Assembly: GCA_037143175.1 (NCBI GenBank)
Contig: JBAWZF010000009.1
Coordinates: forward strand, 1,959 to 65,958
DNA length: 64,000 nucleotides
Direction: 5' to 3'
DNA from: a bacterium
GTDB lineage: Bacteria; Verrucomicrobiota; Kiritimatiellia; CAIKKV01; CAITUY01
The notes under the pieces are model-generated. The model saw nothing but the letters and a program-made list of their open reading frames with translations, made no database searches and was not told where the DNA came from. The translations under genes and the position numbers were made by a program. Positions within the stretch are counted from its first letter, which is position 1. The number at the start of each line of letters is the position of its first letter. Of this stretch, positions 1 through 64,000 are shown piece by piece.

Positions 1-23
1 TGCCATCCTGATCATCCCAGAGG

Positions 24-1292
24 CTAGGATTTTTTTAATCGTGCGACAAACATTCCGTTGCAGGGTCCGTCCCACGGCATAAACTGGAGTTTTCCGGTGC
101 AGGGGGTCCCGTTCATGGGATTGATAAATGACTCAAGTTTAAAGTCCGGTGCAGTGGCCAGAAATCGCATGACGATGGCATCATTCTCCTGCGGGGTCAG
201 CGTGCAGGTGGCGTAGACGAGCACGCCTCCCGGCTTTAAGCGGGACGAGCACGCGTTTAGCAAACCGGTCTGGATGGCCGTCAGGTCAGCCACCCGTGCT
301 TCGGTGGTTCGCCATCGGGCGTCCGGATTACGATGCCAGGTCCCGATTCCCGAGCAGGGTGCATCCAACAGAATCCCGTCAAAGCCCCCTTGAGGCGGCG
401 ACTCCTTCAGCCCGTCCCATTGCGCCACGGTGACGGTGCGAATGCCCGTCTCGAGAAGTCTTCGCTCCAAGCTTTCCAGAATAGTTCGGCGGATATCCGT
501 CGCCAGAATGGAGACGGAGGCTCCGGCCAATTCGGCTAAATGGAGAGTTTTCCCCCCGGAACCGGCGCAGGCATCCCACCAGCGTTGGTGGGGCTGCGGG
601 TTACAGATCAGGGTGGTGGCCTGTGATGCTAGATCCTGGATATCAATTTGATCCCGGATGGCGCGGGGCAGGGAGCGCAGATTGATGCCCCGGGGAACGG
701 CAATCGCGGAACGAATCACTGGGTGGGGAGTCGGTTCGGCGTTCAGTTCCTTCAGCGCGGTGAGAACGGAGTCACGGGTTTCCGGCTTGGCCCGCAGCCA
801 GGTGGGGAGTGAATTTTGGAAGGCACTGATAATCCGCTGATCCGGTAGATGGAGCAGGGGAATTGCCCAGCCGGGAACCAGTTGGGCGCAATCCAGTGAA
901 TGACCCGTCCGCTTCCCCAGGGACAGGGCTTTTTCGTCGAGCGTCATCGAGCCCATCGGGCTCAAGGCGGGAGTCGTGATGGCGCAGGTGGCGGCCAGCT
1001 TGGCCATGGCCGGATGGAGTTCTGTTGAGTCCAGTAGATGGGCAAAAATTGCCGCAACCCTGATGTCGGGAGCCACGATATCCAGCCAGCCTTTCCACCG
1101 GAAATAGGAGAACGCGGTTCCGGAAAAAAGGCGCCTGTCCCGTGAGCCGAATTCAGTGTGTTCCCGGTAAAAACGTGACAGCAGTGAGTCGAGTGGCTGC
1201 CCCGCCTGTGCGGCCGCCTGGGCTTGCTCAAGCAAGGCGACCAACACTTCGGATTGGCGGTCATAGATGCGTTCGGAGCGTAATGGATTCAT
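24..1292 (-). CDS. NOL1/NOP2/Sun-family RNA (cytosine-C5)-methyltransferase (RsmB/RsmF-like)
   Basis: 422-aa ORF. SAM-binding motif DACAGSGGKT; catalytic motifs LLDAPCSGIGTWHRNPDARW and YATCTL, typical of m5C RNA methyltransferases. Confidence 0.85.
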   Translation of the reverse strand: MNPLRSERIYDRQSEVLVALLEQAQAAAQAGQPLDSLLSRFYREHTEFGSRDRRLFSGTAFSYFRWKGWLDIVAPDIRVAAIFAHLLDSTELHPAMAKLAATCAITTPALSPMGSMTLDEKALSLGKRTGHSLDCAQLVPGWAIPLLHLPDQRIISAFQNSLPTWLRAKPETRDSVLTALKELNAEPTPHPVIRSAIAVPRGINLRSLPRAIRDQIDIQDLASQATTLICNPQPHQRWWDACAGSGGKTLHLAELAGASVSILATDIRRTILESLERRLLETGIRTVTVAQWDGLKESPPQGGFDGILLDAPCSGIGTWHRNPDARWRTTEARVADLTAIQTGLLNACSSRLKPGGVLVYATCTLTPQENDAIVMRFLATAPDFKLESFINPMNGTPCTGKLQFMPWDGPCNGMFVARLKKS

Positions 1293-1308
1293 GATGATGC
1301 TTCAGGGT

Positions 1309-2682
1309 TTAGCGGGACTGACCCAGTCGGGACAAGAAGAGCCCTGTATAGAGGAAGCCCATCCTGAATTGCTCGAGAGAATAAGATTCATTTGGAGCAT
1401 GAATATTGTCTTCTTCACTTCCGAAACCGACGAGGAGGGCCTCTCCACCAGCGATTTGGGGTAAATAAGACAGGATCGGAACGGAGGCCCCTTCCCAGAG
1501 GAATGCGGTGTGGAGTTCGGATAGCTCTCCTAAAACCTGGCGTGCTATTTTAACAGAAGGGGATGTTAGATTCCCTCGAAAGGCCGGGCCCCCGATTCCC
1601 TGTTCGATGATGGATAAGTTCAAACCGGTCGGGAGATGTTTGTGGAGATGTTCCGTAATCAGTTTCAGAATGCGTTCAGACTCCTGACCGGGAACCAGCC
1701 GTGCTGAAAGTTTCGCCATCGCACTTGCAGGAATGATGGTTTTGCTTCCCACTCCGCCATATCCGGCATGAATCCCATTGATATCAATGGCAGGGCGAAA
1801 ACCGGTGCGCTCAACTGGTGTGAAGTCCTGTTCCCCTGCCACGGGCGGAACTCCGGTTACCGATTGGTACCAGACGGGGTCAAGCGGGTTGGCGTTGGCC
1901 AGTTTCCGCTCTTCGTCTGATGGAGGCTGAATCCAGTCATAAAAACCGTTGATGGCCACCCGGCCATCTTCTGAATGGAGCGAGGCGATTAATTTGCACA
2001 GTCCAATAGCGGGATTAGGCACACGCCCTCCATGAACGCCAGAATGCAGGTCATGATCCGGCCCTGAAACAACAAGGGTCATATGTGCGATCCCTCGAAG
2101 CCCCATCGTAATGGTCGGCGCTCCGGAACTTACGGCGCTGGTATCGGCGGCCATGACGATGTCAGCCTTTAACAATGTGCGTTCTTGAGCCAGAACCTTG
2201 AGCACCTGCATATTGCCGGTCTCTTCATCCCCCTCAATCAGGATTTTGACTGTGCATTGGAGTGCGTTCTTTTGAATGAGGGTCTCAATGGCCTTGAGTG
2301 CGGCAAAGAGCTGCCCTTTATTATCCTGGGCTCCACGAGCATACAGGCGCCCCTTGATCAGGGTGGGCTCGAATGGGGGAGTTTTCCATAATGCAACGGG
2401 GTCTTCCGGTTGGACATCATAGTGGCCATAAAAAAGAACGGTGGGGGAACCGGGCTTGCCTGAACGTTCCGCGAATACCAGAGGGTGGGATGCGGTTGGG
2501 ATCAACCTGGTGTTGAACCCCATGCCCTTCAGATGGGCTATGAGCCAGTCGGCGCACTTTACGCAATCAGGCTGGTGCTTTTCGCTGATGCTAACACTTG
2601 GAAAACGCAGAAATTCCTTCCACTCTTGGATAAAGCGTTCTGAATCTGTGGTGAAGAGGGCGTCCAGTTGGATTTTATTCAT
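1309..2682 (-). CDS. M20-family metallopeptidase/dipeptidase (ArgE/DapE/ACY1/CPG2 family)
   Basis: 457-aa ORF. Motifs YGHYDVQPEDP, ARGAQDNKGQ and IEGDEETG are characteristic of M20 peptidases. Confidence 0.85.
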   Translation of the reverse strand: MNKIQLDALFTTDSERFIQEWKEFLRFPSVSISEKHQPDCVKCADWLIAHLKGMGFNTRLIPTASHPLVFAERSGKPGSPTVLFYGHYDVQPEDPVALWKTPPFEPTLIKGRLYARGAQDNKGQLFAALKAIETLIQKNALQCTVKILIEGDEETGNMQVLKVLAQERTLLKADIVMAADTSAVSSGAPTITMGLRGIAHMTLVVSGPDHDLHSGVHGGRVPNPAIGLCKLIASLHSEDGRVAINGFYDWIQPPSDEERKLANANPLDPVWYQSVTGVPPVAGEQDFTPVERTGFRPAIDINGIHAGYGGVGSKTIIPASAMAKLSARLVPGQESERILKLITEHLHKHLPTGLNLSIIEQGIGGPAFRGNLTSPSVKIARQVLGELSELHTAFLWEGASVPILSYLPQIAGGEALLVGFGSEEDNIHAPNESYSLEQFRMGFLYTGLFLSRLGQSR

Positions 2683-2691
2683 GGTGTAATG

Positions 2692-4008
2692 TTATAGCAG
2701 GTTGGCCGCGATGGCAGCCAGGGTGCTGCGCTCGCTTTTGGTAAGGGTCACATGGCCATGAATTGCCTGGGTTTTCATCCGCTCCACGGCGTAGGCCAAG
2801 CCGTTACTACTTGCGTCCAGATAGGGGTTGTCAATCTGGTAGGGGTCGCCGGTCAGGATCATTTTAGTGCCTTCACCAGCACGACTGATGATCGTTTTGA
2901 TCTCATGCGGGGTGAGGTTCTGGGCCTCATCCACAATCACGAACTGGCGGGGAATAGAGCGCCCGCGGATATACGTCAGGGCCTCAAGCTCAATGATTTC
3001 ATCTCGCATCAGCTTGTCAATTCGATCGCGAACGGTGTTCTTGTGTTGCTCATTGGTACCACTTTTGAGCATGAGATAGGTGAGGTTGTCAAAAATAGGC
3101 ATCATCCAGTTGGCAAGTTTCTCCTCCTTATGCCCGGGCAGATATCCGATATCTTTGCCAAAAGGCATAATAGGGCGCGTCACAAGAATCCGGTCATAAC
3201 GTTTCTGGTTCAGTGTTTTTTCGAGGCCAGCTGCGAGAGCCAGGAGCGTTTTTCCGGTTCCAGCTTTGCCCACCAGCGTGACAAGATGAACGGAGTCGTC
3301 CATCAGGAGTTCCAACGCCATGCGCTGTTCGCGGCTACGGGGCTTGATATGGAAGACGCTCTCGATTTTGGAGTTCATCGGAATAATCGTTCCGTTTCCG
3401 CCAGCCCGGCCCAAGGCGGTCAGATGCTCTGTACCTTCGGAAATAAGATTAACGAACTCATTGGGGAGCAGATTGAGATCGGGAATTTCCACGCTATGGT
3501 TGGCATAGAATTCATCAATAACCTGGGCTTTGACGGTCACTTCCCGATAGCCGGCGAAAAGTTCTTCAAAATTAATCTTTTCCTTTTCAAAGTCCATTAC
3601 CTCAATGCCGAGTGCATCCGCCTTGATGCGGGCGTTTATGTCCTTGGATACGAAGTAGACACGTTCGCCCTGCTTGTGTAGCCAGTAGGCGACGCGGATG
3701 ATTTTATTGTCCGGGACTTCATCCTCCAGGCCGGAATCTTTTGCTGGGCTGGGGGAGACCATGATTTTGAGGATACCGCCGTTTTCCATCCGAACACCTT
3801 CCCCCAGGCGGCCTCGTTCGCGGAGTGCATCAAGTCGGCGAATAACGCCGCGCGCATTACGCCCGAGTTCATTGGTTTCCTTTTTGAATTTATCGAGCTC
3901 CTCGATCACCGGCATCGGCAGGATGACGGTGTTATCGGCGAAAGATTCAATACAGGTGTGATTGTGGAGCAAAACGTTGGTATCCAGAACAAATGTTTTA
4001 TCACTCAT
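2692..4008 (-). CDS. PhoH2-type protein: N-terminal PIN domain fused to PhoH-like ATPase
   Basis: PIN-like N-terminus FVLDTNVLL...PVIEELD. Walker A GKAGTGKT and Walker B-like FVIVDEAQN. Start moved to MSDKTF (ATG at 4008) rather than the ORF-track start at 4083. Confidence 0.85.
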   Translation of the reverse strand: MSDKTFVLDTNVLLHNHTCIESFADNTVILPMPVIEELDKFKKETNELGRNARGVIRRLDALRERGRLGEGVRMENGGILKIMVSPSPAKDSGLEDEVPDNKIIRVAYWLHKQGERVYFVSKDINARIKADALGIEVMDFEKEKINFEELFAGYREVTVKAQVIDEFYANHSVEIPDLNLLPNEFVNLISEGTEHLTALGRAGGNGTIIPMNSKIESVFHIKPRSREQRMALELLMDDSVHLVTLVGKAGTGKTLLALAAGLEKTLNQKRYDRILVTRPIMPFGKDIGYLPGHKEEKLANWMMPIFDNLTYLMLKSGTNEQHKNTVRDRIDKLMRDEIIELEALTYIRGRSIPRQFVIVDEAQNLTPHEIKTIISRAGEGTKMILTGDPYQIDNPYLDASSNGLAYAVERMKTQAIHGHVTLTKSERSTLAAIAANLL

Positions 4009-4112
4009 AATTAATGTGCGATCTCCTTTGTAAGCCATGAACCTCTGAAATACTATTGTCATGATGAAGGTAGGACTTGGCAAGCAATTCCTCTTGCGAG
4101 TAGAGTCTGTTT

Positions 4113-4982
4113 ATGCAGAAGAAAATTTTCATCATACTGGTGCAGACTTTGTTTCTTGGGAGTTTATGCGGGGCTGGGGAAAAAGAGCACATGCGAACAA
4201 TTGTGGCAACTTTCTATCCGATTCGCCTGGCCCTTATGAATATCGTTTCCGGGGTAGAGGGGATCCGGGTTATTGCGTTGGCAGATTCAGCGACGGGCTG
4301 TTTGCATGATTATCAGTTGACGACACGTGATATGGCTACACTTTCAACGGCTGAGGTATTGGTTGTGAACGGGGCAGGTTTGGAAGCATTTCTTGAAAAC
4401 TGTGGGAGTAGAAGACCGGGACTGAAGATCATTGACGCAAGCGCGGGAATCAATTTGCTTGTGTCAGGAGGGGGCACAAATGCTCATATATGGGTCAGCC
4501 CGAGCCGGCATATCATGCAAATTCAACGGATTGCTGATGGGCTTGCCGGATGGGATCCCGTGCATGCAGATCTGTATCAGAAAAATGCCTCTGCCTATAT
4601 TGCCCGATTGGAGGCCTTGAAAAGGAAAATGGATTTGAAATTGCAACAGATTCGGAGCCGGGAAATCATCACTTTTCATGAAGCTTTTCCGTATTTTGCA
4701 GATGAATTCAAGCTCAAGGTGGTCGGAGTAATTGAGCGCGAACCAGGTTCTGCCCCTTCCGCTGCTGAGATGGCGTCTCTTATCCAGTTGGTTCGGACGA
4801 CTGGAGTAAAGACTCTTTTTGTTGAACCTCAGTATCCAGCGAAAGTGGCGACAGCGATTTCCCGAGAGACGGGGGCGGGACTCTTCACATTGGATCCTGT
4901 CGTATCAGGTCCGAATTCCACTAATGCTTATATCACCATTATGGAACGGAATCTGGTGGAGCTTGAGCGGGGGCTTCGCTGA
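4113..4982 (+). CDS. Metal (Zn/Mn/Fe) ABC-transporter substrate-binding lipoprotein, ZnuA/TroA/MntC cluster
   Basis: 289-aa ORF. Signal peptide with lipobox-like LGSLC. Family resemblance includes TFYPI..., HDYQLT, NAHIWVSP and FHEAFPYFA. No His-rich loop, and no partner permease or ATPase in the window. Confidence 0.8.
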   Translation: MQKKIFIILVQTLFLGSLCGAGEKEHMRTIVATFYPIRLALMNIVSGVEGIRVIALADSATGCLHDYQLTTRDMATLSTAEVLVVNGAGLEAFLENCGSRRPGLKIIDASAGINLLVSGGGTNAHIWVSPSRHIMQIQRIADGLAGWDPVHADLYQKNASAYIARLEALKRKMDLKLQQIRSREIITFHEAFPYFADEFKLKVVGVIEREPGSAPSAAEMASLIQLVRTTGVKTLFVEPQYPAKVATAISRETGAGLFTLDPVVSGPNSTNAYITIMERNLVELERGLR

Positions 4983-5081
4983 TATTTCTGTATGGAAAGG
5001 ATGAGGTAAAGTGTAGGATTCGCGACGAATTGATGGGATAAATAAGAACCCATGCAGCCACTCAAGAAAGTGTAAGTCGAC

Positions 5082-8000
5082 GTGAATAATTTTTTCGTTG
5101 ATCATCTTGATTTCGTTTATCTCCTTTACGGACTGATATTTTTTCTCCTCGCCTTGACGGTCGGCTCTATGGTGAAAAGACGCGGGAACAGTGCGGATTG
5201 GCGCTATTTGTGTGCTTTTGGCGTTTTGCATGGGCTCAATGAATGGTTGAATATGCTGGTCCCGGCAATGGGGGCGAAGCACTGGTTCAGTATTCTTCAT
5301 GGGCTGATTTTGACCGGATCCTTTTTCTGTCTCTTTGAGTTTGGCCGGCGAAGTGTTGTTTGGAACCGGAAGTGGAAAGCAGGGGTTTGGATTTATTACC
5401 CCGGACTTCTGGTAATCCTGCTGGGTGTGAAAGTGGATCCAAGCGACTTCACCGCGTTAATTCGTGTAAATTTAGGTTTCCCCGCCGGGATTTTGGCTGC
5501 GCTGGCGTTATGGCAGGGTGGAATGATGCCTGGTGATGAACTGCGGCGAAGCCCTAATTTTGTTGGGCCATGGGCTTTATGCCTTTACGCTGTGATTACA
5601 GGATTGATTCTGCCGTCAGCCCACTTCTGGCCGGCAAACCATTTTAATGAACAGTGGTTCCTGGCCAATACCGGCATTCCTGTCCAGGTATTCCGATGTC
5701 TTCTTGCCGGAGCGTTGACGCTGATCCTTTGGTATGACTATGACAACTGGAAAGCCCGTACTTATCCTTCCGAGTTTGCCCGGCGTATCCGGTATGTGCA
5801 TTGGATTGCGTGTATAGCGGTAATGATTGTTGTCTGTGCAGGTTGGTTCTTAGTTGAACGTGCTGAGCAACAGTGTCGCTCGGAGCATGAGCGACGTCTG
5901 ATGAGTATATCGCGAGGCATGGCGGCAGTCATGAATGCACGGGAAGTTATGGAGTTGAAGGGTAATAAAGATGACCTGGAAGCGCCGTCATATCTTGATT
6001 TAAAACGGCAATGTCAGCGGATTTGTGAAGCCGATGCCTTTATTCGTTATGTGTATTTGCTGGCGGTTCGGGAAGGTAAAGTAGTGTTTCTGTTGGATAG
6101 CGAGCCCGGACGATTTAGCACAGAGTCGGATAAGGCCCTTGCCGCCCCGGGTGAGGTGTATGAGAGCCCACCTGCGGAAATTATGGGGGTTTTCCACACT
6201 CGAGTGCCTGTTGTTTCTAAACTTTATTCTGATGCATGGGGCATGTTTGTATCGGGGTATGCCCCGATTCTGGATGCTGCAGGAAACGTGGTCGCGTTAC
6301 TGGGAATCGATGAACCTGGGGAACAATGGCTTTCGGATATCGCTTTTGCGCGCATGTTACGTTTGTTTTTGACTGGTGGTGGCCTTCTCTTGCTGCTGTT
6401 GTTTACAGTTTTATGGCGACGTGAAATTGAGGAATCCCAGATTAAAAATGCGGTTGGACGGCGTATGCAGCAGCATCAATCCGCCTTGCTCAAAATTGCC
6501 AATTCCTCTTTTGTAGCCGATGGTAACATTTACATGATGGCCCGTGCGGTCACCTGCGTGACGGCGGAGGTCATTAATGTCGAGCGAGTGGAATTTTGGT
6601 TGAAGATGAAAAATGACGAGAAATTTCGTTCTGAGGATGTTTATCAAACTGGTACGGCAACTCATACATCAGGGCGGATTTCCTGTGTTGCTGAAGGAGA
6701 CTCTTATCTGAAACTCCTGGAAGAAGGGCGTGCTGTTCTCTCTTCAAATTTTCAGAACGATGATCGATTCGACGTTATCAGAGAGGAGTTGGGGGGAGAT
6801 GCCAGGGCTGTGCTTGTTGCCCCGCTGCGCGTGTCCGGTAAGTTGTCCGGCTGGCTGACAGCCATTCAGACCAGCAAATGTCGGAACTGGCTGACTGACG
6901 AAATGCGTTTTGTCGCCGAGATGGCAGATCAGGTCACGCATACCCTGATAAATAATGAACGCAGGTTGGCGGAGGAGGCGCTACTGAAAGCGCATGGTGA
7001 GCTAGAGATGAGGATTCAGGCACGGACAGAGGCATTATCGCTGAAAAATGAAGAGCTTTCACGGGAGATAAATGAACGGCTTCGGATCGAGGATGAAAAA
7101 CGGAGCCTGCAGGCCAAGATGCAGCAGGCCCAGAAACTCGAAAGTCTCGGGCTCATGGCTGGTGGCATCGCACATGATTTCAATAATATTCTGATGGCGG
7201 TTCTAGGGAATGTTGAACTGGCTCGTTTGGAGACGCCGGCGGGGTCTCCTATTTATGATTATTTGCAGGACATTGATAAGGCCTCGTGTCGTGCCGCTGA
7301 ACTTGCCAGACAGATGCTCATCTATTCTGGCCGTGGTCATGCCAGTATTCAGGGAATAAATTTGAACGATATGGTGAGCGATATGACCAGCATGCTGAAA
7401 GTGTCACTCGGGAAAAAAGTTCAACTTGCATATGAGCTCGAACCAAATCTTCCCCTGGTGGATGGCGATCTGACGCAATTGAGGCAGGTCCTTATGAATC
7501 TTGTGATTAATGCCTCCGAGGCCATCGGGAATGAAAATGGATTAATTAGCCTGAAAACGGGTGTCATTCAATGTGACCATGTCATGTTTTCGTCGATGTG
7601 GTTAAAAGACGATCTGCCGGTAGGAAAGTATGTATTTGTTGACGTCATTGATTCCGGTTGCGGTATGGATGAGCCCACTGCTAAACGTATCTTTGATCCT
7701 TTCTTCACAACTAAATTTACCGGACGAGGATTGGGCTTGGCGGCAGTGCTTGGTATTATCAAGGGCCATCATGGCACAATAGATGTTGTCAGTCAGGTGG
7801 GGAAAGGGACGAGGTTCAGGGTTCTTCTTCCGATGGGTTGTAAGGAATCTGATAAAGTTATTCTGGCCCCTGATGCGGACAAGGCGGCTTGGCAAGGATC
7901 TGGAGTCATTCTCCTGGCAGATGATGAGGAAACGGTCCGGACTTTAGGGCGCAGAATGTTGGAGCGGATTGGATTTACTGTTCTTGAAGCCTCTGATGGT

Positions 8001-8261
8001 AATGAGGCGATAGATGTGTTTAAGAAGGAGCATGCGCGCATTCTTTGTGTATTGCTGGATTTGACTATGCCTAACATGGATGGAAAAGAGGCTTTGGATA
8101 TGCTGCGTGAAATTGACCCTGTGATGAAAATTATTTTATGTAGCGGATATATGGTGGATAATATCGTGGAAAGTTTTCCTGATTGGAACGTTTCCGGGTA
8201 TCTTCAAAAGCCATATAAACTTGATGCACTGGTATCCGTGTTGCAAAATGTTCTTAATTAA
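5082..8261 (+). CDS. Hybrid sensor histidine kinase/response regulator with a large polytopic N-terminal membrane domain
   Basis: 1059-aa ORF (GTG start). Multiple hydrophobic helices in the first ~270 aa. An extracytoplasmic-looking segment precedes a further TM (LRLFLTGGGLLLLLLFTVLW). GAF-like region and coiled coil follow. H-box GGIAHDFNNIL; ATPase boxes NLVINASEAI, DSGCGMD, GRGLGLAAV. C-terminal receiver (LLADDEE...LLDLTMPNMDG...KP). Confidence 0.9.
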   Translation: MNNFFVDHLDFVYLLYGLIFFLLALTVGSMVKRRGNSADWRYLCAFGVLHGLNEWLNMLVPAMGAKHWFSILHGLILTGSFFCLFEFGRRSVVWNRKWKAGVWIYYPGLLVILLGVKVDPSDFTALIRVNLGFPAGILAALALWQGGMMPGDELRRSPNFVGPWALCLYAVITGLILPSAHFWPANHFNEQWFLANTGIPVQVFRCLLAGALTLILWYDYDNWKARTYPSEFARRIRYVHWIACIAVMIVVCAGWFLVERAEQQCRSEHERRLMSISRGMAAVMNAREVMELKGNKDDLEAPSYLDLKRQCQRICEADAFIRYVYLLAVREGKVVFLLDSEPGRFSTESDKALAAPGEVYESPPAEIMGVFHTRVPVVSKLYSDAWGMFVSGYAPILDAAGNVVALLGIDEPGEQWLSDIAFARMLRLFLTGGGLLLLLLFTVLWRREIEESQIKNAVGRRMQQHQSALLKIANSSFVADGNIYMMARAVTCVTAEVINVERVEFWLKMKNDEKFRSEDVYQTGTATHTSGRISCVAEGDSYLKLLEEGRAVLSSNFQNDDRFDVIREELGGDARAVLVAPLRVSGKLSGWLTAIQTSKCRNWLTDEMRFVAEMADQVTHTLINNERRLAEEALLKAHGELEMRIQARTEALSLKNEELSREINERLRIEDEKRSLQAKMQQAQKLESLGLMAGGIAHDFNNILMAVLGNVELARLETPAGSPIYDYLQDIDKASCRAAELARQMLIYSGRGHASIQGINLNDMVSDMTSMLKVSLGKKVQLAYELEPNLPLVDGDLTQLRQVLMNLVINASEAIGNENGLISLKTGVIQCDHVMFSSMWLKDDLPVGKYVFVDVIDSGCGMDEPTAKRIFDPFFTTKFTGRGLGLAAVLGIIKGHHGTIDVVSQVGKGTRFRVLLPMGCKESDKVILAPDADKAAWQGSGVILLADDEETVRTLGRRMLERIGFTVLEASDGNEAIDVFKKEHARILCVLLDLTMPNMDGKEALDMLREIDPVMKIILCSGYMVDNIVESFPDWNVSGYLQKPYKLDALVSVLQNVLN

Positions 8262-8287
8262 TGATTTTTGCGTGGTTTTAACGCCCC

Positions 8288-9283
8288 TTGAGAGGAAGTG
8301 TTGTTGTGGAAGTTCAGGACTGGATCTCGATTGTCAGAGCTATGGATGAGGATAAGGCCATAGATGATGTGACCGCTGTGGCCGTGCTGCAGGCGGACGC
8401 GGATGACCTTCCCCGCCTGATGGATGCGGCAACCCGGGTGCGGGCACGTTATTTCGGGAAGTACGTTAATTTATGTTCGATTCTTAATGCTCGTAGCGGA
8501 GCCTGCAGTGAAAATTGCTCCTATTGTGCGCAATCGTCCCATCATAAAACAAAAGTGGAGATTTACGCGTTGAAAGACGCCGGGAAAATCGGGGCGGCGT
8601 ATCAGTCGGCAGGGCAAACCCCGATACGTCGTTATGGGGTTGTGACCAGTGGTGACGCTCTGAGTGAGGCTGAGTTGGATGAGGTGTGTAGGGCCATACG
8701 GGCGAATTCAGCACACCCCGTCTTATGGTGTGCATCGCTGGGAGGTTTGACACAGCAACAATTAGCACGCCTGAAGGCGGCGGGCATGCGACGGTATCAT
8801 CATAACCTTGAAACCGCTCCCAGTTTTTTCAATACAATCTGTACCACACATACATTTGAAGATCGCTTGAGAACCTTGCGTTTGGCCCGCTCTGTGGGTT
8901 TGGAACTTTGTAGTGGCGGATTGATGGGGATGGGTGAAACGCTTGAGCAGCGCGTCGAGTTTGCGCGTATTCTTGCCAACGAGCAGGTCGATTCTATTCC
9001 ATTGAATTTTTTGGTACCGATTCCCGGTACTCCTCTCGAAAATCAGGAACCCATGTCTCCGCTTGAAATACTCAAAATGGTGATCATGGTACGGCTGATG
9101 GTCCTAAAGGCGGATGTACGGGTTTGTGGCGGACGCGGGCATTTACGTGATCTCCAGAGCCTGCTGTTTTTTGCCGGCGCAACCTCGATCATGGTTGGAC
9201 CATTATTGACGGTGCCAGGCCGTGAGGTGAAGCATGATGTACAGATGATTACTGATCTTGGCCTCGAAATTGAACAAAATTGA
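8288..9283 (+). CDS. bioB: Biotin synthase (radical SAM)
   Basis: Radical-SAM cluster motif CSENCSYCAQ; YHHNLET and GGLMGMGET motifs. The exact start is uncertain (TTG at 8288, or an internal GTG/ATG). Confidence 0.9.
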   Translation: MRGSVVVEVQDWISIVRAMDEDKAIDDVTAVAVLQADADDLPRLMDAATRVRARYFGKYVNLCSILNARSGACSENCSYCAQSSHHKTKVEIYALKDAGKIGAAYQSAGQTPIRRYGVVTSGDALSEAELDEVCRAIRANSAHPVLWCASLGGLTQQQLARLKAAGMRRYHHNLETAPSFFNTICTTHTFEDRLRTLRLARSVGLELCSGGLMGMGETLEQRVEFARILANEQVDSIPLNFLVPIPGTPLENQEPMSPLEILKMVIMVRLMVLKADVRVCGGRGHLRDLQSLLFFAGATSIMVGPLLTVPGREVKHDVQMITDLGLEIEQN

Positions 9284-9336
9284 ATTGTGTGGATTTCAAA
9301 AGATTAAAGTGGTAGGGATAATGGAATCAGGAGGAG

Positions 9337-9777
9337 ATGACCATGGCTAAAGATAAGGAAATCCACGATCCGAACGATATTCGCGATTCTGATATCGTTT
9401 TTGATTGTCCCTTTTGCGGTAAAAGTCTTGCCATTGACTGCCGTGGCGCAGGTTTGACAATTGCCTGTCCTGATTGTAGCAACAAAATCGAAATCCCCAT
9501 TCCTGAAGGCATGGAGGTCTCCGACATCGATAGTTCGGATGCCGACAAGGCTGTTCGCATCATACATATGCGCGAAGTGATCTCCGATTCACAGCAGCGT
9601 ATTATGGAATTGGAAGAGGAAGTGAAAGATGTCACTTTACGCCGGGATGCCTTAGAAGCCAATCGCACTGAGAACGCCTTGCGTTTTGAAGTCATTGAGC
9701 GGGAGGTGGCGAATATTCAGCGTTCCCTTCTGCGCATCAATGAAGTGTTGAACAGTGCTATTGGCACAGGCTCTTAA
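9337..9777 (+). CDS. Hypothetical zinc-ribbon plus coiled-coil protein
   Basis: 146-aa ORF preceded by AGGAGG. Two CxxC pairs (CPFCGK...CPDC), then a heptad-like acidic helix (QQRIMELEEEVKDV...). No family recognised. Confidence 0.6.
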   Translation: MTMAKDKEIHDPNDIRDSDIVFDCPFCGKSLAIDCRGAGLTIACPDCSNKIEIPIPEGMEVSDIDSSDADKAVRIIHMREVISDSQQRIMELEEEVKDVTLRRDALEANRTENALRFEVIEREVANIQRSLLRINEVLNSAIGTGS

Positions 9778-9792
9778 TCTGCGGAGCTGGCC

Positions 9793-10974
9793 TCAGCGCA
9801 AGGCGGCAAGCAGTCTGCACTCCACAGAAGGCCAGGCATAAAAGTTCCGGACATACAGTTGGCCTGCTTTGCCCATGGCATCCCGTAGTGCAGGCTTGGC
9901 CAGGAACAGGGAGAGTGATTCCTCAAATTCCGGATAGTTTCGGAACCAGAAGCCTCCATTTGATTTCCGGCAATGATCCGGCATGACCTCCCCGGCTCCA
10001 TGTACCAAAACAGGGGTACCCGCCAACCAGGATTCTAGAATTACGATGCTGAAACTCTCGTTAACTGAAGGGTGGCAAAAGGCTACGGCCCCCGCCATGG
10101 CATCATGTTTTTCCTGTTCTGAGACGAACCCGAGATCCAGAATATGTGGGACCAGTCTTGTCGGGGGATCGTAGGGGCCGCTGCCCGTCAGAACCAATTT
10201 CAGATCGATGCCGGTTCGCTCACGAAAAACATCCAGATAATCTAAAAGGATGGGCGTTCCCTTCATCAGTTCCCTGCGGCCAGAATAGATAATGTAAGGG
10301 GTATTTAGATGATGGCACTGGCGGAATGCAGCTGGGTTTGATTCAAAGACATCCAAGCCCATGCCGACTACGTGAGCCTTTGAAAGATCCAGACCATACA
10401 ATCGCTGAGCCAGGTTCCGTTCGGGTTCGGCATTGAATATCCAGCCTTTGACGTTCAGGAACATTTCGCGGGTGGTTTTCAAATAGGCAAATGCCTCATC
10501 ATGTAAGCAGGGAAGCAGCAGCGTTTTTTCTGGATGAATCTGGCTGGAAAAATAGACCAGTGCGAAAAGATAAGGCCCCATGACAATGCGGTCGTACTGG
10601 TGGCCTTCTGTTTGCAGGTAGTCGTAAAGCGCCTGGCTGTTAACATTGTTTCTCTGCCAGTTCAATTCCTCATCACGTGTCAATTCAGCGTGGCGGCTGA
10701 TGCGATTCTGCAGCTTGATGAACGTATCCAGATCACGCCCGGAATCCACAGGGAAATAATGAACTGTGATGCCGGCAACTGAAATTCGTCCCGGGGGGAT
10801 TTCGTTTTCCCAGGTAAAATGGTTGCGGGCGCAGGTGGTCAGATAATCCACTTGCCAGCCTTGTGCCACCAGTCGTTCAGCAAGTTTGCGGAGAAGCGTT
10901 TCGGCACCTCCGATAGTTGGTCCCTCGGAGAATCGGGGTGATACAAAGGCTATGCGGGGTGGGGTAGCCATCAA
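9793..10974 (-). CDS. Glycosyltransferase, GT-B fold (family 4-like)
   Basis: 393-aa ORF. N-terminal IGGAETLLRKLAERL; C-terminal sugar-nucleotide binding region CHPSVNESFSIVILESWLAGTPVL. Confidence 0.8.
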   Translation of the reverse strand: MMATPPRIAFVSPRFSEGPTIGGAETLLRKLAERLVAQGWQVDYLTTCARNHFTWENEIPPGRISVAGITVHYFPVDSGRDLDTFIKLQNRISRHAELTRDEELNWQRNNVNSQALYDYLQTEGHQYDRIVMGPYLFALVYFSSQIHPEKTLLLPCLHDEAFAYLKTTREMFLNVKGWIFNAEPERNLAQRLYGLDLSKAHVVGMGLDVFESNPAAFRQCHHLNTPYIIYSGRRELMKGTPILLDYLDVFRERTGIDLKLVLTGSGPYDPPTRLVPHILDLGFVSEQEKHDAMAGAVAFCHPSVNESFSIVILESWLAGTPVLVHGAGEVMPDHCRKSNGGFWFRNYPEFEESLSLFLAKPALRDAMGKAGQLYVRNFYAWPSVECRLLAALR

Positions 10975-11423
10975 CCGGTGGGGAGTTTAGACTCCAGTTT
11001 GAGAATGCGGTCTTCAAGAGCTTTAATCTTGTCGCGGTATTTTCGATCCACTTCCTCGGTGGCGGATAGCAAGAGCCCGTTAACCTGATTTTGCTGAGAC
11101 CAAAGCCGATAGGTGTAGAACTTTAAAAGGTTCCAAATGGTTCTCTTGAGCTTGACCAGAAGAGGCGCCAAAATAGCCCGTCGTTCGCGGATTTCAAAGT
11201 CATTGATATCAATAAAAACGGCTTCGCGCAGGCTTTCCATGTAAAAATCGAAGAAGTTCTCATCCTTCTTCATATTCATCAGGTTGAACCGCTCTGCCCG
11301 GGCCAATTGGGCACCAGCATAAGCGCCGGACTGCATTTTGGCCGCAACGGTTTCGTGGATGTCAGCCATGATTTGCTGCACATCCACTCCCTCGGTGCCA
11401 ATTTCAAACAGTCCGGTACTCAT
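10971..11423 (-). CDS. Hypothetical protein with C-terminal coiled coil
   Basis: 150-aa ORF. ATGA-overlaps the downstream GT4 (10971-10974), and its start lies 16 nt downstream of the stop of the upstream carboxyltransferase gene. No recognisable motif. Confidence 0.55.
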   Translation of the reverse strand: MSTGLFEIGTEGVDVQQIMADIHETVAAKMQSGAYAGAQLARAERFNLMNMKKDENFFDFYMESLREAVFIDINDFEIRERRAILAPLLVKLKRTIWNLLKFYTYRLWSQQNQVNGLLLSATEEVDRKYRDKIKALEDRILKLESKLPTG

Positions 11424-11439
11424 GGAGTTATGAGTGCAA

Positions 11440-13431
11440 TTACAGCTTTTGAACGCTGATCATCGGCTCATCTTTTTTCACGGGTGTGCCATGTGTAACT
11501 AACATGGAGATGACCTTGCATTTATAGGGCGCCTTGATCGGGTTGAAGAGTTTCATGGCTTCGACGATACAAACGGTGGCACCCTCTTCGACCACGTCAC
11601 CTTCTTGCGCAAATTCTGGTTTGCCGGGACCCGGTGAGCGATAAAACGTACCGTTCAGGGGCGCATTGATACTCGGACCTGCTGCAGGGGCGGGTTTGGC
11701 CGCAACTGGCGCAGGAGCCGTAGAGGTGGCGGGCGCGGTGCTCGCTGCCTTCGAGGCGGGAGCCGCGACGGGCGCGGCCGAAGTCGTCGTCGCGGGAGCG
11801 ATCAGAGCCCCTGATGTAACCCCTGCGGCATTGATACTGATGACACTGCCACCATGTTGGATCGTGATCTGCGAGAAGTTAAGTGCGCCGACTTTGTCGA
11901 CTAACAGATTAATCTGCTCGTAGTCCGACGTAGCCAGGAATGGTATTGCCGCGGCCGCAACTGGAGCCGGGGCGGGTTTTTCCGCAGCCACCTGCTTGGC
12001 TAGCTCAACGTCGGCCGGTATGGCCGGACGCTGTTCAGGCGGTAGGGCGCGCCATTTGAAATAATCGAGTGCTACTTCAGGGAAGAGGCAATATGAAATA
12101 ATGTCCTCTTCCTTTTTGATCAACTTGGGATCAACGCCTTCGGTGGCATCGGGAAGCATAGGCTTCAGTAGATCTGCCGGGCGCACCGTGATGGGCTTTT
12201 CATTACCCAGGATTTTTTTCATCACCGCTTTATCCATGGGAGCGGGGGACCGGCCATAGAGGCCCAGTGCGTAATCCTTCACTTCTTGCGCCACAAGCGA
12301 ATAGCGTTCGCCTGACAGAATGTTCATGACAGCCTGAATACCGATAATCTGGCTTGTCGGGGTGACGAGCGGCGGATAACCGAGGTCGGCCCGGACACGT
12401 GGAAGCTCTTCAAACACTTGATCCAGTTTATCCAGAGCACCTTGCTGAGCCAACTGACCACGTAGGTTTGAAATCATTCCCCCGGGAATGTGATGCAAAA
12501 GCACCTCTGGATCAATGATGTTGTCCGATTCATGTGCCTTGAGTTGGCGCAATGGTGCGAGTTCAACAAAGAATTTGCAGACTTGCCGCAACGCGTCCTG
12601 ATCAAGGTTAGCGTGGTAATGTGTTTCGGAGAAAATGGCCAGCATCGTCTCAACTGGGGGCTGGGACGAAAATCCCGCCATCGGCGAAATTGCACAGTCG
12701 ATGGCACCCGCACCAGCTCGAACCGCTTCGACATAGGTGGAAGAAGCCATTCCGCTGGTCGCATGGGAATGAACCTGGATGGGGATCTTGGTCTCGCGAA
12801 CCAAGGCTGATACCAGACGTTCTGCGGCCAGGGGTGTTAAGATGCCCGCCATATCCTTGATGCAAAGTGAATCAATTCCCATCGCAATTTGCTCTTTTGC
12901 CGCCTGGACATAAAGGTCGACGGTATGGACAGGGCTCACGGTGTAGCTGATGGTGCCTTGGGCATGGCCACCATATTTTTTGACGCATTTGATGGCTTGT
13001 TCCAAGTTACGCGAATCATTCAGGGCATCGAAAATACGGAAAATATCCACCCCGTTAGCGACTGCTAATGCCACAAAGCGATCGACGACGTCGTCGGCAT
13101 AGTTTTTGTACCCTAAAATGTTCTGGCCACGCAGAAGCATTTGGAGCGGTGTTTTCTTTGCGTGTGCCTTGATCTGGCGTAGGCGCTCCCAAGGATCTTC
13201 CCGAAGGAACCTCAAACAAACATCAAATGTGGCGCCCCCCCAAACTTCAAGTGAGTAGTAGCCGACATTATCGACGACATCAATAATCTTCATGATGTCG
13301 CTAGTACGCATCCGGGTGGCCCAGAGTGATTGGTGGGCATCACGGAGCGTAGTGTCTGTAATACGCAGGGGAATATGATTTGCGCTGTCGCGAACGATGT
13401 CCTGAGCTGTAAGCGTTTTTTTCTTAGCCAT
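11440..13431 (-). CDS. Pyruvate/oxaloacetate carboxyltransferase (5S/OadA/PycB-type) fused to a full-length AccB-like biotin carboxyl carrier
   Basis: 663-aa ORF. N-terminal TIM-barrel CT motifs LRDAHQS, HSHATSGMA and DCAISPMAGFSSQP. Ala/Pro-rich linkers. C-terminal part resembles complete BCCP (INLLVDKVGALNFSQITIQHGGSVISI...APLNGTFYRSPGPGKPEFAQEGD...CIVEAMKLFNPI). Confidence 0.9.
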   Translation of the reverse strand: MAKKKTLTAQDIVRDSANHIPLRITDTTLRDAHQSLWATRMRTSDIMKIIDVVDNVGYYSLEVWGGATFDVCLRFLREDPWERLRQIKAHAKKTPLQMLLRGQNILGYKNYADDVVDRFVALAVANGVDIFRIFDALNDSRNLEQAIKCVKKYGGHAQGTISYTVSPVHTVDLYVQAAKEQIAMGIDSLCIKDMAGILTPLAAERLVSALVRETKIPIQVHSHATSGMASSTYVEAVRAGAGAIDCAISPMAGFSSQPPVETMLAIFSETHYHANLDQDALRQVCKFFVELAPLRQLKAHESDNIIDPEVLLHHIPGGMISNLRGQLAQQGALDKLDQVFEELPRVRADLGYPPLVTPTSQIIGIQAVMNILSGERYSLVAQEVKDYALGLYGRSPAPMDKAVMKKILGNEKPITVRPADLLKPMLPDATEGVDPKLIKKEEDIISYCLFPEVALDYFKWRALPPEQRPAIPADVELAKQVAAEKPAPAPVAAAAIPFLATSDYEQINLLVDKVGALNFSQITIQHGGSVISINAAGVTSGALIAPATTTSAAPVAAPASKAASTAPATSTAPAPVAAKPAPAAGPSINAPLNGTFYRSPGPGKPEFAQEGDVVEEGATVCIVEAMKLFNPIKAPYKCKVISMLVTHGTPVKKDEPMISVQKL
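11680..11990 (-). other. Ala/Pro/Thr-rich low-complexity linker-coding region inside the carboxyltransferase-BCCP gene
   Basis: Translation is AEKPAPAPVAAAA...APATTTSAAPVAAPASKAASTAPATSTAPAPVAAKPAPAAG. It also produces a spurious Ala-rich antisense ORF (11666-11923). Confidence 0.8.
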
Positions 13432-13448
13432 AATCTATCCTTTCTAAA

Positions 13449-14393
13449 TTATTTAAAGCGGCCCATGGCGGCGAATTTTTCAAATCGACGTATGGTCAGT
13501 TTTTTTGGAGCTATCTTTTCGAGACTGTTTAAATGCTTAATGAGTGTTTTTCGTGTGGCTTTCATCGTTCCTTCATAGTTACGATGAGCGCCGCCAACGG
13601 GTTCAGGGATGATTTCGTCAATGATCTTCAGTTGAAGCAATGACTTTGCGGTAATTTTGAGCGCATTTGCCGCTTCGTTTGCCTTGGAACCATCACGCCA
13701 GAGAATGGAGGCACAGCCTTCTGGTGAAATGACCGAGTATACGGCGTTGGAAAGCATGAGTACAACATCGCCCACTCCAATACCTATAGCTCCTCCGCTA
13801 CCCCCTTCTCCGGTCACCAAAGCGATTACAGGCGTTTTCAGAGCTGACATCTCAAGCAGATTACGGGCGATGGCCTCCGCTTGACCGCGCTCTTCGGCGT
13901 CGCGGCCGGGAAAAGCTCCCGGCGTATCAATAAACGTAACTACCGGGATGTGGAACTTCTCCGCCAACTTCATCAACCGAAGGGCTTTGCGATAACCTTC
14001 TGGACAAGCCTGACCGAAGTTACACTTGATTTTTTCGTCGAGGTCGCGCCCTTTTTGATGACCAATCACCATGACGCGATGGTTCTCAATCATTGCAAAA
14101 CCGCCAATCATCCCGTGGTCATCACCAAAGAGTCGATCACCGTGAAGTTCAATAAATTCTGAGCAAAGTCCTGCGATAAAATCGCGGATCAGGGGGCGAT
14201 CAGGATGCCGCGCGACCTGCACGGTTTGCCAAGGTGTAAGATTGGCATAGGTTTCCTTCAGTTTTTCCGACCGCTCAAGTTCCAGTCGGTTGAGATCCTT
14301 GACAAGTGAACCTGTAGGTTCAGGGTTTTTGGCCTTAAATTCTTCAATTTTAGCCTCGATATCAGCGACGTCTTTTTCAAAATCCAGACTCAT
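13449..14393 (-). CDS. accA: Acetyl-CoA carboxylase carboxyltransferase subunit alpha
   Basis: Motifs HGDRLFGDD, TFIDTPGAFPG and TGEGGSGGAIGIG. Start set at MSLDFEK (GGAG 5 nt upstream) rather than the ORF-track start at 14444. Confidence 0.9.
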   Translation of the reverse strand: MSLDFEKDVADIEAKIEEFKAKNPEPTGSLVKDLNRLELERSEKLKETYANLTPWQTVQVARHPDRPLIRDFIAGLCSEFIELHGDRLFGDDHGMIGGFAMIENHRVMVIGHQKGRDLDEKIKCNFGQACPEGYRKALRLMKLAEKFHIPVVTFIDTPGAFPGRDAEERGQAEAIARNLLEMSALKTPVIALVTGEGGSGGAIGIGVGDVVLMLSNAVYSVISPEGCASILWRDGSKANEAANALKITAKSLLQLKIIDEIIPEPVGGAHRNYEGTMKATRKTLIKHLNSLEKIAPKKLTIRRFEKFAAMGRFK

Positions 14394-14447
14394 CGTTACT
14401 CCGTTTGTTAGGGGTTTCGAATTTACGTTCGATCTGCATGGCATTGC

Positions 14448-15290
14448 TCAGCGGCAGCCGGCGTATTTCAGAATCTTGTAGAGCATCTCTTTCATATCCT
14501 TGCGATGCACAATCATGTCCACGAAGCCGTGCTCTACGAGGTATTCTGCGGTTTGGAAGTCATCTGGAAGCTTCTGCTTGATCGTTTCCTCAATCACGCG
14601 ACGTCCCGCAAATCCGATGAGGGCGCGAGGTTCAGCAATATGAATATCGCCAACCATTGCGTAACTTGCTGATACACCGCCTGTTGTGGGGTCAGTCATG
14701 ATGGAGATATAAGGGAGATTGGCATCCCGAAGCTGTGCCAGTGCGGCACAGGTTTTGGGCATCTGCATCAAGGATACAATCCCTTCGTGCATACGTGCGC
14801 CACCGGAAGCTGACACAATAATATATGGAAGCTTATGCTTCACGGCATACATAGCAGCCAGAAGGATCTTTTCACCCGTCCCGCTGGCTAAACTTCCGCC
14901 CATGAAGCGAAAATCCATGATGGCCAAGGAGACCTTGACACCTTTGATCTTACCCGCACCGGTGACAACGGACTCTTTCATTCCCGTTTTTTCGCAATTC
15001 TCAGCCGCTTTTTCAGCGTATGGCCCCTTCGAGTCAGAGAACTTCAGGGGATCATTCCAACTGATTTTTTCGTTTGATTCGGTAAATGAGCCCTCATCTA
15101 ACAGCAAATTCACACGTTCCTGCCAGGTCAAGCGTTCATGAAAATGGCAACGGTCACAAACTTTAAGATTTCTTTCCCACTCTTCCTTATAAATGTGGGC
15201 TTTACAAGATGGACATTGAATCCAGATTTCCTCTTTTGTGGGGGAATCCGGTTTGGCGGCTGTCTTTTTCGTTTTGGTAAACCAACCCAT
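14448..15290 (-). CDS. accD: Acetyl-CoA carboxylase carboxyltransferase subunit beta
   Basis: N-terminal Zn ribbon CPSCKAHIYKEEWERNLKVCDRCHFH; MGGSLASGTGEK and SGGARMHEG motifs. Confidence 0.9.
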   Translation of the reverse strand: MGWFTKTKKTAAKPDSPTKEEIWIQCPSCKAHIYKEEWERNLKVCDRCHFHERLTWQERVNLLLDEGSFTESNEKISWNDPLKFSDSKGPYAEKAAENCEKTGMKESVVTGAGKIKGVKVSLAIMDFRFMGGSLASGTGEKILLAAMYAVKHKLPYIIVSASGGARMHEGIVSLMQMPKTCAALAQLRDANLPYISIMTDPTTGGVSASYAMVGDIHIAEPRALIGFAGRRVIEETIKQKLPDDFQTAEYLVEHGFVDMIVHRKDMKEMLYKILKYAGCR

Positions 15291-15455
15291 AGGCCGTCAA
15301 GCCTCCTTTTAAGGTGTTTCAGTTCTTTGTAACGGGGTAAACAGATACCATGATAGGGATCACGTTTCAAGGAAAAAGGAGCCCTCGCCAGATATGATTC
15401 CAGGGTCTATCCATATGAAGTTAAAATAAAAGACCTTGATGGAGTGTATGGAGTG

Positions 15456-15701
15456 TCACTTCAGGACGGCATGAAAATCGGACATCCACACCGGAGCAAC
15501 CGATGCCTGCTGAAGTGTAGCCCTGCATTCCTCGATAATGCCATGGTCCCCGCACAAACCGCAGCGGGACTCGGGCGTTGATAATCCCATCACTTGGGCC
15601 ACCCAGTGGGACTGCATGTGGAGACGATGTGCAAGGTGCGCGCGACCTACGCGCTGCTCCATGATCCTGTTTCGGGATTCAGTATCCTTATCTGCATCCA
15701 T
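15456..15701 (-). CDS. Hypothetical small protein (weak call)
   Basis: 81-aa ORF, 78 nt downstream of the 131-aa ORF on the same strand. Contains CGLCGDHGIIEEC. No clear RBS or family. Confidence 0.25.
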   Translation of the reverse strand: MDADKDTESRNRIMEQRVGRAHLAHRLHMQSHWVAQVMGLSTPESRCGLCGDHGIIEECRATLQQASVAPVWMSDFHAVLK

Positions 15702-15778
15702 TTCCTGCCAGCGTTAACATGCCTCAGAAGAGTCTACAAGATGAAAAGATCGTCCTGCGGTGTGGCGATGATGAAAGC

Positions 15779-16174
15779 CTAGCCAGCGTGACAGAGCGGT
15801 GTGCCTTCCCTGCAAAAAGCCTCGGCGGCATTCAGGTCTACAAATACCCGGATTTTGGCATGAGCCACATCCCTGACATGCCGGGCAAGGAGTTCGGCTG
15901 AGAAAAGCGTACCTCGACTGGCGACAATGGCGATGTTGTTTTTGAGAAATGCGACACAAGCCTCCAAAGTGTGCGCGATTTGCATTACTTCTGAGCGATC
16001 CTTTGTCAGATAGACTGCATTTCTTAAATCAATAATTGCGGTTGAGTCGGAGCGACAACAGGGATCTGTAATGACGCGAGTAATAATATCAATACAATCA
16101 GCAGTATCGACCTCACCGCTACCTACAATCTGTATGTGTTCACCCGCCCGTGATATTTTATAAGTGTAAGCCAT
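15779..16174 (-). CDS. Hypothetical protein, possibly STAS/SpoIIAA-like fold
   Basis: 131-aa ORF starting next to an AT-rich divergent intergenic region. The alternating beta/alpha-looking pattern (IQIVGSGEV...AIIDLRNA...IAIVASRG...IRVFVDLNAAEAF) only loosely resembles STAS-type domains. Confidence 0.5.
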   Translation of the reverse strand: MAYTYKISRAGEHIQIVGSGEVDTADCIDIITRVITDPCCRSDSTAIIDLRNAVYLTKDRSEVMQIAHTLEACVAFLKNNIAIVASRGTLFSAELLARHVRDVAHAKIRVFVDLNAAEAFCREGTPLCHAG

Positions 16175-16361
16175 AATCTTTTTTTGTTTAAGTTCTTAAT
16201 TCTTACACTATAAATCTTTTGTATAGTCTTTACTATCGGGGTTACCCTGAAAGTTGAATCAGGGATTTCCTTAGATTACCATGTATTAATCAACCGCTTG
16301 CGGAATCGGTCTTGGATCGGTAAGGTGCGTTTTGTATTACATCTTGGAATTGAGGAATATA
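16175..16361. promoter_or_regulatory. AT-rich divergent intergenic region (putative promoters for the 131-aa ORF and the sugar-metabolism block)
   Basis: 187-nt non-coding gap between divergently oriented genes, noticeably AT-rich (e.g. TTTTTTTGTTTAAGTTCTTAATTCTTACACTATAAATC). No specific box assigned. Confidence 0.35.
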
Positions 16362-17240
16362 ATGCAGAATACGATCGTAAATTCATTATTATCCGTGACG
16401 GTTAAGCGGCATGGTGCTGAGTTGAGCGGATTAAAGGCGGCGGATGGCACAGAATATTTATGGCAGGCGGATCCTGCCGTCTGGGGGCGCCATGCTCCGC
16501 TCCTATTTCCGATTGTGGGAAAGCTTGTCCATGGCCGGTATCTTTATGAGGGTAAGCACTATGAGATGAATTCGCATGGGTTCGCCCGGGATATGGAATT
16601 CGAGTTGCTGCAGGCCACTGAAAATACCCTGACGTATCGGCTTCAGGCCACTCCTGCGACCCGGAAGCAATATCCCTTTGAGTTTGACCTGATCCGTCAT
16701 TATCGCCTCGCCGGTGGCGTTTTGGAGGTGACTACCGAGGTGGCTAACAAGGGGGCCACTGTCATGCCGTTTTCGATTGGTGAACATCCTGGATTCGGGC
16801 TGAATTGGGGGGCGGGCGATCGCGTGGAGGACTACGCATTACAGTTTGAAAAGTCGGAACGGTTGGACGCCCATCTCCTGGACGCGAATGGTTTGCTGTC
16901 TGCTCAGACCGAACGGATTCTGTCCAATAAGACGGTGCTGCCTTTACAGCGCGACCTGTTTGATCGGGATGCACTGATTTTCCTGAAAATCAAATCCCGA
17001 AAGATCAGTCTGTGTTCACGCCGGCATGCGCGCCGGGTGACGGTTGAATTTCCCGGTTATCCTTATCTGGGCATCTGGGCCAAGCCTGGTGCACCGTTTG
17101 TGTGCATTGAACCGTGGTATGGCCATGCCGATCCTGCCGGACATGATGGCGAAATGATGAATAAACCCGGGATTATCAAGGTGGATCCCTCGGCCTCTTT
17201 CTCCTGTACCTGGCGGGTAGGGGTAATGCCTAAAGACTGA
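16362..17240 (+). CDS. Aldose 1-epimerase (galactose mutarotase-like) family protein
   Basis: Motifs GRHAPLLFPIVGKL, HGFAR and IGEHPGF. Start set at MQNTIV (GAGG 7 nt upstream). Confidence 0.8.
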   Translation: MQNTIVNSLLSVTVKRHGAELSGLKAADGTEYLWQADPAVWGRHAPLLFPIVGKLVHGRYLYEGKHYEMNSHGFARDMEFELLQATENTLTYRLQATPATRKQYPFEFDLIRHYRLAGGVLEVTTEVANKGATVMPFSIGEHPGFGLNWGAGDRVEDYALQFEKSERLDAHLLDANGLLSAQTERILSNKTVLPLQRDLFDRDALIFLKIKSRKISLCSRRHARRVTVEFPGYPYLGIWAKPGAPFVCIEPWYGHADPAGHDGEMMNKPGIIKVDPSASFSCTWRVGVMPKD

Positions 17241-17271
17241 TACTTGAAAGGATGCGAAGGGAATTTTAATT

Positions 17272-18402
17272 ATGGAAAATCACAATACCACTCAGATCGA
17301 CTTTAAATCTATTGTGTCTCACTTCCGGGCGTGGGGGGATATGGTTGAGGTGCTACCCCATGGGAATGGCCACATCAATGATACGTTTAAAGTCACCTTC
17401 AGCATGGCGGGTGCCTCCGTGCATTATCTGCTGCAACGGATCAATCATATGATTTTTAAGGATCCTCCTGCGTTGATGGATAATATTCTCCGGGTGACGA
17501 ATCATCTGCGCATGAAGCTGACTCAGAGCGGGTGCCCTGATGTGACGCGTCATTCTCTCTGTGTTGTCATTACCCGCGATGGCAAAACCTGTTTCCGTGA
17601 TTCCGAAGGGAACTGGTGGCGGATGTATTTGTTCGTTGAGGGGGCGCTTACCTATGACAAGGTGGAGAGTGTCCATCAGGCCTATGAAGCGGCTCGTGCC
17701 TACGCACGGTTTCAACTCTATCTGGCCGATCTACCTACTCCCCGGTTGCATGAAACGATACCTGATTTTCATAATACCCCCTCGCGACTCAACGCCCTTC
17801 AGGACGTTATTCAGCGCGATCCCTGCAATCGAGCGGTGGAAGTGAAGGAGCAGATCACGTTCGTGGAAAACCGGGCGGCAAGTTGCGGGCGCTTATTGGA
17901 ACGGTTTGCGAGAGGTGAAATTCCCGAGCGAATAACTCATAATGACACCAAATTTAATAATGTCATGCTGGACGAAAAGACCTGGGAAGGAATTTGTGTG
18001 GTGGATCTGGATACGGTGATGCCGGGGCTTGCGTTGTACGATTTCGGTGATATGGTGCGGAGCGCGACAGCATCTGCAGCCGAGGATGAGAGGGATGTGA
18101 AGAAAATCTGGATGCGCATGGAAATTTTCGAGGCGTTGGCTAACGGCTATTTATCGGAGGCTTCTGCCTTTTTGAATCCTGCCGAGCGTGAGGAATTGGT
18201 GTTCTCTGCACGGTTGATCACGATGGAGATTGGCATGCGGTTCCTTACGGATTATTTGCAGGGCGATACCTATTTCAAGATCAAACGCCCCAGCCACAAT
18301 ATTGACAGGTGTCGGGGGCAGTTCAAAATGGTGGAGAGTATGGAGTCTCAGGCAGAAGCAATGGAACGTATTGTGCAGATTTCATTAAATGGAAAATTGT
18401 AA
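17272..18402 (+). CDS. APH-fold sugar kinase, N-acetylhexosamine 1-kinase (NahK)-like
   Basis: 376-aa ORF. Catalytic loop HNDTKFNNVMLD and metal-binding VVDLDTVMPG, typical of the phosphotransferase enzyme family. NahK-like assignment is from motif memory. Confidence 0.7.
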   Translation: MENHNTTQIDFKSIVSHFRAWGDMVEVLPHGNGHINDTFKVTFSMAGASVHYLLQRINHMIFKDPPALMDNILRVTNHLRMKLTQSGCPDVTRHSLCVVITRDGKTCFRDSEGNWWRMYLFVEGALTYDKVESVHQAYEAARAYARFQLYLADLPTPRLHETIPDFHNTPSRLNALQDVIQRDPCNRAVEVKEQITFVENRAASCGRLLERFARGEIPERITHNDTKFNNVMLDEKTWEGICVVDLDTVMPGLALYDFGDMVRSATASAAEDERDVKKIWMRMEIFEALANGYLSEASAFLNPAEREELVFSARLITMEIGMRFLTDYLQGDTYFKIKRPSHNIDRCRGQFKMVESMESQAEAMERIVQISLNGKL

Positions 18403-18415
18403 GGATCATCATTTT

Positions 18416-19339
18416 ATGGGTATGACATTAATTACAGGGGGCTGCGGGTTCATTGGTTCGCATATTGCTGAAGCGTTGGTTGCGGATGGGGTGAAGATTC
18501 GGGTTTTTGATAATTTTTCCAGTGGGAAGCTTGAAAACCTCAAAGGTTTTGGAAGTGAGATTGAGGTCATCCGGGGTGATGTCTGCGATCCGGCAGAACT
18601 GAGTGCCGCGATGAAGGGCGTTTCGTACGTGTTTCATGAGGCGGCCCTGGTGTCGGTGGCCGTTTCCGTGGAACAGCCCATCGATAATGATTCTATTAAT
18701 ATTCGTGGCACCCTGAACGTGTTGCAGGCCGCCCGTGCAGCAGGGGTAAAACGTGTAGTATTTGCCACTTCGGCGGCCGTCTATGGCAATAATCCCGTTC
18801 TGCCCAAGCGCGAGGATATGCTGCCGGAGCCAGAATCTCCTTATGCTTTGGGCAAACTGACGGGTGAGTATTATCTGAAACTATTTAGCAGCCTTTATGG
18901 AGTGGAAACGGTTGCCCTGCGATATTTCAACGTTTTCGGGCCCCGGCAGGATGGTAAATCCATGTATTCAGGGGTGATCTCGCGTTTCACGGATGACCTC
19001 CGGGCTGGACGAACGCCCACTATTTTCGGGGATGGCGAGCAGACCCGTGACTTTGTGTATGTGAAGGATGTCGTTCAGGCGAATCTTCTGGCCATGCGCT
19101 CCAAGAATGTTGGACGGGGCGAGGTTTTCAATGTGGCAACCGGAAAAACGGTTTCATTGCTTCAGTTGCTGGATACCCTTAAAAAAATCAGTGGTTCGCA
19201 GGTGGTCCCCCAATTCATGGATGCACGCCCCGGTGATATCAAACACTCTTTGGCCGATATTTCCAAGATACGTGCCACTCTGGGGTATGCGCCCAAGTTT
19301 GGTTTGGAAGAGGGTCTGAGGGCTACCTCAAACGTATGA
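18416..19339 (+). CDS. NAD-dependent nucleotide-sugar epimerase/dehydratase (GalE/WbpP-like)
   Basis: Rossmann motif GGCGFIGSH; catalytic YxxxK (SPYALGK); ATSAAVYG. Confidence 0.85.
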   Translation: MGMTLITGGCGFIGSHIAEALVADGVKIRVFDNFSSGKLENLKGFGSEIEVIRGDVCDPAELSAAMKGVSYVFHEAALVSVAVSVEQPIDNDSINIRGTLNVLQAARAAGVKRVVFATSAAVYGNNPVLPKREDMLPEPESPYALGKLTGEYYLKLFSSLYGVETVALRYFNVFGPRQDGKSMYSGVISRFTDDLRAGRTPTIFGDGEQTRDFVYVKDVVQANLLAMRSKNVGRGEVFNVATGKTVSLLQLLDTLKKISGSQVVPQFMDARPGDIKHSLADISKIRATLGYAPKFGLEEGLRATSNV

Positions 19340-19390
19340 GGTGTTGATATAACTTGCGTGACTTGCGTCTGAATATATAGGATTTTGCGC

Positions 19391-20674
19391 ATGAAAACCT
19401 TGGGTTTGGGCTTTTTAGATCGAGAAGTAATGGAAGATGACGTCCGGCGAATTTGTCAGGAGGCCCTTGCATCTTGGAAAGTTCGCGGACGTAAAGTCTT
19501 GGTCGTCATCCCTGATGCTACGCGCTCCTGCCCGCTGGGAATGATGTTCCGGCTGGTTCAGGAAGCGGCCTCGGATGCGGCACAAGTGGACTTCATGGTG
19601 GCTCTGGGTACGCATCCCGCCATGACGATGGACCAGATTTATGCCCGCGTTGAGATTACAGCCGAAGATCACCGCTTGAAATATGCCCGCACGCGTTTTT
19701 TTAATCATGAGTGGAACAATCCCGATGCGTTGTTTGAAGTGGGGCGCCTTTCCCGTGCCGAAGTGCGTGAATTAACGGGGGGGCTTTTTGAGATGGACGT
19801 GGGTGTGTCCGTCAACCGAATGGTTCAGAGTTATGATCTGCTAGTTATTTTGGGGCCTGTTTTTCCCCATGAAGTCGTCGGCTTCTCAGGTGGGAATAAA
19901 TATTTATTTCCCGGCATCGCTGGCGAAGAAATCCTGAACTTCTTCCACTGGCTCGGAGCGGTGATCACTAATCCGATGATCATCGGGAGCAAATGGACGC
20001 CAGTGCGCAAAGTGGTGGATCGCGCGGCATCCCTGCTTAAGGTTGAGCGCAAGGCGTTATGCATGGTCGTAAAGGGTCGCGCCCTGGCGGGTCTTTATGC
20101 CGGCACGCCTGAAGGCGCCTGGGAAAAAGCCGCTGATCTTTCTCGGCAGATTCATATTGAGTTCAAGGAGAAACCTTTTCATACGGTGCTTTCTTGCGCT
20201 CCCAGGATGTATGACGATCTGTGGGTGGGGGCAAAATGCATGTATAAGCTTGAGCCCGTTGTGGCGGATGGCGGTACGTTGATTATTTATGCCCCGCATA
20301 TCACTGAGATTTCTGTCTCTCACGGAAAGTTGATCGAAGAGTTGGGCTATCATACCCGTGATTATTTTCTGAAGCAGTGGGATCGGTTTAAATCCTACCC
20401 TTGGGGCGTTCTGGCGCATTCAACCCATGTCAGGGGTATCGGGTCTTATGAGAATGGCGTCGAGAAGGGGCGCGTCAATGTGGTGCTGGCCACAGGAATA
20501 CCGGAAGCGATTTGCCGGAAAATCAATATGGGATGGATGGATTATCGAAAAATCAATCCGGCTGAGTACGCGGGTCGTGAGGAGGAAGGGATCCTGTATG
20601 TGCCCAAGGCTGGCGAAGTTTTGTATCGACTGAAAAATGCCCCCAGGGAATTGGGTGGGGCGGTTAATAGTTAA
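19391..20674 (+). CDS. LarA-family nickel-pincer-dependent 2-hydroxyacid racemase/epimerase homolog (DUF2088)
   Basis: Motifs VIPDATRSCP, ALGTHPAM and FPHEVVGFSGGNKYLFPG correspond to the DxTR, catalytic His, and His/Lys NPN-tethering regions of LarA. Confidence 0.8.
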   Translation: MKTLGLGFLDREVMEDDVRRICQEALASWKVRGRKVLVVIPDATRSCPLGMMFRLVQEAASDAAQVDFMVALGTHPAMTMDQIYARVEITAEDHRLKYARTRFFNHEWNNPDALFEVGRLSRAEVRELTGGLFEMDVGVSVNRMVQSYDLLVILGPVFPHEVVGFSGGNKYLFPGIAGEEILNFFHWLGAVITNPMIIGSKWTPVRKVVDRAASLLKVERKALCMVVKGRALAGLYAGTPEGAWEKAADLSRQIHIEFKEKPFHTVLSCAPRMYDDLWVGAKCMYKLEPVVADGGTLIIYAPHITEISVSHGKLIEELGYHTRDYFLKQWDRFKSYPWGVLAHSTHVRGIGSYENGVEKGRVNVVLATGIPEAICRKINMGWMDYRKINPAEYAGREEEGILYVPKAGEVLYRLKNAPRELGGAVNS

Positions 20675-20695
20675 AGTTAACAAGGAGACAATTCG

Positions 20696-21550
20696 ATGGT
20701 TCCGTTTAAGGTTGATCTGAGTAAAGAGGTGGTGGTGGTGACGGGGGGCAGCGGCATTCTCTGTAGCTGCATGGCTAAGGCTTTGGCCGAATGCGGAGCC
20801 AAGGTGGTGGTGGCGAGTCGGCGTCAGGAGGCGGTTGACAAAGTCGCTTTTGAGATTCGCGCTACTGGCGGAATCGCCATGGGTATTGCTCTGGATGTCC
20901 TGGACAAGGCCAGTGTTGAGCGTGCCAATATCCTGGTTGAAAAAGAATTCGGGGTCGTTACGCTTTTGATTAACGGGGCAGGTGGAAATAATCCCAAAGG
21001 CAATACCAGTCGGGAATACCTGCTGCCCGAGGATCTCAAGGGCGAGACCATCGGCGTCACGACATTTTTTGACCTTGATCCCAAGGGCATTGAGTTGGTT
21101 TTTAATCTGAATTTTCAAGGAACCTTGATTCCCACGCAGGTTTTTACCCGCGGTATGGCTAAGGCTGGACGCGGCACGGTGATTAATATCACCTCCATGA
21201 GCGCCATGTTGCCCCTGACGAAGGTCATGGCCTATGGGGGTGCTAAAGCGGCGGTGAGTAATTTTACCCAGTGGTTGGCGGTTCACATGTCCAAGGTGGG
21301 CATTCGGGTGAACGCCATTGCGCCCGGCTTTTTCCTGACGGAGCAAAACCGTACGCTGCTTACGCAGCCGGATGGGTCGCTGACGGCGCGGGGCAACACG
21401 ATCGTGGCCCATACGCCCATGAGTAAATTCGGGCGACCCGAAGACCTTACCGGGGTTCTGTTGTGGTTGGCCAGCCAGGAGGCGTCGGGTTTTGTGACGG
21501 GAATCGTGATTCCTGTGGATGGGGGTTTCAGTGCTTTCAGTGGTGTTTAA
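20696..21550 (+). CDS. Short-chain dehydrogenase/reductase, sugar-acid (mannonate/fructuronate-type) oxidoreductase-like
   Basis: TGGSGILCSCMAKALAECGAKV cofactor motif; NGAGGN; catalytic YGGAK; GGFSAF C-terminus. Confidence 0.8.
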   Translation: MVPFKVDLSKEVVVVTGGSGILCSCMAKALAECGAKVVVASRRQEAVDKVAFEIRATGGIAMGIALDVLDKASVERANILVEKEFGVVTLLINGAGGNNPKGNTSREYLLPEDLKGETIGVTTFFDLDPKGIELVFNLNFQGTLIPTQVFTRGMAKAGRGTVINITSMSAMLPLTKVMAYGGAKAAVSNFTQWLAVHMSKVGIRVNAIAPGFFLTEQNRTLLTQPDGSLTARGNTIVAHTPMSKFGRPEDLTGVLLWLASQEASGFVTGIVIPVDGGFSAFSGV

Positions 21551-21573
21551 GGAATTGAATTAAGGAGAAATTT

Positions 21574-23028
21574 ATGACGCAAAAAGCGGACATCGGATTG
21601 ATCGGTTTGGCGGTAATGGGCGAAAATCTTGTGCTCAACATGGAGAGCAAGGGTTTCACAGTGGCGTGTTATAACCGGACCACCAGCAAGGTGGATGAAT
21701 TCCTCGCGGGTCGCGGAAAAGGAAAGAATCTTCTGGGCGCCCACAGTATTCAGGAGTTGGTTGGCCAACTTAAGGCCCCCCGGAAAGTCATGTTGATGGT
21801 CAAGGCCGGTAAACCGGTGGATGATTTCATCGAACAGTTGATTCCTCATTTGCAGGCGGGCGATATCATTATTGATGGTGGGAACAGTCATTTCCCGGAC
21901 ACGACGCGCCGCACTAAATATGTCGAAAGCAAGGGATTGCTCTATATCGGAACCGGAGTGAGCGGCGGCGAAGAAGGAGCCTTGCTTGGCCCGTCGATAA
22001 TGCCCGGTGGTTCCCCTGCGGCCTGGCCCCATGTGAAACCCATTTTTCAGAAGATCTGTGCCATGACGGACAAGGGCGAGCCCTGTTGCGACTGGGTAGG
22101 GCAGGATGGTGCCGGCCATTTTGTGAAGATGGTTCACAATGGTATTGAGTACGGTGACATGCAGATGATTTGTGAGACGTACCACATGATGAAGGACGGG
22201 TTGGGAATGACCAATGCCGAAATGCATCAGGTATTTGCCGAATGGAATCAGGGCGAGTTGGATAGCTATCTGATCGAGATCACTCGGGACATCCTGGGCT
22301 TCAAGAACGAACAGGGGCAGGAAGTGGTGGATCTGATTCTTGATGCCGCAGGCCAGAAGGGAACGGGCAAGTGGACCGTTATTGCCGCTCTGGACACCGG
22401 GATGCCGTTGACCTTGATTTCAGAGGCCGTCTTTGCCCGCTGCATTTCAGCCATTAAGTCGGAGCGTGTGGCGGCCTCCAAGGTGTTGGTAGGTTCCACG
22501 GCGAAGTTTAAGGGGAACCGGCAGTCCATGATCAGGGACCTCCGTAAAGCACTTTATGCCTCGAAGATTGTCTCCTATGCACAAGGGTATCAATTGATGC
22601 GTGCGACGGCGAAAGAGTTCGGGTGGGACTTGAATTACGGTGGCATCGCCCTGATGTGGCGTGGGGGCTGTATTATCCGGTCTGCTTTCCTGGGCAAGAT
22701 CAAGCAGGCATTCACCAGGAACCCGGGGCTTGATAATCTTATGATGGATTCGTTCTTCCAGAAGGCGACAGCGCGGGCCCAGACCTCATGGCGGAAAGTG
22801 CTTTCCATGGCGATCAAGCTTGGCATTCCAATGCCGTCGATGAGTGCGTCCTTGAATTATTATGACGGCTACCGCTGCGAGCGTTTGCCAGCAAACCTGT
22901 TGCAGGCTCAACGCGATTACTTTGGCGCGCATACCTATGAACGCGTGGATAAGCCGCGTGGTGAAGCCTTCCATACGAATTGGACGGGATCCGGCGGTTC
23001 GACCGTGTCTTCGACCTACGTGGTTTAA
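21574..23028 (+). CDS. gnd: 6-phosphogluconate dehydrogenase (decarboxylating)
   Basis: GLIGLAVMGENLVLN, IIDGGNSHF and GHFVKMVHNGIEYGDMQ; 484 aa; RBS AAGGAG. Confidence 0.95.
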   Translation: MTQKADIGLIGLAVMGENLVLNMESKGFTVACYNRTTSKVDEFLAGRGKGKNLLGAHSIQELVGQLKAPRKVMLMVKAGKPVDDFIEQLIPHLQAGDIIIDGGNSHFPDTTRRTKYVESKGLLYIGTGVSGGEEGALLGPSIMPGGSPAAWPHVKPIFQKICAMTDKGEPCCDWVGQDGAGHFVKMVHNGIEYGDMQMICETYHMMKDGLGMTNAEMHQVFAEWNQGELDSYLIEITRDILGFKNEQGQEVVDLILDAAGQKGTGKWTVIAALDTGMPLTLISEAVFARCISAIKSERVAASKVLVGSTAKFKGNRQSMIRDLRKALYASKIVSYAQGYQLMRATAKEFGWDLNYGGIALMWRGGCIIRSAFLGKIKQAFTRNPGLDNLMMDSFFQKATARAQTSWRKVLSMAIKLGIPMPSMSASLNYYDGYRCERLPANLLQAQRDYFGAHTYERVDKPRGEAFHTNWTGSGGSTVSSTYVV

Positions 23029-23029
23029 C

Positions 23030-24070
23030 TTGGAACGGACTACTTACTTTATCAGGCGTTTGTTGCTGGTGATCCCCACGTTTTTGGGGATCACCCTCAT
23101 GTGTTATGGGCTCGTTCAACTGGTGCCCGGTGGACCGGTGGAACAGATCATCATGCAGATGAAAGGCATCAACGCCGGTGAAGGAAAGATGTCGGCCGGG
23201 GCCTCGGGCACGATCACCATGGAACAGCGCAAGGCGCTGGAGAAGCACTTTGGTTTTGATAAGCCATTTCTGACCCAATATTGGAAGTGGCTTGTTCACG
23301 ATCGCCTGGGGATGCGGCAGGACTCCTTCAAGTATCCCAATAAGACCGCCTGGCAACTGATCCGGGAACGGGTTCCTGTGTCACTTGTCTTTGGTCTGAC
23401 GGGTGTGGTTTTGAGCTATCTGATCTGTATTCCCTTAGGGATTACCAAGGCGCTTAAGAATGGGAGCCCCTTCGATATGGCATCCAGTGTGATTGTGCTG
23501 ACGGGATATGCGATTCCCACGGTGGCGTTTGGAATGGTGCTAAAGATGCTGTTGTGTGGAACCGCTGATAATCTCTGGGATCTATTCCCACTGTCAGGCG
23601 TCCATTCCGAATCATATGAATCACTCTCCTGGCTGGGGCAGGTGTGGGATGCCCTCTGGCACATGGTTTTGCCTGTCTTATGCTATGTCATAGGAGGCTT
23701 TGCGGTTCTGACCTTGCTGATGAAAAATTCGCTATTGGATCAGATCGGTAAGGACTATCTGCGAACGGTACTGGCGAAGGGCGGCTCTGCCCGGCGGGCG
23801 GTATGGGGTCATGCCTTACGTAACGCCTTGATCCCGATTGCAACGGGGATTGGAGGGATCCTTGGAGTCATGTTTGCCGGCTCTGTCATTATTGAACAGA
23901 TTTTCGAGATTCCCGGGATGGGGCGACTCAGTTTGGAGGCGATCGTGGGGCGTGATTACCCCGTGTTCATGGGGATTCTTGCCCTGACCTCCATTTTAGG
24001 ACTTCTTGGTAACATTATTTCTGATTTTTGTTATACTTTAATTGATCCACGGATTAATTTTTCAAAATAG
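23030..24070 (+). CDS. ABC transporter permease, oligopeptide/microcin (YejB/DppB-like) family
   Basis: N-terminus YFIRRLLLVIPTFLGITLMCYGLVQLVPGGP. EAA-type loop DYLRTVLAKGGSARRAVWGHALRNALIP. In-frame TTG at 23030, 2 nt after the gnd stop; the ORF-track ATG at 22862 lies inside gnd. Confidence 0.8.
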   Translation: MERTTYFIRRLLLVIPTFLGITLMCYGLVQLVPGGPVEQIIMQMKGINAGEGKMSAGASGTITMEQRKALEKHFGFDKPFLTQYWKWLVHDRLGMRQDSFKYPNKTAWQLIRERVPVSLVFGLTGVVLSYLICIPLGITKALKNGSPFDMASSVIVLTGYAIPTVAFGMVLKMLLCGTADNLWDLFPLSGVHSESYESLSWLGQVWDALWHMVLPVLCYVIGGFAVLTLLMKNSLLDQIGKDYLRTVLAKGGSARRAVWGHALRNALIPIATGIGGILGVMFAGSVIIEQIFEIPGMGRLSLEAIVGRDYPVFMGILALTSILGLLGNIISDFCYTLIDPRINFSK

Positions 24071-24078
24071 GTGATGCG

Positions 24079-24915
24079 ATGACCATTATTGAGCCGCATA
24101 TTCATATGTATTCAAGGACGACAGATGACTATGTCGCTATGTTTCGTGCTGGCATCAGAGCCTGTGTAGAGCCCTCGTTCTGGATGGGGCGCAATCGCCG
24201 ATACGCGGGGACGTTCTTCGATTACTTTGACCTGATACTTGAGTTTGAAACGATTCGAGCCCGACGTTTCGGTATCGATCATTACGCCGCCATCTCACTC
24301 AACCCCAAGGAGGCGGAGGATAGCGTTTTGGCCAAGGAGGTCATTGACGGCATGATCCCGTATCTCAAACATCCCCGCTGTGTGGCCTTGGGGGAAATCG
24401 GCTTCAATGCCATTACGCCAAATGAGGAAATTGCTTTCGTTCGGCAGCTCCATATTGCGAATGAACATAAAATGCCCGTCATTGTCCATTTGCCGCATCT
24501 GGATAAACTGCGGGGAACCACTCGGACGATTGAAATCATCAAGGCAGAAGGGATAAATCCCGACTGGGTGGTGATTGATCACAACACCGAAGACACCATC
24601 CGGTTGTCGCGTGACAGCGGATGTTATTGCGGGATGACGGTCTATCCCATCTCCAAACTCAACCCCGAACGGGTGTCGGCCATCATACGTGAGTATGGTA
24701 GCGAGCGGATGATTGTGAACGGCTCAGCCGATTGGGGCGTGTCTGATCCCTTGAGTCTGGTCAAGGTTGTGGAACGACTCGGGTCGGACGGATTCCCGGA
24801 ATCGGACGTGCGACGTCTGACCTGTGACAATGCGATGGCCTTTTACAGCCAATCCCCGAACTGGCGGCCAGATTTTGCGATTCAACCGCTAGATCCTCGT
24901 GAGTTTCAGAGGTAA
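24079..24915 (+). CDS. TatD-related metal-dependent hydrolase (amidohydrolase superfamily)
   Basis: 278-aa ORF. N-terminal EPHIHMY metal-ligand motif; GEIGFN; VIVHLPH; IDHN. Confidence 0.7.
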   Translation: MTIIEPHIHMYSRTTDDYVAMFRAGIRACVEPSFWMGRNRRYAGTFFDYFDLILEFETIRARRFGIDHYAAISLNPKEAEDSVLAKEVIDGMIPYLKHPRCVALGEIGFNAITPNEEIAFVRQLHIANEHKMPVIVHLPHLDKLRGTTRTIEIIKAEGINPDWVVIDHNTEDTIRLSRDSGCYCGMTVYPISKLNPERVSAIIREYGSERMIVNGSADWGVSDPLSLVKVVERLGSDGFPESDVRRLTCDNAMAFYSQSPNWRPDFAIQPLDPREFQR

Positions 24916-24977
24916 GAAAAAGCTGATGGGTAGGTGATGTTAGCGTCAGAAACATAAAATATCAGGAGGTAAATAAC

Positions 24978-26624
24978 ATGAGCAATCTTCATCCTCTCGC
25001 CGGGAAACCGGCACCTCGCAACATACTTACCAATATTCCGCGGTTGGTTTCCGCGTATTACACAACTCGGCCGGATGCCCGTACTCCCGGGCAGGAGGTC
25101 AGTTTTGGAACGTCCGGGCACCGCGGCAATTCGCTTAAGGCGAGTTTTAACGAAGATCATATTCTGGCCATTGTTCAAGCTGTCTGTGATTACCGTAAGG
25201 CGAATGGTATTACCGGTCCGTTGTTCCTCGGAATGGATACGCATGCCCTCTCTGAGCCCGCCCATATCACCGCTATTGAAGTCCTGGCGGCAAATGGAGT
25301 CACCACCAAGATCCAGCAGGGGTTGAAATACACGCCTACGCCAGTCATCTCCCATGCCATTCTCATGCATAATCGTGCCGGAATTGGCGGTTTGGCTGAT
25401 GGCTTGGTCATTACCCCTTCACACAATCCGCCTGACAATGGCGGTATCAAGTACAATCCGCCTGACGGCGGTCCTGCGGATACCTCCATTACTGGTGTGA
25501 TTGCCAGGAGTGCCAATGTCTATCTGAATAGCGAGTTAACCGGGGTGAAGAGGATGCCCTATGAGAACGCACTGAAAGCGTCAACTACGATCATGCACGA
25601 TTATGTGATGCCATACGTGCGTGATCTGGCAAATGTGGTTAACTTGGAAGCGATTGCAGGAGCAAAACTCAAGCTTGGCGCCGACGGCCTTGGCGGTTCA
25701 GGGGCAGCTTATTGGAGAGTTATTGCCGATACGTATAAATTGAACATTGAGACCTTCAATACTATTCCCGATTTCACCTTCGGTTTTATGTCTGTGGACT
25801 GGGATGGGAAAATCCGGATGGATTGCTCATCGCCCTATGCCATGGCCGGACTGATTGCCATGAAAGACCGCTTCGATATTGCGTTTGCCAATGATCCTGA
25901 TTTTGATCGGCATGGTATCGTCACGCCCTCTGCGGGCTTGCTGAATCCCAATCACTATCTGGCGGTCGCCATTGATTACCTCTATCGGAATCGTCCGGGT
26001 TGGAGAACTGATGCCGTTGTGGGAAAGACCCTGGTGAGCAGTTCGATGATTGACCGTGTTGCCGCAGGGTTGGGGCGAAAGCTTTGCGAGGTGCCGGTCG
26101 GGTTCAAGTGGTTTGTGAAGGGCCTGGTAGACGGATCATTCGGGTTCGGTGGCGAAGAAAGCGCCGGTGCATCATTCCTCCGCCGTGACGGCTCGGTCTG
26201 GACCACTGACAAGGATGGAATCATTCTCGCGTTGCTGGCGGCCGAAATTACAGCGGTCACTGGCCGTGATCCCGGGCTCCATTATGTGGATTTGACAAAG
26301 AAATATGGTGCCCCAGCCTATGAACGTATTGATGCCCCGGCCAATGCAACCGAGAAGGCGGCCTTGCTGAATCTCACGCCAGCGGCGGTCAAGGTAAAGA
26401 CGCTTGCGGGTGAACCGATCAACGGTATCTTTACCACCGCACCCGGCAATGGGGCACCCATTGGAGGGCTCAAAGTCACCACGGCGAGCGGTTGGTTTGC
26501 CTCCCGCCCGTCGGGAACCGAAGATGTGTGCAAGCTCTATGCTGAAAGCTTCAAGGGCGTTGATCATCTCCATCAGATCCAGCAGGAAGCCCGTAAGATC
26601 TGCCAGGATTCATGCCAGGTATGA
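24978..26624 (+). CDS. pgm: Phosphoglucomutase (alpha-D-glucose phosphate-specific)
   Basis: Phosphoserine loop [15 protein letters not shown], metal loop [10 protein letters not shown], sugar loop GGEESAG; RBS AGGAGG. Confidence 0.95.
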
Positions 26625-26845
26625 CTTGGAACAGCCCCCGCAGTTTACGCTCGCAAGCTCGCGAAACTAAGGCACAGTCAGGCATCCATAGCATGGTGCT
26701 CGGTTACCATCGTACTAAATGATCATTTTACCTACCGTGTCACGTGGTCGGAAGAAGATATGGAACGTCTCAAGCAAAGAATCACGTAATAATCCTGAGT
26801 TTGAAGTAGATGGCACGAGGAGCATATTGTCTGATGGTTTGTGCA

Positions 26846-28117
26846 TTACCGGCTGACATCATGACACGTTGATGTGGATGTGGCGGAGTGATCCAGCAGG
26901 AACGCCAGCGCAAACATAATCGTCAACGGTATCCCGAGTCCACGAACGAGCAGCGGGTGCCAGATTCCGCATAAGGCGAACGACAGGATGGAGCCCAGAA
27001 GACCTAGGGCCAGTCCCCGGTCGCGAGGATAGGCGGGGGTGAAGAACTGACGGCTCGCCATGATCCCGAATGTAAGTAACATGCCAAGGAATGCGGCCAA
27101 CCCGGGCAGGCCGGTGGATGAGGCGAACACCAGGTAAAGATTCTCCGAGTCGTGTTCCACAACGCCGGTGGGACGGGGTAGAATGCCAAAATACCCGCCA
27201 ATGTTGTCCTGGTAATTACCAATACCAACTCCGAGCCAGGGATGTTCGGATAGCATTACCATCGCAGCTTGCCATTCACTGTAGCGCAGCGAGACCTCAT
27301 TGTTATCGTTGAATAGGCGGATGGATTGATCCAACACCACATCATTATGGCGTGGAAGGCGTGGAAAAATCAGTATCATGATTACGATGAAGAGGGTTGA
27401 GAAGGTGATGAATGCCGGTTTGCCTCGCATGGCGCACAATACGGCTAGGGTCAGGGTGATCGCTATCAACGCCCCGCCGGATAGGGTGATCAGCAGGGCG
27501 AGAGTGACCATTGTCAGCATCCAGCCCCGTCGCCAGATAGAAGTCTCATAGAGGGCGATGCCGCACATGAACGGAACCACGAGCGCCAGGTATCCGCCGA
27601 ACACATTACGGTTCCCGAAGGAGGCACAGACCTTGAAGTCTGTGATGCCGGGAAGCAGATACTGGACGACTCCCAGAAGGATTACCGCCGAGGCGACTAT
27701 CAGAAAGATATCCGTCACCCGGCGCAGACGCTGGCGATCCGGAATGTTCACAAAGAGCATAAAAGCGGCGACGAAATACTCGATCAGTTGGAGGATGTCC
27801 TTGACGCCTTTCATCGGGTGGATGGCGCGACTGACCGATAACGCGGCGATCAGAATGAACAGGACAACCATTAAGGGTGGACAACGCGATGCAGGAGAGT
27901 TCGCGCTGTTCATGGTTGCGTCAGTCTCCGGTAACCGTCTTTGAATCGCGTTTCCTAATATCCACAAACCGAACACAAGCCACACCAGGGGATCCACTAC
28001 GGAAACGTAAGTGTTCTTTGCAAGTTGGACGCCGTATTGGGTTGGCGACACTACAACGATAGTCAGCATTCCGATCCAGACCAGACGCGGAATAATTTTG
28101 GCTAACAGACTTGTCAC
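26846..28117 (-). CDS. O-antigen ligase/polymerase-like (Wzy_C-type) polytopic membrane protein
   Basis: 423-aa ORF, mostly hydrophobic (10 or more TM helices). Loop RYSEWQAAMVMLSEHPWLGVGIGNYQ resembles the Wzy_C signature. ATGA overlap with the upstream gene. Confidence 0.7.
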   Translation of the reverse strand: MTSLLAKIIPRLVWIGMLTIVVVSPTQYGVQLAKNTYVSVVDPLVWLVFGLWILGNAIQRRLPETDATMNSANSPASRCPPLMVVLFILIAALSVSRAIHPMKGVKDILQLIEYFVAAFMLFVNIPDRQRLRRVTDIFLIVASAVILLGVVQYLLPGITDFKVCASFGNRNVFGGYLALVVPFMCGIALYETSIWRRGWMLTMVTLALLITLSGGALIAITLTLAVLCAMRGKPAFITFSTLFIVIMILIFPRLPRHNDVVLDQSIRLFNDNNEVSLRYSEWQAAMVMLSEHPWLGVGIGNYQDNIGGYFGILPRPTGVVEHDSENLYLVFASSTGLPGLAAFLGMLLTFGIMASRQFFTPAYPRDRGLALGLLGSILSFALCGIWHPLLVRGLGIPLTIMFALAFLLDHSATSTSTCHDVSR

Positions 28118-28665
28118 GGCGTGGCCTCTTCTATGCCTACTGGGACGTACTTTTTGTCAAGCACCAGCAGTACTTGATCAAATTTCACTCCGTCCTGGCG
28201 ATTCCGGATGGTGAGTACGTGCTTTCCCTTGGCCAGGTTCATTTGCTTCAAGCGAGGGGGGGCCTTGACCCAGTGCCAGGTGAGAAAGGTGGCATCCTTG
28301 CCAAAGGTGAACGGAAGCGAGCCGTCGAGAGACAGAGTGAAGGAACTGTTGCATTCGCTAATCCAATAGACGCGACACCACAGGGTGTATTCGCCGGGTT
28401 CAACAATTTCGAACGGGAGTTTGGCCTCGCCCTGATTGACTTTTGGTGGGTTGCCGGCACCCTTTGGAATTTCCAGATATCTGCCTCCTGACGCTCCCGC
28501 CACAACCGACGCCGAGTTGGACGTGGCGTCTACTATGCGCACGGGCTCCACAATTCCTTCGCTTGATTCAGCCTCCCTACAGATGCGGTCACCTGCGGAG
28601 GCTGGGTATTGTGCCAGAAGCAGGGAAAGCATTCCTGAAATCACGAGTATTAAGCGCTGTTTCAT
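28114..28665 (-). CDS. Secreted stand-alone beta-sandwich protein, carbohydrate-binding-module-like
   Basis: 183-aa ORF. Signal peptide MKQRLILVISGMLSLLLAQYPASA. CBM6/35-like pattern EAE...ASGGRYLE...GEYTLWCRVYW...LAKGKHVLTI...VKFDQVLL. Confidence 0.55.
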   Translation of the reverse strand: MKQRLILVISGMLSLLLAQYPASAGDRICREAESSEGIVEPVRIVDATSNSASVVAGASGGRYLEIPKGAGNPPKVNQGEAKLPFEIVEPGEYTLWCRVYWISECNSSFTLSLDGSLPFTFGKDATFLTWHWVKAPPRLKQMNLAKGKHVLTIRNRQDGVKFDQVLLVLDKKYVPVGIEEATP

Positions 28666-28677
28666 AGTGAACTCCTT

Positions 28678-29823
28678 TCAAAGCCTTCCCTCATACACCG
28701 ACGAGAGAAGTTCGATCATATCCTCGAGACGGCACCGGTGCCGGAGGGACTCGCGTGCACGGTTACCCATAGTGGACCGTAACTTCCCGTTTTCAAGCAA
28801 TTTCAGCATGGCGTCAGCCAAGGCGGTGGAATCCTCAGAGAAGACGAGAAACCCGTTGTCACCGTTTTTTATCACATCCGCCATCCCTGCCACACTGGAA
28901 GCAATAACTGGTTTTCCTGCCGCCATGGCTTCCAGCAAAGTGTAAGGCAATCCCTCCCACAGCGACGGCAGAACCACGACGTCGAAGAGAGGTACAAGAT
29001 CGGGGACATCCTCACGTGCGCCGAGGAGGATGAATCGTTCCTGTAGACCAGCCGCCGCGATGTTGCGCTCAATGCGCTCTTTTAGTTCTCCAGCGCCAAC
29101 CAAAATAAAACGCACATCAGGCAGACGGGCCGCTACCTGCTGCGCGGCAGCGACAAAATGAACATGTCCTTTCTGGAGTGTAAATCGGCCAACCATGCCG
29201 GCCACCAGGCATCCGGTGCCGATCCCCAGTTCGCGTTGCCGCCGATCCCGTTCCTCGACGTTGGGTGGCGGCGAAGCATCGATGCCGTTCTCAATAACCA
29301 CCACGTGGGCTGGATTTGTCAATTGTTGGGCGGTAACTCGCTGGCTGGGACAGACGCATATAATACGGTCTGTGAAGTGGGCGGCGAACCGTTCCAGGTG
29401 AAAGTAAACGAACCGGACCGGCCTGGACGACTTCATTTGGAAAGGGAAGGTGTGTGGAGTATGGATAATGCGCGGAACACCTGTCAGTCGGGCGGCGAGA
29501 CGACCGAGGAATCCCGCCTTTGAGCTGTGCGTGTGAACGACATCGAATCGCGTGTGTCGCATCAAACGAATGAGGCGCAGCAGGGCCAGTAGATCGCTGA
29601 AAGGAGTGATTGCGCGTCGCATGGGAATCAGATGAACCGTGATGCCTTTGGACTTCATGATGGCAATATCATTGAAAAAGGCTGGATCGCGCCGTGCTGA
29701 ACAGGCCGCCGTGACTTGAAAGCGGGAGGGATCCAGAGAGGTCACAACGTCCATCAGGTGGCGCCGGGTTCCCCCGGTGGTGGCCTCCAGTATTTCCAGC
29801 ACTTGACACTTGACACCTGACAC
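28678..29823 (-). CDS. Glycosyltransferase family 4
   Basis: N-terminal TTGGTRRHLMDV. C-terminal VVLPSLWEGLPYTLLEAMAAGKPVIAS (E-x7-E region). Confidence 0.85.
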   Translation of the reverse strand: MSGVKCQVLEILEATTGGTRRHLMDVVTSLDPSRFQVTAACSARRDPAFFNDIAIMKSKGITVHLIPMRRAITPFSDLLALLRLIRLMRHTRFDVVHTHSSKAGFLGRLAARLTGVPRIIHTPHTFPFQMKSSRPVRFVYFHLERFAAHFTDRIICVCPSQRVTAQQLTNPAHVVVIENGIDASPPPNVEERDRRQRELGIGTGCLVAGMVGRFTLQKGHVHFVAAAQQVAARLPDVRFILVGAGELKERIERNIAAAGLQERFILLGAREDVPDLVPLFDVVVLPSLWEGLPYTLLEAMAAGKPVIASSVAGMADVIKNGDNGFLVFSEDSTALADAMLKLLENGKLRSTMGNRARESLRHRCRLEDMIELLSSVYEGRL

Positions 29824-29826
29824 GAA

Positions 29827-31398
29827 TCACCTCCGTCTGACGAAGCTCCACATGGCGTGGACTTCAGGCATCCGCAGGGCAATCACTGCTCCCGCAAAAG
29901 CCAGAATCCCAGCCGTTGAGGCGATGCCGATTCTCGCGGCGATAAGTCCGGAGGCCATCCATCTTGTACCGCCTGCGACAGGAGGCAGGCCGTGTAGCAA
30001 TCCGTTATGGACGGCTTGGACAACGATGGCCATGCTGGCGGCGGCCAGCAGCAGTCGCAGTCCGAATACGATGTTCTCACCCAGGCGTAGATCACCAAGC
30101 TTGGGTTTTAGCAGGAGGTAGAGTACCAACACTTTCGCGGTTTTGCTGATCAACGTCGCCAGGGCAATACTGCGATGCTGCATGCTGTCATGCAACGCGA
30201 CGACAATGCCAACATGCAGGATTACGCAGACGACTCCCACGATGGCTGGGGAGAGGGTGTCCTGGGCCGAGAAATAGAACCGCATCAGAATAATTTCAAG
30301 GGCGAGTGAAGTCAGGGCGGCTGCGAAAAACAGCAGTGGCCCTGCGGTGAGCAGAACGGAGTCCATGCCGAACTTGCCGCGTTCGAAAACAAGCTGAACC
30401 ACAGGCACCCGCAGGACCATCAGCGTCACTGAAATAGGAACGAGAATCAGAGCCATGGTGCGCAACGCACCCATCACAGCATCGGTGGTCTTGCGGCGGT
30501 CTCCACCAACGTTGAGGTCGGAGAAGAACGGATAGATCACCACGCCCACAGCGAACGGGATCAGGTTGATGAGAGTATCCGTCAAGCCCTTGGCATAGCC
30601 CAGGCTGGAAGCGAAGCCAGGGCCCATGCCTGAGGCAAAACGGTAATCGATCATGGTGCGGGCCTGTGCAATCAGGATGGATGCCAGTGTGGGCGGTAGC
30701 AGCAAGGCGAACTTTTTAAGCAGAGGATCATGCCAATCCACCGTAAGGCGTAACAGTTTCAGTTTGGATCTCAGGCCGATGAGCAGGATCGCCAGACTGG
30801 CACCCATGCCGGCCACAACGCCCATGGCCAGGCCTTTGATCCCGAAAAATGGGGCCAGCGCTACCATGATGGTAATAACCATGATTTTGTTTCCAGCATC
30901 TGCAAAAGCCGGCAGTGCAAAACGCTTGTCGGCATTGAAAATCAGGGTGGCCAAGGCGAACAAAGCCATGAATAAGGCGGCCGGTAACATGATTCGGACG
31001 AGTGTGATGGCGAGGTTTGCCGTTTCTTCTGATTGGAACGAGGAGAGGCCATGCACCATCCAGGGAGCCAGCACGATTCCCAGAGCCACCGCCGCCGTCA
31101 TTACCACCGCCACGATGGCGACCACTGCGCCCGTAAAACGCCAGGCCGCCGACTCACCTCCGGACTCCTTACGTTCGATGAACAGGGGCAGAAAGGGGGC
31201 GAGTAGCTTGTGCGGGATGATCATGAATGTGAAGACGATACTACTGAAGGCGAACGTATAGGCGTCGGCGGCGGTTCCCGTGCCGAACTGTTGTGCGATT
31301 ACGACTTTCTGGATGAACCCGCTCAGTCTTGCCAAAAGCGCAAAGGCACTGATGATCAGAGTGCCCCGGATAACCTTGCTTCCGAAAGATGCTGTCAT
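29827..31398 (-). CDS. MurJ/MviN-family lipid-linked oligosaccharide flippase
   Basis: 523-aa polytopic ORF. N-terminus ARLSGFIQKVVIAQQFGTGTAADAYTFAF is typical of MurJ/MviN. Confidence 0.85.
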   Translation of the reverse strand: MTASFGSKVIRGTLIISAFALLARLSGFIQKVVIAQQFGTGTAADAYTFAFSSIVFTFMIIPHKLLAPFLPLFIERKESGGESAAWRFTGAVVAIVAVVMTAAVALGIVLAPWMVHGLSSFQSEETANLAITLVRIMLPAALFMALFALATLIFNADKRFALPAFADAGNKIMVITIMVALAPFFGIKGLAMGVVAGMGASLAILLIGLRSKLKLLRLTVDWHDPLLKKFALLLPPTLASILIAQARTMIDYRFASGMGPGFASSLGYAKGLTDTLINLIPFAVGVVIYPFFSDLNVGGDRRKTTDAVMGALRTMALILVPISVTLMVLRVPVVQLVFERGKFGMDSVLLTAGPLLFFAAALTSLALEIILMRFYFSAQDTLSPAIVGVVCVILHVGIVVALHDSMQHRSIALATLISKTAKVLVLYLLLKPKLGDLRLGENIVFGLRLLLAAASMAIVVQAVHNGLLHGLPPVAGGTRWMASGLIAARIGIASTAGILAFAGAVIALRMPEVHAMWSFVRRR

Positions 31399-32648
31399 AT
31401 CGTTTTCCGCATATTATTAAATAGCTCTGCCAATGGAGCTGCATTCCGGGCAATATCAAATCGTTCCCGTATGGTGGTGGTACCGAAAGTTGACAGTATC
31501 CGACACAATGATTCGCTTTTCAACAATTCTTCGATCATTTCCGCCAAGATCCGGGCATCACCTGGTGGGGCCAAAAGGCCGGTACGACCGTGGACGATTA
31601 CTTCCGGTATCCCGGCGACCGGAGTAGTGACCACGGGAATACCCGCTGCCAGAGACTCCAGGATGACATTTGGAAGGCTGTCCCGGTCGCCATCGGGTGC
31701 GATGATGCATGGGAGAGCAAATACATGGGCCTGTTTGAGCAGGGAGACAACTTCCTCTGTCGAACACTCGCCCAGCAGCTGAACCGTTTCAGCGAGTCCC
31801 AACCGGTTAATTGCGGATTCAAGATTACGGCGCTCGGAACCTTCGCCGACGATGAGGCATCGGAAGGCCAGGTGGCGGTCACGCAAGATTCGGCAGGCTT
31901 CGATCAGGATGACGAACCCTTTTTTTGGTTGCAAACGACCGACAGCCAGAATTAGAGGTGGGACAGGGCGTTCTGTTATTTGTCCGCCGTTGACTGGTGT
32001 CGGGGCTTCACTCGAAGAGAACTCGGACGGTGTTAAGCCGTGGTAGATCAGGTGGACCTTCTCTGGCGGCAACGGACCAGCCCGCCGGTTAAGTTCATCT
32101 AAGCCGTAACTGGTACATACGGACACAAATTTAGCCGCCTGCGCCTTCCGTGACAGGGCTGCACGTGACTGAAGATAAATGTCTCTGGCGTGGGCGCTGA
32201 AACTGAAACTTATATTCAGCAGAGTAGCCATCATACGGGCTACATCTGTGGGCATATAGGCGAAATGCGCGTGAATATGTTCCACGCCGAAGTGCCCGGC
32301 CCGGCGAGCAAAGATGGCGGCTACCGGGAGATTCCGAAGGCACTTCAACAGTTCAATCGGGTCATGCAGGGAAGCGGCCAGAGTTTGCAGCAGGGCGCGA
32401 AGTGTGCGGCGCGGATGCCGCAACATGAAATACCACTGAGCAGTGATCACGGCAGGTGATAAGAGCGACGGACGGTAATATACCAGATGCTTTGGGGTTA
32501 GGTTCCCGGCCTGGCGGCAGATGACGGCTGGGCGTCGCAGGGAGAAGATGATAATTTTGAATCCCTTTCTCCGGAGTTCATCAAGCTCTCTCTGGATGAA
32601 GGTCTCTGTCCGGGAAGGGAACGTTCCTAGCACATAAGCGAGTTTCAT
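31395..32648 (-). CDS. Glycosyltransferase family 4
   Basis: Start set at MKLAYVLGTFPS (ATG at 32648, 1 nt after the upstream stop). C-terminal FALPCIIAPDGDRDSLPNVILESLAAGIPVVTT. Confidence 0.8.
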   Translation of the reverse strand: MKLAYVLGTFPSRTETFIQRELDELRRKGFKIIIFSLRRPAVICRQAGNLTPKHLVYYRPSLLSPAVITAQWYFMLRHPRRTLRALLQTLAASLHDPIELLKCLRNLPVAAIFARRAGHFGVEHIHAHFAYMPTDVARMMATLLNISFSFSAHARDIYLQSRAALSRKAQAAKFVSVCTSYGLDELNRRAGPLPPEKVHLIYHGLTPSEFSSSEAPTPVNGGQITERPVPPLILAVGRLQPKKGFVILIEACRILRDRHLAFRCLIVGEGSERRNLESAINRLGLAETVQLLGECSTEEVVSLLKQAHVFALPCIIAPDGDRDSLPNVILESLAAGIPVVTTPVAGIPEVIVHGRTGLLAPPGDARILAEMIEELLKSESLCRILSTFGTTTIRERFDIARNAAPLAELFNNMRKTI

Positions 32649-32649
32649 G

Positions 32650-33807
32650 TCAGGCATGGCTGGCGGCCTCCTCATACACGACTTCTGTGTCCGCCGCAAC
32701 GTTGGCCCATGAGAATTTGCGGACATGGTTCAGGCCCCTCGCGATCAGGTCGGTTCTCACTTTGTCGTCAGTCAGTACCGTTTCCATGGCAGCGGCCAGT
32801 CGGTCGGTTGCGAGCGCGTCCGTGGTGATGGCTGCCGGTCCCGCAATCTCCGGCAGGGCGCCCCTGTCGGAGATAACCACAGGCGTTCCGCATGCCATGG
32901 CCTCAAGGGGGGGCAGGCCGAAGCCCTCATAAAGTGAAGGGAATACGAAAAGAGCGGCCATGTTGTATAGCAGTGGTAATTTATCAAAAGGAATAAAACC
33001 GGTAAAGATAACGTCCTGCTTCATATCCTGCTCACGAATAGCGCGTCTCACGTTGGCCTGATCCCATGATGGGACTCCGGCGATCACAAGTTGATGGGTG
33101 ATGGCCGGGTTCTGTCGCAGTAAGCGATAGGCTTTGATCAGGCGCGTCAGGTTTTTCTTGGGTTCCAGTCCGCCGACAAACAGTATGAAAAGCTCCGGCA
33201 AACGGTATTCCAAGCGCATACGACTGAAGGCATCTTCGCCCAGCAGGATACGGAATTCAGGGCGCACACCGAGCGGTATGACGCGCACTTTGTTCTCGGC
33301 GGCAGGAAAATATCGCAGCAGGTCGGTGCGAGTGGTTTCGGAGGGAACGATTATTCTTGTGGCCTTGCGGACAGAGGGAGGCACCAGCAGGCGGTAGTGA
33401 AGCCGGTTGCTGAGTGTGCAAAGCTCGGGATGGGACAACGCGATCAGATCGTAGAGGGTGATCACCACCGGGATCCGTGACAGAATTGGGGCCACATAGC
33501 CTGGCGCATGGAGTAGATCGAAACACTGGTTTATCAGAAACGATGGGAGAACCAACTGTTCCCACAAGATGCGGATGGGACGAAGGTTGACAGGCCAGCG
33601 GGTAGATAGGGTCGCCGTTGACCGGCGGGCGCTAAGCGGCCCGCCGAAGCCGTGTGGAGTAGCGCCCGGTTTGTCTACCACGGACTGCGTGAAGAGGGTG
33701 TAATCATACTTGCCGAAAGCGGCCAGGGCTTGCACCAGGTTCAGGATGGAGCCTTCCACGCCGGAGTGGCGGTGGCCCAGAAGCATTCCATCTATGGCTA
33801 TGCGCAT
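32650..33807 (-). CDS. Glycosyltransferase family 4
   Basis: MRIAIDG...HSGVEGSILNL N-terminus; FVFPSLYEGFGLPPLEAMACGTPVVIS. Confidence 0.85.
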   Translation of the reverse strand: MRIAIDGMLLGHRHSGVEGSILNLVQALAAFGKYDYTLFTQSVVDKPGATPHGFGGPLSARRSTATLSTRWPVNLRPIRILWEQLVLPSFLINQCFDLLHAPGYVAPILSRIPVVITLYDLIALSHPELCTLSNRLHYRLLVPPSVRKATRIIVPSETTRTDLLRYFPAAENKVRVIPLGVRPEFRILLGEDAFSRMRLEYRLPELFILFVGGLEPKKNLTRLIKAYRLLRQNPAITHQLVIAGVPSWDQANVRRAIREQDMKQDVIFTGFIPFDKLPLLYNMAALFVFPSLYEGFGLPPLEAMACGTPVVISDRGALPEIAGPAAITTDALATDRLAAAMETVLTDDKVRTDLIARGLNHVRKFSWANVAADTEVVYEEAASHA

Positions 33808-35000
33808 GGTGTGCTCCTGTCAGAGAGAAGTTCGTCATAGATCGCCTCTATCTCCATGATTCTTTTCCTGACGTTAAAGTCTTGTTCAACACGTTGCCGC
33901 CCGGCTGCACTGAGTTGTTCTGCCAACAGCGGATTGTGGATCAGGCGAAGTGCCTCCCCAGCCAGATCCTCCGCCCGATCGCTTGCGGCTAGAAGTCCGT
34001 CAATGCCATGACGAATTATTTCGGCAGGGCCACAGGCATTCACCGCCACCACGGGTTTACCCCTGGCCATGGCTTCCAGTATGACCCGACCCAGTGGCTC
34101 TCGCACAGCGGGGTGGATCAGGATATCTATTGACTCCAGCAGCGGGGTCACATCCTGGAGGTGTCCCGTGAAAAGCAGGCGGTTCTTAAGACCCAGTTGC
34201 GCGATTTTGGATTCAAGCGTCGTCCGATAACCGCGATGTTCGTCGAAGAGATCGTCGCCAACGATTACAAACCGGGCGTCGGGCAGGATCGCGGCCAGCC
34301 GGACGGCTGTTTCAATAAAGGCGCCATGGTTTTTCCATGGCACCAACTGGGCTATCATGCCAAATACCGGCCCCTTGTGAAGCAGGCGTTCAGTCTGTGG
34401 TCCCACTGGTTCGTCCGGAAGACTGTTCTGCGATTTGCCGTGGGGTGCATTCAGGGTGGTATCGATGCCGTTATAAATGGTTCGCAGTTTATTTGGCGGG
34501 TGAATGCACGGTGAAACATGACGGTGAACGCAATCAGAAATGGCAATGGTGCGGGACGAGAAGCGGTTCAGCCAGGGTCCCAGTAAGCCTAAAGTCACCA
34601 TGTCACGAGTATGCCAGATGCAGGGAACCCCGGACAGTCGTGCCGCCGGGCCTGCGTAGATCTGTGCGGTATTGCTGTTGGCATGAATGAGGGCAATCCG
34701 TTCCCGGCGAATCAGTCGTGTCAACTGCACGGTAACCTTGAGGATATTCAACAGGCTGACAGCGAGGCACCAGGGATTCGTGGTTTTGCAGATCCTGCGC
34801 AAGGGGAGGGGCAGACATCTCGCACCGCACTGCCGGAGCGATTCGGTTAACTCGCCGCCGGGGGGGAGCGCGACGATCGGATCAAACCTGTTCCTGTCAA
34901 TATGCCGCAACATGTCCAGAAGGCTGCGCTCCGCGCCGCTGATGCGTGAGACATGGTTGACGAAGAGAATACGCGCCGGTTTCACCGGGACACCATCCAC
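33798..35000 (-). CDS. Glycosyltransferase family 4
   Basis: ILFVNHVSRISGAERSLLDML N-terminus; LIHPAVREPLGRVILEAMARGKPVVAV. Confidence 0.85.
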   Translation of the reverse strand: MDGVPVKPARILFVNHVSRISGAERSLLDMLRHIDRNRFDPIVALPPGGELTESLRQCGARCLPLPLRRICKTTNPWCLAVSLLNILKVTVQLTRLIRRERIALIHANSNTAQIYAGPAARLSGVPCIWHTRDMVTLGLLGPWLNRFSSRTIAISDCVHRHVSPCIHPPNKLRTIYNGIDTTLNAPHGKSQNSLPDEPVGPQTERLLHKGPVFGMIAQLVPWKNHGAFIETAVRLAAILPDARFVIVGDDLFDEHRGYRTTLESKIAQLGLKNRLLFTGHLQDVTPLLESIDILIHPAVREPLGRVILEAMARGKPVVAVNACGPAEIIRHGIDGLLAASDRAEDLAGEALRLIHNPLLAEQLSAAGRQRVEQDFNVRKRIMEIEAIYDELLSDRSTPCA

Positions 35001-35803
35001 GTATCGGTCAGGTCAATGACCTTGCGTTCCCAGTCCAGCCCATAGAAACTATGGTTGGCGCCGGTAATCTCATGGACTTCCTGAGGGATGCCGAGTCGTG
35101 AACAAAGCGATGTGTAGCCAGCCTTGGAGGCCGCCGTCTCCGGATCATTTGTGCCGTGGATACAAAGTATGCGGCCCTTGAAGTTGCGCAGTTGGTTTAA
35201 CCAGAGAGTTTCATCATGGATTTCCCTCTGTCCGGCGGCCTCCCTGGCTCCCACCGCTTTTTTTACCATCCTGACATTGATCCGAAACGTCAGGAGTTTG
35301 CGCCACGTTTCCAGCCGTAGCAACTTCCGGCCGTAAGTGCGCAGGGCATCCAGCGATTTGCGGTTCTTGCTGGAGGTGTCGCGCATGGGCCCCATCGGTT
35401 CGGGCGACCAGAGTGCCAGTCCACCAACCCGCGCGTCGGTTGCCGCCGCGCCGATCGCGACTTTGCACCCGGAACAGATGGCCAGCAGAACCACCTGGCG
35501 TTCGGGATACTGTGGCAAGATAAAGTCCAAGGCGGCCGTTGCGTCTGCGATCATCGATCGGATAGAGGCATCAGCAGTAGTGCCGCCGCTATCGCCACGT
35601 CCGCGGAAATCGAAACGCAGGCAGACACAGCCGCGGGCGGTCAACCGTCGAGCCATATGGACGAACATCCGGTGCGGGCCGAGGCGTGAGCCGGCCCACC
35701 CGTGTAGGAACACGACCAGTGGTCCCGCGCGATCCGGCTCCGGCTCATGAACGATGCCATAAAGAGTCTGGTCGTTTACCTTGAAATGGATGGGGTGTTC
35801 CAT
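34982..35803 (-). CDS. Alpha/beta-hydrolase-fold protein with apparent Cys nucleophile (exosortase-A-associated hydrolase-1-like?)
   Basis: 273-aa ORF. LVVFLHGWAGS oxyanion region; nucleophile elbow VVLLAICSGCKVAIGAA (small-x-Cys-x-small); GTNDPE (acid); GANHSFY (His). Confidence 0.75.
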   Translation of the reverse strand: MEHPIHFKVNDQTLYGIVHEPEPDRAGPLVVFLHGWAGSRLGPHRMFVHMARRLTARGCVCLRFDFRGRGDSGGTTADASIRSMIADATAALDFILPQYPERQVVLLAICSGCKVAIGAAATDARVGGLALWSPEPMGPMRDTSSKNRKSLDALRTYGRKLLRLETWRKLLTFRINVRMVKKAVGAREAAGQREIHDETLWLNQLRNFKGRILCIHGTNDPETAASKAGYTSLCSRLGIPQEVHEITGANHSFYGLDWERKVIDLTDTWMVSR

Positions 35804-35811
35804 GGAATGTG

Positions 35812-36639
35812 TCAGGTATTAGAAGTGAGCAAATTAATCCAAGCCTTGGTCTTATCGATTAACGATGGACACTCCACCAGTCCGACCAGATTCCAGAACG
35901 GATCTTCTTCTGCTGAAATAAGGTCAATGTGGGCCCCGCCGTCAAGGCTTGCCTCCTTGAGTGCTGATAATTCCCGTGGCCCCGCACCGCTTGGCGCAAT
36001 ATGAACCAGCAGTACTTTGCGGGGCCTCTGTGCCGCCGCCTTGATCAGATCAATTGTGGTGATGTCATGAAACAGCCGCGAGTTTACGGCATAGCCATCC
36101 AGATCTATCGGCCGGCCATCTTCCAAATCTTTCAGCAAGGTTGCCCGCGTCACGCGGCTCTGCCCGAACGTCACCATTTCCCGAACCAATTTTCGGCGGA
36201 GTTCATAATCAAAATGACGGCGGCCATGGATAATGGGTTCCCAAAGTACGGTAAATTCGAGGGACTCAATCATTTGGGCCGCTTCAAAAGCCAGTGACGC
36301 GCCTAGACGCAAGCCCAGCAATCCGAGCCTGTTCAATCCAATTTGTCCGGTCATAAAACGAGCGGCGTGGGTGATATCTTCACGCCAGTCCGGGCAGGAG
36401 AAATCCTTAAAATCACCAGTACTATCACCGCAGCCGCAATAATCGAAACGCAGGACGGCGCAACCGTTGGCGGCAAAGGCTCGGGCGGCGTCAACCATAA
36501 TCCGGTGGGAACTCTTGCGCTCCTCGAAGAGCGGGTTACACATCACCATTCCGCACCGAATCTCTCCTTCCGGACGGTAGAGCATGCCGGACAAGGTGTC
36601 ACGCCCTCTTGGAATCAGAACGGATTGTTCCATACTCAT
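35812..36639 (-). CDS. Alpha/beta-hydrolase-fold protein with non-canonical elbow (exosortase-A-associated hydrolase-2-like?)
   Basis: 275-aa ORF. Fold-typical VMCNPLFEERKSSHR...LRFDYCGCGDS. The elbow reads LGLLGLRLGASLA, with Arg where the Ser nucleophile normally sits. Confidence 0.7.
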   Translation of the reverse strand: MSMEQSVLIPRGRDTLSGMLYRPEGEIRCGMVMCNPLFEERKSSHRIMVDAARAFAANGCAVLRFDYCGCGDSTGDFKDFSCPDWREDITHAARFMTGQIGLNRLGLLGLRLGASLAFEAAQMIESLEFTVLWEPIIHGRRHFDYELRRKLVREMVTFGQSRVTRATLLKDLEDGRPIDLDGYAVNSRLFHDITTIDLIKAAAQRPRKVLLVHIAPSGAGPRELSALKEASLDGGAHIDLISAEEDPFWNLVGLVECPSLIDKTKAWINLLTSNT

Positions 36640-36896
36640 TCGGCAGTCATTTTGCTGCCTACAAACGCGGCCAGAGCGGCGACAGTTGCGAAATGTTTAA
36701 TGCTGAACTCCTCGTCGGGGATGACGATGCCAAATTCTTCTTCAATGCCTACCACCAATTCGAGCAGGCTCACCGAGTCCACTCCATAGTCGTCCATGAG
36801 CGATTTGTTGTCTTCAATCGCTTCTGGGGCGATTTTGAGAAAAAGCCTTGATGCGATCATGCGTTTCAGCCGGTCTTCAATGTTTTCTTCAGTCAT
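36636..36896 (-). CDS. Acyl carrier protein
   Basis: 86-aa acidic ORF with phosphopantetheine attachment motif DDYGVDSVSLLELV. ATGA overlap with the downstream hydrolase. Confidence 0.85.
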   Translation of the reverse strand: MTEENIEDRLKRMIASRLFLKIAPEAIEDNKSLMDDYGVDSVSLLELVVGIEEEFGIVIPDEEFSIKHFATVAALAAFVGSKMTAE

Positions 36897-36997
36897 AGTA
36901 ATACTCCTAAAGGAAGTCTCGCACGTTGTGGCGGCACTTTCAATACTAACGGTTGATGCGTAAGTATTCAGGTCATCCCGGTGCGCGGTATTGCCTG

Positions 36998-37870
36998 CTA
37001 TTCCGTCACTGGCAGCGTTGTTACCTCCGTCAGCTTTCCGACACGCAGGCGGCGCCAGGGCGTTTCCTCATCGGAAGGACCTTGCTCACTCTCGAACATG
37101 GACTGCCAGCGTTGCTTGAATAGCAGGCCATGGCGGATAATCAAGCCAGTGTTGGGTAGCGTTTGTGTTCCGGCCGTGGTGATACTTTCAAAATGATACA
37201 TCTCCACCGTGGGGTCAAAGACAATGCGATGACCCTGGCTCCGGACGCGGTAACAAAGATCAAAATCCTCGAATTCGACGGGGTTAAAAGTCTCGTCAAA
37301 GCCTCCGGCATTCTCAAACAGTTCGCGTCGGATCATGAAACAGGCGCTGATCAGGCACTGGACATCCTGTTTTTGGCTGAAGCGGGGATCGTCCCGTCGT
37401 TCGCCCCGGCCGCGAAATAAGACCCGGCCAGTGCGTGAGATGCCGACTCCAGCACATTGGATCAGATGCGGGGGCAGGGGGTACACCAATTTTGGGCCTA
37501 CTATGCCGACAGACGGGTCGGCATCAAGTGTCGATCCCAGTGTTGCCAGCCAGCTCCGGCTGCGGAGCGCCACGTCATTATCAATAAACACCAGCCGGGA
37601 TCCGGACGCTATGGCGGCACCCTGGTTTCGGGCTGTGGAACATCCGACATTCCCCTTGTTGCGTATCAGTCGGACGTTAACACCTGCGGTTCTGGCCATA
37701 GCGGTCAACTCGTCGATTACCCAATCAGGCGTATGATCAGTCGAGCCGTTGTCCACGACGATCAATTCCCACTTTGCGCCTATGGACGCCAGTAATGACG
37801 GCAGGCAGAGACGGGTGTAATCTAGCTTGTTGTGAGTCAGTGTGACCACTGAAGTGAGTGTGAGTGGCAT
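36998..37870 (-). CDS. Glycosyltransferase family 2
   Basis: VVTLTHNKLDYTRLCL, VVDNGSTDHT and FIDNDV (DxD) motifs. TAATG overlap with the upstream E1 beta gene. Confidence 0.85.
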   Translation of the reverse strand: MPLTLTSVVTLTHNKLDYTRLCLPSLLASIGAKWELIVVDNGSTDHTPDWVIDELTAMARTAGVNVRLIRNKGNVGCSTARNQGAAIASGSRLVFIDNDVALRSRSWLATLGSTLDADPSVGIVGPKLVYPLPPHLIQCAGVGISRTGRVLFRGRGERRDDPRFSQKQDVQCLISACFMIRRELFENAGGFDETFNPVEFEDFDLCYRVRSQGHRIVFDPTVEMYHFESITTAGTQTLPNTGLIIRHGLLFKQRWQSMFESEQGPSDEETPWRRLRVGKLTEVTTLPVTE

Positions 37871-38853
37871 TACTCCTCCACCAGTTTCCGGGCCGCTTCA
37901 AATATCCGGCTTCGATCCGGTATGGCGGCTCGCTCGAGCGCCGGACTGGCGGATAACGGGATATCAGGTGTAGCCAGTCGGAGGAGCGGGGCATCGAGAT
38001 AGTCATAGACAGTCTCGGAGATGCGGGCGCTGATTTCGGCTCCGAATCCGCCGGTTCGACAGGACTCCTGAACAATCAGGGCGCGATGCGTCTTTTTAAC
38101 TGAGGCGATGATCGTATCCATGTCCAGCGGGATTAATGACCGAAGATCGATAACCTCGGCACTGATTCCCTGTGTGTTTAAATCCTCCTCCGCCGCACGC
38201 CCGGCTTCTGCGCTCATCCATGACCAGGCGATCAAGGTGATATCCGTTCCTGCCCTGGCTATTCTTGCCTTGCCCAGTGGGATTACGGTATCAGGTGCTT
38301 CGGATACTTCCCCGCGACAGCCGTAAAGCAATTTATGCTCCATGAAAACAACCGGATTATCATCCCGGATCGCGGCCTTCAGCAGCCCTTTGGCATCGGC
38401 TGGCGTTGACGGCGCCACCACCTTCAGGCCGGGAACATGCGTGAACCAGGCTTCCAGACTTTGCGAGTGGGTGGGACCATAGCAGCGTCCGCCGCCGCCC
38501 ACGGTACGTAGCACCATAGGACACCTGGCCTGTTTTCCTAGAACATAGTGCAACTTGGCCGCCTGGTTCACCATTTGATCCACCGCCAGGGTGATGAAAT
38601 CCATGAACATGATTTCCACCACCGGGCGGGAACCCGCCAGCGCCGCACCTATGGAGGCGCCCACGAATCCCTGCTCGGAAATCGGGGTATCACGAACGCG
38701 CTCGGCGCCGAACTTGTCAAGGAGCCCGCGTGTGACCCCGAAGGCCCCGCCATAGATACCGATGTCCTCGCCCAGGAGAAAAACATCCGGGTTGATTATC
38801 ATTTCCTCTTGCAGGGCTTCCCGCAGGGCTTCGGTATAGCTGATTGTTCTCAA
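37870..38853 (-). CDS. 2-oxoacid/acetoin dehydrogenase E1 component, beta subunit
   Basis: 327-aa ORF. LLGEDIGIYGGAFGVTRGLLDKFG..RVRDTPISEQGFVGASIGAA, typical of transketolase-like E1 beta. Confidence 0.9.
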   Translation of the reverse strand: MRTISYTEALREALQEEMIINPDVFLLGEDIGIYGGAFGVTRGLLDKFGAERVRDTPISEQGFVGASIGAALAGSRPVVEIMFMDFITLAVDQMVNQAAKLHYVLGKQARCPMVLRTVGGGGRCYGPTHSQSLEAWFTHVPGLKVVAPSTPADAKGLLKAAIRDDNPVVFMEHKLLYGCRGEVSEAPDTVIPLGKARIARAGTDITLIAWSWMSAEAGRAAEEDLNTQGISAEVIDLRSLIPLDMDTIIASVKKTHRALIVQESCRTGGFGAEISARISETVYDYLDAPLLRLATPDIPLSASPALERAAIPDRSRIFEAARKLVEE

Positions 38854-39803
38854 GCGAACACTCCTTCTTCAAGCGTGGCTGGATCGGGATCAGGGCTCTG
38901 CTTGGCGAACCGTACCGCTTCAGTCACAATGGCACGCGCTTCGCGACGGAGGTGCCGGTCGTTTTCCTGGTTTAGTGCGCCGCGCTTGATCAGTACAGCC
39001 CGGAAACGCCGGATGGGGGCGCGAGTCATCCATAACGCTTCCTCTTCCCGTGAGCGATAGATGCGCTGATCGCCGCGTGAGTGGCCGGAGTGGCGATAGG
39101 TCTTGCATTCCACCAGCGTAGGACCCTCTCCGTTACGAGCGCGGATACAGGCGGCCTGCATGACCTCGCGGACTGCCAGGAGGTCGTTGCCATCCACCAC
39201 GACGCCTGGAAAGCCATAAGAGGCGGCGCGATCGGCTATGTAGGGTATGGGGATCGCCTTGTCCACATGGGTTGACATAGCGTACAGGTTGTTCTCGCAG
39301 ACATACACGACGGGCAGTTTCCAGAGGCCGGCCAGATTCAGGGATTCGTGGAAAGTTCCCTGATTGGATGCGCCGTCGCCAAAAAAACACACCGCGATCT
39401 TTCCCGTATCCTTCATTTTTGCCGACAGTGCGGCGCCGGTGGCGATGGGAATACTGCCGCCGGTAATGCCATTGCCTCCGAGAAATCCCATCCTGTAGTC
39501 GGCCATAAACTGGCTGCCTCCGCGGCCCCGTGAATAGCCTGTTGCCTTGCCGAAAATCTCGGCCATGATCCGGCGTGGGTCTCCGCCACGGGCGATGAAA
39601 TGGCCATGCCCCCTGTGGGTACTGGTAATGTAATCCCCTTTTTTCAGCACACTGCAGACGCCCACCGCCACCGCTTCCTGGCCGGTGGCCGGATGTGTCG
39701 TGCCGCGAATGACGCCATCTGAGAAGAGTCTTTCCACCTTCTCTTCGAAGAGGCGCATGACCAACATGGTGCGATACCAATTGAGCATTTGTTGAGTTGT
39801 CAT
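38850..39803 (-). CDS. 2-oxoacid/acetoin dehydrogenase E1 component, alpha subunit (AcoA-like, ThDP-dependent)
   Basis: ThDP motif GDGASNQGTFHESLNLAGLWKLPVVYVCENN. AcoA-like THRGHGHFIARGGD and GRGGSQFMAD. Start set at MTTQQML (ATG at 39803), 10 nt after the upstream stop. Confidence 0.9.
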   Translation of the reverse strand: MTTQQMLNWYRTMLVMRLFEEKVERLFSDGVIRGTTHPATGQEAVAVGVCSVLKKGDYITSTHRGHGHFIARGGDPRRIMAEIFGKATGYSRGRGGSQFMADYRMGFLGGNGITGGSIPIATGAALSAKMKDTGKIAVCFFGDGASNQGTFHESLNLAGLWKLPVVYVCENNLYAMSTHVDKAIPIPYIADRAASYGFPGVVVDGNDLLAVREVMQAACIRARNGEGPTLVECKTYRHSGHSRGDQRIYRSREEEALWMTRAPIRRFRAVLIKRGALNQENDRHLRREARAIVTEAVRFAKQSPDPDPATLEEGVFA

Positions 39804-39813
39804 AGAAATGATT

Positions 39814-40848
39814 TCAGGTTCCGGAGTCCATGCCACGCACAGCCAGACACACCACGTTACCGCCCGGATCAATGGAGTTGACCAGTGTGACACCGTGGTT
39901 TTTTGCATTCAATGCGGCGATCACGCGTAACGCCGCGTCGGCGCCCGACGTCTCGCCCAGTATGGCCTTGAGGAGGTTCACGGGCATTCGTTCCGGTCTG
40001 TCGCCTTGGAATTCCCTGATGGCAGCCATTTCCACCGGATCAAGATCACCGCCCGGGGTTGCTGCTGAAAGGCCTGTTACCTCGTCTTCCCTTTGGGCGA
40101 GACTGCGGCAGGCAAGATGCATGGCCTTACGGATGTCTCCTCCCGTCATACCGCCGCCCAGAATCTCTCCCTGAACAACGGCACCGCGTTGCCGGGCGTG
40201 GTCGGCATTCTCCAGCACGACTATTCCGGCGCCTTCGCCCGGCATGAATCCTTGTTGGTCATCATTCAATTCAGTTCCCCGCAGGAGCATCGGGCTCAGG
40301 GCTTCGAACCCGCCGGCGAAGACCAGCGGGCACCGGCCCGTCCGGACCATGTCATAAGCCTGCAAAAGTGCGCCGGATGAAGACGTGGCCCCGGATGATA
40401 AATTGAGATGATAGCCATTCAGGCCATACTCGATTGCCAGCAGGCTGATGGTGGTGTTGGCGTAGGCATGGGGGAAGAGTATCGGTTTGACAAAGCGGGG
40501 GCCTTTCTCGAGGTAATCGGTGAAGAAGAGCTGGGTGCTTGCGAGACAGCCGGTTGCGGAACCCAGAATCAAGCCCATGGAGGAGCGATCCATATTCTTA
40601 AGGTCAAGATTGGCATCTTCAATCGCCAGGCTCATGCCCGCAAAGGCGAGTTGTGAAGCGCGGTCCAGATAGGCTTTTTCAGTTTCCAGGTAGTCCACCA
40701 CGTTGAAATCGCTGATCTCGGCGGCAAATTGTCCGATGCCGCTCCGGTAGCGGCGTACGCCCTCCATGAACGCTTCTCGTCCGATGCCGATGGAACTGAC
40801 TGGTCCCACCCCTGTAATGAACACGCCTTTATCTTCCCTGGTTTTCAT
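39814..40848 (-). CDS. Ketosynthase-fold protein lacking the Cys-His-His triad (KS-beta/chain-length-factor-like partner)
   Basis: 344-aa thiolase-fold ORF (VFITGVGPVSSIG N-terminus). Active-site positions read GATSSSG (Cys to Thr), AATPGGD (His to Thr) and KAILGETSG (His to Glu). ATGA overlap with the upstream KS. Confidence 0.8.
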   Translation of the reverse strand: MKTREDKGVFITGVGPVSSIGIGREAFMEGVRRYRSGIGQFAAEISDFNVVDYLETEKAYLDRASQLAFAGMSLAIEDANLDLKNMDRSSMGLILGSATGCLASTQLFFTDYLEKGPRFVKPILFPHAYANTTISLLAIEYGLNGYHLNLSSGATSSSGALLQAYDMVRTGRCPLVFAGGFEALSPMLLRGTELNDDQQGFMPGEGAGIVVLENADHARQRGAVVQGEILGGGMTGGDIRKAMHLACRSLAQREDEVTGLSAATPGGDLDPVEMAAIREFQGDRPERMPVNLLKAILGETSGADAALRVIAALNAKNHGVTLVNSIDPGGNVVCLAVRGMDSGT

Positions 40849-42035
40849 TCTGCCCTCCGGAAAATCACGGCCGCATTACAGCCGCCGATGCCCGCCGAGT
40901 TTGACAGGACAGCCCGGAGGTCCATGCTCTTTTTGACATTGGCGACACAGGGCAGATCGCATTCAGGATCCGGATCGCGGTAGTTTGTGGTCGGCGGGAT
41001 CACCCGGTTCCTGATCGACAGGATCGAGGCGATGGCCTCGATACTGCCGGCTGCGCCCAGCATGTGGCCGGATGACGACTTGATTGAGGTAATGGGCATC
41101 GCATAGGCGTGCGTACCGAATACTTTTTTGATGGCCTGTGTCTCGGTGACATCATTGGGTTTGGTTCCGGTGCCATGGGCGTTGATGTGGTCAATTTCCT
41201 CCGGTTTCATTCGTGCGTCGTGGAGTGCCATCTGCATGACGGCGGCTGAACCCGCTCCCTCTTTGGCCGGAGCGGTCATGTGAAAGGCGTTGTTATTGGC
41301 CCCGTATCCCGCGATCTCGGCATAGATCGTGGCCCCGCGTTTGCGGGCGGATTCCGCGTCTTCAAGCAGCAGGGCTCCTGCGCCTTCACTGAACAGCGTA
41401 CCGGAGCGGTTCTTATCAAACGGGCGAAGCGCGTCTTTGGTCATGGTTCGCAGGGCACTCAACCCGCTCCAGGCGAATCGGGACAGGGCGTCGTACCCGC
41501 CTGTCAGCACGGCTTTGGCATGTCCATGCCGGATGAGGTCCATCCCGTAACCGATCGCCGCCGTGCCTGAGGCACACGATAGAGACAACACGAAGCGGGG
41601 GCCGCCGAGATGCCATTGTTTGGCGACATGGTCAGCGCAGGACTGGAACAAAGATTCTGAATAGTCTGACGGTTGTGCCGTGTCCTTGCCTGACAGGTCG
41701 GTAATGACATTTTCGCCGGAGATGATGCCGCCGAAATTAGTGGCAAGCACCACTCCGGTTTCGGCCGGGTCAGGGACGCCATCCCGAAGCGCCTCTGCCG
41801 CCGCCGCCAACATGAACTGCGTGGCAAGGTCGGTATTTGCGCCTGTTGCGGCGCAGTCCTGTGGCAGGTGAAAATCGCGAATTTCTCCGCCCCGTGTATA
41901 GGCGAAATCCTTGAGGTCGAACCGGGTCAGGTCCCCGATGGCCGATTCACCGTTGCATAAGGCCTCCCACAGGCGCGGCACTCCGATTCCATACGGTGAT
42001 ACAGCACCCATCCCTGTGACGACGATTGTTTTCAA
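40845..42035 (-). CDS. Beta-ketoacyl-ACP synthase (FabF/KS-alpha-like), catalytically complete
   Basis: Active-site SLSCASGTAAIG (Cys), INAHGTGTKPND (His), KSSSGHMLGAAG (His). Likely TTG start giving MKTIVVTGMG, overlapping the FabG stop (TTGA); the ORF-track GTG start is at 42059. Confidence 0.9.
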   Translation of the reverse strand: MKTIVVTGMGAVSPYGIGVPRLWEALCNGESAIGDLTRFDLKDFAYTRGGEIRDFHLPQDCAATGANTDLATQFMLAAAAEALRDGVPDPAETGVVLATNFGGIISGENVITDLSGKDTAQPSDYSESLFQSCADHVAKQWHLGGPRFVLSLSCASGTAAIGYGMDLIRHGHAKAVLTGGYDALSRFAWSGLSALRTMTKDALRPFDKNRSGTLFSEGAGALLLEDAESARKRGATIYAEIAGYGANNNAFHMTAPAKEGAGSAAVMQMALHDARMKPEEIDHINAHGTGTKPNDVTETQAIKKVFGTHAYAMPITSIKSSSGHMLGAAGSIEAIASILSIRNRVIPPTTNYRDPDPECDLPCVANVKKSMDLRAVLSNSAGIGGCNAAVIFRRAE

Positions 42036-42775
42036 ATGTGCAGCCCTCCATCCACACACAGAACTTGGCCGGTGATGTAGTGCGCTTCGTCTGAGGCGAG
42101 GAAGGCGACGACACGGGCGACTTCATCGGGTTGACCGAAGCGACCCTGGGGAATGCGCTCCAGTTGCTTCGTTCGGCGTGTTGCCGACATGCCGGCAATC
42201 AGGTCTGTTTCGATAATACCGGGGGACACGGCGTTAACCGTGATGCCAGAGGGAGCGAATTCCCGCGCCACGGATTTTGTCAACCCGATCAGGCCGGCCT
42301 TGGCTGATGCATAATTGGCGCGCATCATGTCGCCCATCAGTCCGGCGTCAGAGGAGATGTTGATGATGCGTCCGGACTTCTGCCGGATCATCTCGCGGCC
42401 CACCGCCTTGATGCAGTGATAGGCCCCTTTCAAATCAACGTCCAGCACGTCGTTCCACTCCTCGTCCTTCATGAAGGTGACGTAGTTATCGCGGATAATT
42501 CCCGCGTTATTTACCAGGATATCCACCCGTCCCAGTGCTTGCTTTGTCTGTTCAATCATAGCTTTGACCTGATCCAGATGACGCACATCAGCCTTGAAGG
42601 GAAGGGCCTGTTGGCCAAAACCGCGGATAAGGACGGCGACTTCCTCGGCGGCCGCCGCCTGATTAACGTAGTTCACCACCACATGGACGCCTTCGGTTCC
42701 CAGTGCCAATGCCACGGCCCGGCCAATACCACGCGCACCACCGGTTACAATGGCCACTTTACCTTTTAGTTTCAT
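42032..42775 (-). CDS. 3-oxoacyl-ACP reductase (FabG-like SDR)
   Basis: VTGGARGIGRAVALAL, NNAGI and catalytic YASAKAG (YxxxK); 247 aa. Confidence 0.9.
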   Translation of the reverse strand: MKLKGKVAIVTGGARGIGRAVALALGTEGVHVVVNYVNQAAAAEEVAVLIRGFGQQALPFKADVRHLDQVKAMIEQTKQALGRVDILVNNAGIIRDNYVTFMKDEEWNDVLDVDLKGAYHCIKAVGREMIRQKSGRIINISSDAGLMGDMMRANYASAKAGLIGLTKSVAREFAPSGITVNAVSPGIIETDLIAGMSATRRTKQLERIPQGRFGQPDEVARVVAFLASDEAHYITGQVLCVDGGLHI

Positions 42776-42788
42776 GAGATGTTTTGGG

Positions 42789-43274
42789 TTACTTCTTCTC
42801 CATCAGGTATTTGTTCAGCACGTTTTCAGTGATTACCTCCACCTTGTACTTAGCCTGCACCAGTGCGAGATCCGTTCCGTGTTCACGGGCGAGTCGGCGT
42901 GCGGCGGGAGTGGCCCGGAGTGCGCCGGTCACGGCTCCGGCTTGTTTGCCTTTTTCCAAGGAAACGTTTTGAACCTTCCGTGTTAGCGTCTCCATCAGAC
43001 GGCGGTTAGAGGCGCTCACATCAGGCAAACTGTCGATCGTGTCTCCGATAAGGGCGACAACGTATCCTGCCGGGAGACTACTCTTCACTTCGGCCAGTGT
43101 TGCAAGCAACACTCCCGAGCGTGGTGCTTCCAACTCGAATGCCACCTTACTAGTGGACAGTTCGATCAGCGGATCTCCCTTATTGACGTACTCTCCCTTT
43201 TTTTTCAGCCAGGCGGTGATTGCCTGTTCTTCGTCGTTTTCGGTCAGTTTTGGGATTTTGACTTTTGTAACCAT
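42789..43274 (-). CDS. Free-standing lipoyl(biotinyl)-domain plus peripheral-subunit-binding-domain protein (E2 without catalytic domain)
   Basis: 161-aa ORF. Lipoyl-domain pattern KIPKLTENDEEQAITAWLKKKGEYVNKGDPLIELSTSKVAFELEAPRSGVL, with SKV in place of DKA. PSBD pattern LRATPAARRLAREHGTDLALV...ITENVLNKYL. The ORF then stops 13 nt before fabG-like. Confidence 0.8.
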   Translation of the reverse strand: MVTKVKIPKLTENDEEQAITAWLKKKGEYVNKGDPLIELSTSKVAFELEAPRSGVLLATLAEVKSSLPAGYVVALIGDTIDSLPDVSASNRRLMETLTRKVQNVSLEKGKQAGAVTGALRATPAARRLAREHGTDLALVQAKYKVEVITENVLNKYLMEKK

Positions 43275-46200
43275 TATTTATTTTCCTGTTCTCGGCCGAA
43301 AATCACTACATGCAGCGGCATGGATAGATTGCCAGCTTTATCCCGTACGCGCAATGTCAGCCATCCGGTTTCTTTAACCGATGCGGGCAAGGAGTAGGGC
43401 GTCAGACTCATGCCGTTTGTCTGTAGTGTGTTTTCCCATTGGATTCCGGCGATACCACTCTCATCATAGGCGTCCATTTCTATCAGGTCAGTGGGACTCC
43501 ATGGGGCAAAGACAAATACGCTTTGCAGTTGCTGCCGGAAGCGTTTGTCATTGCCGTCAGAGATGAAGGTCAGGTTTTTTACTACAAACTGGTTCGTAGA
43601 TCCTGCCGGCAACTGGTTTTTGAGAAGTTTGCCCGCATCAATGATGAATGATTGCCAGGCATTTGAGGCCCAAGTCAAGGGTCGGGGAGGGGCCTGGAGA
43701 ATGGCGTCCGCTGGAATTTCAGACAGACTAAATTTAAACGTATTGGTCGTTTCAGTCTCCAGAATGATAGCGACGCGGGGATTTTCGTTAGAGATCAATA
43801 CGGGGTGTCGCAGTTGAAACGCGAGAAAGGGGTAACGCTGAACGTTCCATTTTGGGGAAAACACATGCGTCATGGCTCCGGTTGAAGTTCCGGATACCAG
43901 CGAAAGATAGGGAGCTTCGCCCAGTTGGCATTCCAAGGTTGTAGTCCCGCCGGCTAGTGAGGTAAAGGGAGGATTAGTTTCTGCCATTCTTGCGCTGACC
44001 GTTGTCCAGAATATGTTCGAGGGATAAGAGGCAGACAGCACTGTTGGGGGCGTATGATCGGCAGCGTAATTGATCCGGCGAGGGAATTCCAGGTCGGGCA
44101 AGACGTTCCCCGCACCATCCTTGATTTCCGACAGGATGATTTTAAAGGCTTGGCCGGAGTCCGCCTGATTCAATTGTTGGCGGAAAATAAGTGACCAGTT
44201 CAACGCGAGGATGTCGTAATTAGTTGAATGGCTTAGGGTTGAGCCCAGCGTGTGAGTGATGGGGACGATGGTATCGTTCCATTTGAGTTTAAGCGCTTCC
44301 ATATCCAGAGGGGCCTCGCCATCCGTCTTGAATTTTACGCACAGAGAGGAACCGTTGCCCATGGCGTTGGTGGCTGGTTCAAAGGTACCGGTAGCGGATG
44401 GAGGCGTTCGGTCTATCAAGAATGGGATCGATGTGACCGGCGAAACGGCGTCCCTGTAATTCGCGGCTTTGAGGAAAATGTGCGCCAAGCCATTTCTCAG
44501 GGATTTGATGTCAGGCATAGTCTGTTGATTGTTAGGGATGTCGCGCCAAATGAGATCCGCGCATTGGGCGGAATTCAGGGACGGGTAGTCCTCCGGGCCG
44601 TTTCGGAGTGCCATTTGAACCTTTGTGACACCCTCAAAATCAAAGTAGTGCGGGGTGAAGGCCAGTTGTTCGTCCTTTGCCACGGAGGGTCCCGCCATCA
44701 GGTCGTCCAAGCTGAGTTCCGTGTATAGGCCGGTTTGGTCAACACTGTTGACCGAGCCGAACCGGAGTCCGCTCGCGTTGAATACCCCCGGTTGGCAGGG
44801 CTTCTCGATCAATGCATCGGTGACTAGTCCCCACCAGGTGTGCCACTGGTTGTCCAAGATCAGGTTGCCGGCACCACGAACCCCGCGCGCCGGTCCGTCC
44901 GGTTCGCTCAGGCGGACGGGGCCAACCGACCCACAGTCGAGCGACACTCGGGCCATGGATGTTCCGCGATACCGGAACTGCACCACTGGATACCGGGCGA
45001 ACGGCAGGGGAGCCTCGAAATAGCTACTCAGGCGTTGCGCAGTGCCCTGATTATATGTGGTTAGGAAACTTTGTTGGACGGGGTCGCAATCGGATATCAG
45101 GGTGCGTTGAGAGGGTTGTCTACCGCAGACTTTACGCGATTCGAATGATTCAATCAGCGGGCTGATGCCATCCAATTTCAGGAGCATTGGGGGTGTGCGC
45201 TGCGTGGCGTCAGCCCATTTCAAGGCGAATACACAGGTGTTGGTACCATGGACAACTTTGACTATGAGATTCGAGACGGGTCCGGTGGCGGCGTCGCTCA
45301 CACGTGGCACAGAGGCCTCCAGAGTATTGGGTGGCAGAAATCGTGTGTAAGCACTGGTTGATGCAATGGTGACGGTTGCGCCGGCAAGGGCACGGTCGGG
45401 TGAACCGGATGTTGACCGGAATTCGATGGTGTCTGGTTGCTGTTTGCTCCATGCACATGAGAGAGGCTGTGTCGTTGCGGCATGGTGCGGGATGGAGGCG
45501 AAGTTTTTGATCGCGTAGCCTTCGCCAGGCCCGTTGCCTGTCAGCCCTTGTACGATGTAACCGGCTTGTAGGTTGCCCAATCCTTCAATCTTGACGAGGA
45601 CGTTGGAGTCGTTGATAGATGCGGCCCAGTCTGCAACAGGGATCCAAGCCGTTGCGGTCGTCCAGTTTCCGTTGGTGTGCCATGCAGTAATTCCATTGAT
45701 GGGGGCGCTTCCTGGCACAGCCGTTTGTCCTGTTAGTTGATACTTGCCCTTTGAAAAACTTTCACCCGATAATTGGTGGAAATAGAATCGTTCCGGTGTA
45801 TAGGTTCCCTGGGTGTTGCGGCGGCCGATGGAATAATACAGATTGAACTGACCCCGATCGGTTCGTTTGACGTCGAAACGCCAGCCTGCAAGACTGGAAT
45901 AGGGGACTGGGGGGAGTGTGCAGCGGGTCAAAAGGGAACCGCTGCCAAGAATGCTTGTTACCGCGAAATAGGGACTGGAGTTGGTTGGAGTCATCCAGTC
46001 GAGGCGAGCCTGTGAGACCGGGTCATCAACTTCCCACGAGTCCCGATCCATGGGGCCCGTTGTGCGGTCACTGTTTGAGGCGAGCGGTGTTGAGGGATGG
46101 TTGGTGGTCGCCGGGGTGGGGCCGGCAGGGGTGAGAATACTGCGTAGGGCTACCGGCTTGAAGGTGACGGGTCGCGGGGTGACTGATTCCGCGGCGATCT

Positions 46201-49003
46201 TGACTCGTGCCACCATGATGGAATTCATGAACGTCCAGACGCCCATGGAGCCTTCGCTGAGTGGCTCAGGATCGGTGGCGCTGAAGATCAGTTCGTTGTC
46301 GAAATAAAACTCAAGTTTCTTGCCGGTGCGACGGAACTTAATATAGTACCAGGCCCCATGAACATCGCGATTAGTACCTATCAGCGGGAGATGCACCTTG
46401 CGTTTGCCACCCTCCCTGACACGCGGGGCACAGTAAGCGTCGGACTGGGTCAACATTTCACCGTTACGATAAAGCTTGGTGTAGAGACGTGACAGGTCAT
46501 AATCCCAGCCGGAACAGGTAACGGTGTACCCTTGGCTCGGGGTTGTATCGCGATTCATGACCGTCAGGTTAAAATCCCCGGGGGTGCTCTCGTAGGCGTG
46601 GCGGGTGCCAGCGTACATTTCCACGCAGAAGTCACCACGGAACCGGTATTTGCTCCAGATTGCTGCCAGGGTATTGGAGGATTCTCCGTTCATGTGCGAC
46701 CAGCGCGGATCGCAGTTGAACCGGTTGATGATCTCCCAGCGGCCGCCGTTGCGAGTCCATTCGTGGAGTGACTCCTTAAAGAGGAAATCCTTTACGTTGT
46801 ACCGTTCCACCAGACTGGAGGCCAACTTTGCCGTGGAAAAGCCTTTGATCATAATGTGGCGCCCTTGTAATGGCGCGGGCAAGGAGTGTTCAAAGAGCAA
46901 CTCTTTTCCACTCGTCAGCCAGATCCATAGTCCCTCTGCGTGAATGGTGTAGCCAACGACATTATTGGTCGCCAAACCAACGAAGCCTGTGATGCGATTG
47001 GTGGGGATGGCGGCGACAGGGGCTATCGATGTCGTCAGTTCTGAGCCTTGTTTTATCGAAAGGATCTGATTCGTGACGGTAACCACCCATTCGCCGGTCG
47101 TGGCACCGTCCGCCACGCCTAAATGAACCGTGGAATTGTCGACCAGCGGCATATGCACTGACACGCGTCCGAAGACGTCGCCTTTATACCAGACGGTGCC
47201 ATTGGTCACATCGTTCCACTGGCCTTCGGGGGATGACCAGTGGCGCATGAAATTATCAGTAACGAAGATGGTGTTCTTTTCAAACTGATCCGTGTAAAGA
47301 TCGGACCGCTCGAAATTATACTCAGGATGGGCAATTTGCACTTTGTTGTCCGGCCCGACATAGAGCCCTGAGGCTCCTCCGACGGGTGTTGGAGTGTGAT
47401 GCACAAGAACCAGTTCCTTGTTCCGATAACACCGAAGTTCGTTTCCTGATGTGGCATCACACATGAGGTTGATGGTTTCAGGCGTATCCGCCGTCAAGGG
47501 GAACCGTGGCAGACTCAACTCCTTTAGAGTGGTGGCGTTGGTGGGGCTGACGGTTTCGAGTCGAAACGTCTCGACGGCGGCGGTGCGGCGGCAGGTAAAG
47601 CGCAGGTAAGGGTGATTACTGCTGACATAACCGGCAATGAGGCCGATGTTACAGGAAGCATCGAGAGATGTGAACTCTGTGGAGAAAACATGCGCTCCAT
47701 GAGAAGTGGCCCCGACAATCAACCATTGCGGAGCACTGGACCGGGGAGGTGAGAGAAAAGGGGTCGCCCGAGGCGCAAAGAGGCTGAAGAATCCGCGGCG
47801 GGGAAAGAATTGCCCGTTTTCGGCCACCGTGTGGCGATGGATGTCATTCAACCCGAGAAAGTCCAGATCGTGATTCGAGTGAGCGGTAACGTCGTCGAAA
47901 AGCAGCGGGACGTCCGAATCGGCGAACAGCCCGAAGCGCCCGCCCACCGGCAGTTCTGCGGGAATGTCTATGATCTTGGTTTTGTCGACAAAGCACTGTA
48001 TCCGATTCTGGAAGGTGCGAACCTTAAGCCTGACCCATTGCCCGTTCATGATTTCGGTGGTGGCAGCCGCCAGTTCGGTGCGTGAGGTGGCGTTGGAAAA
48101 ATCAGTGTTCCAGAGGCTCAAACGGACGGTATCGGAATCATCGCCTGGTTGAACGGTGAAGGCATGGTATCCCCCCGAGTCGGTGCAGTCGAACACCAGC
48201 CCTCCCTCGCCATAACCGATTTGCAAGGCTCCTTCAATTGTATAGGAGTCGTAGAAGTCATAGCCGGTTATCAGAACGGCATTGGTGCCGGAGCCCTGCA
48301 ACGAGTAGAAGTTGGGGCTCATGGAGGCGGTGGGCTTGCGTTTGGCTTTTTCGTTGGTTTTTTCGTTGGCTCTGGCATTAGACCTATCCTTGATTCTGCG
48401 AGGTTGGCCTGGAGTAAAGTCGTCCACCACGGAATGCAGGTCCCATATGCCAGATTGCACTTCCCATGCGGCCAGTTCATTTTCGTCGCCTTCGGACACT
48501 AGAAAATCATCGTGGAAAACGAAGTCGTCTGTCTTTTGGAAGCGGGGTTCCATCTTTAGTGTGGTGGGCAGAGTATCGGACGATTGGTAAACGATGGCGG
48601 GAGGGTGGAATGGTGCGGGCAACACGATGATCGGTCGGTCCCCGATGTAGATGCTCCAGGTTTCCTGCCTGAACTTGATTGTCACTTGGATGGACTCCCT
48701 GTTGCCGGTGGGAAATGTATCCAAATTGAACTGCGATACATCAATGGGAACCTGGGGATAACAATCTTTGGGTTCAAACTGAATAAAAGGCTTTTTGGGG
48801 TTCAGATTCAGGATTACAGAGTTAATGGAATTCGTGGGGGTCAGTCGGAGACGCAGTCCGTTGTCAGCATTCCAGCGGGCGGTTAGTGTCAGATTGCCAG
48901 AGGGATACATGACGCGGGCGCGTTCGTTCCATTCTTGTCGTTCTGCAGAACAGGACAGTAGATAAGCAAACAAAAACAGTGATATTAGTGCGAGTCTCTT
49001 CAT
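43274..49003 (-). CDS. Giant secreted (possibly lipoprotein) multi-domain protein with LamG/DUF1080-like jelly-rolls and Ig-like modules
   Basis: 1909-aa uninterrupted ORF. Signal peptide MKRLALISLFLFAYLLSCSA. Jelly-roll-like segments at about aa 165-375 and 735-937 (W..G.W...; NGQWVRLKVRTFQNRIQCFVD; GAWYYIKFRRTGKKLEFYFDNELIF). Ig-like segments begin D-x-TPP and end D-x-AGN. Its stop overlaps the next start (TAATG). Confidence 0.85.
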   Translation of the reverse strand: MKRLALISLFLFAYLLSCSAERQEWNERARVMYPSGNLTLTARWNADNGLRLRLTPTNSINSVILNLNPKKPFIQFEPKDCYPQVPIDVSQFNLDTFPTGNRESIQVTIKFRQETWSIYIGDRPIIVLPAPFHPPAIVYQSSDTLPTTLKMEPRFQKTDDFVFHDDFLVSEGDENELAAWEVQSGIWDLHSVVDDFTPGQPRRIKDRSNARANEKTNEKAKRKPTASMSPNFYSLQGSGTNAVLITGYDFYDSYTIEGALQIGYGEGGLVFDCTDSGGYHAFTVQPGDDSDTVRLSLWNTDFSNATSRTELAAATTEIMNGQWVRLKVRTFQNRIQCFVDKTKIIDIPAELPVGGRFGLFADSDVPLLFDDVTAHSNHDLDFLGLNDIHRHTVAENGQFFPRRGFFSLFAPRATPFLSPPRSSAPQWLIVGATSHGAHVFSTEFTSLDASCNIGLIAGYVSSNHPYLRFTCRRTAAVETFRLETVSPTNATTLKELSLPRFPLTADTPETINLMCDATSGNELRCYRNKELVLVHHTPTPVGGASGLYVGPDNKVQIAHPEYNFERSDLYTDQFEKNTIFVTDNFMRHWSSPEGQWNDVTNGTVWYKGDVFGRVSVHMPLVDNSTVHLGVADGATTGEWVVTVTNQILSIKQGSELTTSIAPVAAIPTNRITGFVGLATNNVVGYTIHAEGLWIWLTSGKELLFEHSLPAPLQGRHIMIKGFSTAKLASSLVERYNVKDFLFKESLHEWTRNGGRWEIINRFNCDPRWSHMNGESSNTLAAIWSKYRFRGDFCVEMYAGTRHAYESTPGDFNLTVMNRDTTPSQGYTVTCSGWDYDLSRLYTKLYRNGEMLTQSDAYCAPRVREGGKRKVHLPLIGTNRDVHGAWYYIKFRRTGKKLEFYFDNELIFSATDPEPLSEGSMGVWTFMNSIMVARVKIAAESVTPRPVTFKPVALRSILTPAGPTPATTNHPSTPLASNSDRTTGPMDRDSWEVDDPVSQARLDWMTPTNSSPYFAVTSILGSGSLLTRCTLPPVPYSSLAGWRFDVKRTDRGQFNLYYSIGRRNTQGTYTPERFYFHQLSGESFSKGKYQLTGQTAVPGSAPINGITAWHTNGNWTTATAWIPVADWAASINDSNVLVKIEGLGNLQAGYIVQGLTGNGPGEGYAIKNFASIPHHAATTQPLSCAWSKQQPDTIEFRSTSGSPDRALAGATVTIASTSAYTRFLPPNTLEASVPRVSDAATGPVSNLIVKVVHGTNTCVFALKWADATQRTPPMLLKLDGISPLIESFESRKVCGRQPSQRTLISDCDPVQQSFLTTYNQGTAQRLSSYFEAPLPFARYPVVQFRYRGTSMARVSLDCGSVGPVRLSEPDGPARGVRGAGNLILDNQWHTWWGLVTDALIEKPCQPGVFNASGLRFGSVNSVDQTGLYTELSLDDLMAGPSVAKDEQLAFTPHYFDFEGVTKVQMALRNGPEDYPSLNSAQCADLIWRDIPNNQQTMPDIKSLRNGLAHIFLKAANYRDAVSPVTSIPFLIDRTPPSATGTFEPATNAMGNGSSLCVKFKTDGEAPLDMEALKLKWNDTIVPITHTLGSTLSHSTNYDILALNWSLIFRQQLNQADSGQAFKIILSEIKDGAGNVLPDLEFPRRINYAADHTPPTVLSASYPSNIFWTTVSARMAETNPPFTSLAGGTTTLECQLGEAPYLSLVSGTSTGAMTHVFSPKWNVQRYPFLAFQLRHPVLISNENPRVAIILETETTNTFKFSLSEIPADAILQAPPRPLTWASNAWQSFIIDAGKLLKNQLPAGSTNQFVVKNLTFISDGNDKRFRQQLQSVFVFAPWSPTDLIEMDAYDESGIAGIQWENTLQTNGMSLTPYSLPASVKETGWLTLRVRDKAGNLSMPLHVVIFGREQENK

Positions 49004-49195
49004 GAACTGAATTGATCACCCAAGTAAGGTTTATTAATTTAAACTAATCATATAACGGGGTCAAGGATGCGTGTCACCCAAAACTACGGGAGATTTCATA
49101 AAAGCCAATCCCAAACACCAGAAAGATCATGTTTAGCTTGTAGTCACATAACTAGGAGCGTATCTTTATAGTAGATACACGAGGAGATGAATAGC
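49004..49195. promoter_or_regulatory. Non-coding region upstream of the giant gene (putative operon promoter)
   Basis: 192-nt AT-rich gap (TTATTAATTTAAACTAATCATATAAC...). It is the only sizeable non-coding sequence upstream of the 18-gene minus-strand operon. No boxes assigned. Confidence 0.3.
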
Positions 49196-49340
49196 ATGAT
49201 CACAAAAGTCCAATTGCCCGAAACGTGGCGATATCGTCTGGCTTTCGTTCACTCCGCAGGCTGGTCATGAGCAGGCGGGCCACCGTCCCGCATTGGTGCT
49301 TTCCCCAGAGTCCTATAATCGCAAGGTTGGCCTTGCCTTG
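49196..49340 (+). pseudogene. MazF/PemK-family toxin remnant (frameshifted and 3'-truncated)
   Basis: ATG at 49196 gives MITKVQLPETW. After a +1 shift, the frame starting at 49227 reads GDIVWLSFTPQAGHEQAGHRPALVLSPESYNRKVGLAL. This matches the conserved MazF N-terminal core (GD.....F.P..G.EQ.G.RPA.VLSP..YN...G). Similarity ends at about 49340, with no PITS-type continuation. Confidence 0.55.
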
Positions 49341-49499
49341 CGGCGGAGGCCCCCTCCAACATTACCGTATACTGAAAGTGGAAGAACATTTATGAGTCCG
49401 GTCATGGAACCAAAAGATCAATCTCTAACCCGCAAACCTGACCACATTCCCTCGGCTTCCGCTGTCTCTGCGCCCGGAGGGGCAGGGAAGGGGGGAGCC

Positions 49500-50465
49500 A
49501 TGATGACAGACGACCCCTGTGTGTCGCAGTATGCCGCGCATTTGGAACATGAACGGAATGCCTCACGCCATACCATTGTTAATTATATCATGGATATCGC
49601 CCAGTTTGTCCAGTTCGCCTGGACGGGTGATGCACTACCCCCCTATGCCTGGGGGACCGTGGATCGGTTTAAAGCGCGTGCCTTTCTGGTCGATTTTCAG
49701 AAGCGGGGGAGTGAAGCCACCACCACGTCCCGAAAATTATCCAGTTTGCGAGCGTTCTATAAATTTATGGAGCGCGAGTCGATGGTGGCGTTGAATCCGT
49801 TCGCCGGGTTGAAGGCCCCTAAGCGTGCCAAAAAGCTTCCGAATTTCCTGTCACGTGATGAGATCAACCGACTGCTGGAAATGCCCATGAAGTTGTGGGG
49901 GGATGTCAAAAAGCCCACGCAGGTCCGGGAGCGAAAGCTTGTGGAATATTGCGCCTTGCGCGATCAGGCTCTTCTCGAAGTCCTGTATAGCACCGGCGGG
50001 CGTATTACTGAAATTGTGAGTCTGCTGGAGCCGCAGGTGGACTCGTTGAGCGGGGTCGTGCAGGTGCGGGGAAAAGGCAAAAAGGAACGACTGTGCGCCC
50101 TGGGGCGGCCGGCGGCCAAGGCTCTGCGTGTTTCGCTGGCGCTTCGCAATGAACTTTGGCCGGAGATCGAACGGCGGCGCCCGAACGACCGTCCGCTCTT
50201 TCTGAATGTGCATGGGGGCAAGCTGACAAGCCGGTCTGTTGAGCGGTTGTTGAAGAAATACCTGCTTGGCGCCAACCTGAATCCCGATATTTCACCCCAT
50301 TCGTTACGCCATTCCTTTGCAACCCACATGTTGGATGCTGGAGCCGATTTGCGCAGTGTGCAGGAACTCCTGGGCCATGCTAGCCTTTCGACCACCCAGA
50401 TCTATACGCATGTAACGGTGGAAAAATTGAAGAAAGTATACGATGATGCGCATCCACGAGCGTAG
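49500..50465 (+). CDS. Tyrosine recombinase, XerC/XerD family
   Basis: N-terminal SAM-like domain ([19 protein letters not shown]). Catalytic region GGRITEI..., [28 protein letters not shown]. Start uncertain (ATG at 49500 with a G-rich RBS, or at 49392). The ORF-track N-terminus (49293-) is the MazF remnant read through. Confidence 0.85.
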
Positions 50466-50473
50466 ATGACAGG

Positions 50474-50561
50474 GGGCAGTAAGCAGTGGGCAGTAAGCAG
50501 TGGGCAGTAAGCAGTGGGCAGTAAGCAGTGGGCAGTGAGCAGTGGGAAGAGGAGTAAGCAG
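50474..50561. repeat. Heptanucleotide tandem array (GGGCAGT/AAGCAGT alternating, i.e. 14-nt unit x5, then degenerate copies)
   Basis: Ten consecutive xxGCAGT heptads at 50474-50543, followed by degenerate GGGAAGA GGAGTAA GCAG. Lies between the xer stop (50465) and the waaA start (50579). Confidence 0.9.
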
Positions 50562-50578
50562 GGTTTTGGTGAAATATT

Positions 50579-51892
50579 ATGATTTGGCTGATTTACAATT
50601 TATTGTTTCCAGTTTTGTTTCTGGCGATGTTGCCCTATTTTCTGTTCAGGATGTGTCGTCGGGGTGGTTACGCTAAAGGATTCATGCAACGGTTGGGGAT
50701 CTATGACGTCGGGCTGAAGGCTCGCATCCGTGAACGACCCCGAGTCTGGGTGCACGCTGTGAGTGTGGGGGAAACCTATGTGGCGCTCCGGTTTATGGAG
50801 GAATGGCGGCAGGTTCAACCTGACATTGCGTTTGTAATGACCGTCAATACTTCCACGGCGCACACCCTGGCGTCAAAGGCTTTAAACAAAGTGGATGTCC
50901 TGGTGTATTTTCCGGTTGATTTTCACTGGGTCATTCGGCGTGTGCTATGCCTGCTTAACCCGAAAATGCTGGTACTGACGGAATGTGAGTTCTGGCCGAA
51001 CCTGATCCGGATGAGTAAGGCACGGGGCATTCCTGTGTTATTGATCAATGGTCGCATGTCCGACAGGTCCTTTAAAGGTTATCACCGACTCCGCTGGCTC
51101 TTTACCCCCTTACTGAGAATGGTGGATCATCTTTGTGTTCAAGGTCCGCAAGACCGGGACCGATACCTGGCGCTTGGAGCCGCCCCGGAACATGTGCAGG
51201 AGACGGGTAGTGCCAAGTATGATGTGGCACTCAAGGAGCCCGGAGACCTGGCGACGGCTTCAGCGATTCTCGCCTCCGGACGAATGGGCCCGGGTGATTT
51301 GATTTTACTGGGCGGCTCCACCTGGCCGGGTGAAGAGGATGTCCTGTTGGAATATTTCGTGCAGGCGAAATCGTTACATGCCGGCTTGAAACTGGTATTG
51401 GTTCCGCGCCATGCCGAGCGACGTGAAGAGGTGGTGGCGATGATCGCACAGCGGGGTCTCAAGTTCGTCCAGCGGAGTAAGGCCGACGCGGCCATTGACG
51501 GTGAGTCACCTGAGGTGTTACTGGTCGATACCACGGGTGAATTGAAGCATTTGTATACGGCGGCGACGGTGATTTTTATCGGGAAGAGCTTGACCCAGCA
51601 TGGGGGCCAGAACATCATTGAACCTGCGGTGTGCGGAAGACCCGTGGTGGTCGGACCGAATATGGAAAACTTTGCGGACATTGTCCGTGAGTTTAAGGCG
51701 GCGGATGCCTTGATTCAGGTTGGGTCCGAGGCAGAGTTGCGAGAGATACTGGATCAGCTGCTTGCCGATGAAACGATGCGAAAGACTTATGGAGATCGTG
51801 CGTCCGCGTGGGTTGAGCAAAAGCGGGGCAGTATTAAAACAACTGTGGCGCGGGCTCAGGGGCTATTGTTAAATACAAAAAAACATGGATGA
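50579..51892 (+). CDS. waaA: 3-deoxy-D-manno-octulosonic acid (Kdo) transferase
   Basis: 437-aa ORF. N-terminal membrane anchor; WVHAVSVGE motif; GGSTWPGEE; GGQNIIEPA. Confidence 0.85.
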
Positions 51893-51916
51893 GTAACAAG
51901 TAAGGATATTCTATAA

Positions 51917-53017
51917 ATGAGTTCAAAATATATTGTCGGTTTTGGAGAAGTGATGCTCAGGCTTTGCCCCCGGGAATTCATGCGTTTGAAACAGGTATTG
52001 CCTGGAGCGCTGGAGGCCACATTCGGAGGGGGCGAGGCGAATGTCTGTGCCTCTCTTGCGATTTTTGGTGAAAAGTCCAGATATGCGACTGCCCTGCCGG
52101 ACAACCCGGTTTCGGAATCGTTTGCCGCGCAGATGAAATCGCTCGGTGTCGGCGTGGATAAAATTTACTACAAGAAGTCAGGAAGAATGGGTATCTATTT
52201 TGTGGAGACCGGTGCCAACCAAAGAGCCTCAAATGTGGTGTATGACCGCGAGGGTTCCGTCATTTCGCAGACCGGCCCTGAGGAATATGATTACGAGGGA
52301 ATTCTTAGAGATGCCAAATGGCTTCATTTGAGCGGAATTACGCCCGCCTTGAGTGAAAAAGCGTATCTTGCCACGCTTGAATTTGCGGCTCAGGCGGTGA
52401 AACGTGGAGTCCCGGTTTCGGTGGATATTAATTTCCGGAAAAAATTATGGAATTGGGGTAAAGGGTCTACGTCCAAGGAATTGGCGGGAAAATGCATGAG
52501 CGAAATAACAGCTCTTGCCACCCTGATCATTGGTAACGAGGAAGATGCGGCCGATGTTTTCGGGATCCACTCAAGTAAAAGTAGTGCCGAAAAAGGCGTG
52601 ATTGATTACTCGGACTACAAGGAGGTGGCCATCAAACTCGCGTCAAAATTTCCCAAGGCGAAATATATTGCCATTACGCTGCGTGAAAGCCTGTCTGCAA
52701 CTCATAATAAATGGGGGGCGATGCTATTCGATGCGGATTCCGGCAAAGCCAGCTATGGACCGCTTAACGAGAACGGTGACTATTCGCCCTATGATATTGC
52801 CAACATTGTGGACAGGGTCGGGGGCGGGGATTCTTTTGCCGCCGGTCTGATTTATGGGCTCAATAATCCTGACCTGTGCGTCCCGGAGAAAGCCCTGGCG
52901 TTTGCGGCTGCCGCAAGCTGTCTCAAGCATTCGATTAAGGGCGATTTCAATTATGTGACGAAAGAAGAGGTTCTTGCACTCATGAAGGGCAATGCCTCCG
53001 GCCGTGTCAATAGGTAA
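51917..53017 (+). CDS. PfkB-family sugar kinase (2-dehydro-3-deoxygluconokinase-like)
   Basis: FGGGEANV N-terminal motif; C-terminal DRVGGGDSFAAGLIYG ATP/anion-hole motif. Confidence 0.8.
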   Translation: MSSKYIVGFGEVMLRLCPREFMRLKQVLPGALEATFGGGEANVCASLAIFGEKSRYATALPDNPVSESFAAQMKSLGVGVDKIYYKKSGRMGIYFVETGANQRASNVVYDREGSVISQTGPEEYDYEGILRDAKWLHLSGITPALSEKAYLATLEFAAQAVKRGVPVSVDINFRKKLWNWGKGSTSKELAGKCMSEITALATLIIGNEEDAADVFGIHSSKSSAEKGVIDYSDYKEVAIKLASKFPKAKYIAITLRESLSATHNKWGAMLFDADSGKASYGPLNENGDYSPYDIANIVDRVGGGDSFAAGLIYGLNNPDLCVPEKALAFAAAASCLKHSIKGDFNYVTKEEVLALMKGNASGRVNR

Positions 53018-53085
53018 CGAACACTATGAACAATAAAGAGCTCAGCCTGGTCTCAATTCCAGGATGTATGACTCCTAAGTGATTC

Positions 53086-54630
53086 ATGAGTTTGAAGCAC
53101 GCGATATCCAATGGAGTTGGCGGCGCCAGTCATGAACCCTTGTATTGTGTCGATTTGCCGACGCAACCCCGGCCCTCTGATGGTCCGATATTAGTGACTG
53201 GCGGAACAGGGTACATTGGAGGCAGATTGATCCATGAGCTCCTTGCCCGCGGGTATACTGTACGCGTCATGGTCAGAAAGGCGTCGCCGGAACATGCCGA
53301 GCGCTGGCCCGAGGCGGAGATTGTGGTGGCTGACGCCTCGGATGTAGCCTCGTTGACCTCGGCCCTGAAGGGGATTCATTCGGCCTACTACTTGATTCAT
53401 TCCCTGTTACTGGGCCCCAAAGAATTTGAAGCCTCTGATCACGCCAATGCATTAAACTTCAGGATTGCAGCCACTGCGAACGGGGTTTCGCGCATTATCT
53501 ATCTGGGAGGACTGGGGGATGTGCGTACGGTTCTCTCGCCTCACCTGCGGAGCCGGATGCATGTGGCGATGGAATTGGGTAATGGCACCGTCCCGACGAC
53601 CGTTCTGCGGGCCGCTGTCATTATCGGGTCCGGAAGCGCCTCCTACGAAATCATTCAACATCTTGTCCGGCGACTGGCTGTGATCGCCATCCCCTGGTGG
53701 GGGCGTACCAAATGCCAGCCGATCAGCATTCGGGATGTCATCAGGTATCTCGTGGGCGTGCTGGAGCGTCCCGAAACTGCCGGACAGTCCTATGACATTG
53801 GAGGACCCGACATTCTATCCTACGAGGAAATGTTACGGGTCGTTGCGGAGGTGCTGGGAAAAAAGCGCCTTTTCATCCCAATTTTCCTGTCAGATGTCAG
53901 GTTATACGCGTATATGTGCGGCTTATTGACTCCTGTGCCCGCTCCGATCACGCGCAGTTTGATGGAGGGGCTGAGAAATGATGTGGTGTGTCTTGACTCG
54001 CGAATTACCACGCTGATCCCATTTCGTCAGATCCCCTACAGGGATGCCGTACGGGAAGCCCTGGTTCATGAAGCCCAGGACTCAGTACATACCCGGTGGT
54101 CAGATTCGTATCCCCCCCATCATGAGTATAGTGTCAAGCTGCATGAACTGACTCATCCTCCCCGATTTACCGCTTCGGCCTCGGTGGTGTCGGCGAGAAG
54201 TAGTCATGATCTGTTCCGATCCGTTTGTCTGATCGGAGGCAAAGAAGGTTGGTCACATGGAAACTGGATGTGGCGGCTCAGGGGTATGCTGGACAAGCTC
54301 CTTATGGGGGTGGGCACGACACGTGGACGGCGAAGTTTATCCACCTTGCGTGTGAATGATGTGGTCGATTTCTGGAGGGTGGAGTCTTTGCATAAGAACC
54401 GGATGGTATTGCTCCGGGCCGAGATGAAACTACCCGGATTCGCCTGGCTCAAGTTCAGTATTGAGCCTGAAGCCAACGGCAACCGGCTTTCGGTGGTTGC
54501 TTATTATGATACGGACACCTGGTACGGGAAGCTCTACTGGTATATTTTCCTGCCCTTCCACGGTTACCTCTTTGACCGGCTTGTCTGCAAAATTTCAGAA
54601 AGAACCCTTGATTCAGAGAAGGCAAAATAG
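53086..54630 (+). CDS. NAD(P)H-binding (NmrA/SDR-like) protein with C-terminal DUF2867-like domain
   Basis: ILVTGGTGYIGGRLIHELL Rossmann motif. C-terminal LRAEMKLPGFAWLKFSIEP...GKLYWYIFLPFHGYLF pattern is typical of DUF2867. Confidence 0.8.
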   Translation: MSLKHAISNGVGGASHEPLYCVDLPTQPRPSDGPILVTGGTGYIGGRLIHELLARGYTVRVMVRKASPEHAERWPEAEIVVADASDVASLTSALKGIHSAYYLIHSLLLGPKEFEASDHANALNFRIAATANGVSRIIYLGGLGDVRTVLSPHLRSRMHVAMELGNGTVPTTVLRAAVIIGSGSASYEIIQHLVRRLAVIAIPWWGRTKCQPISIRDVIRYLVGVLERPETAGQSYDIGGPDILSYEEMLRVVAEVLGKKRLFIPIFLSDVRLYAYMCGLLTPVPAPITRSLMEGLRNDVVCLDSRITTLIPFRQIPYRDAVREALVHEAQDSVHTRWSDSYPPHHEYSVKLHELTHPPRFTASASVVSARSSHDLFRSVCLIGGKEGWSHGNWMWRLRGMLDKLLMGVGTTRGRRSLSTLRVNDVVDFWRVESLHKNRMVLLRAEMKLPGFAWLKFSIEPEANGNRLSVVAYYDTDTWYGKLYWYIFLPFHGYLFDRLVCKISERTLDSEKAK

Positions 54631-54758
54631 AGGGTAGGCTATTAGACTGATAGAATTAGTAATAATTCCCTTTTTTTGTTGATCTGGTGCCATTGGAGTG
54701 ATATCAATTCCGGCTTTTATGGCTGGTTGGGTGGGTGGGGGACGGAGCAATTTTGTTT

Positions 54759-55163
54759 ATGACCAATACCGTTGTTTGGAGCTTAATTTATTTACTGGCC
54801 TTCCTTTTGGCTGGACTGGTTATCGGTCTTGGCGCCATGGTGATGGCTTGGTTGCTTGCACCGAAGCGTACCCGGACGGTCTATCAGAAAACCCTGCGGA
54901 GCATTGAGTGCGGGGTGGCGCCCATCGGGCATGCCTGGATCCGGTACGGGGTCGTTTATTATCTTTATGCACTGATATTTGTGGCGTTCTCCGTTGACGT
55001 CCTTTTCCTGTTTCCTGTAGCCCTTGTCTACAACGAAACCCCCGGTTGGTTGGATTTTGGAGAAGTTCTGCTTTTTGTCGGGATCCTGGCGTTGGTGATT
55101 GTTTATGCTTGGAAGAAAGGCGTTTTTTCATGGAAAAGCAAGTTGAAGTCCCCCCAGGCTTAA
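54759..55163 (+). CDS. nuoA: NADH:quinone oxidoreductase (complex I-like) subunit A
   Basis: 3-TM protein. ECG motif region [14 protein letters not shown] and [13 protein letters not shown]. Start is ATG at 54759 or GTG at 54735. Confidence 0.85.
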
Positions 55164-55630
55164 TCCACTTCGCAATGCTTGATGATGTGTTGAATATGGC
55201 TCGCGCCAATTCACTGTGGCCGATGACTTTCGGGTTGGCCTGCTGTGCCATTGAGATGATGGCGACAGGTGCTTCTCGATTTGATATGGCCCGGTTTGGC
55301 TGTGAAGTCTTCCGGCCTTCTCCGCGCCAGAGCGATCTGATGATCGTGAGCGGAACCATCAGTCGCAAAATGGCGCCTGCGGTGGTGACGCTTTATGATC
55401 AGATGCCTGAGCCCAAGTGGGTGCTGGCTATGGGAAATTGTGCCATCTCCGGCGGCCCTTTTAAGTTCCCCGGCCAATATGGCATTGTCGAGGGTGTGGA
55501 TAAGCTCATTCCTGTGGATGTTTATGTGCCGGGTTGTCCTCCGCGGCCTGAGGCCTTGATCGAAGGGATCCTCACGCTTGAGGAGAAGCTTCGTGGCAAA
55601 CGTTGTTTCCCGACCGTGGAGGCCCGATAA
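55130..55630 (+). CDS. nuoB: Complex I-like subunit B (N2 Fe-S subunit)
   Basis: [25 protein letters not shown] and VPGCPPRPE. Start is ATG at 55130 (overlaps nuoA) or 55175. Confidence 0.9.
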
Positions 55631-55635
55631 ACCCC

Positions 55636-56124
55636 ATGAAGATACTCCCCCTGAAATCAAAGTTTGAAGCGATTGCCGTGCGCGGAACCCCCGCGCCCGT
55701 CGTTGGCGCCGAGGCCGGTGCTCCGGTGCCACTGGTGAACGAAACCCCGCATGCGACCAAGGGGATTGATCTGGATGTGACGGTATCAGCAGAGCGTGTG
55801 GTGGAGGCTGTCAAAATCCTGGATGAGGCAAACTGGATGCTTGAGGCGATCACCGGGGTTGATTGGCTGGCTGAACGTCAATTTGAAGTGGTCTATGATT
55901 TCACCCATGTCGACTCAGGTGAACGAGTGACCGTCCGGGTCCGGATTTCCCGTGACAAGCCGGAACTGCCGACCATTTCCCACATTTATGGCGGGGCCAA
56001 CTGGCATGAGCGAGAAACCCATGATTTCTTTGGGATTATCTTTTTAGGGCATCCGCAACTGATTCCGTTACTATTGCCGGAAGATGCCCGCTTTCACCCG
56101 CTGCGAAAGGATTTTACAGCGTGA
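55636..56124 (+). CDS. nuoC: Complex I-like subunit C
   Basis: ANWHERETHDFFGIIFLGHP signature. Start is ATG at 55636, just after the nuoB stop. Confidence 0.85.
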   Translation: MKILPLKSKFEAIAVRGTPAPVVGAEAGAPVPLVNETPHATKGIDLDVTVSAERVVEAVKILDEANWMLEAITGVDWLAERQFEVVYDFTHVDSGERVTVRVRISRDKPELPTISHIYGGANWHERETHDFFGIIFLGHPQLIPLLLPEDARFHPLRKDFTA

Positions 56125-57239
56125 GTATTGACGCACAAAGTGTTCTGAACGAAACGTTTGTACTCAATTTGGGGCCCCAGCATCCAGCCACTCATGGTGT
56201 GTTGCGCATCAAGCTTACCATGGATGGTGAGTACATTGTAGATGCGGAGCCGGTGATTGGTTACGGGCACCGCATGCATGAGAAGATGGGGGAAAACCGC
56301 TCCTATGCGAAGTTTCTGCCCAATACCGGTCGCATTGATTATGTGGCGGCCCTTTTCAATGGCCATGGTTATGTGGGCGCGGTGGAGCGGTTGGCAGGGA
56401 TTACGGTGCCGGAACGTGCTGAATATATCCGTGTGATCACCTCGGAGCTGAATCGTGTCGCCAGCCATTTGTTGTGGCTGGGTGCCTTTCTGGTCGATCT
56501 AGGCGGGTTCACGCCGCTCCTGTATTGTTTTGATGACCGCGAACAGATTCTTGACCTGCTTGAATCCGTTACCGGCGCGCGCTTGACCTTCTGCTATTAC
56601 CGGTTCGGTGGCGTCTGTAATGATATTGACGATGACTTTGTTGCAGGGACAAGGTCGTTTATCACCCGTCTGCGCTCCCGGATGCCGATGTATGATGCCT
56701 TTGTTACCAAGAACATTATCTTCCGTAAACGGGTGGAGGGGATTGGCCTCATATCGGCCGAGACCTGCCGCAAGTATGGTGCCACGGGGCCCGTGATTCG
56801 CGGGTCCGGGGTTTCCTATGATGTGCGCAAAGTGGAACCATACTCGGTCTATTTAAAATTCAATTTCGATATTCCGTCTTTCACTGAGTGCGATTGCATG
56901 GCCCGTTATAAGGTGCGTATTGAGGAGATGGTTCAGAGTATGCGGATTATTGAACAGGCACTCGATTCGCTGCCAGCCGGGCCCATCATGGCGGAGAAGG
57001 TGCCGCGAACCCTTAAGCTGGCCAAGGGCGACTGTTATTACAACGTTGAGTCGGCACGGGGCAGTTTCGGGGTACGGGTGGTGAGCGATGGTTCGGAAAA
57101 TGCCTATCGTCTCAAACTGCGTTCACCTTGTTTCTCGAACATGAGCCTGTTCCGCGAATGTTCAGCAGGGATGTTGCTGCCGGATGCGTTGGCGCTTCTG
57201 GGAAGTTTTGATCTGGTGATTCCGGATATAGACCGTTAA
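56121..57239 (+). CDS. nuoD: Complex I-like subunit D
   Basis: LNLGPQHPATHGVLR signature; 372 aa; ATGA-type overlap with nuoC. Confidence 0.9.
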   Translation: MSIDAQSVLNETFVLNLGPQHPATHGVLRIKLTMDGEYIVDAEPVIGYGHRMHEKMGENRSYAKFLPNTGRIDYVAALFNGHGYVGAVERLAGITVPERAEYIRVITSELNRVASHLLWLGAFLVDLGGFTPLLYCFDDREQILDLLESVTGARLTFCYYRFGGVCNDIDDDFVAGTRSFITRLRSRMPMYDAFVTKNIIFRKRVEGIGLISAETCRKYGATGPVIRGSGVSYDVRKVEPYSVYLKFNFDIPSFTECDCMARYKVRIEEMVQSMRIIEQALDSLPAGPIMAEKVPRTLKLAKGDCYYNVESARGSFGVRVVSDGSENAYRLKLRSPCFSNMSLFRECSAGMLLPDALALLGSFDLVIPDIDR

Positions 57240-57258
57240 GGATGGGAGTGGGTTAGAA

Positions 57259-58260
57259 ATGTCGAGTGACATGATCATGGAATTGGTGCGGCTGATCCTC
57301 TATTTGGTCGGCTTTCTTGCCTTTGCGCTGCTTAATGCGGCGTACCTGACCCTTGTGGAGCGGAAAGTTCCCTCTTGGTTCCAGCTTCGGCCGGGCCCCA
57401 TTGAAGTGGGGCCGTGGGGGCTGTTGCAACCGGTGGCGGACGGAATCAAGCTTTTGGGTAAGCAGATCCTGACCCCGCAGGGAGCCGATCTGATTATGTT
57501 CAAGCTGGCACCGGTGATGGTGGTGGTGCCGGGGGTTCTGTGTCTGGTGACGATACCGTTCAGTGAGATGATTGTGCCCCGGAATTTCAATCTGGGACTT
57601 CTGATGATCTTCGCGTTCGGTGCGTTCGGGGTGTTTGCGATTCTGCTGGGCGGCTGGGCTTCGAATAACAAGTATTCGAGCATTGCGGCCGCGCGGGTGG
57701 TGGCGCAAAACATTGCCTACGAAATCCCCATGTTATTAGTCGTGATTTCGCTGGTGTTCGTCACGCGCACATTCAACTTGCACACGATTGTTGAACAGCA
57801 GATGGGGGGATTTTGGCACTGGAATGTGTTAAATCTGAAGGCTAGCATCATGATGCCGATCGCCTTCCTGATCTATTTTATCTGTATGCTGGCGGAGACA
57901 AATCGAGCGCCCTTCGACATGGTGGAGGCCGAAAGTGAACTCGTGGCTGGTGCCTTTACGGAATATTCGGGGATGGGGTTCGGTCTGTTTTTCGTTGCCG
58001 AGTATTTGAATATCATGGTCGGGTGCTGCGTTGGCACGATACTCTTTCTTGGCGGCTGGGATTGCCCCTTTGGCCTGCTTCCTGGGCTCCATTGGTTCCT
58101 GATCAAAATGTACGTCCTTTGCTTTGCCGTGATCTGGGTGCGCTGGTCGTTTCCCCGCACGCAGTTTTACGGGCTTCTGAACTTGTCGTGGAAAATTCTT
58201 ATTCCGTTTGCGCTGGTTAACCTGTTGCTGACGGCCTTTATGCTAAAACTATTCCACTAG
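57259..58260 (+). CDS. nuoH: Complex I-like subunit H
   Basis: LVERKV...QLRPGP and GGWASNNKYSSIAAAR signatures; AETNRAPFD. Confidence 0.9.
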   Translation: MSSDMIMELVRLILYLVGFLAFALLNAAYLTLVERKVPSWFQLRPGPIEVGPWGLLQPVADGIKLLGKQILTPQGADLIMFKLAPVMVVVPGVLCLVTIPFSEMIVPRNFNLGLLMIFAFGAFGVFAILLGGWASNNKYSSIAAARVVAQNIAYEIPMLLVVISLVFVTRTFNLHTIVEQQMGGFWHWNVLNLKASIMMPIAFLIYFICMLAETNRAPFDMVEAESELVAGAFTEYSGMGFGLFFVAEYLNIMVGCCVGTILFLGGWDCPFGLLPGLHWFLIKMYVLCFAVIWVRWSFPRTQFYGLLNLSWKILIPFALVNLLLTAFMLKLFH

Positions 58261-58270
58261 GCTTAACCTG

Positions 58271-58711
58271 ATGATTACCTATTTCAAAGAAATTTTTTAC
58301 GGGCTTTATACCCTGTGCGTGGGGATGAAGATTACTTTCCTTCACTGGTTCCGCCCGAACGTGACGGTGCACTATCCCCGGCAAAGTCTTAAAATGACTC
58401 CGCGCTATCGCGGTCACATTGATCTGACCTGTGATGAGGCAACCGGCAAGCCCAAGTGCGTGGTCTGTATGGCGTGTCAGCGGGCCTGCCCCTCAGGCTG
58501 CATCAAACTGGATGGGGCCAAGGCCGAAGGGGCGCCCCGCAAGTCGCTGACCTCCTATACGCTTGATTTCACGGCCTGCAGTCTGTGCGGACTCTGCGTG
58601 GAAAGTTGTAGCTTTGATGCGATTCACTTTTCAAAGGAATACAATCTGGCCTCCCGGAAGAAGGAAGATTACAAGATGGATCTGCTAAAACGCGTGCTGG
58701 AGAAAAAATGA
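58271..58711 (+). CDS. nuoI: Complex I-like subunit I (2x[4Fe-4S] ferredoxin)
   Basis: CVVCMACQRACP and CSLCGLCVESC cluster motifs. Confidence 0.9.
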   Translation: MITYFKEIFYGLYTLCVGMKITFLHWFRPNVTVHYPRQSLKMTPRYRGHIDLTCDEATGKPKCVVCMACQRACPSGCIKLDGAKAEGAPRKSLTSYTLDFTACSLCGLCVESCSFDAIHFSKEYNLASRKKEDYKMDLLKRVLEKK

Positions 58712-59250
58712 CGATTGACTTGACCCCTGCAACGCTCAACACACTGGCCTCATCCCTGCTTTTCATCGGGGTGGTGGCTGTGACTTTGACTGGTGCGGTT
58801 ATCGCGGCGGCCTCACGGCGGCTGGTATATTGTGTGAGTGGGCTGGTTCTTTCGTTTATGGGGCTGGCGGGACTGTATGTCTTCCTGAATAGTCCGTTTC
58901 TGGCACTGATGCAGGTATTGATTTACATCGGAGCCATTTGCGTCACGATCATGTTCGCGCTGATGCTGGCTGATCCCAAAGATGAGCCGTCCATGCTGCC
59001 GCGAAATGTTGCGATCGGGCTGTCCAGTTTTCTGGTCGCGGGCATGCTGGCGGTGGGCCTGATCATGGTGATTGCCAGAACACACTGGATGCCGAAGGCC
59101 GTCCAGATTAATTCCGGTACAGTCGAGGATCTTGGGCGAGTGCTGTTGACTCGCTTTGGGTTCGCGTTTGAACTGATCTCGGTGGTGTTGCTGCTGGCCA
59201 TTCTGGGGGCACTGGTCGTTGCGCGGTCGGGACGGAGGACTCAATCATGA
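58708..59250 (+). CDS. nuoJ: Complex I-like subunit J
   Basis: 180-aa, 5-TM protein in the conserved position between nuoI and nuoK. ATGA overlap with nuoI. Contains VLIYIGAICVTIMFALML. Confidence 0.8.
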   Translation: MTIDLTPATLNTLASSLLFIGVVAVTLTGAVIAAASRRLVYCVSGLVLSFMGLAGLYVFLNSPFLALMQVLIYIGAICVTIMFALMLADPKDEPSMLPRNVAIGLSSFLVAGMLAVGLIMVIARTHWMPKAVQINSGTVEDLGRVLLTRFGFAFELISVVLLLAILGALVVARSGRRTQS

Positions 59251-59585
59251 CTCTCATCAATTTGATAATTCAGGCGCCTGGAAGTCTGGCAGCGTATCTG
59301 ACCGTGGGTGTGTTGATGTTTGCCATCGGTTTCTTTGGTTTTATCCGACATCGCACACTGGTGGGAATGTTGATCTCCGGTGAGTTGATTCTGGCGGGCG
59401 CCTCGCTTAATTTTATGGCTTTTGCCCACTTCCGCGCGGCTGATCCGGTGATCGGCCAAGCTTTTACGTTGTTTATCATGGGGATTGCGGCAGCCGAGGC
59501 GGCTATTGTGCTGAGCATTATGATTGCCGTGTATCGTAATTATCACTCCATTGATGTCTCTGATCTGAAGGAGATGGAAGGATGA
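59247..59585 (+). CDS. nuoK: Complex I-like subunit K
   Basis: 112-aa, 3-TM protein with SGELILAGASLNF and AAAEAAIVLSI, typical of NuoK/MrpC. Confidence 0.85.
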   Translation: MTLINLIIQAPGSLAAYLTVGVLMFAIGFFGFIRHRTLVGMLISGELILAGASLNFMAFAHFRAADPVIGQAFTLFIMGIAAAEAAIVLSIMIAVYRNYHSIDVSDLKEMEG

Positions 59586-61066
59586 CGATGGCCGCTCCCA
59601 TGGAAACCCCGCGTTTGCTTTTGGCAATTCTTGCGCCCCTGATCGGATCCGCGGCGGTGATGCTTACCGGCAAGCGCCCGAATGTGCGCGAGACCTGCTC
59701 GTTTATCACGGCGACCATTTTGTTCGGTACGGTGGTCTCCCTGCTGCCTGCCGTGCTGGCTGGTGAAAAGTTGGTCTATCATCTTTTCAGTATTCTACCC
59801 GGTGTTAGCGTGACGTTGCGGGCGGATGCCTTTTCCATGGTCTTCGCGCTCGTTGCTTCTTCCCTATGGATGGTGACGGTCATTTATTCGATGGGCTACA
59901 TGCGGGGCTCGCATGAGCATGCCCAGACCCGCTTCAATGCCTGCTTTGCGCTGGCTCTTTTTGGCGCCATCGGCTGTGCCTTCTCGGATAACCTTTTTAC
60001 GCTCTACCTGTTCTACGAAATTGTCAGCATCAGCACTTATCCGCTGGTGGCTCATCATCAGGACCAGGAAGGGTATGAGGGCGCTCGCAAGTATCTGACC
60101 TATCTGACGGCCACCGCCAAGGGGTTGGTGCTGCCGGCCATGATCATGACCTATGTCCTCTGCGGAACACTTGATTTTTCACTCAACATCAGAGATGGCA
60201 TTTTTCCGTCGGATGCCAGCCGCGTGATGGTGACGATTACCTACATCTGCCTGATTCTGGGCTTTGCCAAGAACGGCATCATGCCCTTCCATAGCTGGTT
60301 GCCCGGCGCGATGGTGGCCCCCACGCCCGTGAGCGCGTTGTTGCATGCCGTTGCCGTTGTTAAAGTCGGTGTGTTCTCCACGACGCGCGTGATGTTGTTC
60401 CTGTTCGGCGTGGTCAAGATGGATGACTTCAATCTGGGGATTCCCACGGCTTATTTTGTGTCATTTACGATTCTGGCGGCATCGTTGATCGCCTTGAGTA
60501 AGAACAACCTGAAGGCGCGGTTGGCCTATTCCACGGTGAGCCAGTTATCCTATGTAATTTTGGGTGTGGCTTTGCTGACACCGGTGGGGATTGAAGGCGG
60601 TATTGTTCATATCGTCAATCATGCCTTCGCCAAGATCACCCTGTTCTTCTGTGCTGGCGCCATTTATGTGGCATCGCATAAAAAAGATATTTCCGACATG
60701 AAAGGCCTGGGGCGCGTGATGCCGTTTACCTTTGCGGCATTCGGTATAGCGGCATTGAGCATGATTGGCGTGCCGCCAGTGGGGGGATTCATCAGCAAGT
60801 GGTTCCTTTTGGTGGGTGCCATGGATGCCGCACAAATCGGGATCGTGGTGGTGTTGTTGCTTAGTACGATCCTGAATATCGGATATTTTGCGCCAGTTGT
60901 GTATTCTGCATTTTTCGGTAAGCCCGCCGATCCCCATGCGTATGACGGGGTGAGGGAAGCCCCGCTAACCATGGTGGTGCCGTTGCTGATTACTGCGTCA
61001 CTCTCAGTGGCGGTAGGTATTTATCCCGACTTTTTCCTCAATCTCATAAAGGGAGTGTTCGTATGA
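59582..61066 (+). CDS. Antiporter-like (MrpD/NuoM/NuoN-family) proton-conducting membrane subunit, in a non-canonical position
   Basis: 494-aa polytopic ORF. FYEIVSISTYPLV, WLPGAMVAPTPVSALLHA and VNHAFAKITLFFCAG are typical of Proton_antipo_M. No long C-terminal lateral helix. ATGA overlap with nuoK. Confidence 0.85.
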   Translation: MTMAAPMETPRLLLAILAPLIGSAAVMLTGKRPNVRETCSFITATILFGTVVSLLPAVLAGEKLVYHLFSILPGVSVTLRADAFSMVFALVASSLWMVTVIYSMGYMRGSHEHAQTRFNACFALALFGAIGCAFSDNLFTLYLFYEIVSISTYPLVAHHQDQEGYEGARKYLTYLTATAKGLVLPAMIMTYVLCGTLDFSLNIRDGIFPSDASRVMVTITYICLILGFAKNGIMPFHSWLPGAMVAPTPVSALLHAVAVVKVGVFSTTRVMLFLFGVVKMDDFNLGIPTAYFVSFTILAASLIALSKNNLKARLAYSTVSQLSYVILGVALLTPVGIEGGIVHIVNHAFAKITLFFCAGAIYVASHKKDISDMKGLGRVMPFTFAAFGIAALSMIGVPPVGGFISKWFLLVGAMDAAQIGIVVVLLLSTILNIGYFAPVVYSAFFGKPADPHAYDGVREAPLTMVVPLLITASLSVAVGIYPDFFLNLIKGVFV

Positions 61067-61320
61067 AGATTGTCGCCTTGATCGATTTTCTGCGCAACCA
61101 CCTGAAGGTCGTTATTGTGGTGAGCTGCGTGGTACTGGCCTTGCTCGTGGTGGGTGATTGGCTGTTGGTGGATAAGGAGCATGCCCACACGAAAGCCGAG
61201 CATATTCCTGGCTTCTGGGCGGCATTCGGCTTTGTTGCCTGCGTTCTTATTATTTTTGTATCCAAGTGGTTCGGACACCAGGGTATTATGAAACGGGAAG
61301 ATTATTATGGCGATGAATGA
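61063..61320 (+). CDS. Small 2-TM membrane protein of unknown function
   Basis: 85-aa ORF. Overlaps both neighbours (ATGA at 61063-61066; 8-14 nt overlap at 61307-61320). Hydrophobic segments VVIVVSCVVLALLVVGDWLLV and FWAAFGFVACVLIIFVSKWF. Confidence 0.55.
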   Translation: MKIVALIDFLRNHLKVVIVVSCVVLALLVVGDWLLVDKEHAHTKAEHIPGFWAAFGFVACVLIIFVSKWFGHQGIMKREDYYGDE

Positions 61321-63112
61321 GTTCTGGCTACATCCGGCGCTGATCCTGATTGTGGGCGCCATCGTGATGCCATTGTTGCGCGGACGGGCACGGTCCATCT
61401 GGTTGCTGCTTGTACCGGCACTTGTATTTGCCCAGGTTATCAATATGGGAGCGGATCAAGGGCTTCATGGCACCGTCAAATTCCTCGATCTTACATTGAC
61501 GTTCGGTCGTGTTGACAAGTTGGCGCAGGTATTCGGCTACATCATGTCTCTGATGTGCCTGCTGGGCAGTTTGTATGCCCTGCATGTCAAAGAGTCCGCG
61601 CAGCATTCTGCCGCCTGGGTTTATGTCGCCGGTTCGCTGGGCGTCATTTACGCCGGCGATTTCATGACGCTGTTCCTGTTCTGGGAATTGATGGCGTTCT
61701 CCTCGGTGTTCCTGATCTGGTTGCGTCGGCGCCCGCAATCACTGGGTGCGGGCTTCCGGTATTTATTGGTGCATGTGGCTGGTGGCCTGGCCTTGCTGGC
61801 AGGCATCCTGCTTCGTTACCACGCCACGGGCGGGGATCTCACGTTTACCCAGTTGGATGTGCTTAATCCCGATCTTTCCACCTATCTGATCATGATCGGG
61901 TTCATCCTGAATGCCGCAGTGCCGCCTCTGCATGCGTGGTTGCCGGATGCCTATGGTGAAGCGACTGTCACAGGTTCCGTGTTCATGTGCGCGTTCACGA
62001 CTAAGACGGCTGTCTATGCGCTCTGCCGTGGTTTTGCTGGAATGGAGATTCTGGTGGTATTGGGTGTCTGTATGGCTCTGTACGGTGTGGTTTATGCCGT
62101 TCTTGAAAACGATGCCCGTCGCTTGCTGGCTTATCACATTATTAGCCAGGTCGGTTATATGGTTGCCGGCGTGGGGATTGGAACCCAGATGGCGATCAAT
62201 GGTGCCTGCGCACATGCCTTTGCCCACATTCTCTATAAGGGACTCCTGTTTATGGGAACGGGCTCAGTTTTGCATATGACCGGCAAGAGTAAGTTTTCCG
62301 AGTTGGGCGGGCTCTATAAGAAAATGCCCTGGGCGTTTGTCTTTACCTTGATTGGGGGACTGTCAATTTCGGCCTTCCCGCTCTTCAGCGGATTTGTCAG
62401 TAAGTCGATGATTGTGGCGGCTGGGTTTGAAGAACACAAGATGACGGCGGCATTCCTCCTGATGTTGGCATCGGCAGGAACGTTTCTTCATACCGGGTTG
62501 AAAGTTCCGTACTTTATCTGGTTCGGTAAGAATAACTGCAGTAAGGAGACCTGGGAAATCGCGAAGGATCCACCTTGGAACATGTGCGCGGCCATGGCGT
62601 TGATGTCATTCATGTGCATTTTCATCGGGTGTTATACGCCGTACCTTTACGACAAGCTTCCGTTTGAAGTGGATTATCATCCGTATACCGCCTACCACGT
62701 ATCTGAAACACTTCAGATCCTGTTATTCACAGCCCTCGGCTTTTTCCTCTTCATCAAGAAGCTGAAACCAGAGGCGACGATCAGTCTGGATATGGACTGG
62801 TTTTATCGGATGGGTGGACGCGGGGTGGCTTGGGTGTCCCGTGTACCGGCCCAGGCGGTGGATGAGTGGGTGAGCGAGTTCTACCGGTTCTGTGGACTGG
62901 CCTGGACGATGTCGTTGGCCCGGGTATCCTCGTGGTTTGATGGGCGTGTGATTGATGGTGTGGTGGATGGGGTAGCGCTCTCAGTGCGTTATCTGGGGGA
63001 TCGTGTTCGCCACATGCAGACAAGAAATCTTCAGTTCAATATCTTCAGCGCGGTCGTGGTGGTCGTGGTGATGTTGTTGACCTATGCGTTGACAGCGATG
63101 ACGTTGAGGTAA
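61307..63112 (+). CDS. Antiporter-like subunit with NuoL-type C-terminal extension
   Basis: 601-aa ORF. WLPDAYGEATVTGSVFM and AHAFAHILYKGLLFMG core motifs. C-terminal amphipathic stretch WFDGRVIDGVVDGVALSVRYLGDR followed by a final TM (IFSAVVVVVVMLLTYAL). Confidence 0.85.
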   Translation: MAMNEFWLHPALILIVGAIVMPLLRGRARSIWLLLVPALVFAQVINMGADQGLHGTVKFLDLTLTFGRVDKLAQVFGYIMSLMCLLGSLYALHVKESAQHSAAWVYVAGSLGVIYAGDFMTLFLFWELMAFSSVFLIWLRRRPQSLGAGFRYLLVHVAGGLALLAGILLRYHATGGDLTFTQLDVLNPDLSTYLIMIGFILNAAVPPLHAWLPDAYGEATVTGSVFMCAFTTKTAVYALCRGFAGMEILVVLGVCMALYGVVYAVLENDARRLLAYHIISQVGYMVAGVGIGTQMAINGACAHAFAHILYKGLLFMGTGSVLHMTGKSKFSELGGLYKKMPWAFVFTLIGGLSISAFPLFSGFVSKSMIVAAGFEEHKMTAAFLLMLASAGTFLHTGLKVPYFIWFGKNNCSKETWEIAKDPPWNMCAAMALMSFMCIFIGCYTPYLYDKLPFEVDYHPYTAYHVSETLQILLFTALGFFLFIKKLKPEATISLDMDWFYRMGGRGVAWVSRVPAQAVDEWVSEFYRFCGLAWTMSLARVSSWFDGRVIDGVVDGVALSVRYLGDRVRHMQTRNLQFNIFSAVVVVVVMLLTYALTAMTLR

Positions 63113-63115
63113 GCT

Positions 63116-64000
63116 ATGGGTTTTTATACAAATGGCCAGTGGCCGATTTTAAGTTTGCTGACATTTCTGCCTCTGGCAGGAGTGCTATTGTTACCGTTTC
63201 TCAAGGGGGACAGTCCCGCCAAAGTCTGGGCGTTGGGGGTGACGTTGGTGACGGCGGTGTTATCACTGCCGCTTTATGCCGCTTTTGACATTACGACGGC
63301 GTCATACCAATTCTGCGAAAAAGTCGCGTGGATTCCTTCGTTGAACATTCATTATGCGCTGGGCATTGATGGGATCAGCCTTTTGCTGGTTTTGTTGACC
63401 ACCCTGCTGATGCCGTTATGCATTCTGTGTTCATGGCGCGCCATCGGAACCCGTGTCAAGGAGTTCATGGCCTGTATTCTGATCATGGAGACGGCCATGT
63501 TGGGTGTCTTTATGGCACTGGATTTTGTACTGTTCTACATCTTCTGGGAGGCGATGTTGATTCCGATGTTCCTGTTGATCGGAATCTGGGGCGGGCCGCG
63601 GAAGATCTATGCATCGGTCAAGTTCTTCTTGTACACTTTGGCTGGTTCGGTGTTGATGCCGGTGGCCGTAATCGCGTTGTACCTGCATAGTCAGCCGCAT
63701 ACGTTCTCAATTCCCGAGCTGATGAATCAGCCTTATTCCTTTACGCTGCAATGCTGGGTGTTTCTGGCATTTTTTGTAGCCTTTGCCGTGAAGGTCCCGA
63801 TGTTTCCGTTCCATACGTGGTTGCCTGCGGCGCATGTGGAGGCGCCGACTGCCGGAAGCGTGCTGCTGGCCAGTGTGCTGCTGAAGATGGGCGCCTATGG
63901 TTTCCTGCGATTCTGTCTGCCCATGACGCCGCTCGGCGTTCAGGCGTTTGCCCCCTATGTGCTGGCGCTTTCTGCGGCTGGCATCATTTACGGCGGATTC
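63116..64000 (+). CDS. nuoM: Complex I-like subunit M (5' part; runs off the window)
   Basis: ATG at 63116 opens a frame with no stop to 64000. Translation: MGFYTNGQWPILSLLTFLPL...GIDGISLLLVLLTTLLMP...FYIFWEAMLIPMFLLIGIWGG...FHTWLPAAHVEAPTAGSVLLA, classical NuoM. Absent from the ORF track because it is open-ended. Confidence 0.85.
   Translation, partial: MGFYTNGQWPILSLLTFLPLAGVLLLPFLKGDSPAKVWALGVTLVTAVLSLPLYAAFDITTASYQFCEKVAWIPSLNIHYALGIDGISLLLVLLTTLLMPLCILCSWRAIGTRVKEFMACILIMETAMLGVFMALDFVLFYIFWEAMLIPMFLLIGIWGGPRKIYASVKFFLYTLAGSVLMPVAVIALYLHSQPHTFSIPELMNQPYSFTLQCWVFLAFFVAFAVKVPMFPFHTWLPAAHVEAPTAGSVLLASVLLKMGAYGFLRFCLPMTPLGVQAFAPYVLALSAAGIIYGGF

Follow-up and report, generated by a model that had tools for sequence, protein, structure and literature searches.

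An exported, all-beta giant protein encoded ahead of a free-standing lipoyl carrier in Kiritimatiellia and Lentisphaeria

The Vibrio cholerae proteins RbmC and Bap1 are secreted, non-catalytic multi-lectin proteins, and their genes sit with polysaccharide synthesis genes. In natural-product pathways, E1/lipoyl-E2 hybrids of the naphthyridinomycin and quinocarcin type pass two-carbon units to carrier proteins. Among jelly-roll proteins, known members of the DUF1080 or 3-keto-disaccharide hydrolase family (PF06439; Bacteroides BT2157; JCSG 4JQT of BT3469) are single-domain proteins of ~200–450 aa, some of them enzymes, while eukaryotic LNS/LG arrays and tandem galectins consist of ligand-binding, non-catalytic jelly rolls in series. 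The window analysed here, a stretch of 64,000 nucleotides, contains a locus that can be compared with all of these: a giant protein, BIG, is encoded by the first gene of a compact operon, directly followed by the gene for a free-standing lipoyl carrier, LIP (Table 1).

BIG is plainly a real gene, with more than 160 full-length colinear homologues, and the first-pass annotation had correctly delimited its single 5.7-kb ORF, which starts with ATG. The predicted N-terminal signal peptide was likewise recovered; the leader is short and of the cleavable type, and a short hydrophobic leader is kept in 30 of the 34 homologues with complete N-termini, indicating that BIG is exported. The LLSC-SA site (aa 15–20) had been considered ambiguous between a lipobox and SPase I cleavage. 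The site itself is present, but a lipobox is unlikely family-wide, as Cys18 is common only to the closest relative, the cysteine is unconserved in homologues, and any lipobox-like motif occurs in only 6/34. No 19-residue TM-like window exists over the whole protein, and searches of Pfam, NCBIfam, PDB sequences, and Foldseek revealed no membrane anchor, sorting tail, or thioester; PEP-CTERM, T9SS-like, and autotransporter tails and catalytic motifs, which the annotation had also failed to recognise, were not found in BIG. Upstream, the homology of the locus to the closest relative stops at 49069, where synteny breaks.

Table 1. Features of the BIG locus, with positions in the window.
Feature	Position	Strand	Basis
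Promoter-like site, TTGACC-17-TAAATT, ~33 nt upstream of the BIG start codon	49036..49064	(-)	consensus scan alone
BIG, multidomain all-beta protein with export signal, heading the operon	43274..49003	(-)	1909-aa ORF
Signal peptide, aa 1–20 (MKRLALISLFLFAYLLSC, then SA)	48944..49003	(-)	read from sequence
D1, aa 25–141, N-terminal beta-sandwich with conserved W-x-ER...GNL...RW motif	48581..48931	(-)	DSSP of model; conservation
D2, aa 154–379, ConA/LamG-type jelly roll, DUF1080 type	47867..48544	(-)	PF06439, model, Foldseek
D3, aa 392–564, jelly roll homologous to D2	47312..47830	(-)	hhalign D2 vs D3 probability 94.7%; model
D4, aa 596–739, jelly roll/beta-sandwich	46787..47218	(-)	model
D5, aa 745–944, DUF6250-like jelly roll	46172..46771	(-)	PF19763, conservation
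Pro/Thr/Ser-rich disordered linker, aa 945–989	46037..46171	(-)	pLDDT <50
D6, aa 990–1171, beta-sandwich holding GWRFDVKR	45491..46036	(-)	model
D7–D12, C-terminal half	43301..45463	(-)	model
D7, aa 1181–1278, Ig-like			model
D8, aa 1291–1441, CBM-like			model
D9, aa 1449–1531, Ig-like			model
D10, aa 1536–1643, Ig-like with TPP...DGAGN			model
D11, aa 1651–1832, CBM-like			model
D12, aa 1841–1901, Ig-like with DKAGN			model
LIP, free-standing lipoyl carrier, start overlapping BIG stop	42789..43274	(-)	Pfam, NCBIfam
Rest of compact operon	26846..42775	(-)	Pfam, NCBIfam

AlphaFold2 models of BIG (pLDDT 85.3 and 87.8; pTM 0.87 and 0.81) reveal ~12 all-beta domains, comprising 5–6 ConA/LamG-type jelly rolls, 2 CBM-like sandwiches, and 4 Ig-like modules, and the pTM values suggest that the domains are rigidly packed. 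The two LamG/DUF1080-like jelly rolls noticed at first pass exist as D2 and D5, each with a weak Pfam match: PF06439 scores 16.4 bits on D2, under the cut-off, and is matched by 19 of 21 family members, and PF19763 scores 23.2 bits on D5, also under the cut-off, and is matched by 20 of 21 (best E 2.4e-8). D2 finds LamG, galectin, and CBM66 in Foldseek, and its K/R/N-rich insert, already remarked upon, lies at aa 201–224 and is disordered (pLDDT <50); the further beta-rich segments seen between the two jelly rolls are D3 and D4. The linker after D5 is variable in sequence and Pro/Ala-rich in homologues, and most homologues carry an extra ~70-aa domain after D6 that is missing from the clade of the window, according to insert comparison. 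In the C-terminal half, D8 aligns with D11 (hhalign 92.6%) and D9 with D12 (93%). Three repeats of an RYP type had been proposed; ARYPVVQFRYR (aa 1336) and QRYPFLAFQLR (aa 1722) indeed fall in the homologous pair D8 and D11, but D6, which holds GWRFDVKR (aa 1040), has no profile similarity to either by hhalign. Similarly, the motifs used to delimit Ig modules (DRTPP at 1531, DHTPP at 1649, DGAGN at 1629, and DKAGN at 1888) are all present, but the model divides aa 1649–1888 into a ~180-aa jelly roll and a small Ig-like domain instead of one Ig module. Foldseek matches the C-terminal half to Ig arrays and CBM22/28-type sandwiches, and its best matches to the N-terminal half are neurexin LNS1-6 (E 3.6e-14), laminin LG, tandem galectins, and CBM66, all of them non-enzymatic lectin-type arrays. 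No catalytic family or fold was found in BIG by Pfam, NCBIfam, PDB sequence, or Foldseek searches, and the glycoside hydrolase (GH) or polysaccharide lyase (PL) that the annotation had reckoned with did not emerge; its recognisable domains are of the jelly-roll, CBM, and Ig types only.

D5 is the most conserved part of BIG, with a mean identity of 0.63 versus ~0.3–0.45 elsewhere. At least 95% conservation is reached at 28% of its positions, and many Arg, His, Tyr, and Trp residues are invariant; the conserved residues include R761, H770, E795, R801, Y826, R861, R863, R879, H882, and Y886. D5-type sequences occur almost only within giants of 1.8–2.3 kaa, as found by phmmer, and a PDB profile search with D5 gave no match. 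The domain is kept in lineages from lake, rumen, marine, and sediment habitats, which argues for a constant (self) ligand and not for variable food polysaccharides. Such extreme conservation would also suit an active site.

The junction of BIG and LIP reads AAATAATGG, so the stop codon TAA and the LIP ATG share one base (TAATG), and the stop/start overlap with a lipoyl-carrier gene described at first pass is borne out. LIP is a 161-aa protein consisting of a lipoyl domain and a peripheral-subunit-binding (E3/E1-binding) domain, with no acyltransferase or catalytic domain; its lipoyl lysine, K43, is invariant (54/54), and RATPxARRLA is conserved. The link between the two genes is ancient and reciprocal. 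Of 69 loci, 51 have LIP immediately after BIG, and these fall on both sides of the root of the family tree; the median gap is 10.5 nt, the junction overlaps in 18 of 48 loci, and a giant ORF (BIG) stands upstream of LIP homologues in all three reverse look-ups. The genes upstream of BIG all vary, while LIP adjacency survives divergence to ~30% identity. The operon spans 18 genes with intergenic gaps of −95 to +101 nt; a FabG-like SDR, a KS, a CLF-like KS without the active-site Cys (KS versus CLF comparison), PDH-type E1 alpha and beta, a GT2, and an ACP are followed by two alpha/beta hydrolases, three GT4 enzymes, a MurJ/MOP flippase, a further GT4, a 183-aa unknown, and, at the operon end, an O-antigen-ligase-like Wzy_C protein. 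The two hydrolases resemble the exosortase-A-associated hydr2 and hydr1 proteins (hydr2_PEP 2.4e-39, and hydr1_PEP; NCBIfam scores under the curated cut-offs), and no exosortase or PEP-CTERM protein is encoded within the window. Judged by these families, the downstream genes appear to form a lipid pathway (type II KS/CLF) no less than a glycan pathway, and the gene content of the operon would suit the synthesis and export of an acyl-glycan or glycolipid.

By sequence comparison, BIG represents an unnamed, uncharacterised family that is colinear over its full length: the architecture is fixed in relatives at 30–90% identity, as seen in the 50 full-length homologues compared. Its members come chiefly from Kiritimatiellia and Lentisphaeria and are present in at least 169 species genomes; Oligosphaera (O. 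ethanolica) and some MAGs labelled Planctomycetota harbour giants that are more distantly related. Adjacency to the lipoyl-carrier gene holds at most loci, and homologues are not widespread without the neighbouring genes, but one clade (~12 loci) and the distant giants lack LIP and nearby lipid/GT genes, so BIG can work without their adjacency. Several LIP-less loci sit amid GH genes; CAZyme-rich neighbourhoods are the background state of these genomes. Many Kiritimatiellia loci are reduced to BIG–LIP–SDR, with no adjacent GT or export genes. Such loci are hard to fit by a model in which BIG simply binds the glycan of its operon.

The first-pass suggestion that BIG serves the glycan product as its scaffold, carrier, or anchor is plausible as a hypothesis. 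As a tentative best explanation, BIG may be a Sec-exported, non-catalytic, lectin-like scaffold that binds a self-made envelope glycoconjugate, most likely the acylated glycan or glycolipid of its operon. The protein would sit outside the cytoplasmic membrane, where its fixed chain of ~12 beta-sandwiches (ConA/LamG-type jelly rolls, CBM-like sandwiches, and Ig-like spacers) would bind and organise the conserved glycoconjugate at the cell envelope; the Arg/His-rich D5 would hold a specific, probably anionic, ligand. For this product, the PDH-type E1 would place a pyruvate-derived acyl unit on LIP, which would be extended and reduced by KS/CLF, FabG, and ACP, the alpha/beta hydrolases, GT2, and GT4 enzymes would build the acyl-glycan, and the MurJ-type flippase and the Wzy_C enzyme would export and ligate it.

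It is also possible, if rather unlikely, that BIG is an exported enzyme in which D5 or D2 is a catalytic jelly roll, acting as a glycoside/keto-glycoside lyase, hydratase, or hydrolase, or in a polysaccharide-lyase-like manner, on its own polymer (processing or remodelling) or on an environmental glycan, and in which the other domains are CBMs or spacers. A domain conserved far beyond its surroundings, as D5 is, usually marks the catalytic module in a protein whose adjoining modules are CBMs, jelly rolls of the DUF1080 type can be catalytic (PMC8121099; bioRxiv 10.1101/2024.03.25.586180), as is proven for single-domain DUF1080 proteins, and several LIP-less loci have GH genes around them. However, both Pfam matches are partial and under threshold, lectin, LamG, and CBM structures take the first 50 places among the Foldseek matches in place of GH16, PL7, or further catalytic jelly-roll families, D5 drew no hit in a PDB profile search, catalytic residues could not be mapped, and the CAZyme-rich surroundings are background. 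Improbable in our estimate is a BIG that acts as acceptor, an S-layer-like surface protein O-glycosylated or lipid-anchored by the operon product, with the Wzy_C enzyme acting as a PglL/WaaL-type ligase on the Pro/Thr/Ser (Pro/Ala) linker or joining BIG to a dedicated glycolipid. The disordered linker, the MOP-family flippase and Wzy_C protein closing the operon, and the resemblance of the C-terminal half to the Ig arrays of S-layer/adhesin proteins such as Sap and SiiE would agree with this, and since BIG itself lacks an anchor, glycolipid anchoring would account for its co-inheritance with lipid genes; against it, BIG has no recognised sequon or sorting signal, the linker is unconserved, the BIG–LIP–SDR and LIP-less loci have no adjacent ligase or flippase, and high sequence conservation is atypical for S-layer proteins.

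A further reading, to which we assign a low probability, takes the linkage as a matter of regulation or history alone: BIG would be a lineage-specific envelope or nutrient-capture protein unrelated to the lipoyl/KS pathway, and the downstream genes would borrow its promoter or have their own. In three small lake metatranscriptomes, short contigs map to the downstream genes but the BIG ORF has none, although these assemblies are tiny and non-quantitative, and a consensus scan finds a promoter-like site within the 3' end of BIG (43491-43463). The stoichiometric co-expression suggested by the first-pass annotation is not supported by these sparse RNA data; tight or overlapping junctions are common. 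The survival of the family in one clade and among distant relatives that lack the neighbouring genes also favours the regulatory or historical reading. Against this stand the adjacency held at ~30% identity while everything upstream varies, the 43 of 48 loci in which the two genes overlap or leave a very short gap, and the free-standing LIP beside BIG in the reverse look-ups.

Compared with known systems, BIG as a putative scaffold shares folds with several families. D2 has the same ConA-like jelly roll as the DUF1080 family, and 4jqt is among the Foldseek matches of BIG, but the sub-threshold match covers one of ~12 domains in 1909 aa. The C-terminal strands of D5 match DUF6250, itself without known function, only over profile positions 114–162 of 165. 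The N-terminal half finds its closest structural counterparts in neurexin-1 alpha LNS1-6, laminin LG1-5, and tandem galectins (Foldseek E 3.6e-14 to 1e-8, probability 1.0), and it is likewise a string of jelly rolls; yet sequence identity is 6–10%, BIG has no EGF spacers, and a different arrangement of the domains keeps the TM-scores low, so the likeness is best read as architectural analogy, not as evidence for shared descent or function. CBM66 of the Bacillus SacC levanase (TMt 0.66–0.69) and CBM22 and CBM28 (TMt 0.48–0.60) superpose on single BIG domains, CBM6-type modules are grouped likewise, and, unlike these modules, BIG has no attached CAZyme catalytic module. RbmC and Bap1 differ in having beta-propeller and beta-prism folds and in being much smaller, and no matrix lectin of their type is known to be linked with either a lipoyl carrier or a KS/CLF system. 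To our knowledge, a BIG-like protein is likewise absent from the E1/lipoyl-E2 hybrid systems and from the exosortase-A-associated ACP/hydrolase cassette (TIGR03100, TIGR03101). The lipoyl carrier of the window differs from the hybrids in lacking any acyltransferase domain, but the genes downstream of BIG, like the hybrids, join PDH-type E1 alpha and beta, a lipoyl carrier, and an ACP, and, like the cassette, the operon has an ACP and two hydrolases.

The 5.7-kb reading frame of BIG, the giant protein that heads the operon, reads as first described, comprising 1909 codons from an ATG start on the minus strand, and its stop codon overlaps the start codon of the following frame by a single base (…AAA TAA TGG…), which confirms the TAATG overlap that had been described. 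The N-terminus, MKRLALISLFLFAYLLSC|SAERQEW, is a short leader of the signal-peptide type, and a hydrophobic leader is found in 30 of the 34 homologues with complete N-termini. Although BIG in the window has LLSC at residues 15-18, the proteins are unlikely to be a lipoprotein family, in whose orthologues a lipobox ([LVI][ASTVIL][GAS]C) closing the signal peptide would be conserved; the signal-peptide cysteine is common only to a 90%-identical relative, a lipobox-like motif occurs in only 6 of the 34 homologues, and AxA-type sites are found in most homologues. The C-terminus (…RDKAGNLSMPLHVVIFGREQENK) has neither a PEP motif nor a hydrophobic window and does not qualify as a sorting domain, no hydrophobic 19-residue window occurs anywhere in the protein, and sorting-tail families (PEP-CTERM, Por_Secre_tail, beta-barrel) give no match in NCBIfam or Pfam. 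This bears out the earlier view that BIG lacks a PEP-CTERM, T9SS-like or autotransporter tail, and it excludes a PEP-CTERM/exosortase substrate, a T9SS cargo, an autotransporter and a membrane-anchored protein. An alpha-2-macroglobulin (A2M) was likewise rejected, since BIG contains no C-x-E-Q thioester motif and its models are all-beta rather than helical; A2M matches in Foldseek were of low probability only.

For structure prediction, BIG was split at its variable junction (residues ~1171-1181), and the two halves were predicted separately by AF2 from alignments of 43-46 homologues. The models of residues 20-1178 (pLDDT 85.3, pTM 0.87) and 1172-1909 (pLDDT 87.8, pTM 0.81) are both predicted to be all-beta, and their secondary-structure pattern divides the protein into about twelve domains, termed D1-D12. 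In Foldseek searches of the PDB, the N-terminal half is best matched by the LNS1-6 domains of neurexin-1 alpha (E 3.6e-14), LG modules of laminin, tandem galectins, BT3469 (a DUF1080 protein), and CBM66 (TMt 0.66-0.69), while the C-terminal half matches Ig-like arrays (CSF-1R, Sap S-layer, SiiE) and sandwiches of the CBM22/28/6 type. As two-sheet curved beta-sandwiches that superpose on LNS, LG, galectin or CBM66 structures, the modeled jelly rolls place BIG, at the fold level, in the ConA-like lectin/LamG superfamily.

Profile–profile comparison relates D2 to D3 (94.7%), D8 to D11 (92.6%), and D9 to D12 (93%), and finds no relation of D6 to either D8 or D11. All motifs of the first-pass annotation were located where it had placed them, including the K/R/N-rich insert (residues 201-224), GWRFDVKR (1040), ARYPVVQFRYR (1336), and QRYPFLAFQLR (1722), as well as the Ig-associated DRTPP (1531), DHTPP (1649), DGAGN (1629), and DKAGN (1888). 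Its three "RYP" repeats are reduced to two, because the D8–D11 match supports a genuine pair and the profile comparison gives no support to the copy in D6 at residue 1040, which was dropped.

Positions of BIG, its predicted domains and the features around it (nt, window coordinates; aa, BIG residues)
Feature	Position	Strand	Description
BIG	nt 43274-49003	-	1909-aa ORF
LIP	nt 42789-43274	-	free-standing lipoyl carrier
Operon	nt 26846-49003	-	18 genes, headed by BIG
Genes downstream of LIP	nt 26846-42775	-	remainder of operon
Hexamer pair	nt 43463-43491	-	CTGACC-17-TATGAT, sigma-70-like; consensus match only
D6/D7 junction	nt ~45464-45490	-	site of extra domain in homologues
Promoter-like site	nt 49036-49064	-	consensus scan match
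End of homology with L008	nt 49069		66 nt upstream of start codon
RNA contig	nt 49185-49367		BIG/integrase intergenic region
Integrase	nt 49293-50465	+	tyrosine recombinase, phage-integrase family
Kdo transferase	nt 50579-51892	+	KdtA/WaaA
Carboxylase/Nuo genes	nt 11440-15290	-	housekeeping
Carboxylase/Nuo genes	nt 56121-63112	+	housekeeping
D1	aa 25-141		beta-sandwich (AF2 model)
D2	aa 154-379		jelly roll, K/R insert disordered (AF2 model)
D3	aa 392-564		jelly roll (AF2 model)
D4	aa 596-739		jelly roll (AF2 model)
D5	aa 745-944		jelly roll (AF2 model)
Linker	aa 945-989		disordered, Pro/Thr/Ser-rich (AF2 model)
D6	aa 990-1171		beta-sandwich (AF2 model)
D7	aa 1181-1278		Ig-like (AF2 model)
D8	aa 1291-1441		CBM-like (AF2 model)
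D9	aa 1449-1531		Ig-like (AF2 model)
D10	aa 1536-1643		Ig-like (AF2 model)
D11	aa 1651-1832		CBM-like (AF2 model)
D12	aa 1841-1901		Ig-like (AF2 model)
PF06439 match	aa 238-350		in D2, sub-threshold
PF19763 match	aa 883-931		in D5, sub-threshold

A first homologue search returned 50 proteins of 1.7-2.06 kaa, every one annotated as hypothetical. The ~60% coverage of many of them had suggested that only the N-terminal half is shared; this idea was rejected by the BLAST HSP layouts, in which all are full-length and colinear with BIG. The apparent coverage arises because most homologues carry an extra domain of ~70 residues between D6 and D7, at the 1171/1181 junction, which is absent from BIG and its close relatives of 1852-1910 residues; the window's clade has lost it. 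When a single genome of each species was scanned, relatives turned up in 169 genomes; the best 80 of these are all metagenome-assembled genomes (MAGs), mostly labeled Kiritimatiellia, Lentisphaeria or Victivallales and otherwise only "Verrucomicrobia", "PVC group" or "bacterium"; a few of these 80 contain two copies. D5 is the most conserved part of the protein, with a mean identity to the query of 0.63 versus 0.27-0.47 in the other domains, and 28% of its positions are at least 95% conserved, including many invariant Arg, His, Tyr, and Trp residues. With D5 as the query, phmmer searched exhaustively and gave 896 representatives at E <= 1e-3, 166 of them at E <= 1e-30, and nearly all of the best 150 matches are proteins of 1.8-2.3 kaa with D5 at an approximately constant position. 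The context of two stand-alone D5-like proteins (P0225 and P0226) is fragmented and gave no informative clue to function. A distant tier includes a protein of the cultured Lentisphaerota species Oligosphaera ethanolica (WP_307259800.1, 2214 aa) and others from MAGs labeled Planctomycetota. The 2.2-kaa Oligosphaera giant (locus L086; JAUSVL010000001.1, 785440-812084) is surrounded by CBM9, GH16, and sialidase-like genes, and it stands alone, as does L087, listed with it among the distant members.

LIP, directly downstream of BIG, is a 161-residue protein with a lipoyl domain (PF00364, 3.3e-12), including the ExxDKA lysine, and a peripheral-subunit-binding domain (PF02817, 1.1e-6). Among the 54 carriers neighboring BIG genes, all of 153-191 residues, the lipoyl lysine K43 is invariant within E-x-T-T-D-K-A, RATPxARRLA is conserved, and no acyltransferase (2-oxoacid_dh) domain is found. 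The best 120 database relatives of LIP are 151-188 residues long with PF00364 and PF02817 only, in a family of at least 710 clusters. Judged by these residues, the carrier looks functional.

The operon proteins of the window were located by tblastn across 85 related loci. The carrier is directly downstream of BIG, on the matching strand, in 51 of the 69 loci with enough downstream DNA. Where the downstream DNA reaches 6 kb or more (49 loci), the ketosynthase and its CLF-like partner (KS/CLF) are found in 21 loci and E1 in 17. The carrier is accompanied by a FabG-like reductase (SDR) in 40 of the 66 loci with at least 1.5 kb. At the BIG–LIP junction, the median gap is 10.5 nt, 43 of 48 gaps are 50 nt or less, and 18 of 48 junctions overlap, mostly as ATGA. 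In a neighbor-joining tree of the giants, both the LIP linkage and the full LIP–SDR–KS–E1 set lie on both sides of the midpoint root, and one clade of ~12 loci has lost the linkage. Conversely, of three LIP homologues picked solely because their contigs are long, all three are immediately preceded by a giant ORF, of 1888, 2009 or 1987 residues. From gene order and this tree, the BIG–LIP link is reciprocal, ancient, and tight. A link to lipoyl proteins in general, raised by a GcvH gene upstream of BIG in L001, was dismissed as coincidence because GcvH was found in that locus only.

In the window, the 18 operon genes are compactly spaced (gaps of -95 to +101 nt), and BIG is followed on the minus strand by LIP, the FabG-like SDR, the ketosynthase, the CLF-like partner, PDH-type E1 alpha and E1 beta, a GT2, an ACP, two alpha/beta hydrolases, three GT4, a MurJ/MOP flippase, another GT4, a 183-residue protein of unknown function, and an O-antigen-ligase-like Wzy_C protein. 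The pathway mix is unusual, combining PDH-type E1, a free lipoyl carrier without an E2 catalytic domain and a ketosynthase with a Cys-less CLF, which lacks both the active-site cysteine and the HGTGT motif. The first alpha/beta hydrolase resembles exosortase-A-associated hydrolase 2 at 2.4e-39, under the cut-off. No dehydratase or enoyl reductase was found among the genes downstream of LIP; purely as speculation, the product could be a glycolipid resembling rhamnolipids or a short 3-hydroxyacyl decoration.

Everything upstream of BIG varies among related loci. Homology with the 93%-identical relative L008 ends just beyond the promoter-like site, indicating that this side has been rearranged. 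A secreted alpha/beta hydrolase of the S9/esterase type (~550-780 aa, GxSMGG) directly precedes BIG on the matching strand in 14 loci and two of the loci reached from LIP homologues (L004, L014, L017, L019, L020, L022, L024, L025, L030, L031, L064, L069, L073, L079, L090, and L091), whereas the window has a divergent integrase gene instead and no homologue of this hydrolase anywhere. The Kdo transferase gene beyond the integrase is also divergent from the operon, and related loci do not share this placement. Neither a tRNA nor an Rfam element was found near BIG. Elsewhere in the window, biotin-dependent carboxylase/decarboxylase genes (HMGL-like, PYC_OADA, and biotinyl domains; ACC carboxyltransferase alpha and beta) and a complex I (Nuo) block are ordinary housekeeping genes.

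The organism is a freshwater-lake bacterium, as its sequence is contained in lake metagenomes. Three tiny metatranscriptomes from the same lake samples show transcription: eight short contigs map to the genes downstream of BIG and another to the BIG/integrase intergenic region; none of these three assemblies has a contig on the BIG ORF or across the BIG–LIP junction. In rumen RNA assemblies, a few contigs were found, inside a BIG homologue only. The RNA data argue only weakly, if at all, against equal mRNA levels of BIG and the downstream genes. The hexamer pair within the 3' end of BIG lies ~190 nt upstream of the LIP start, and together with the distribution of the lake contigs it hints at an internal promoter.

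BIG is an exported, all-beta protein of fixed architecture, with no recognizable catalytic module or anchor; in other proteins, domains of the types it contains bind carbohydrates or serve as spacers. Its large, unnamed family is found chiefly in Kiritimatiellia and Lentisphaeria and has an ancient, tight linkage to LIP and the FabG-like reductase, which in the window's clade takes in a complete KS/CLF–E1–ACP–GT–flippase–ligase operon. We tentatively favor the reading, possible rather than probable, that BIG is a scaffold without catalytic activity that binds a constant, probably anionic glycoconjugate made by the cell itself. The likeliest ligand is the acyl-glycan or glycolipid of the operon, and D5 would bind it specifically. 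Because D5 stays constant in lineages from lakes, rumen, sea, and sediments, such a self ligand is favored over variable food polysaccharides.

A known glycoside hydrolase or polysaccharide lyase, which the first-pass annotation had recognized would make BIG an ordinary CAZyme, did not emerge: no such catalytic domain is found by Pfam (BIG and 21 relatives) or NCBIfam, which returns nothing for BIG at all, PDB sequence profiles of the whole protein and of D5 give only CBM66-type or chance matches without significance, and the Foldseek top 50 lists of both halves contain lectin, CBM, and Ig domains. The only sequence-library families that touch BIG are PF06439 (3keto-disac_hyd/DUF1080), at 16.4 bits (E 0.01) against a whole-protein gathering cut-off of 26.8, and PF19763 (DUF6250), at 23.2 bits against 26.9 and over profile positions 114-162 of 165 only. 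Among 21 relatives, PF06439 matches 19 at E <= 0.05 (best E 1e-9), and PF19763 matches 20 (best E 2.4e-8). As far as its sequence can tell, BIG is not a recognized CAZyme. That it is nonetheless an enzyme whose novel catalytic jelly roll is D5 or D2 is rather unlikely; in its favor, D5 is conserved like an active-site domain, and DUF1080 proteins are proven enzymes (PMC8121099; bioRxiv 10.1101/2024.03.25.586180). It is improbable that BIG instead itself accepts the glycan or lipid made by the operon, by way of its disordered linker and the Wzy_C enzyme. Little credence is given to a linkage between BIG and the operon that has no functional meaning. The linkage does have counter-examples: in many Kiritimatiellia loci, only BIG, LIP, and SDR are kept, followed by unrelated genes, and no carrier or lipid genes lie near BIG in L001, L002 and their clade, or near the distant giants of Oligosphaera and one MAG labeled Planctomycetota.

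A bolder and distinctly unlikely proposal is that BIG, LIP, and the FabG-like reductase form an undescribed module of Kiritimatiellia and Lentisphaeria. The PDH-type E1 would pass a pyruvate-derived acyl unit through the carrier to KS/CLF to build a dedicated acyl-glycan or glycolipid, and BIG would be the extracytoplasmic assembly platform for this product or be covalently anchored by it, which, if true, would be a new way to build or tether a cell-surface layer. Members of Kiritimatiellia and Lentisphaeria are widespread in lakes, sediments, oceans, and guts, where they degrade polysaccharides and produce exopolymers, and the envelope biology of these groups is, to our knowledge, almost unknown. 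The main value of BIG is as a well-defined, testable lead into this biology: large, highly conserved, and in most cases single-copy, it is a signature protein of both groups with neither a name nor its own Pfam family, confident predicted models of it now exist, and O. ethanolica is a cultured carrier of a distant member. The coupling to LIP suggests a link, not described before, that ties an exported protein to an unusual route of acyl priming, with PDH-E1 and a free lipoyl arm feeding KS/CLF. If real, this link offers a testable entry into how surface polymers are built and organized in these groups; if only historical, BIG would still be a good phylogenetic marker and structural-genomics target.

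No paper on the BIG family or this operon type was found in the literature, the Pontiella EPS paper included. The components of BIG and of the operon are of known kinds. Both alpha/beta hydrolases are like those associated with exosortase A, and the best structural matches of the N-terminal half, such as neurexin LNS, laminin LG, and galectin proteins, are strings of non-catalytic jelly rolls. The novelty lies in a fixed architecture of 12 domains that is coupled reciprocally to a lipoyl carrier lacking any catalytic domain, together with a KS/CLF system.
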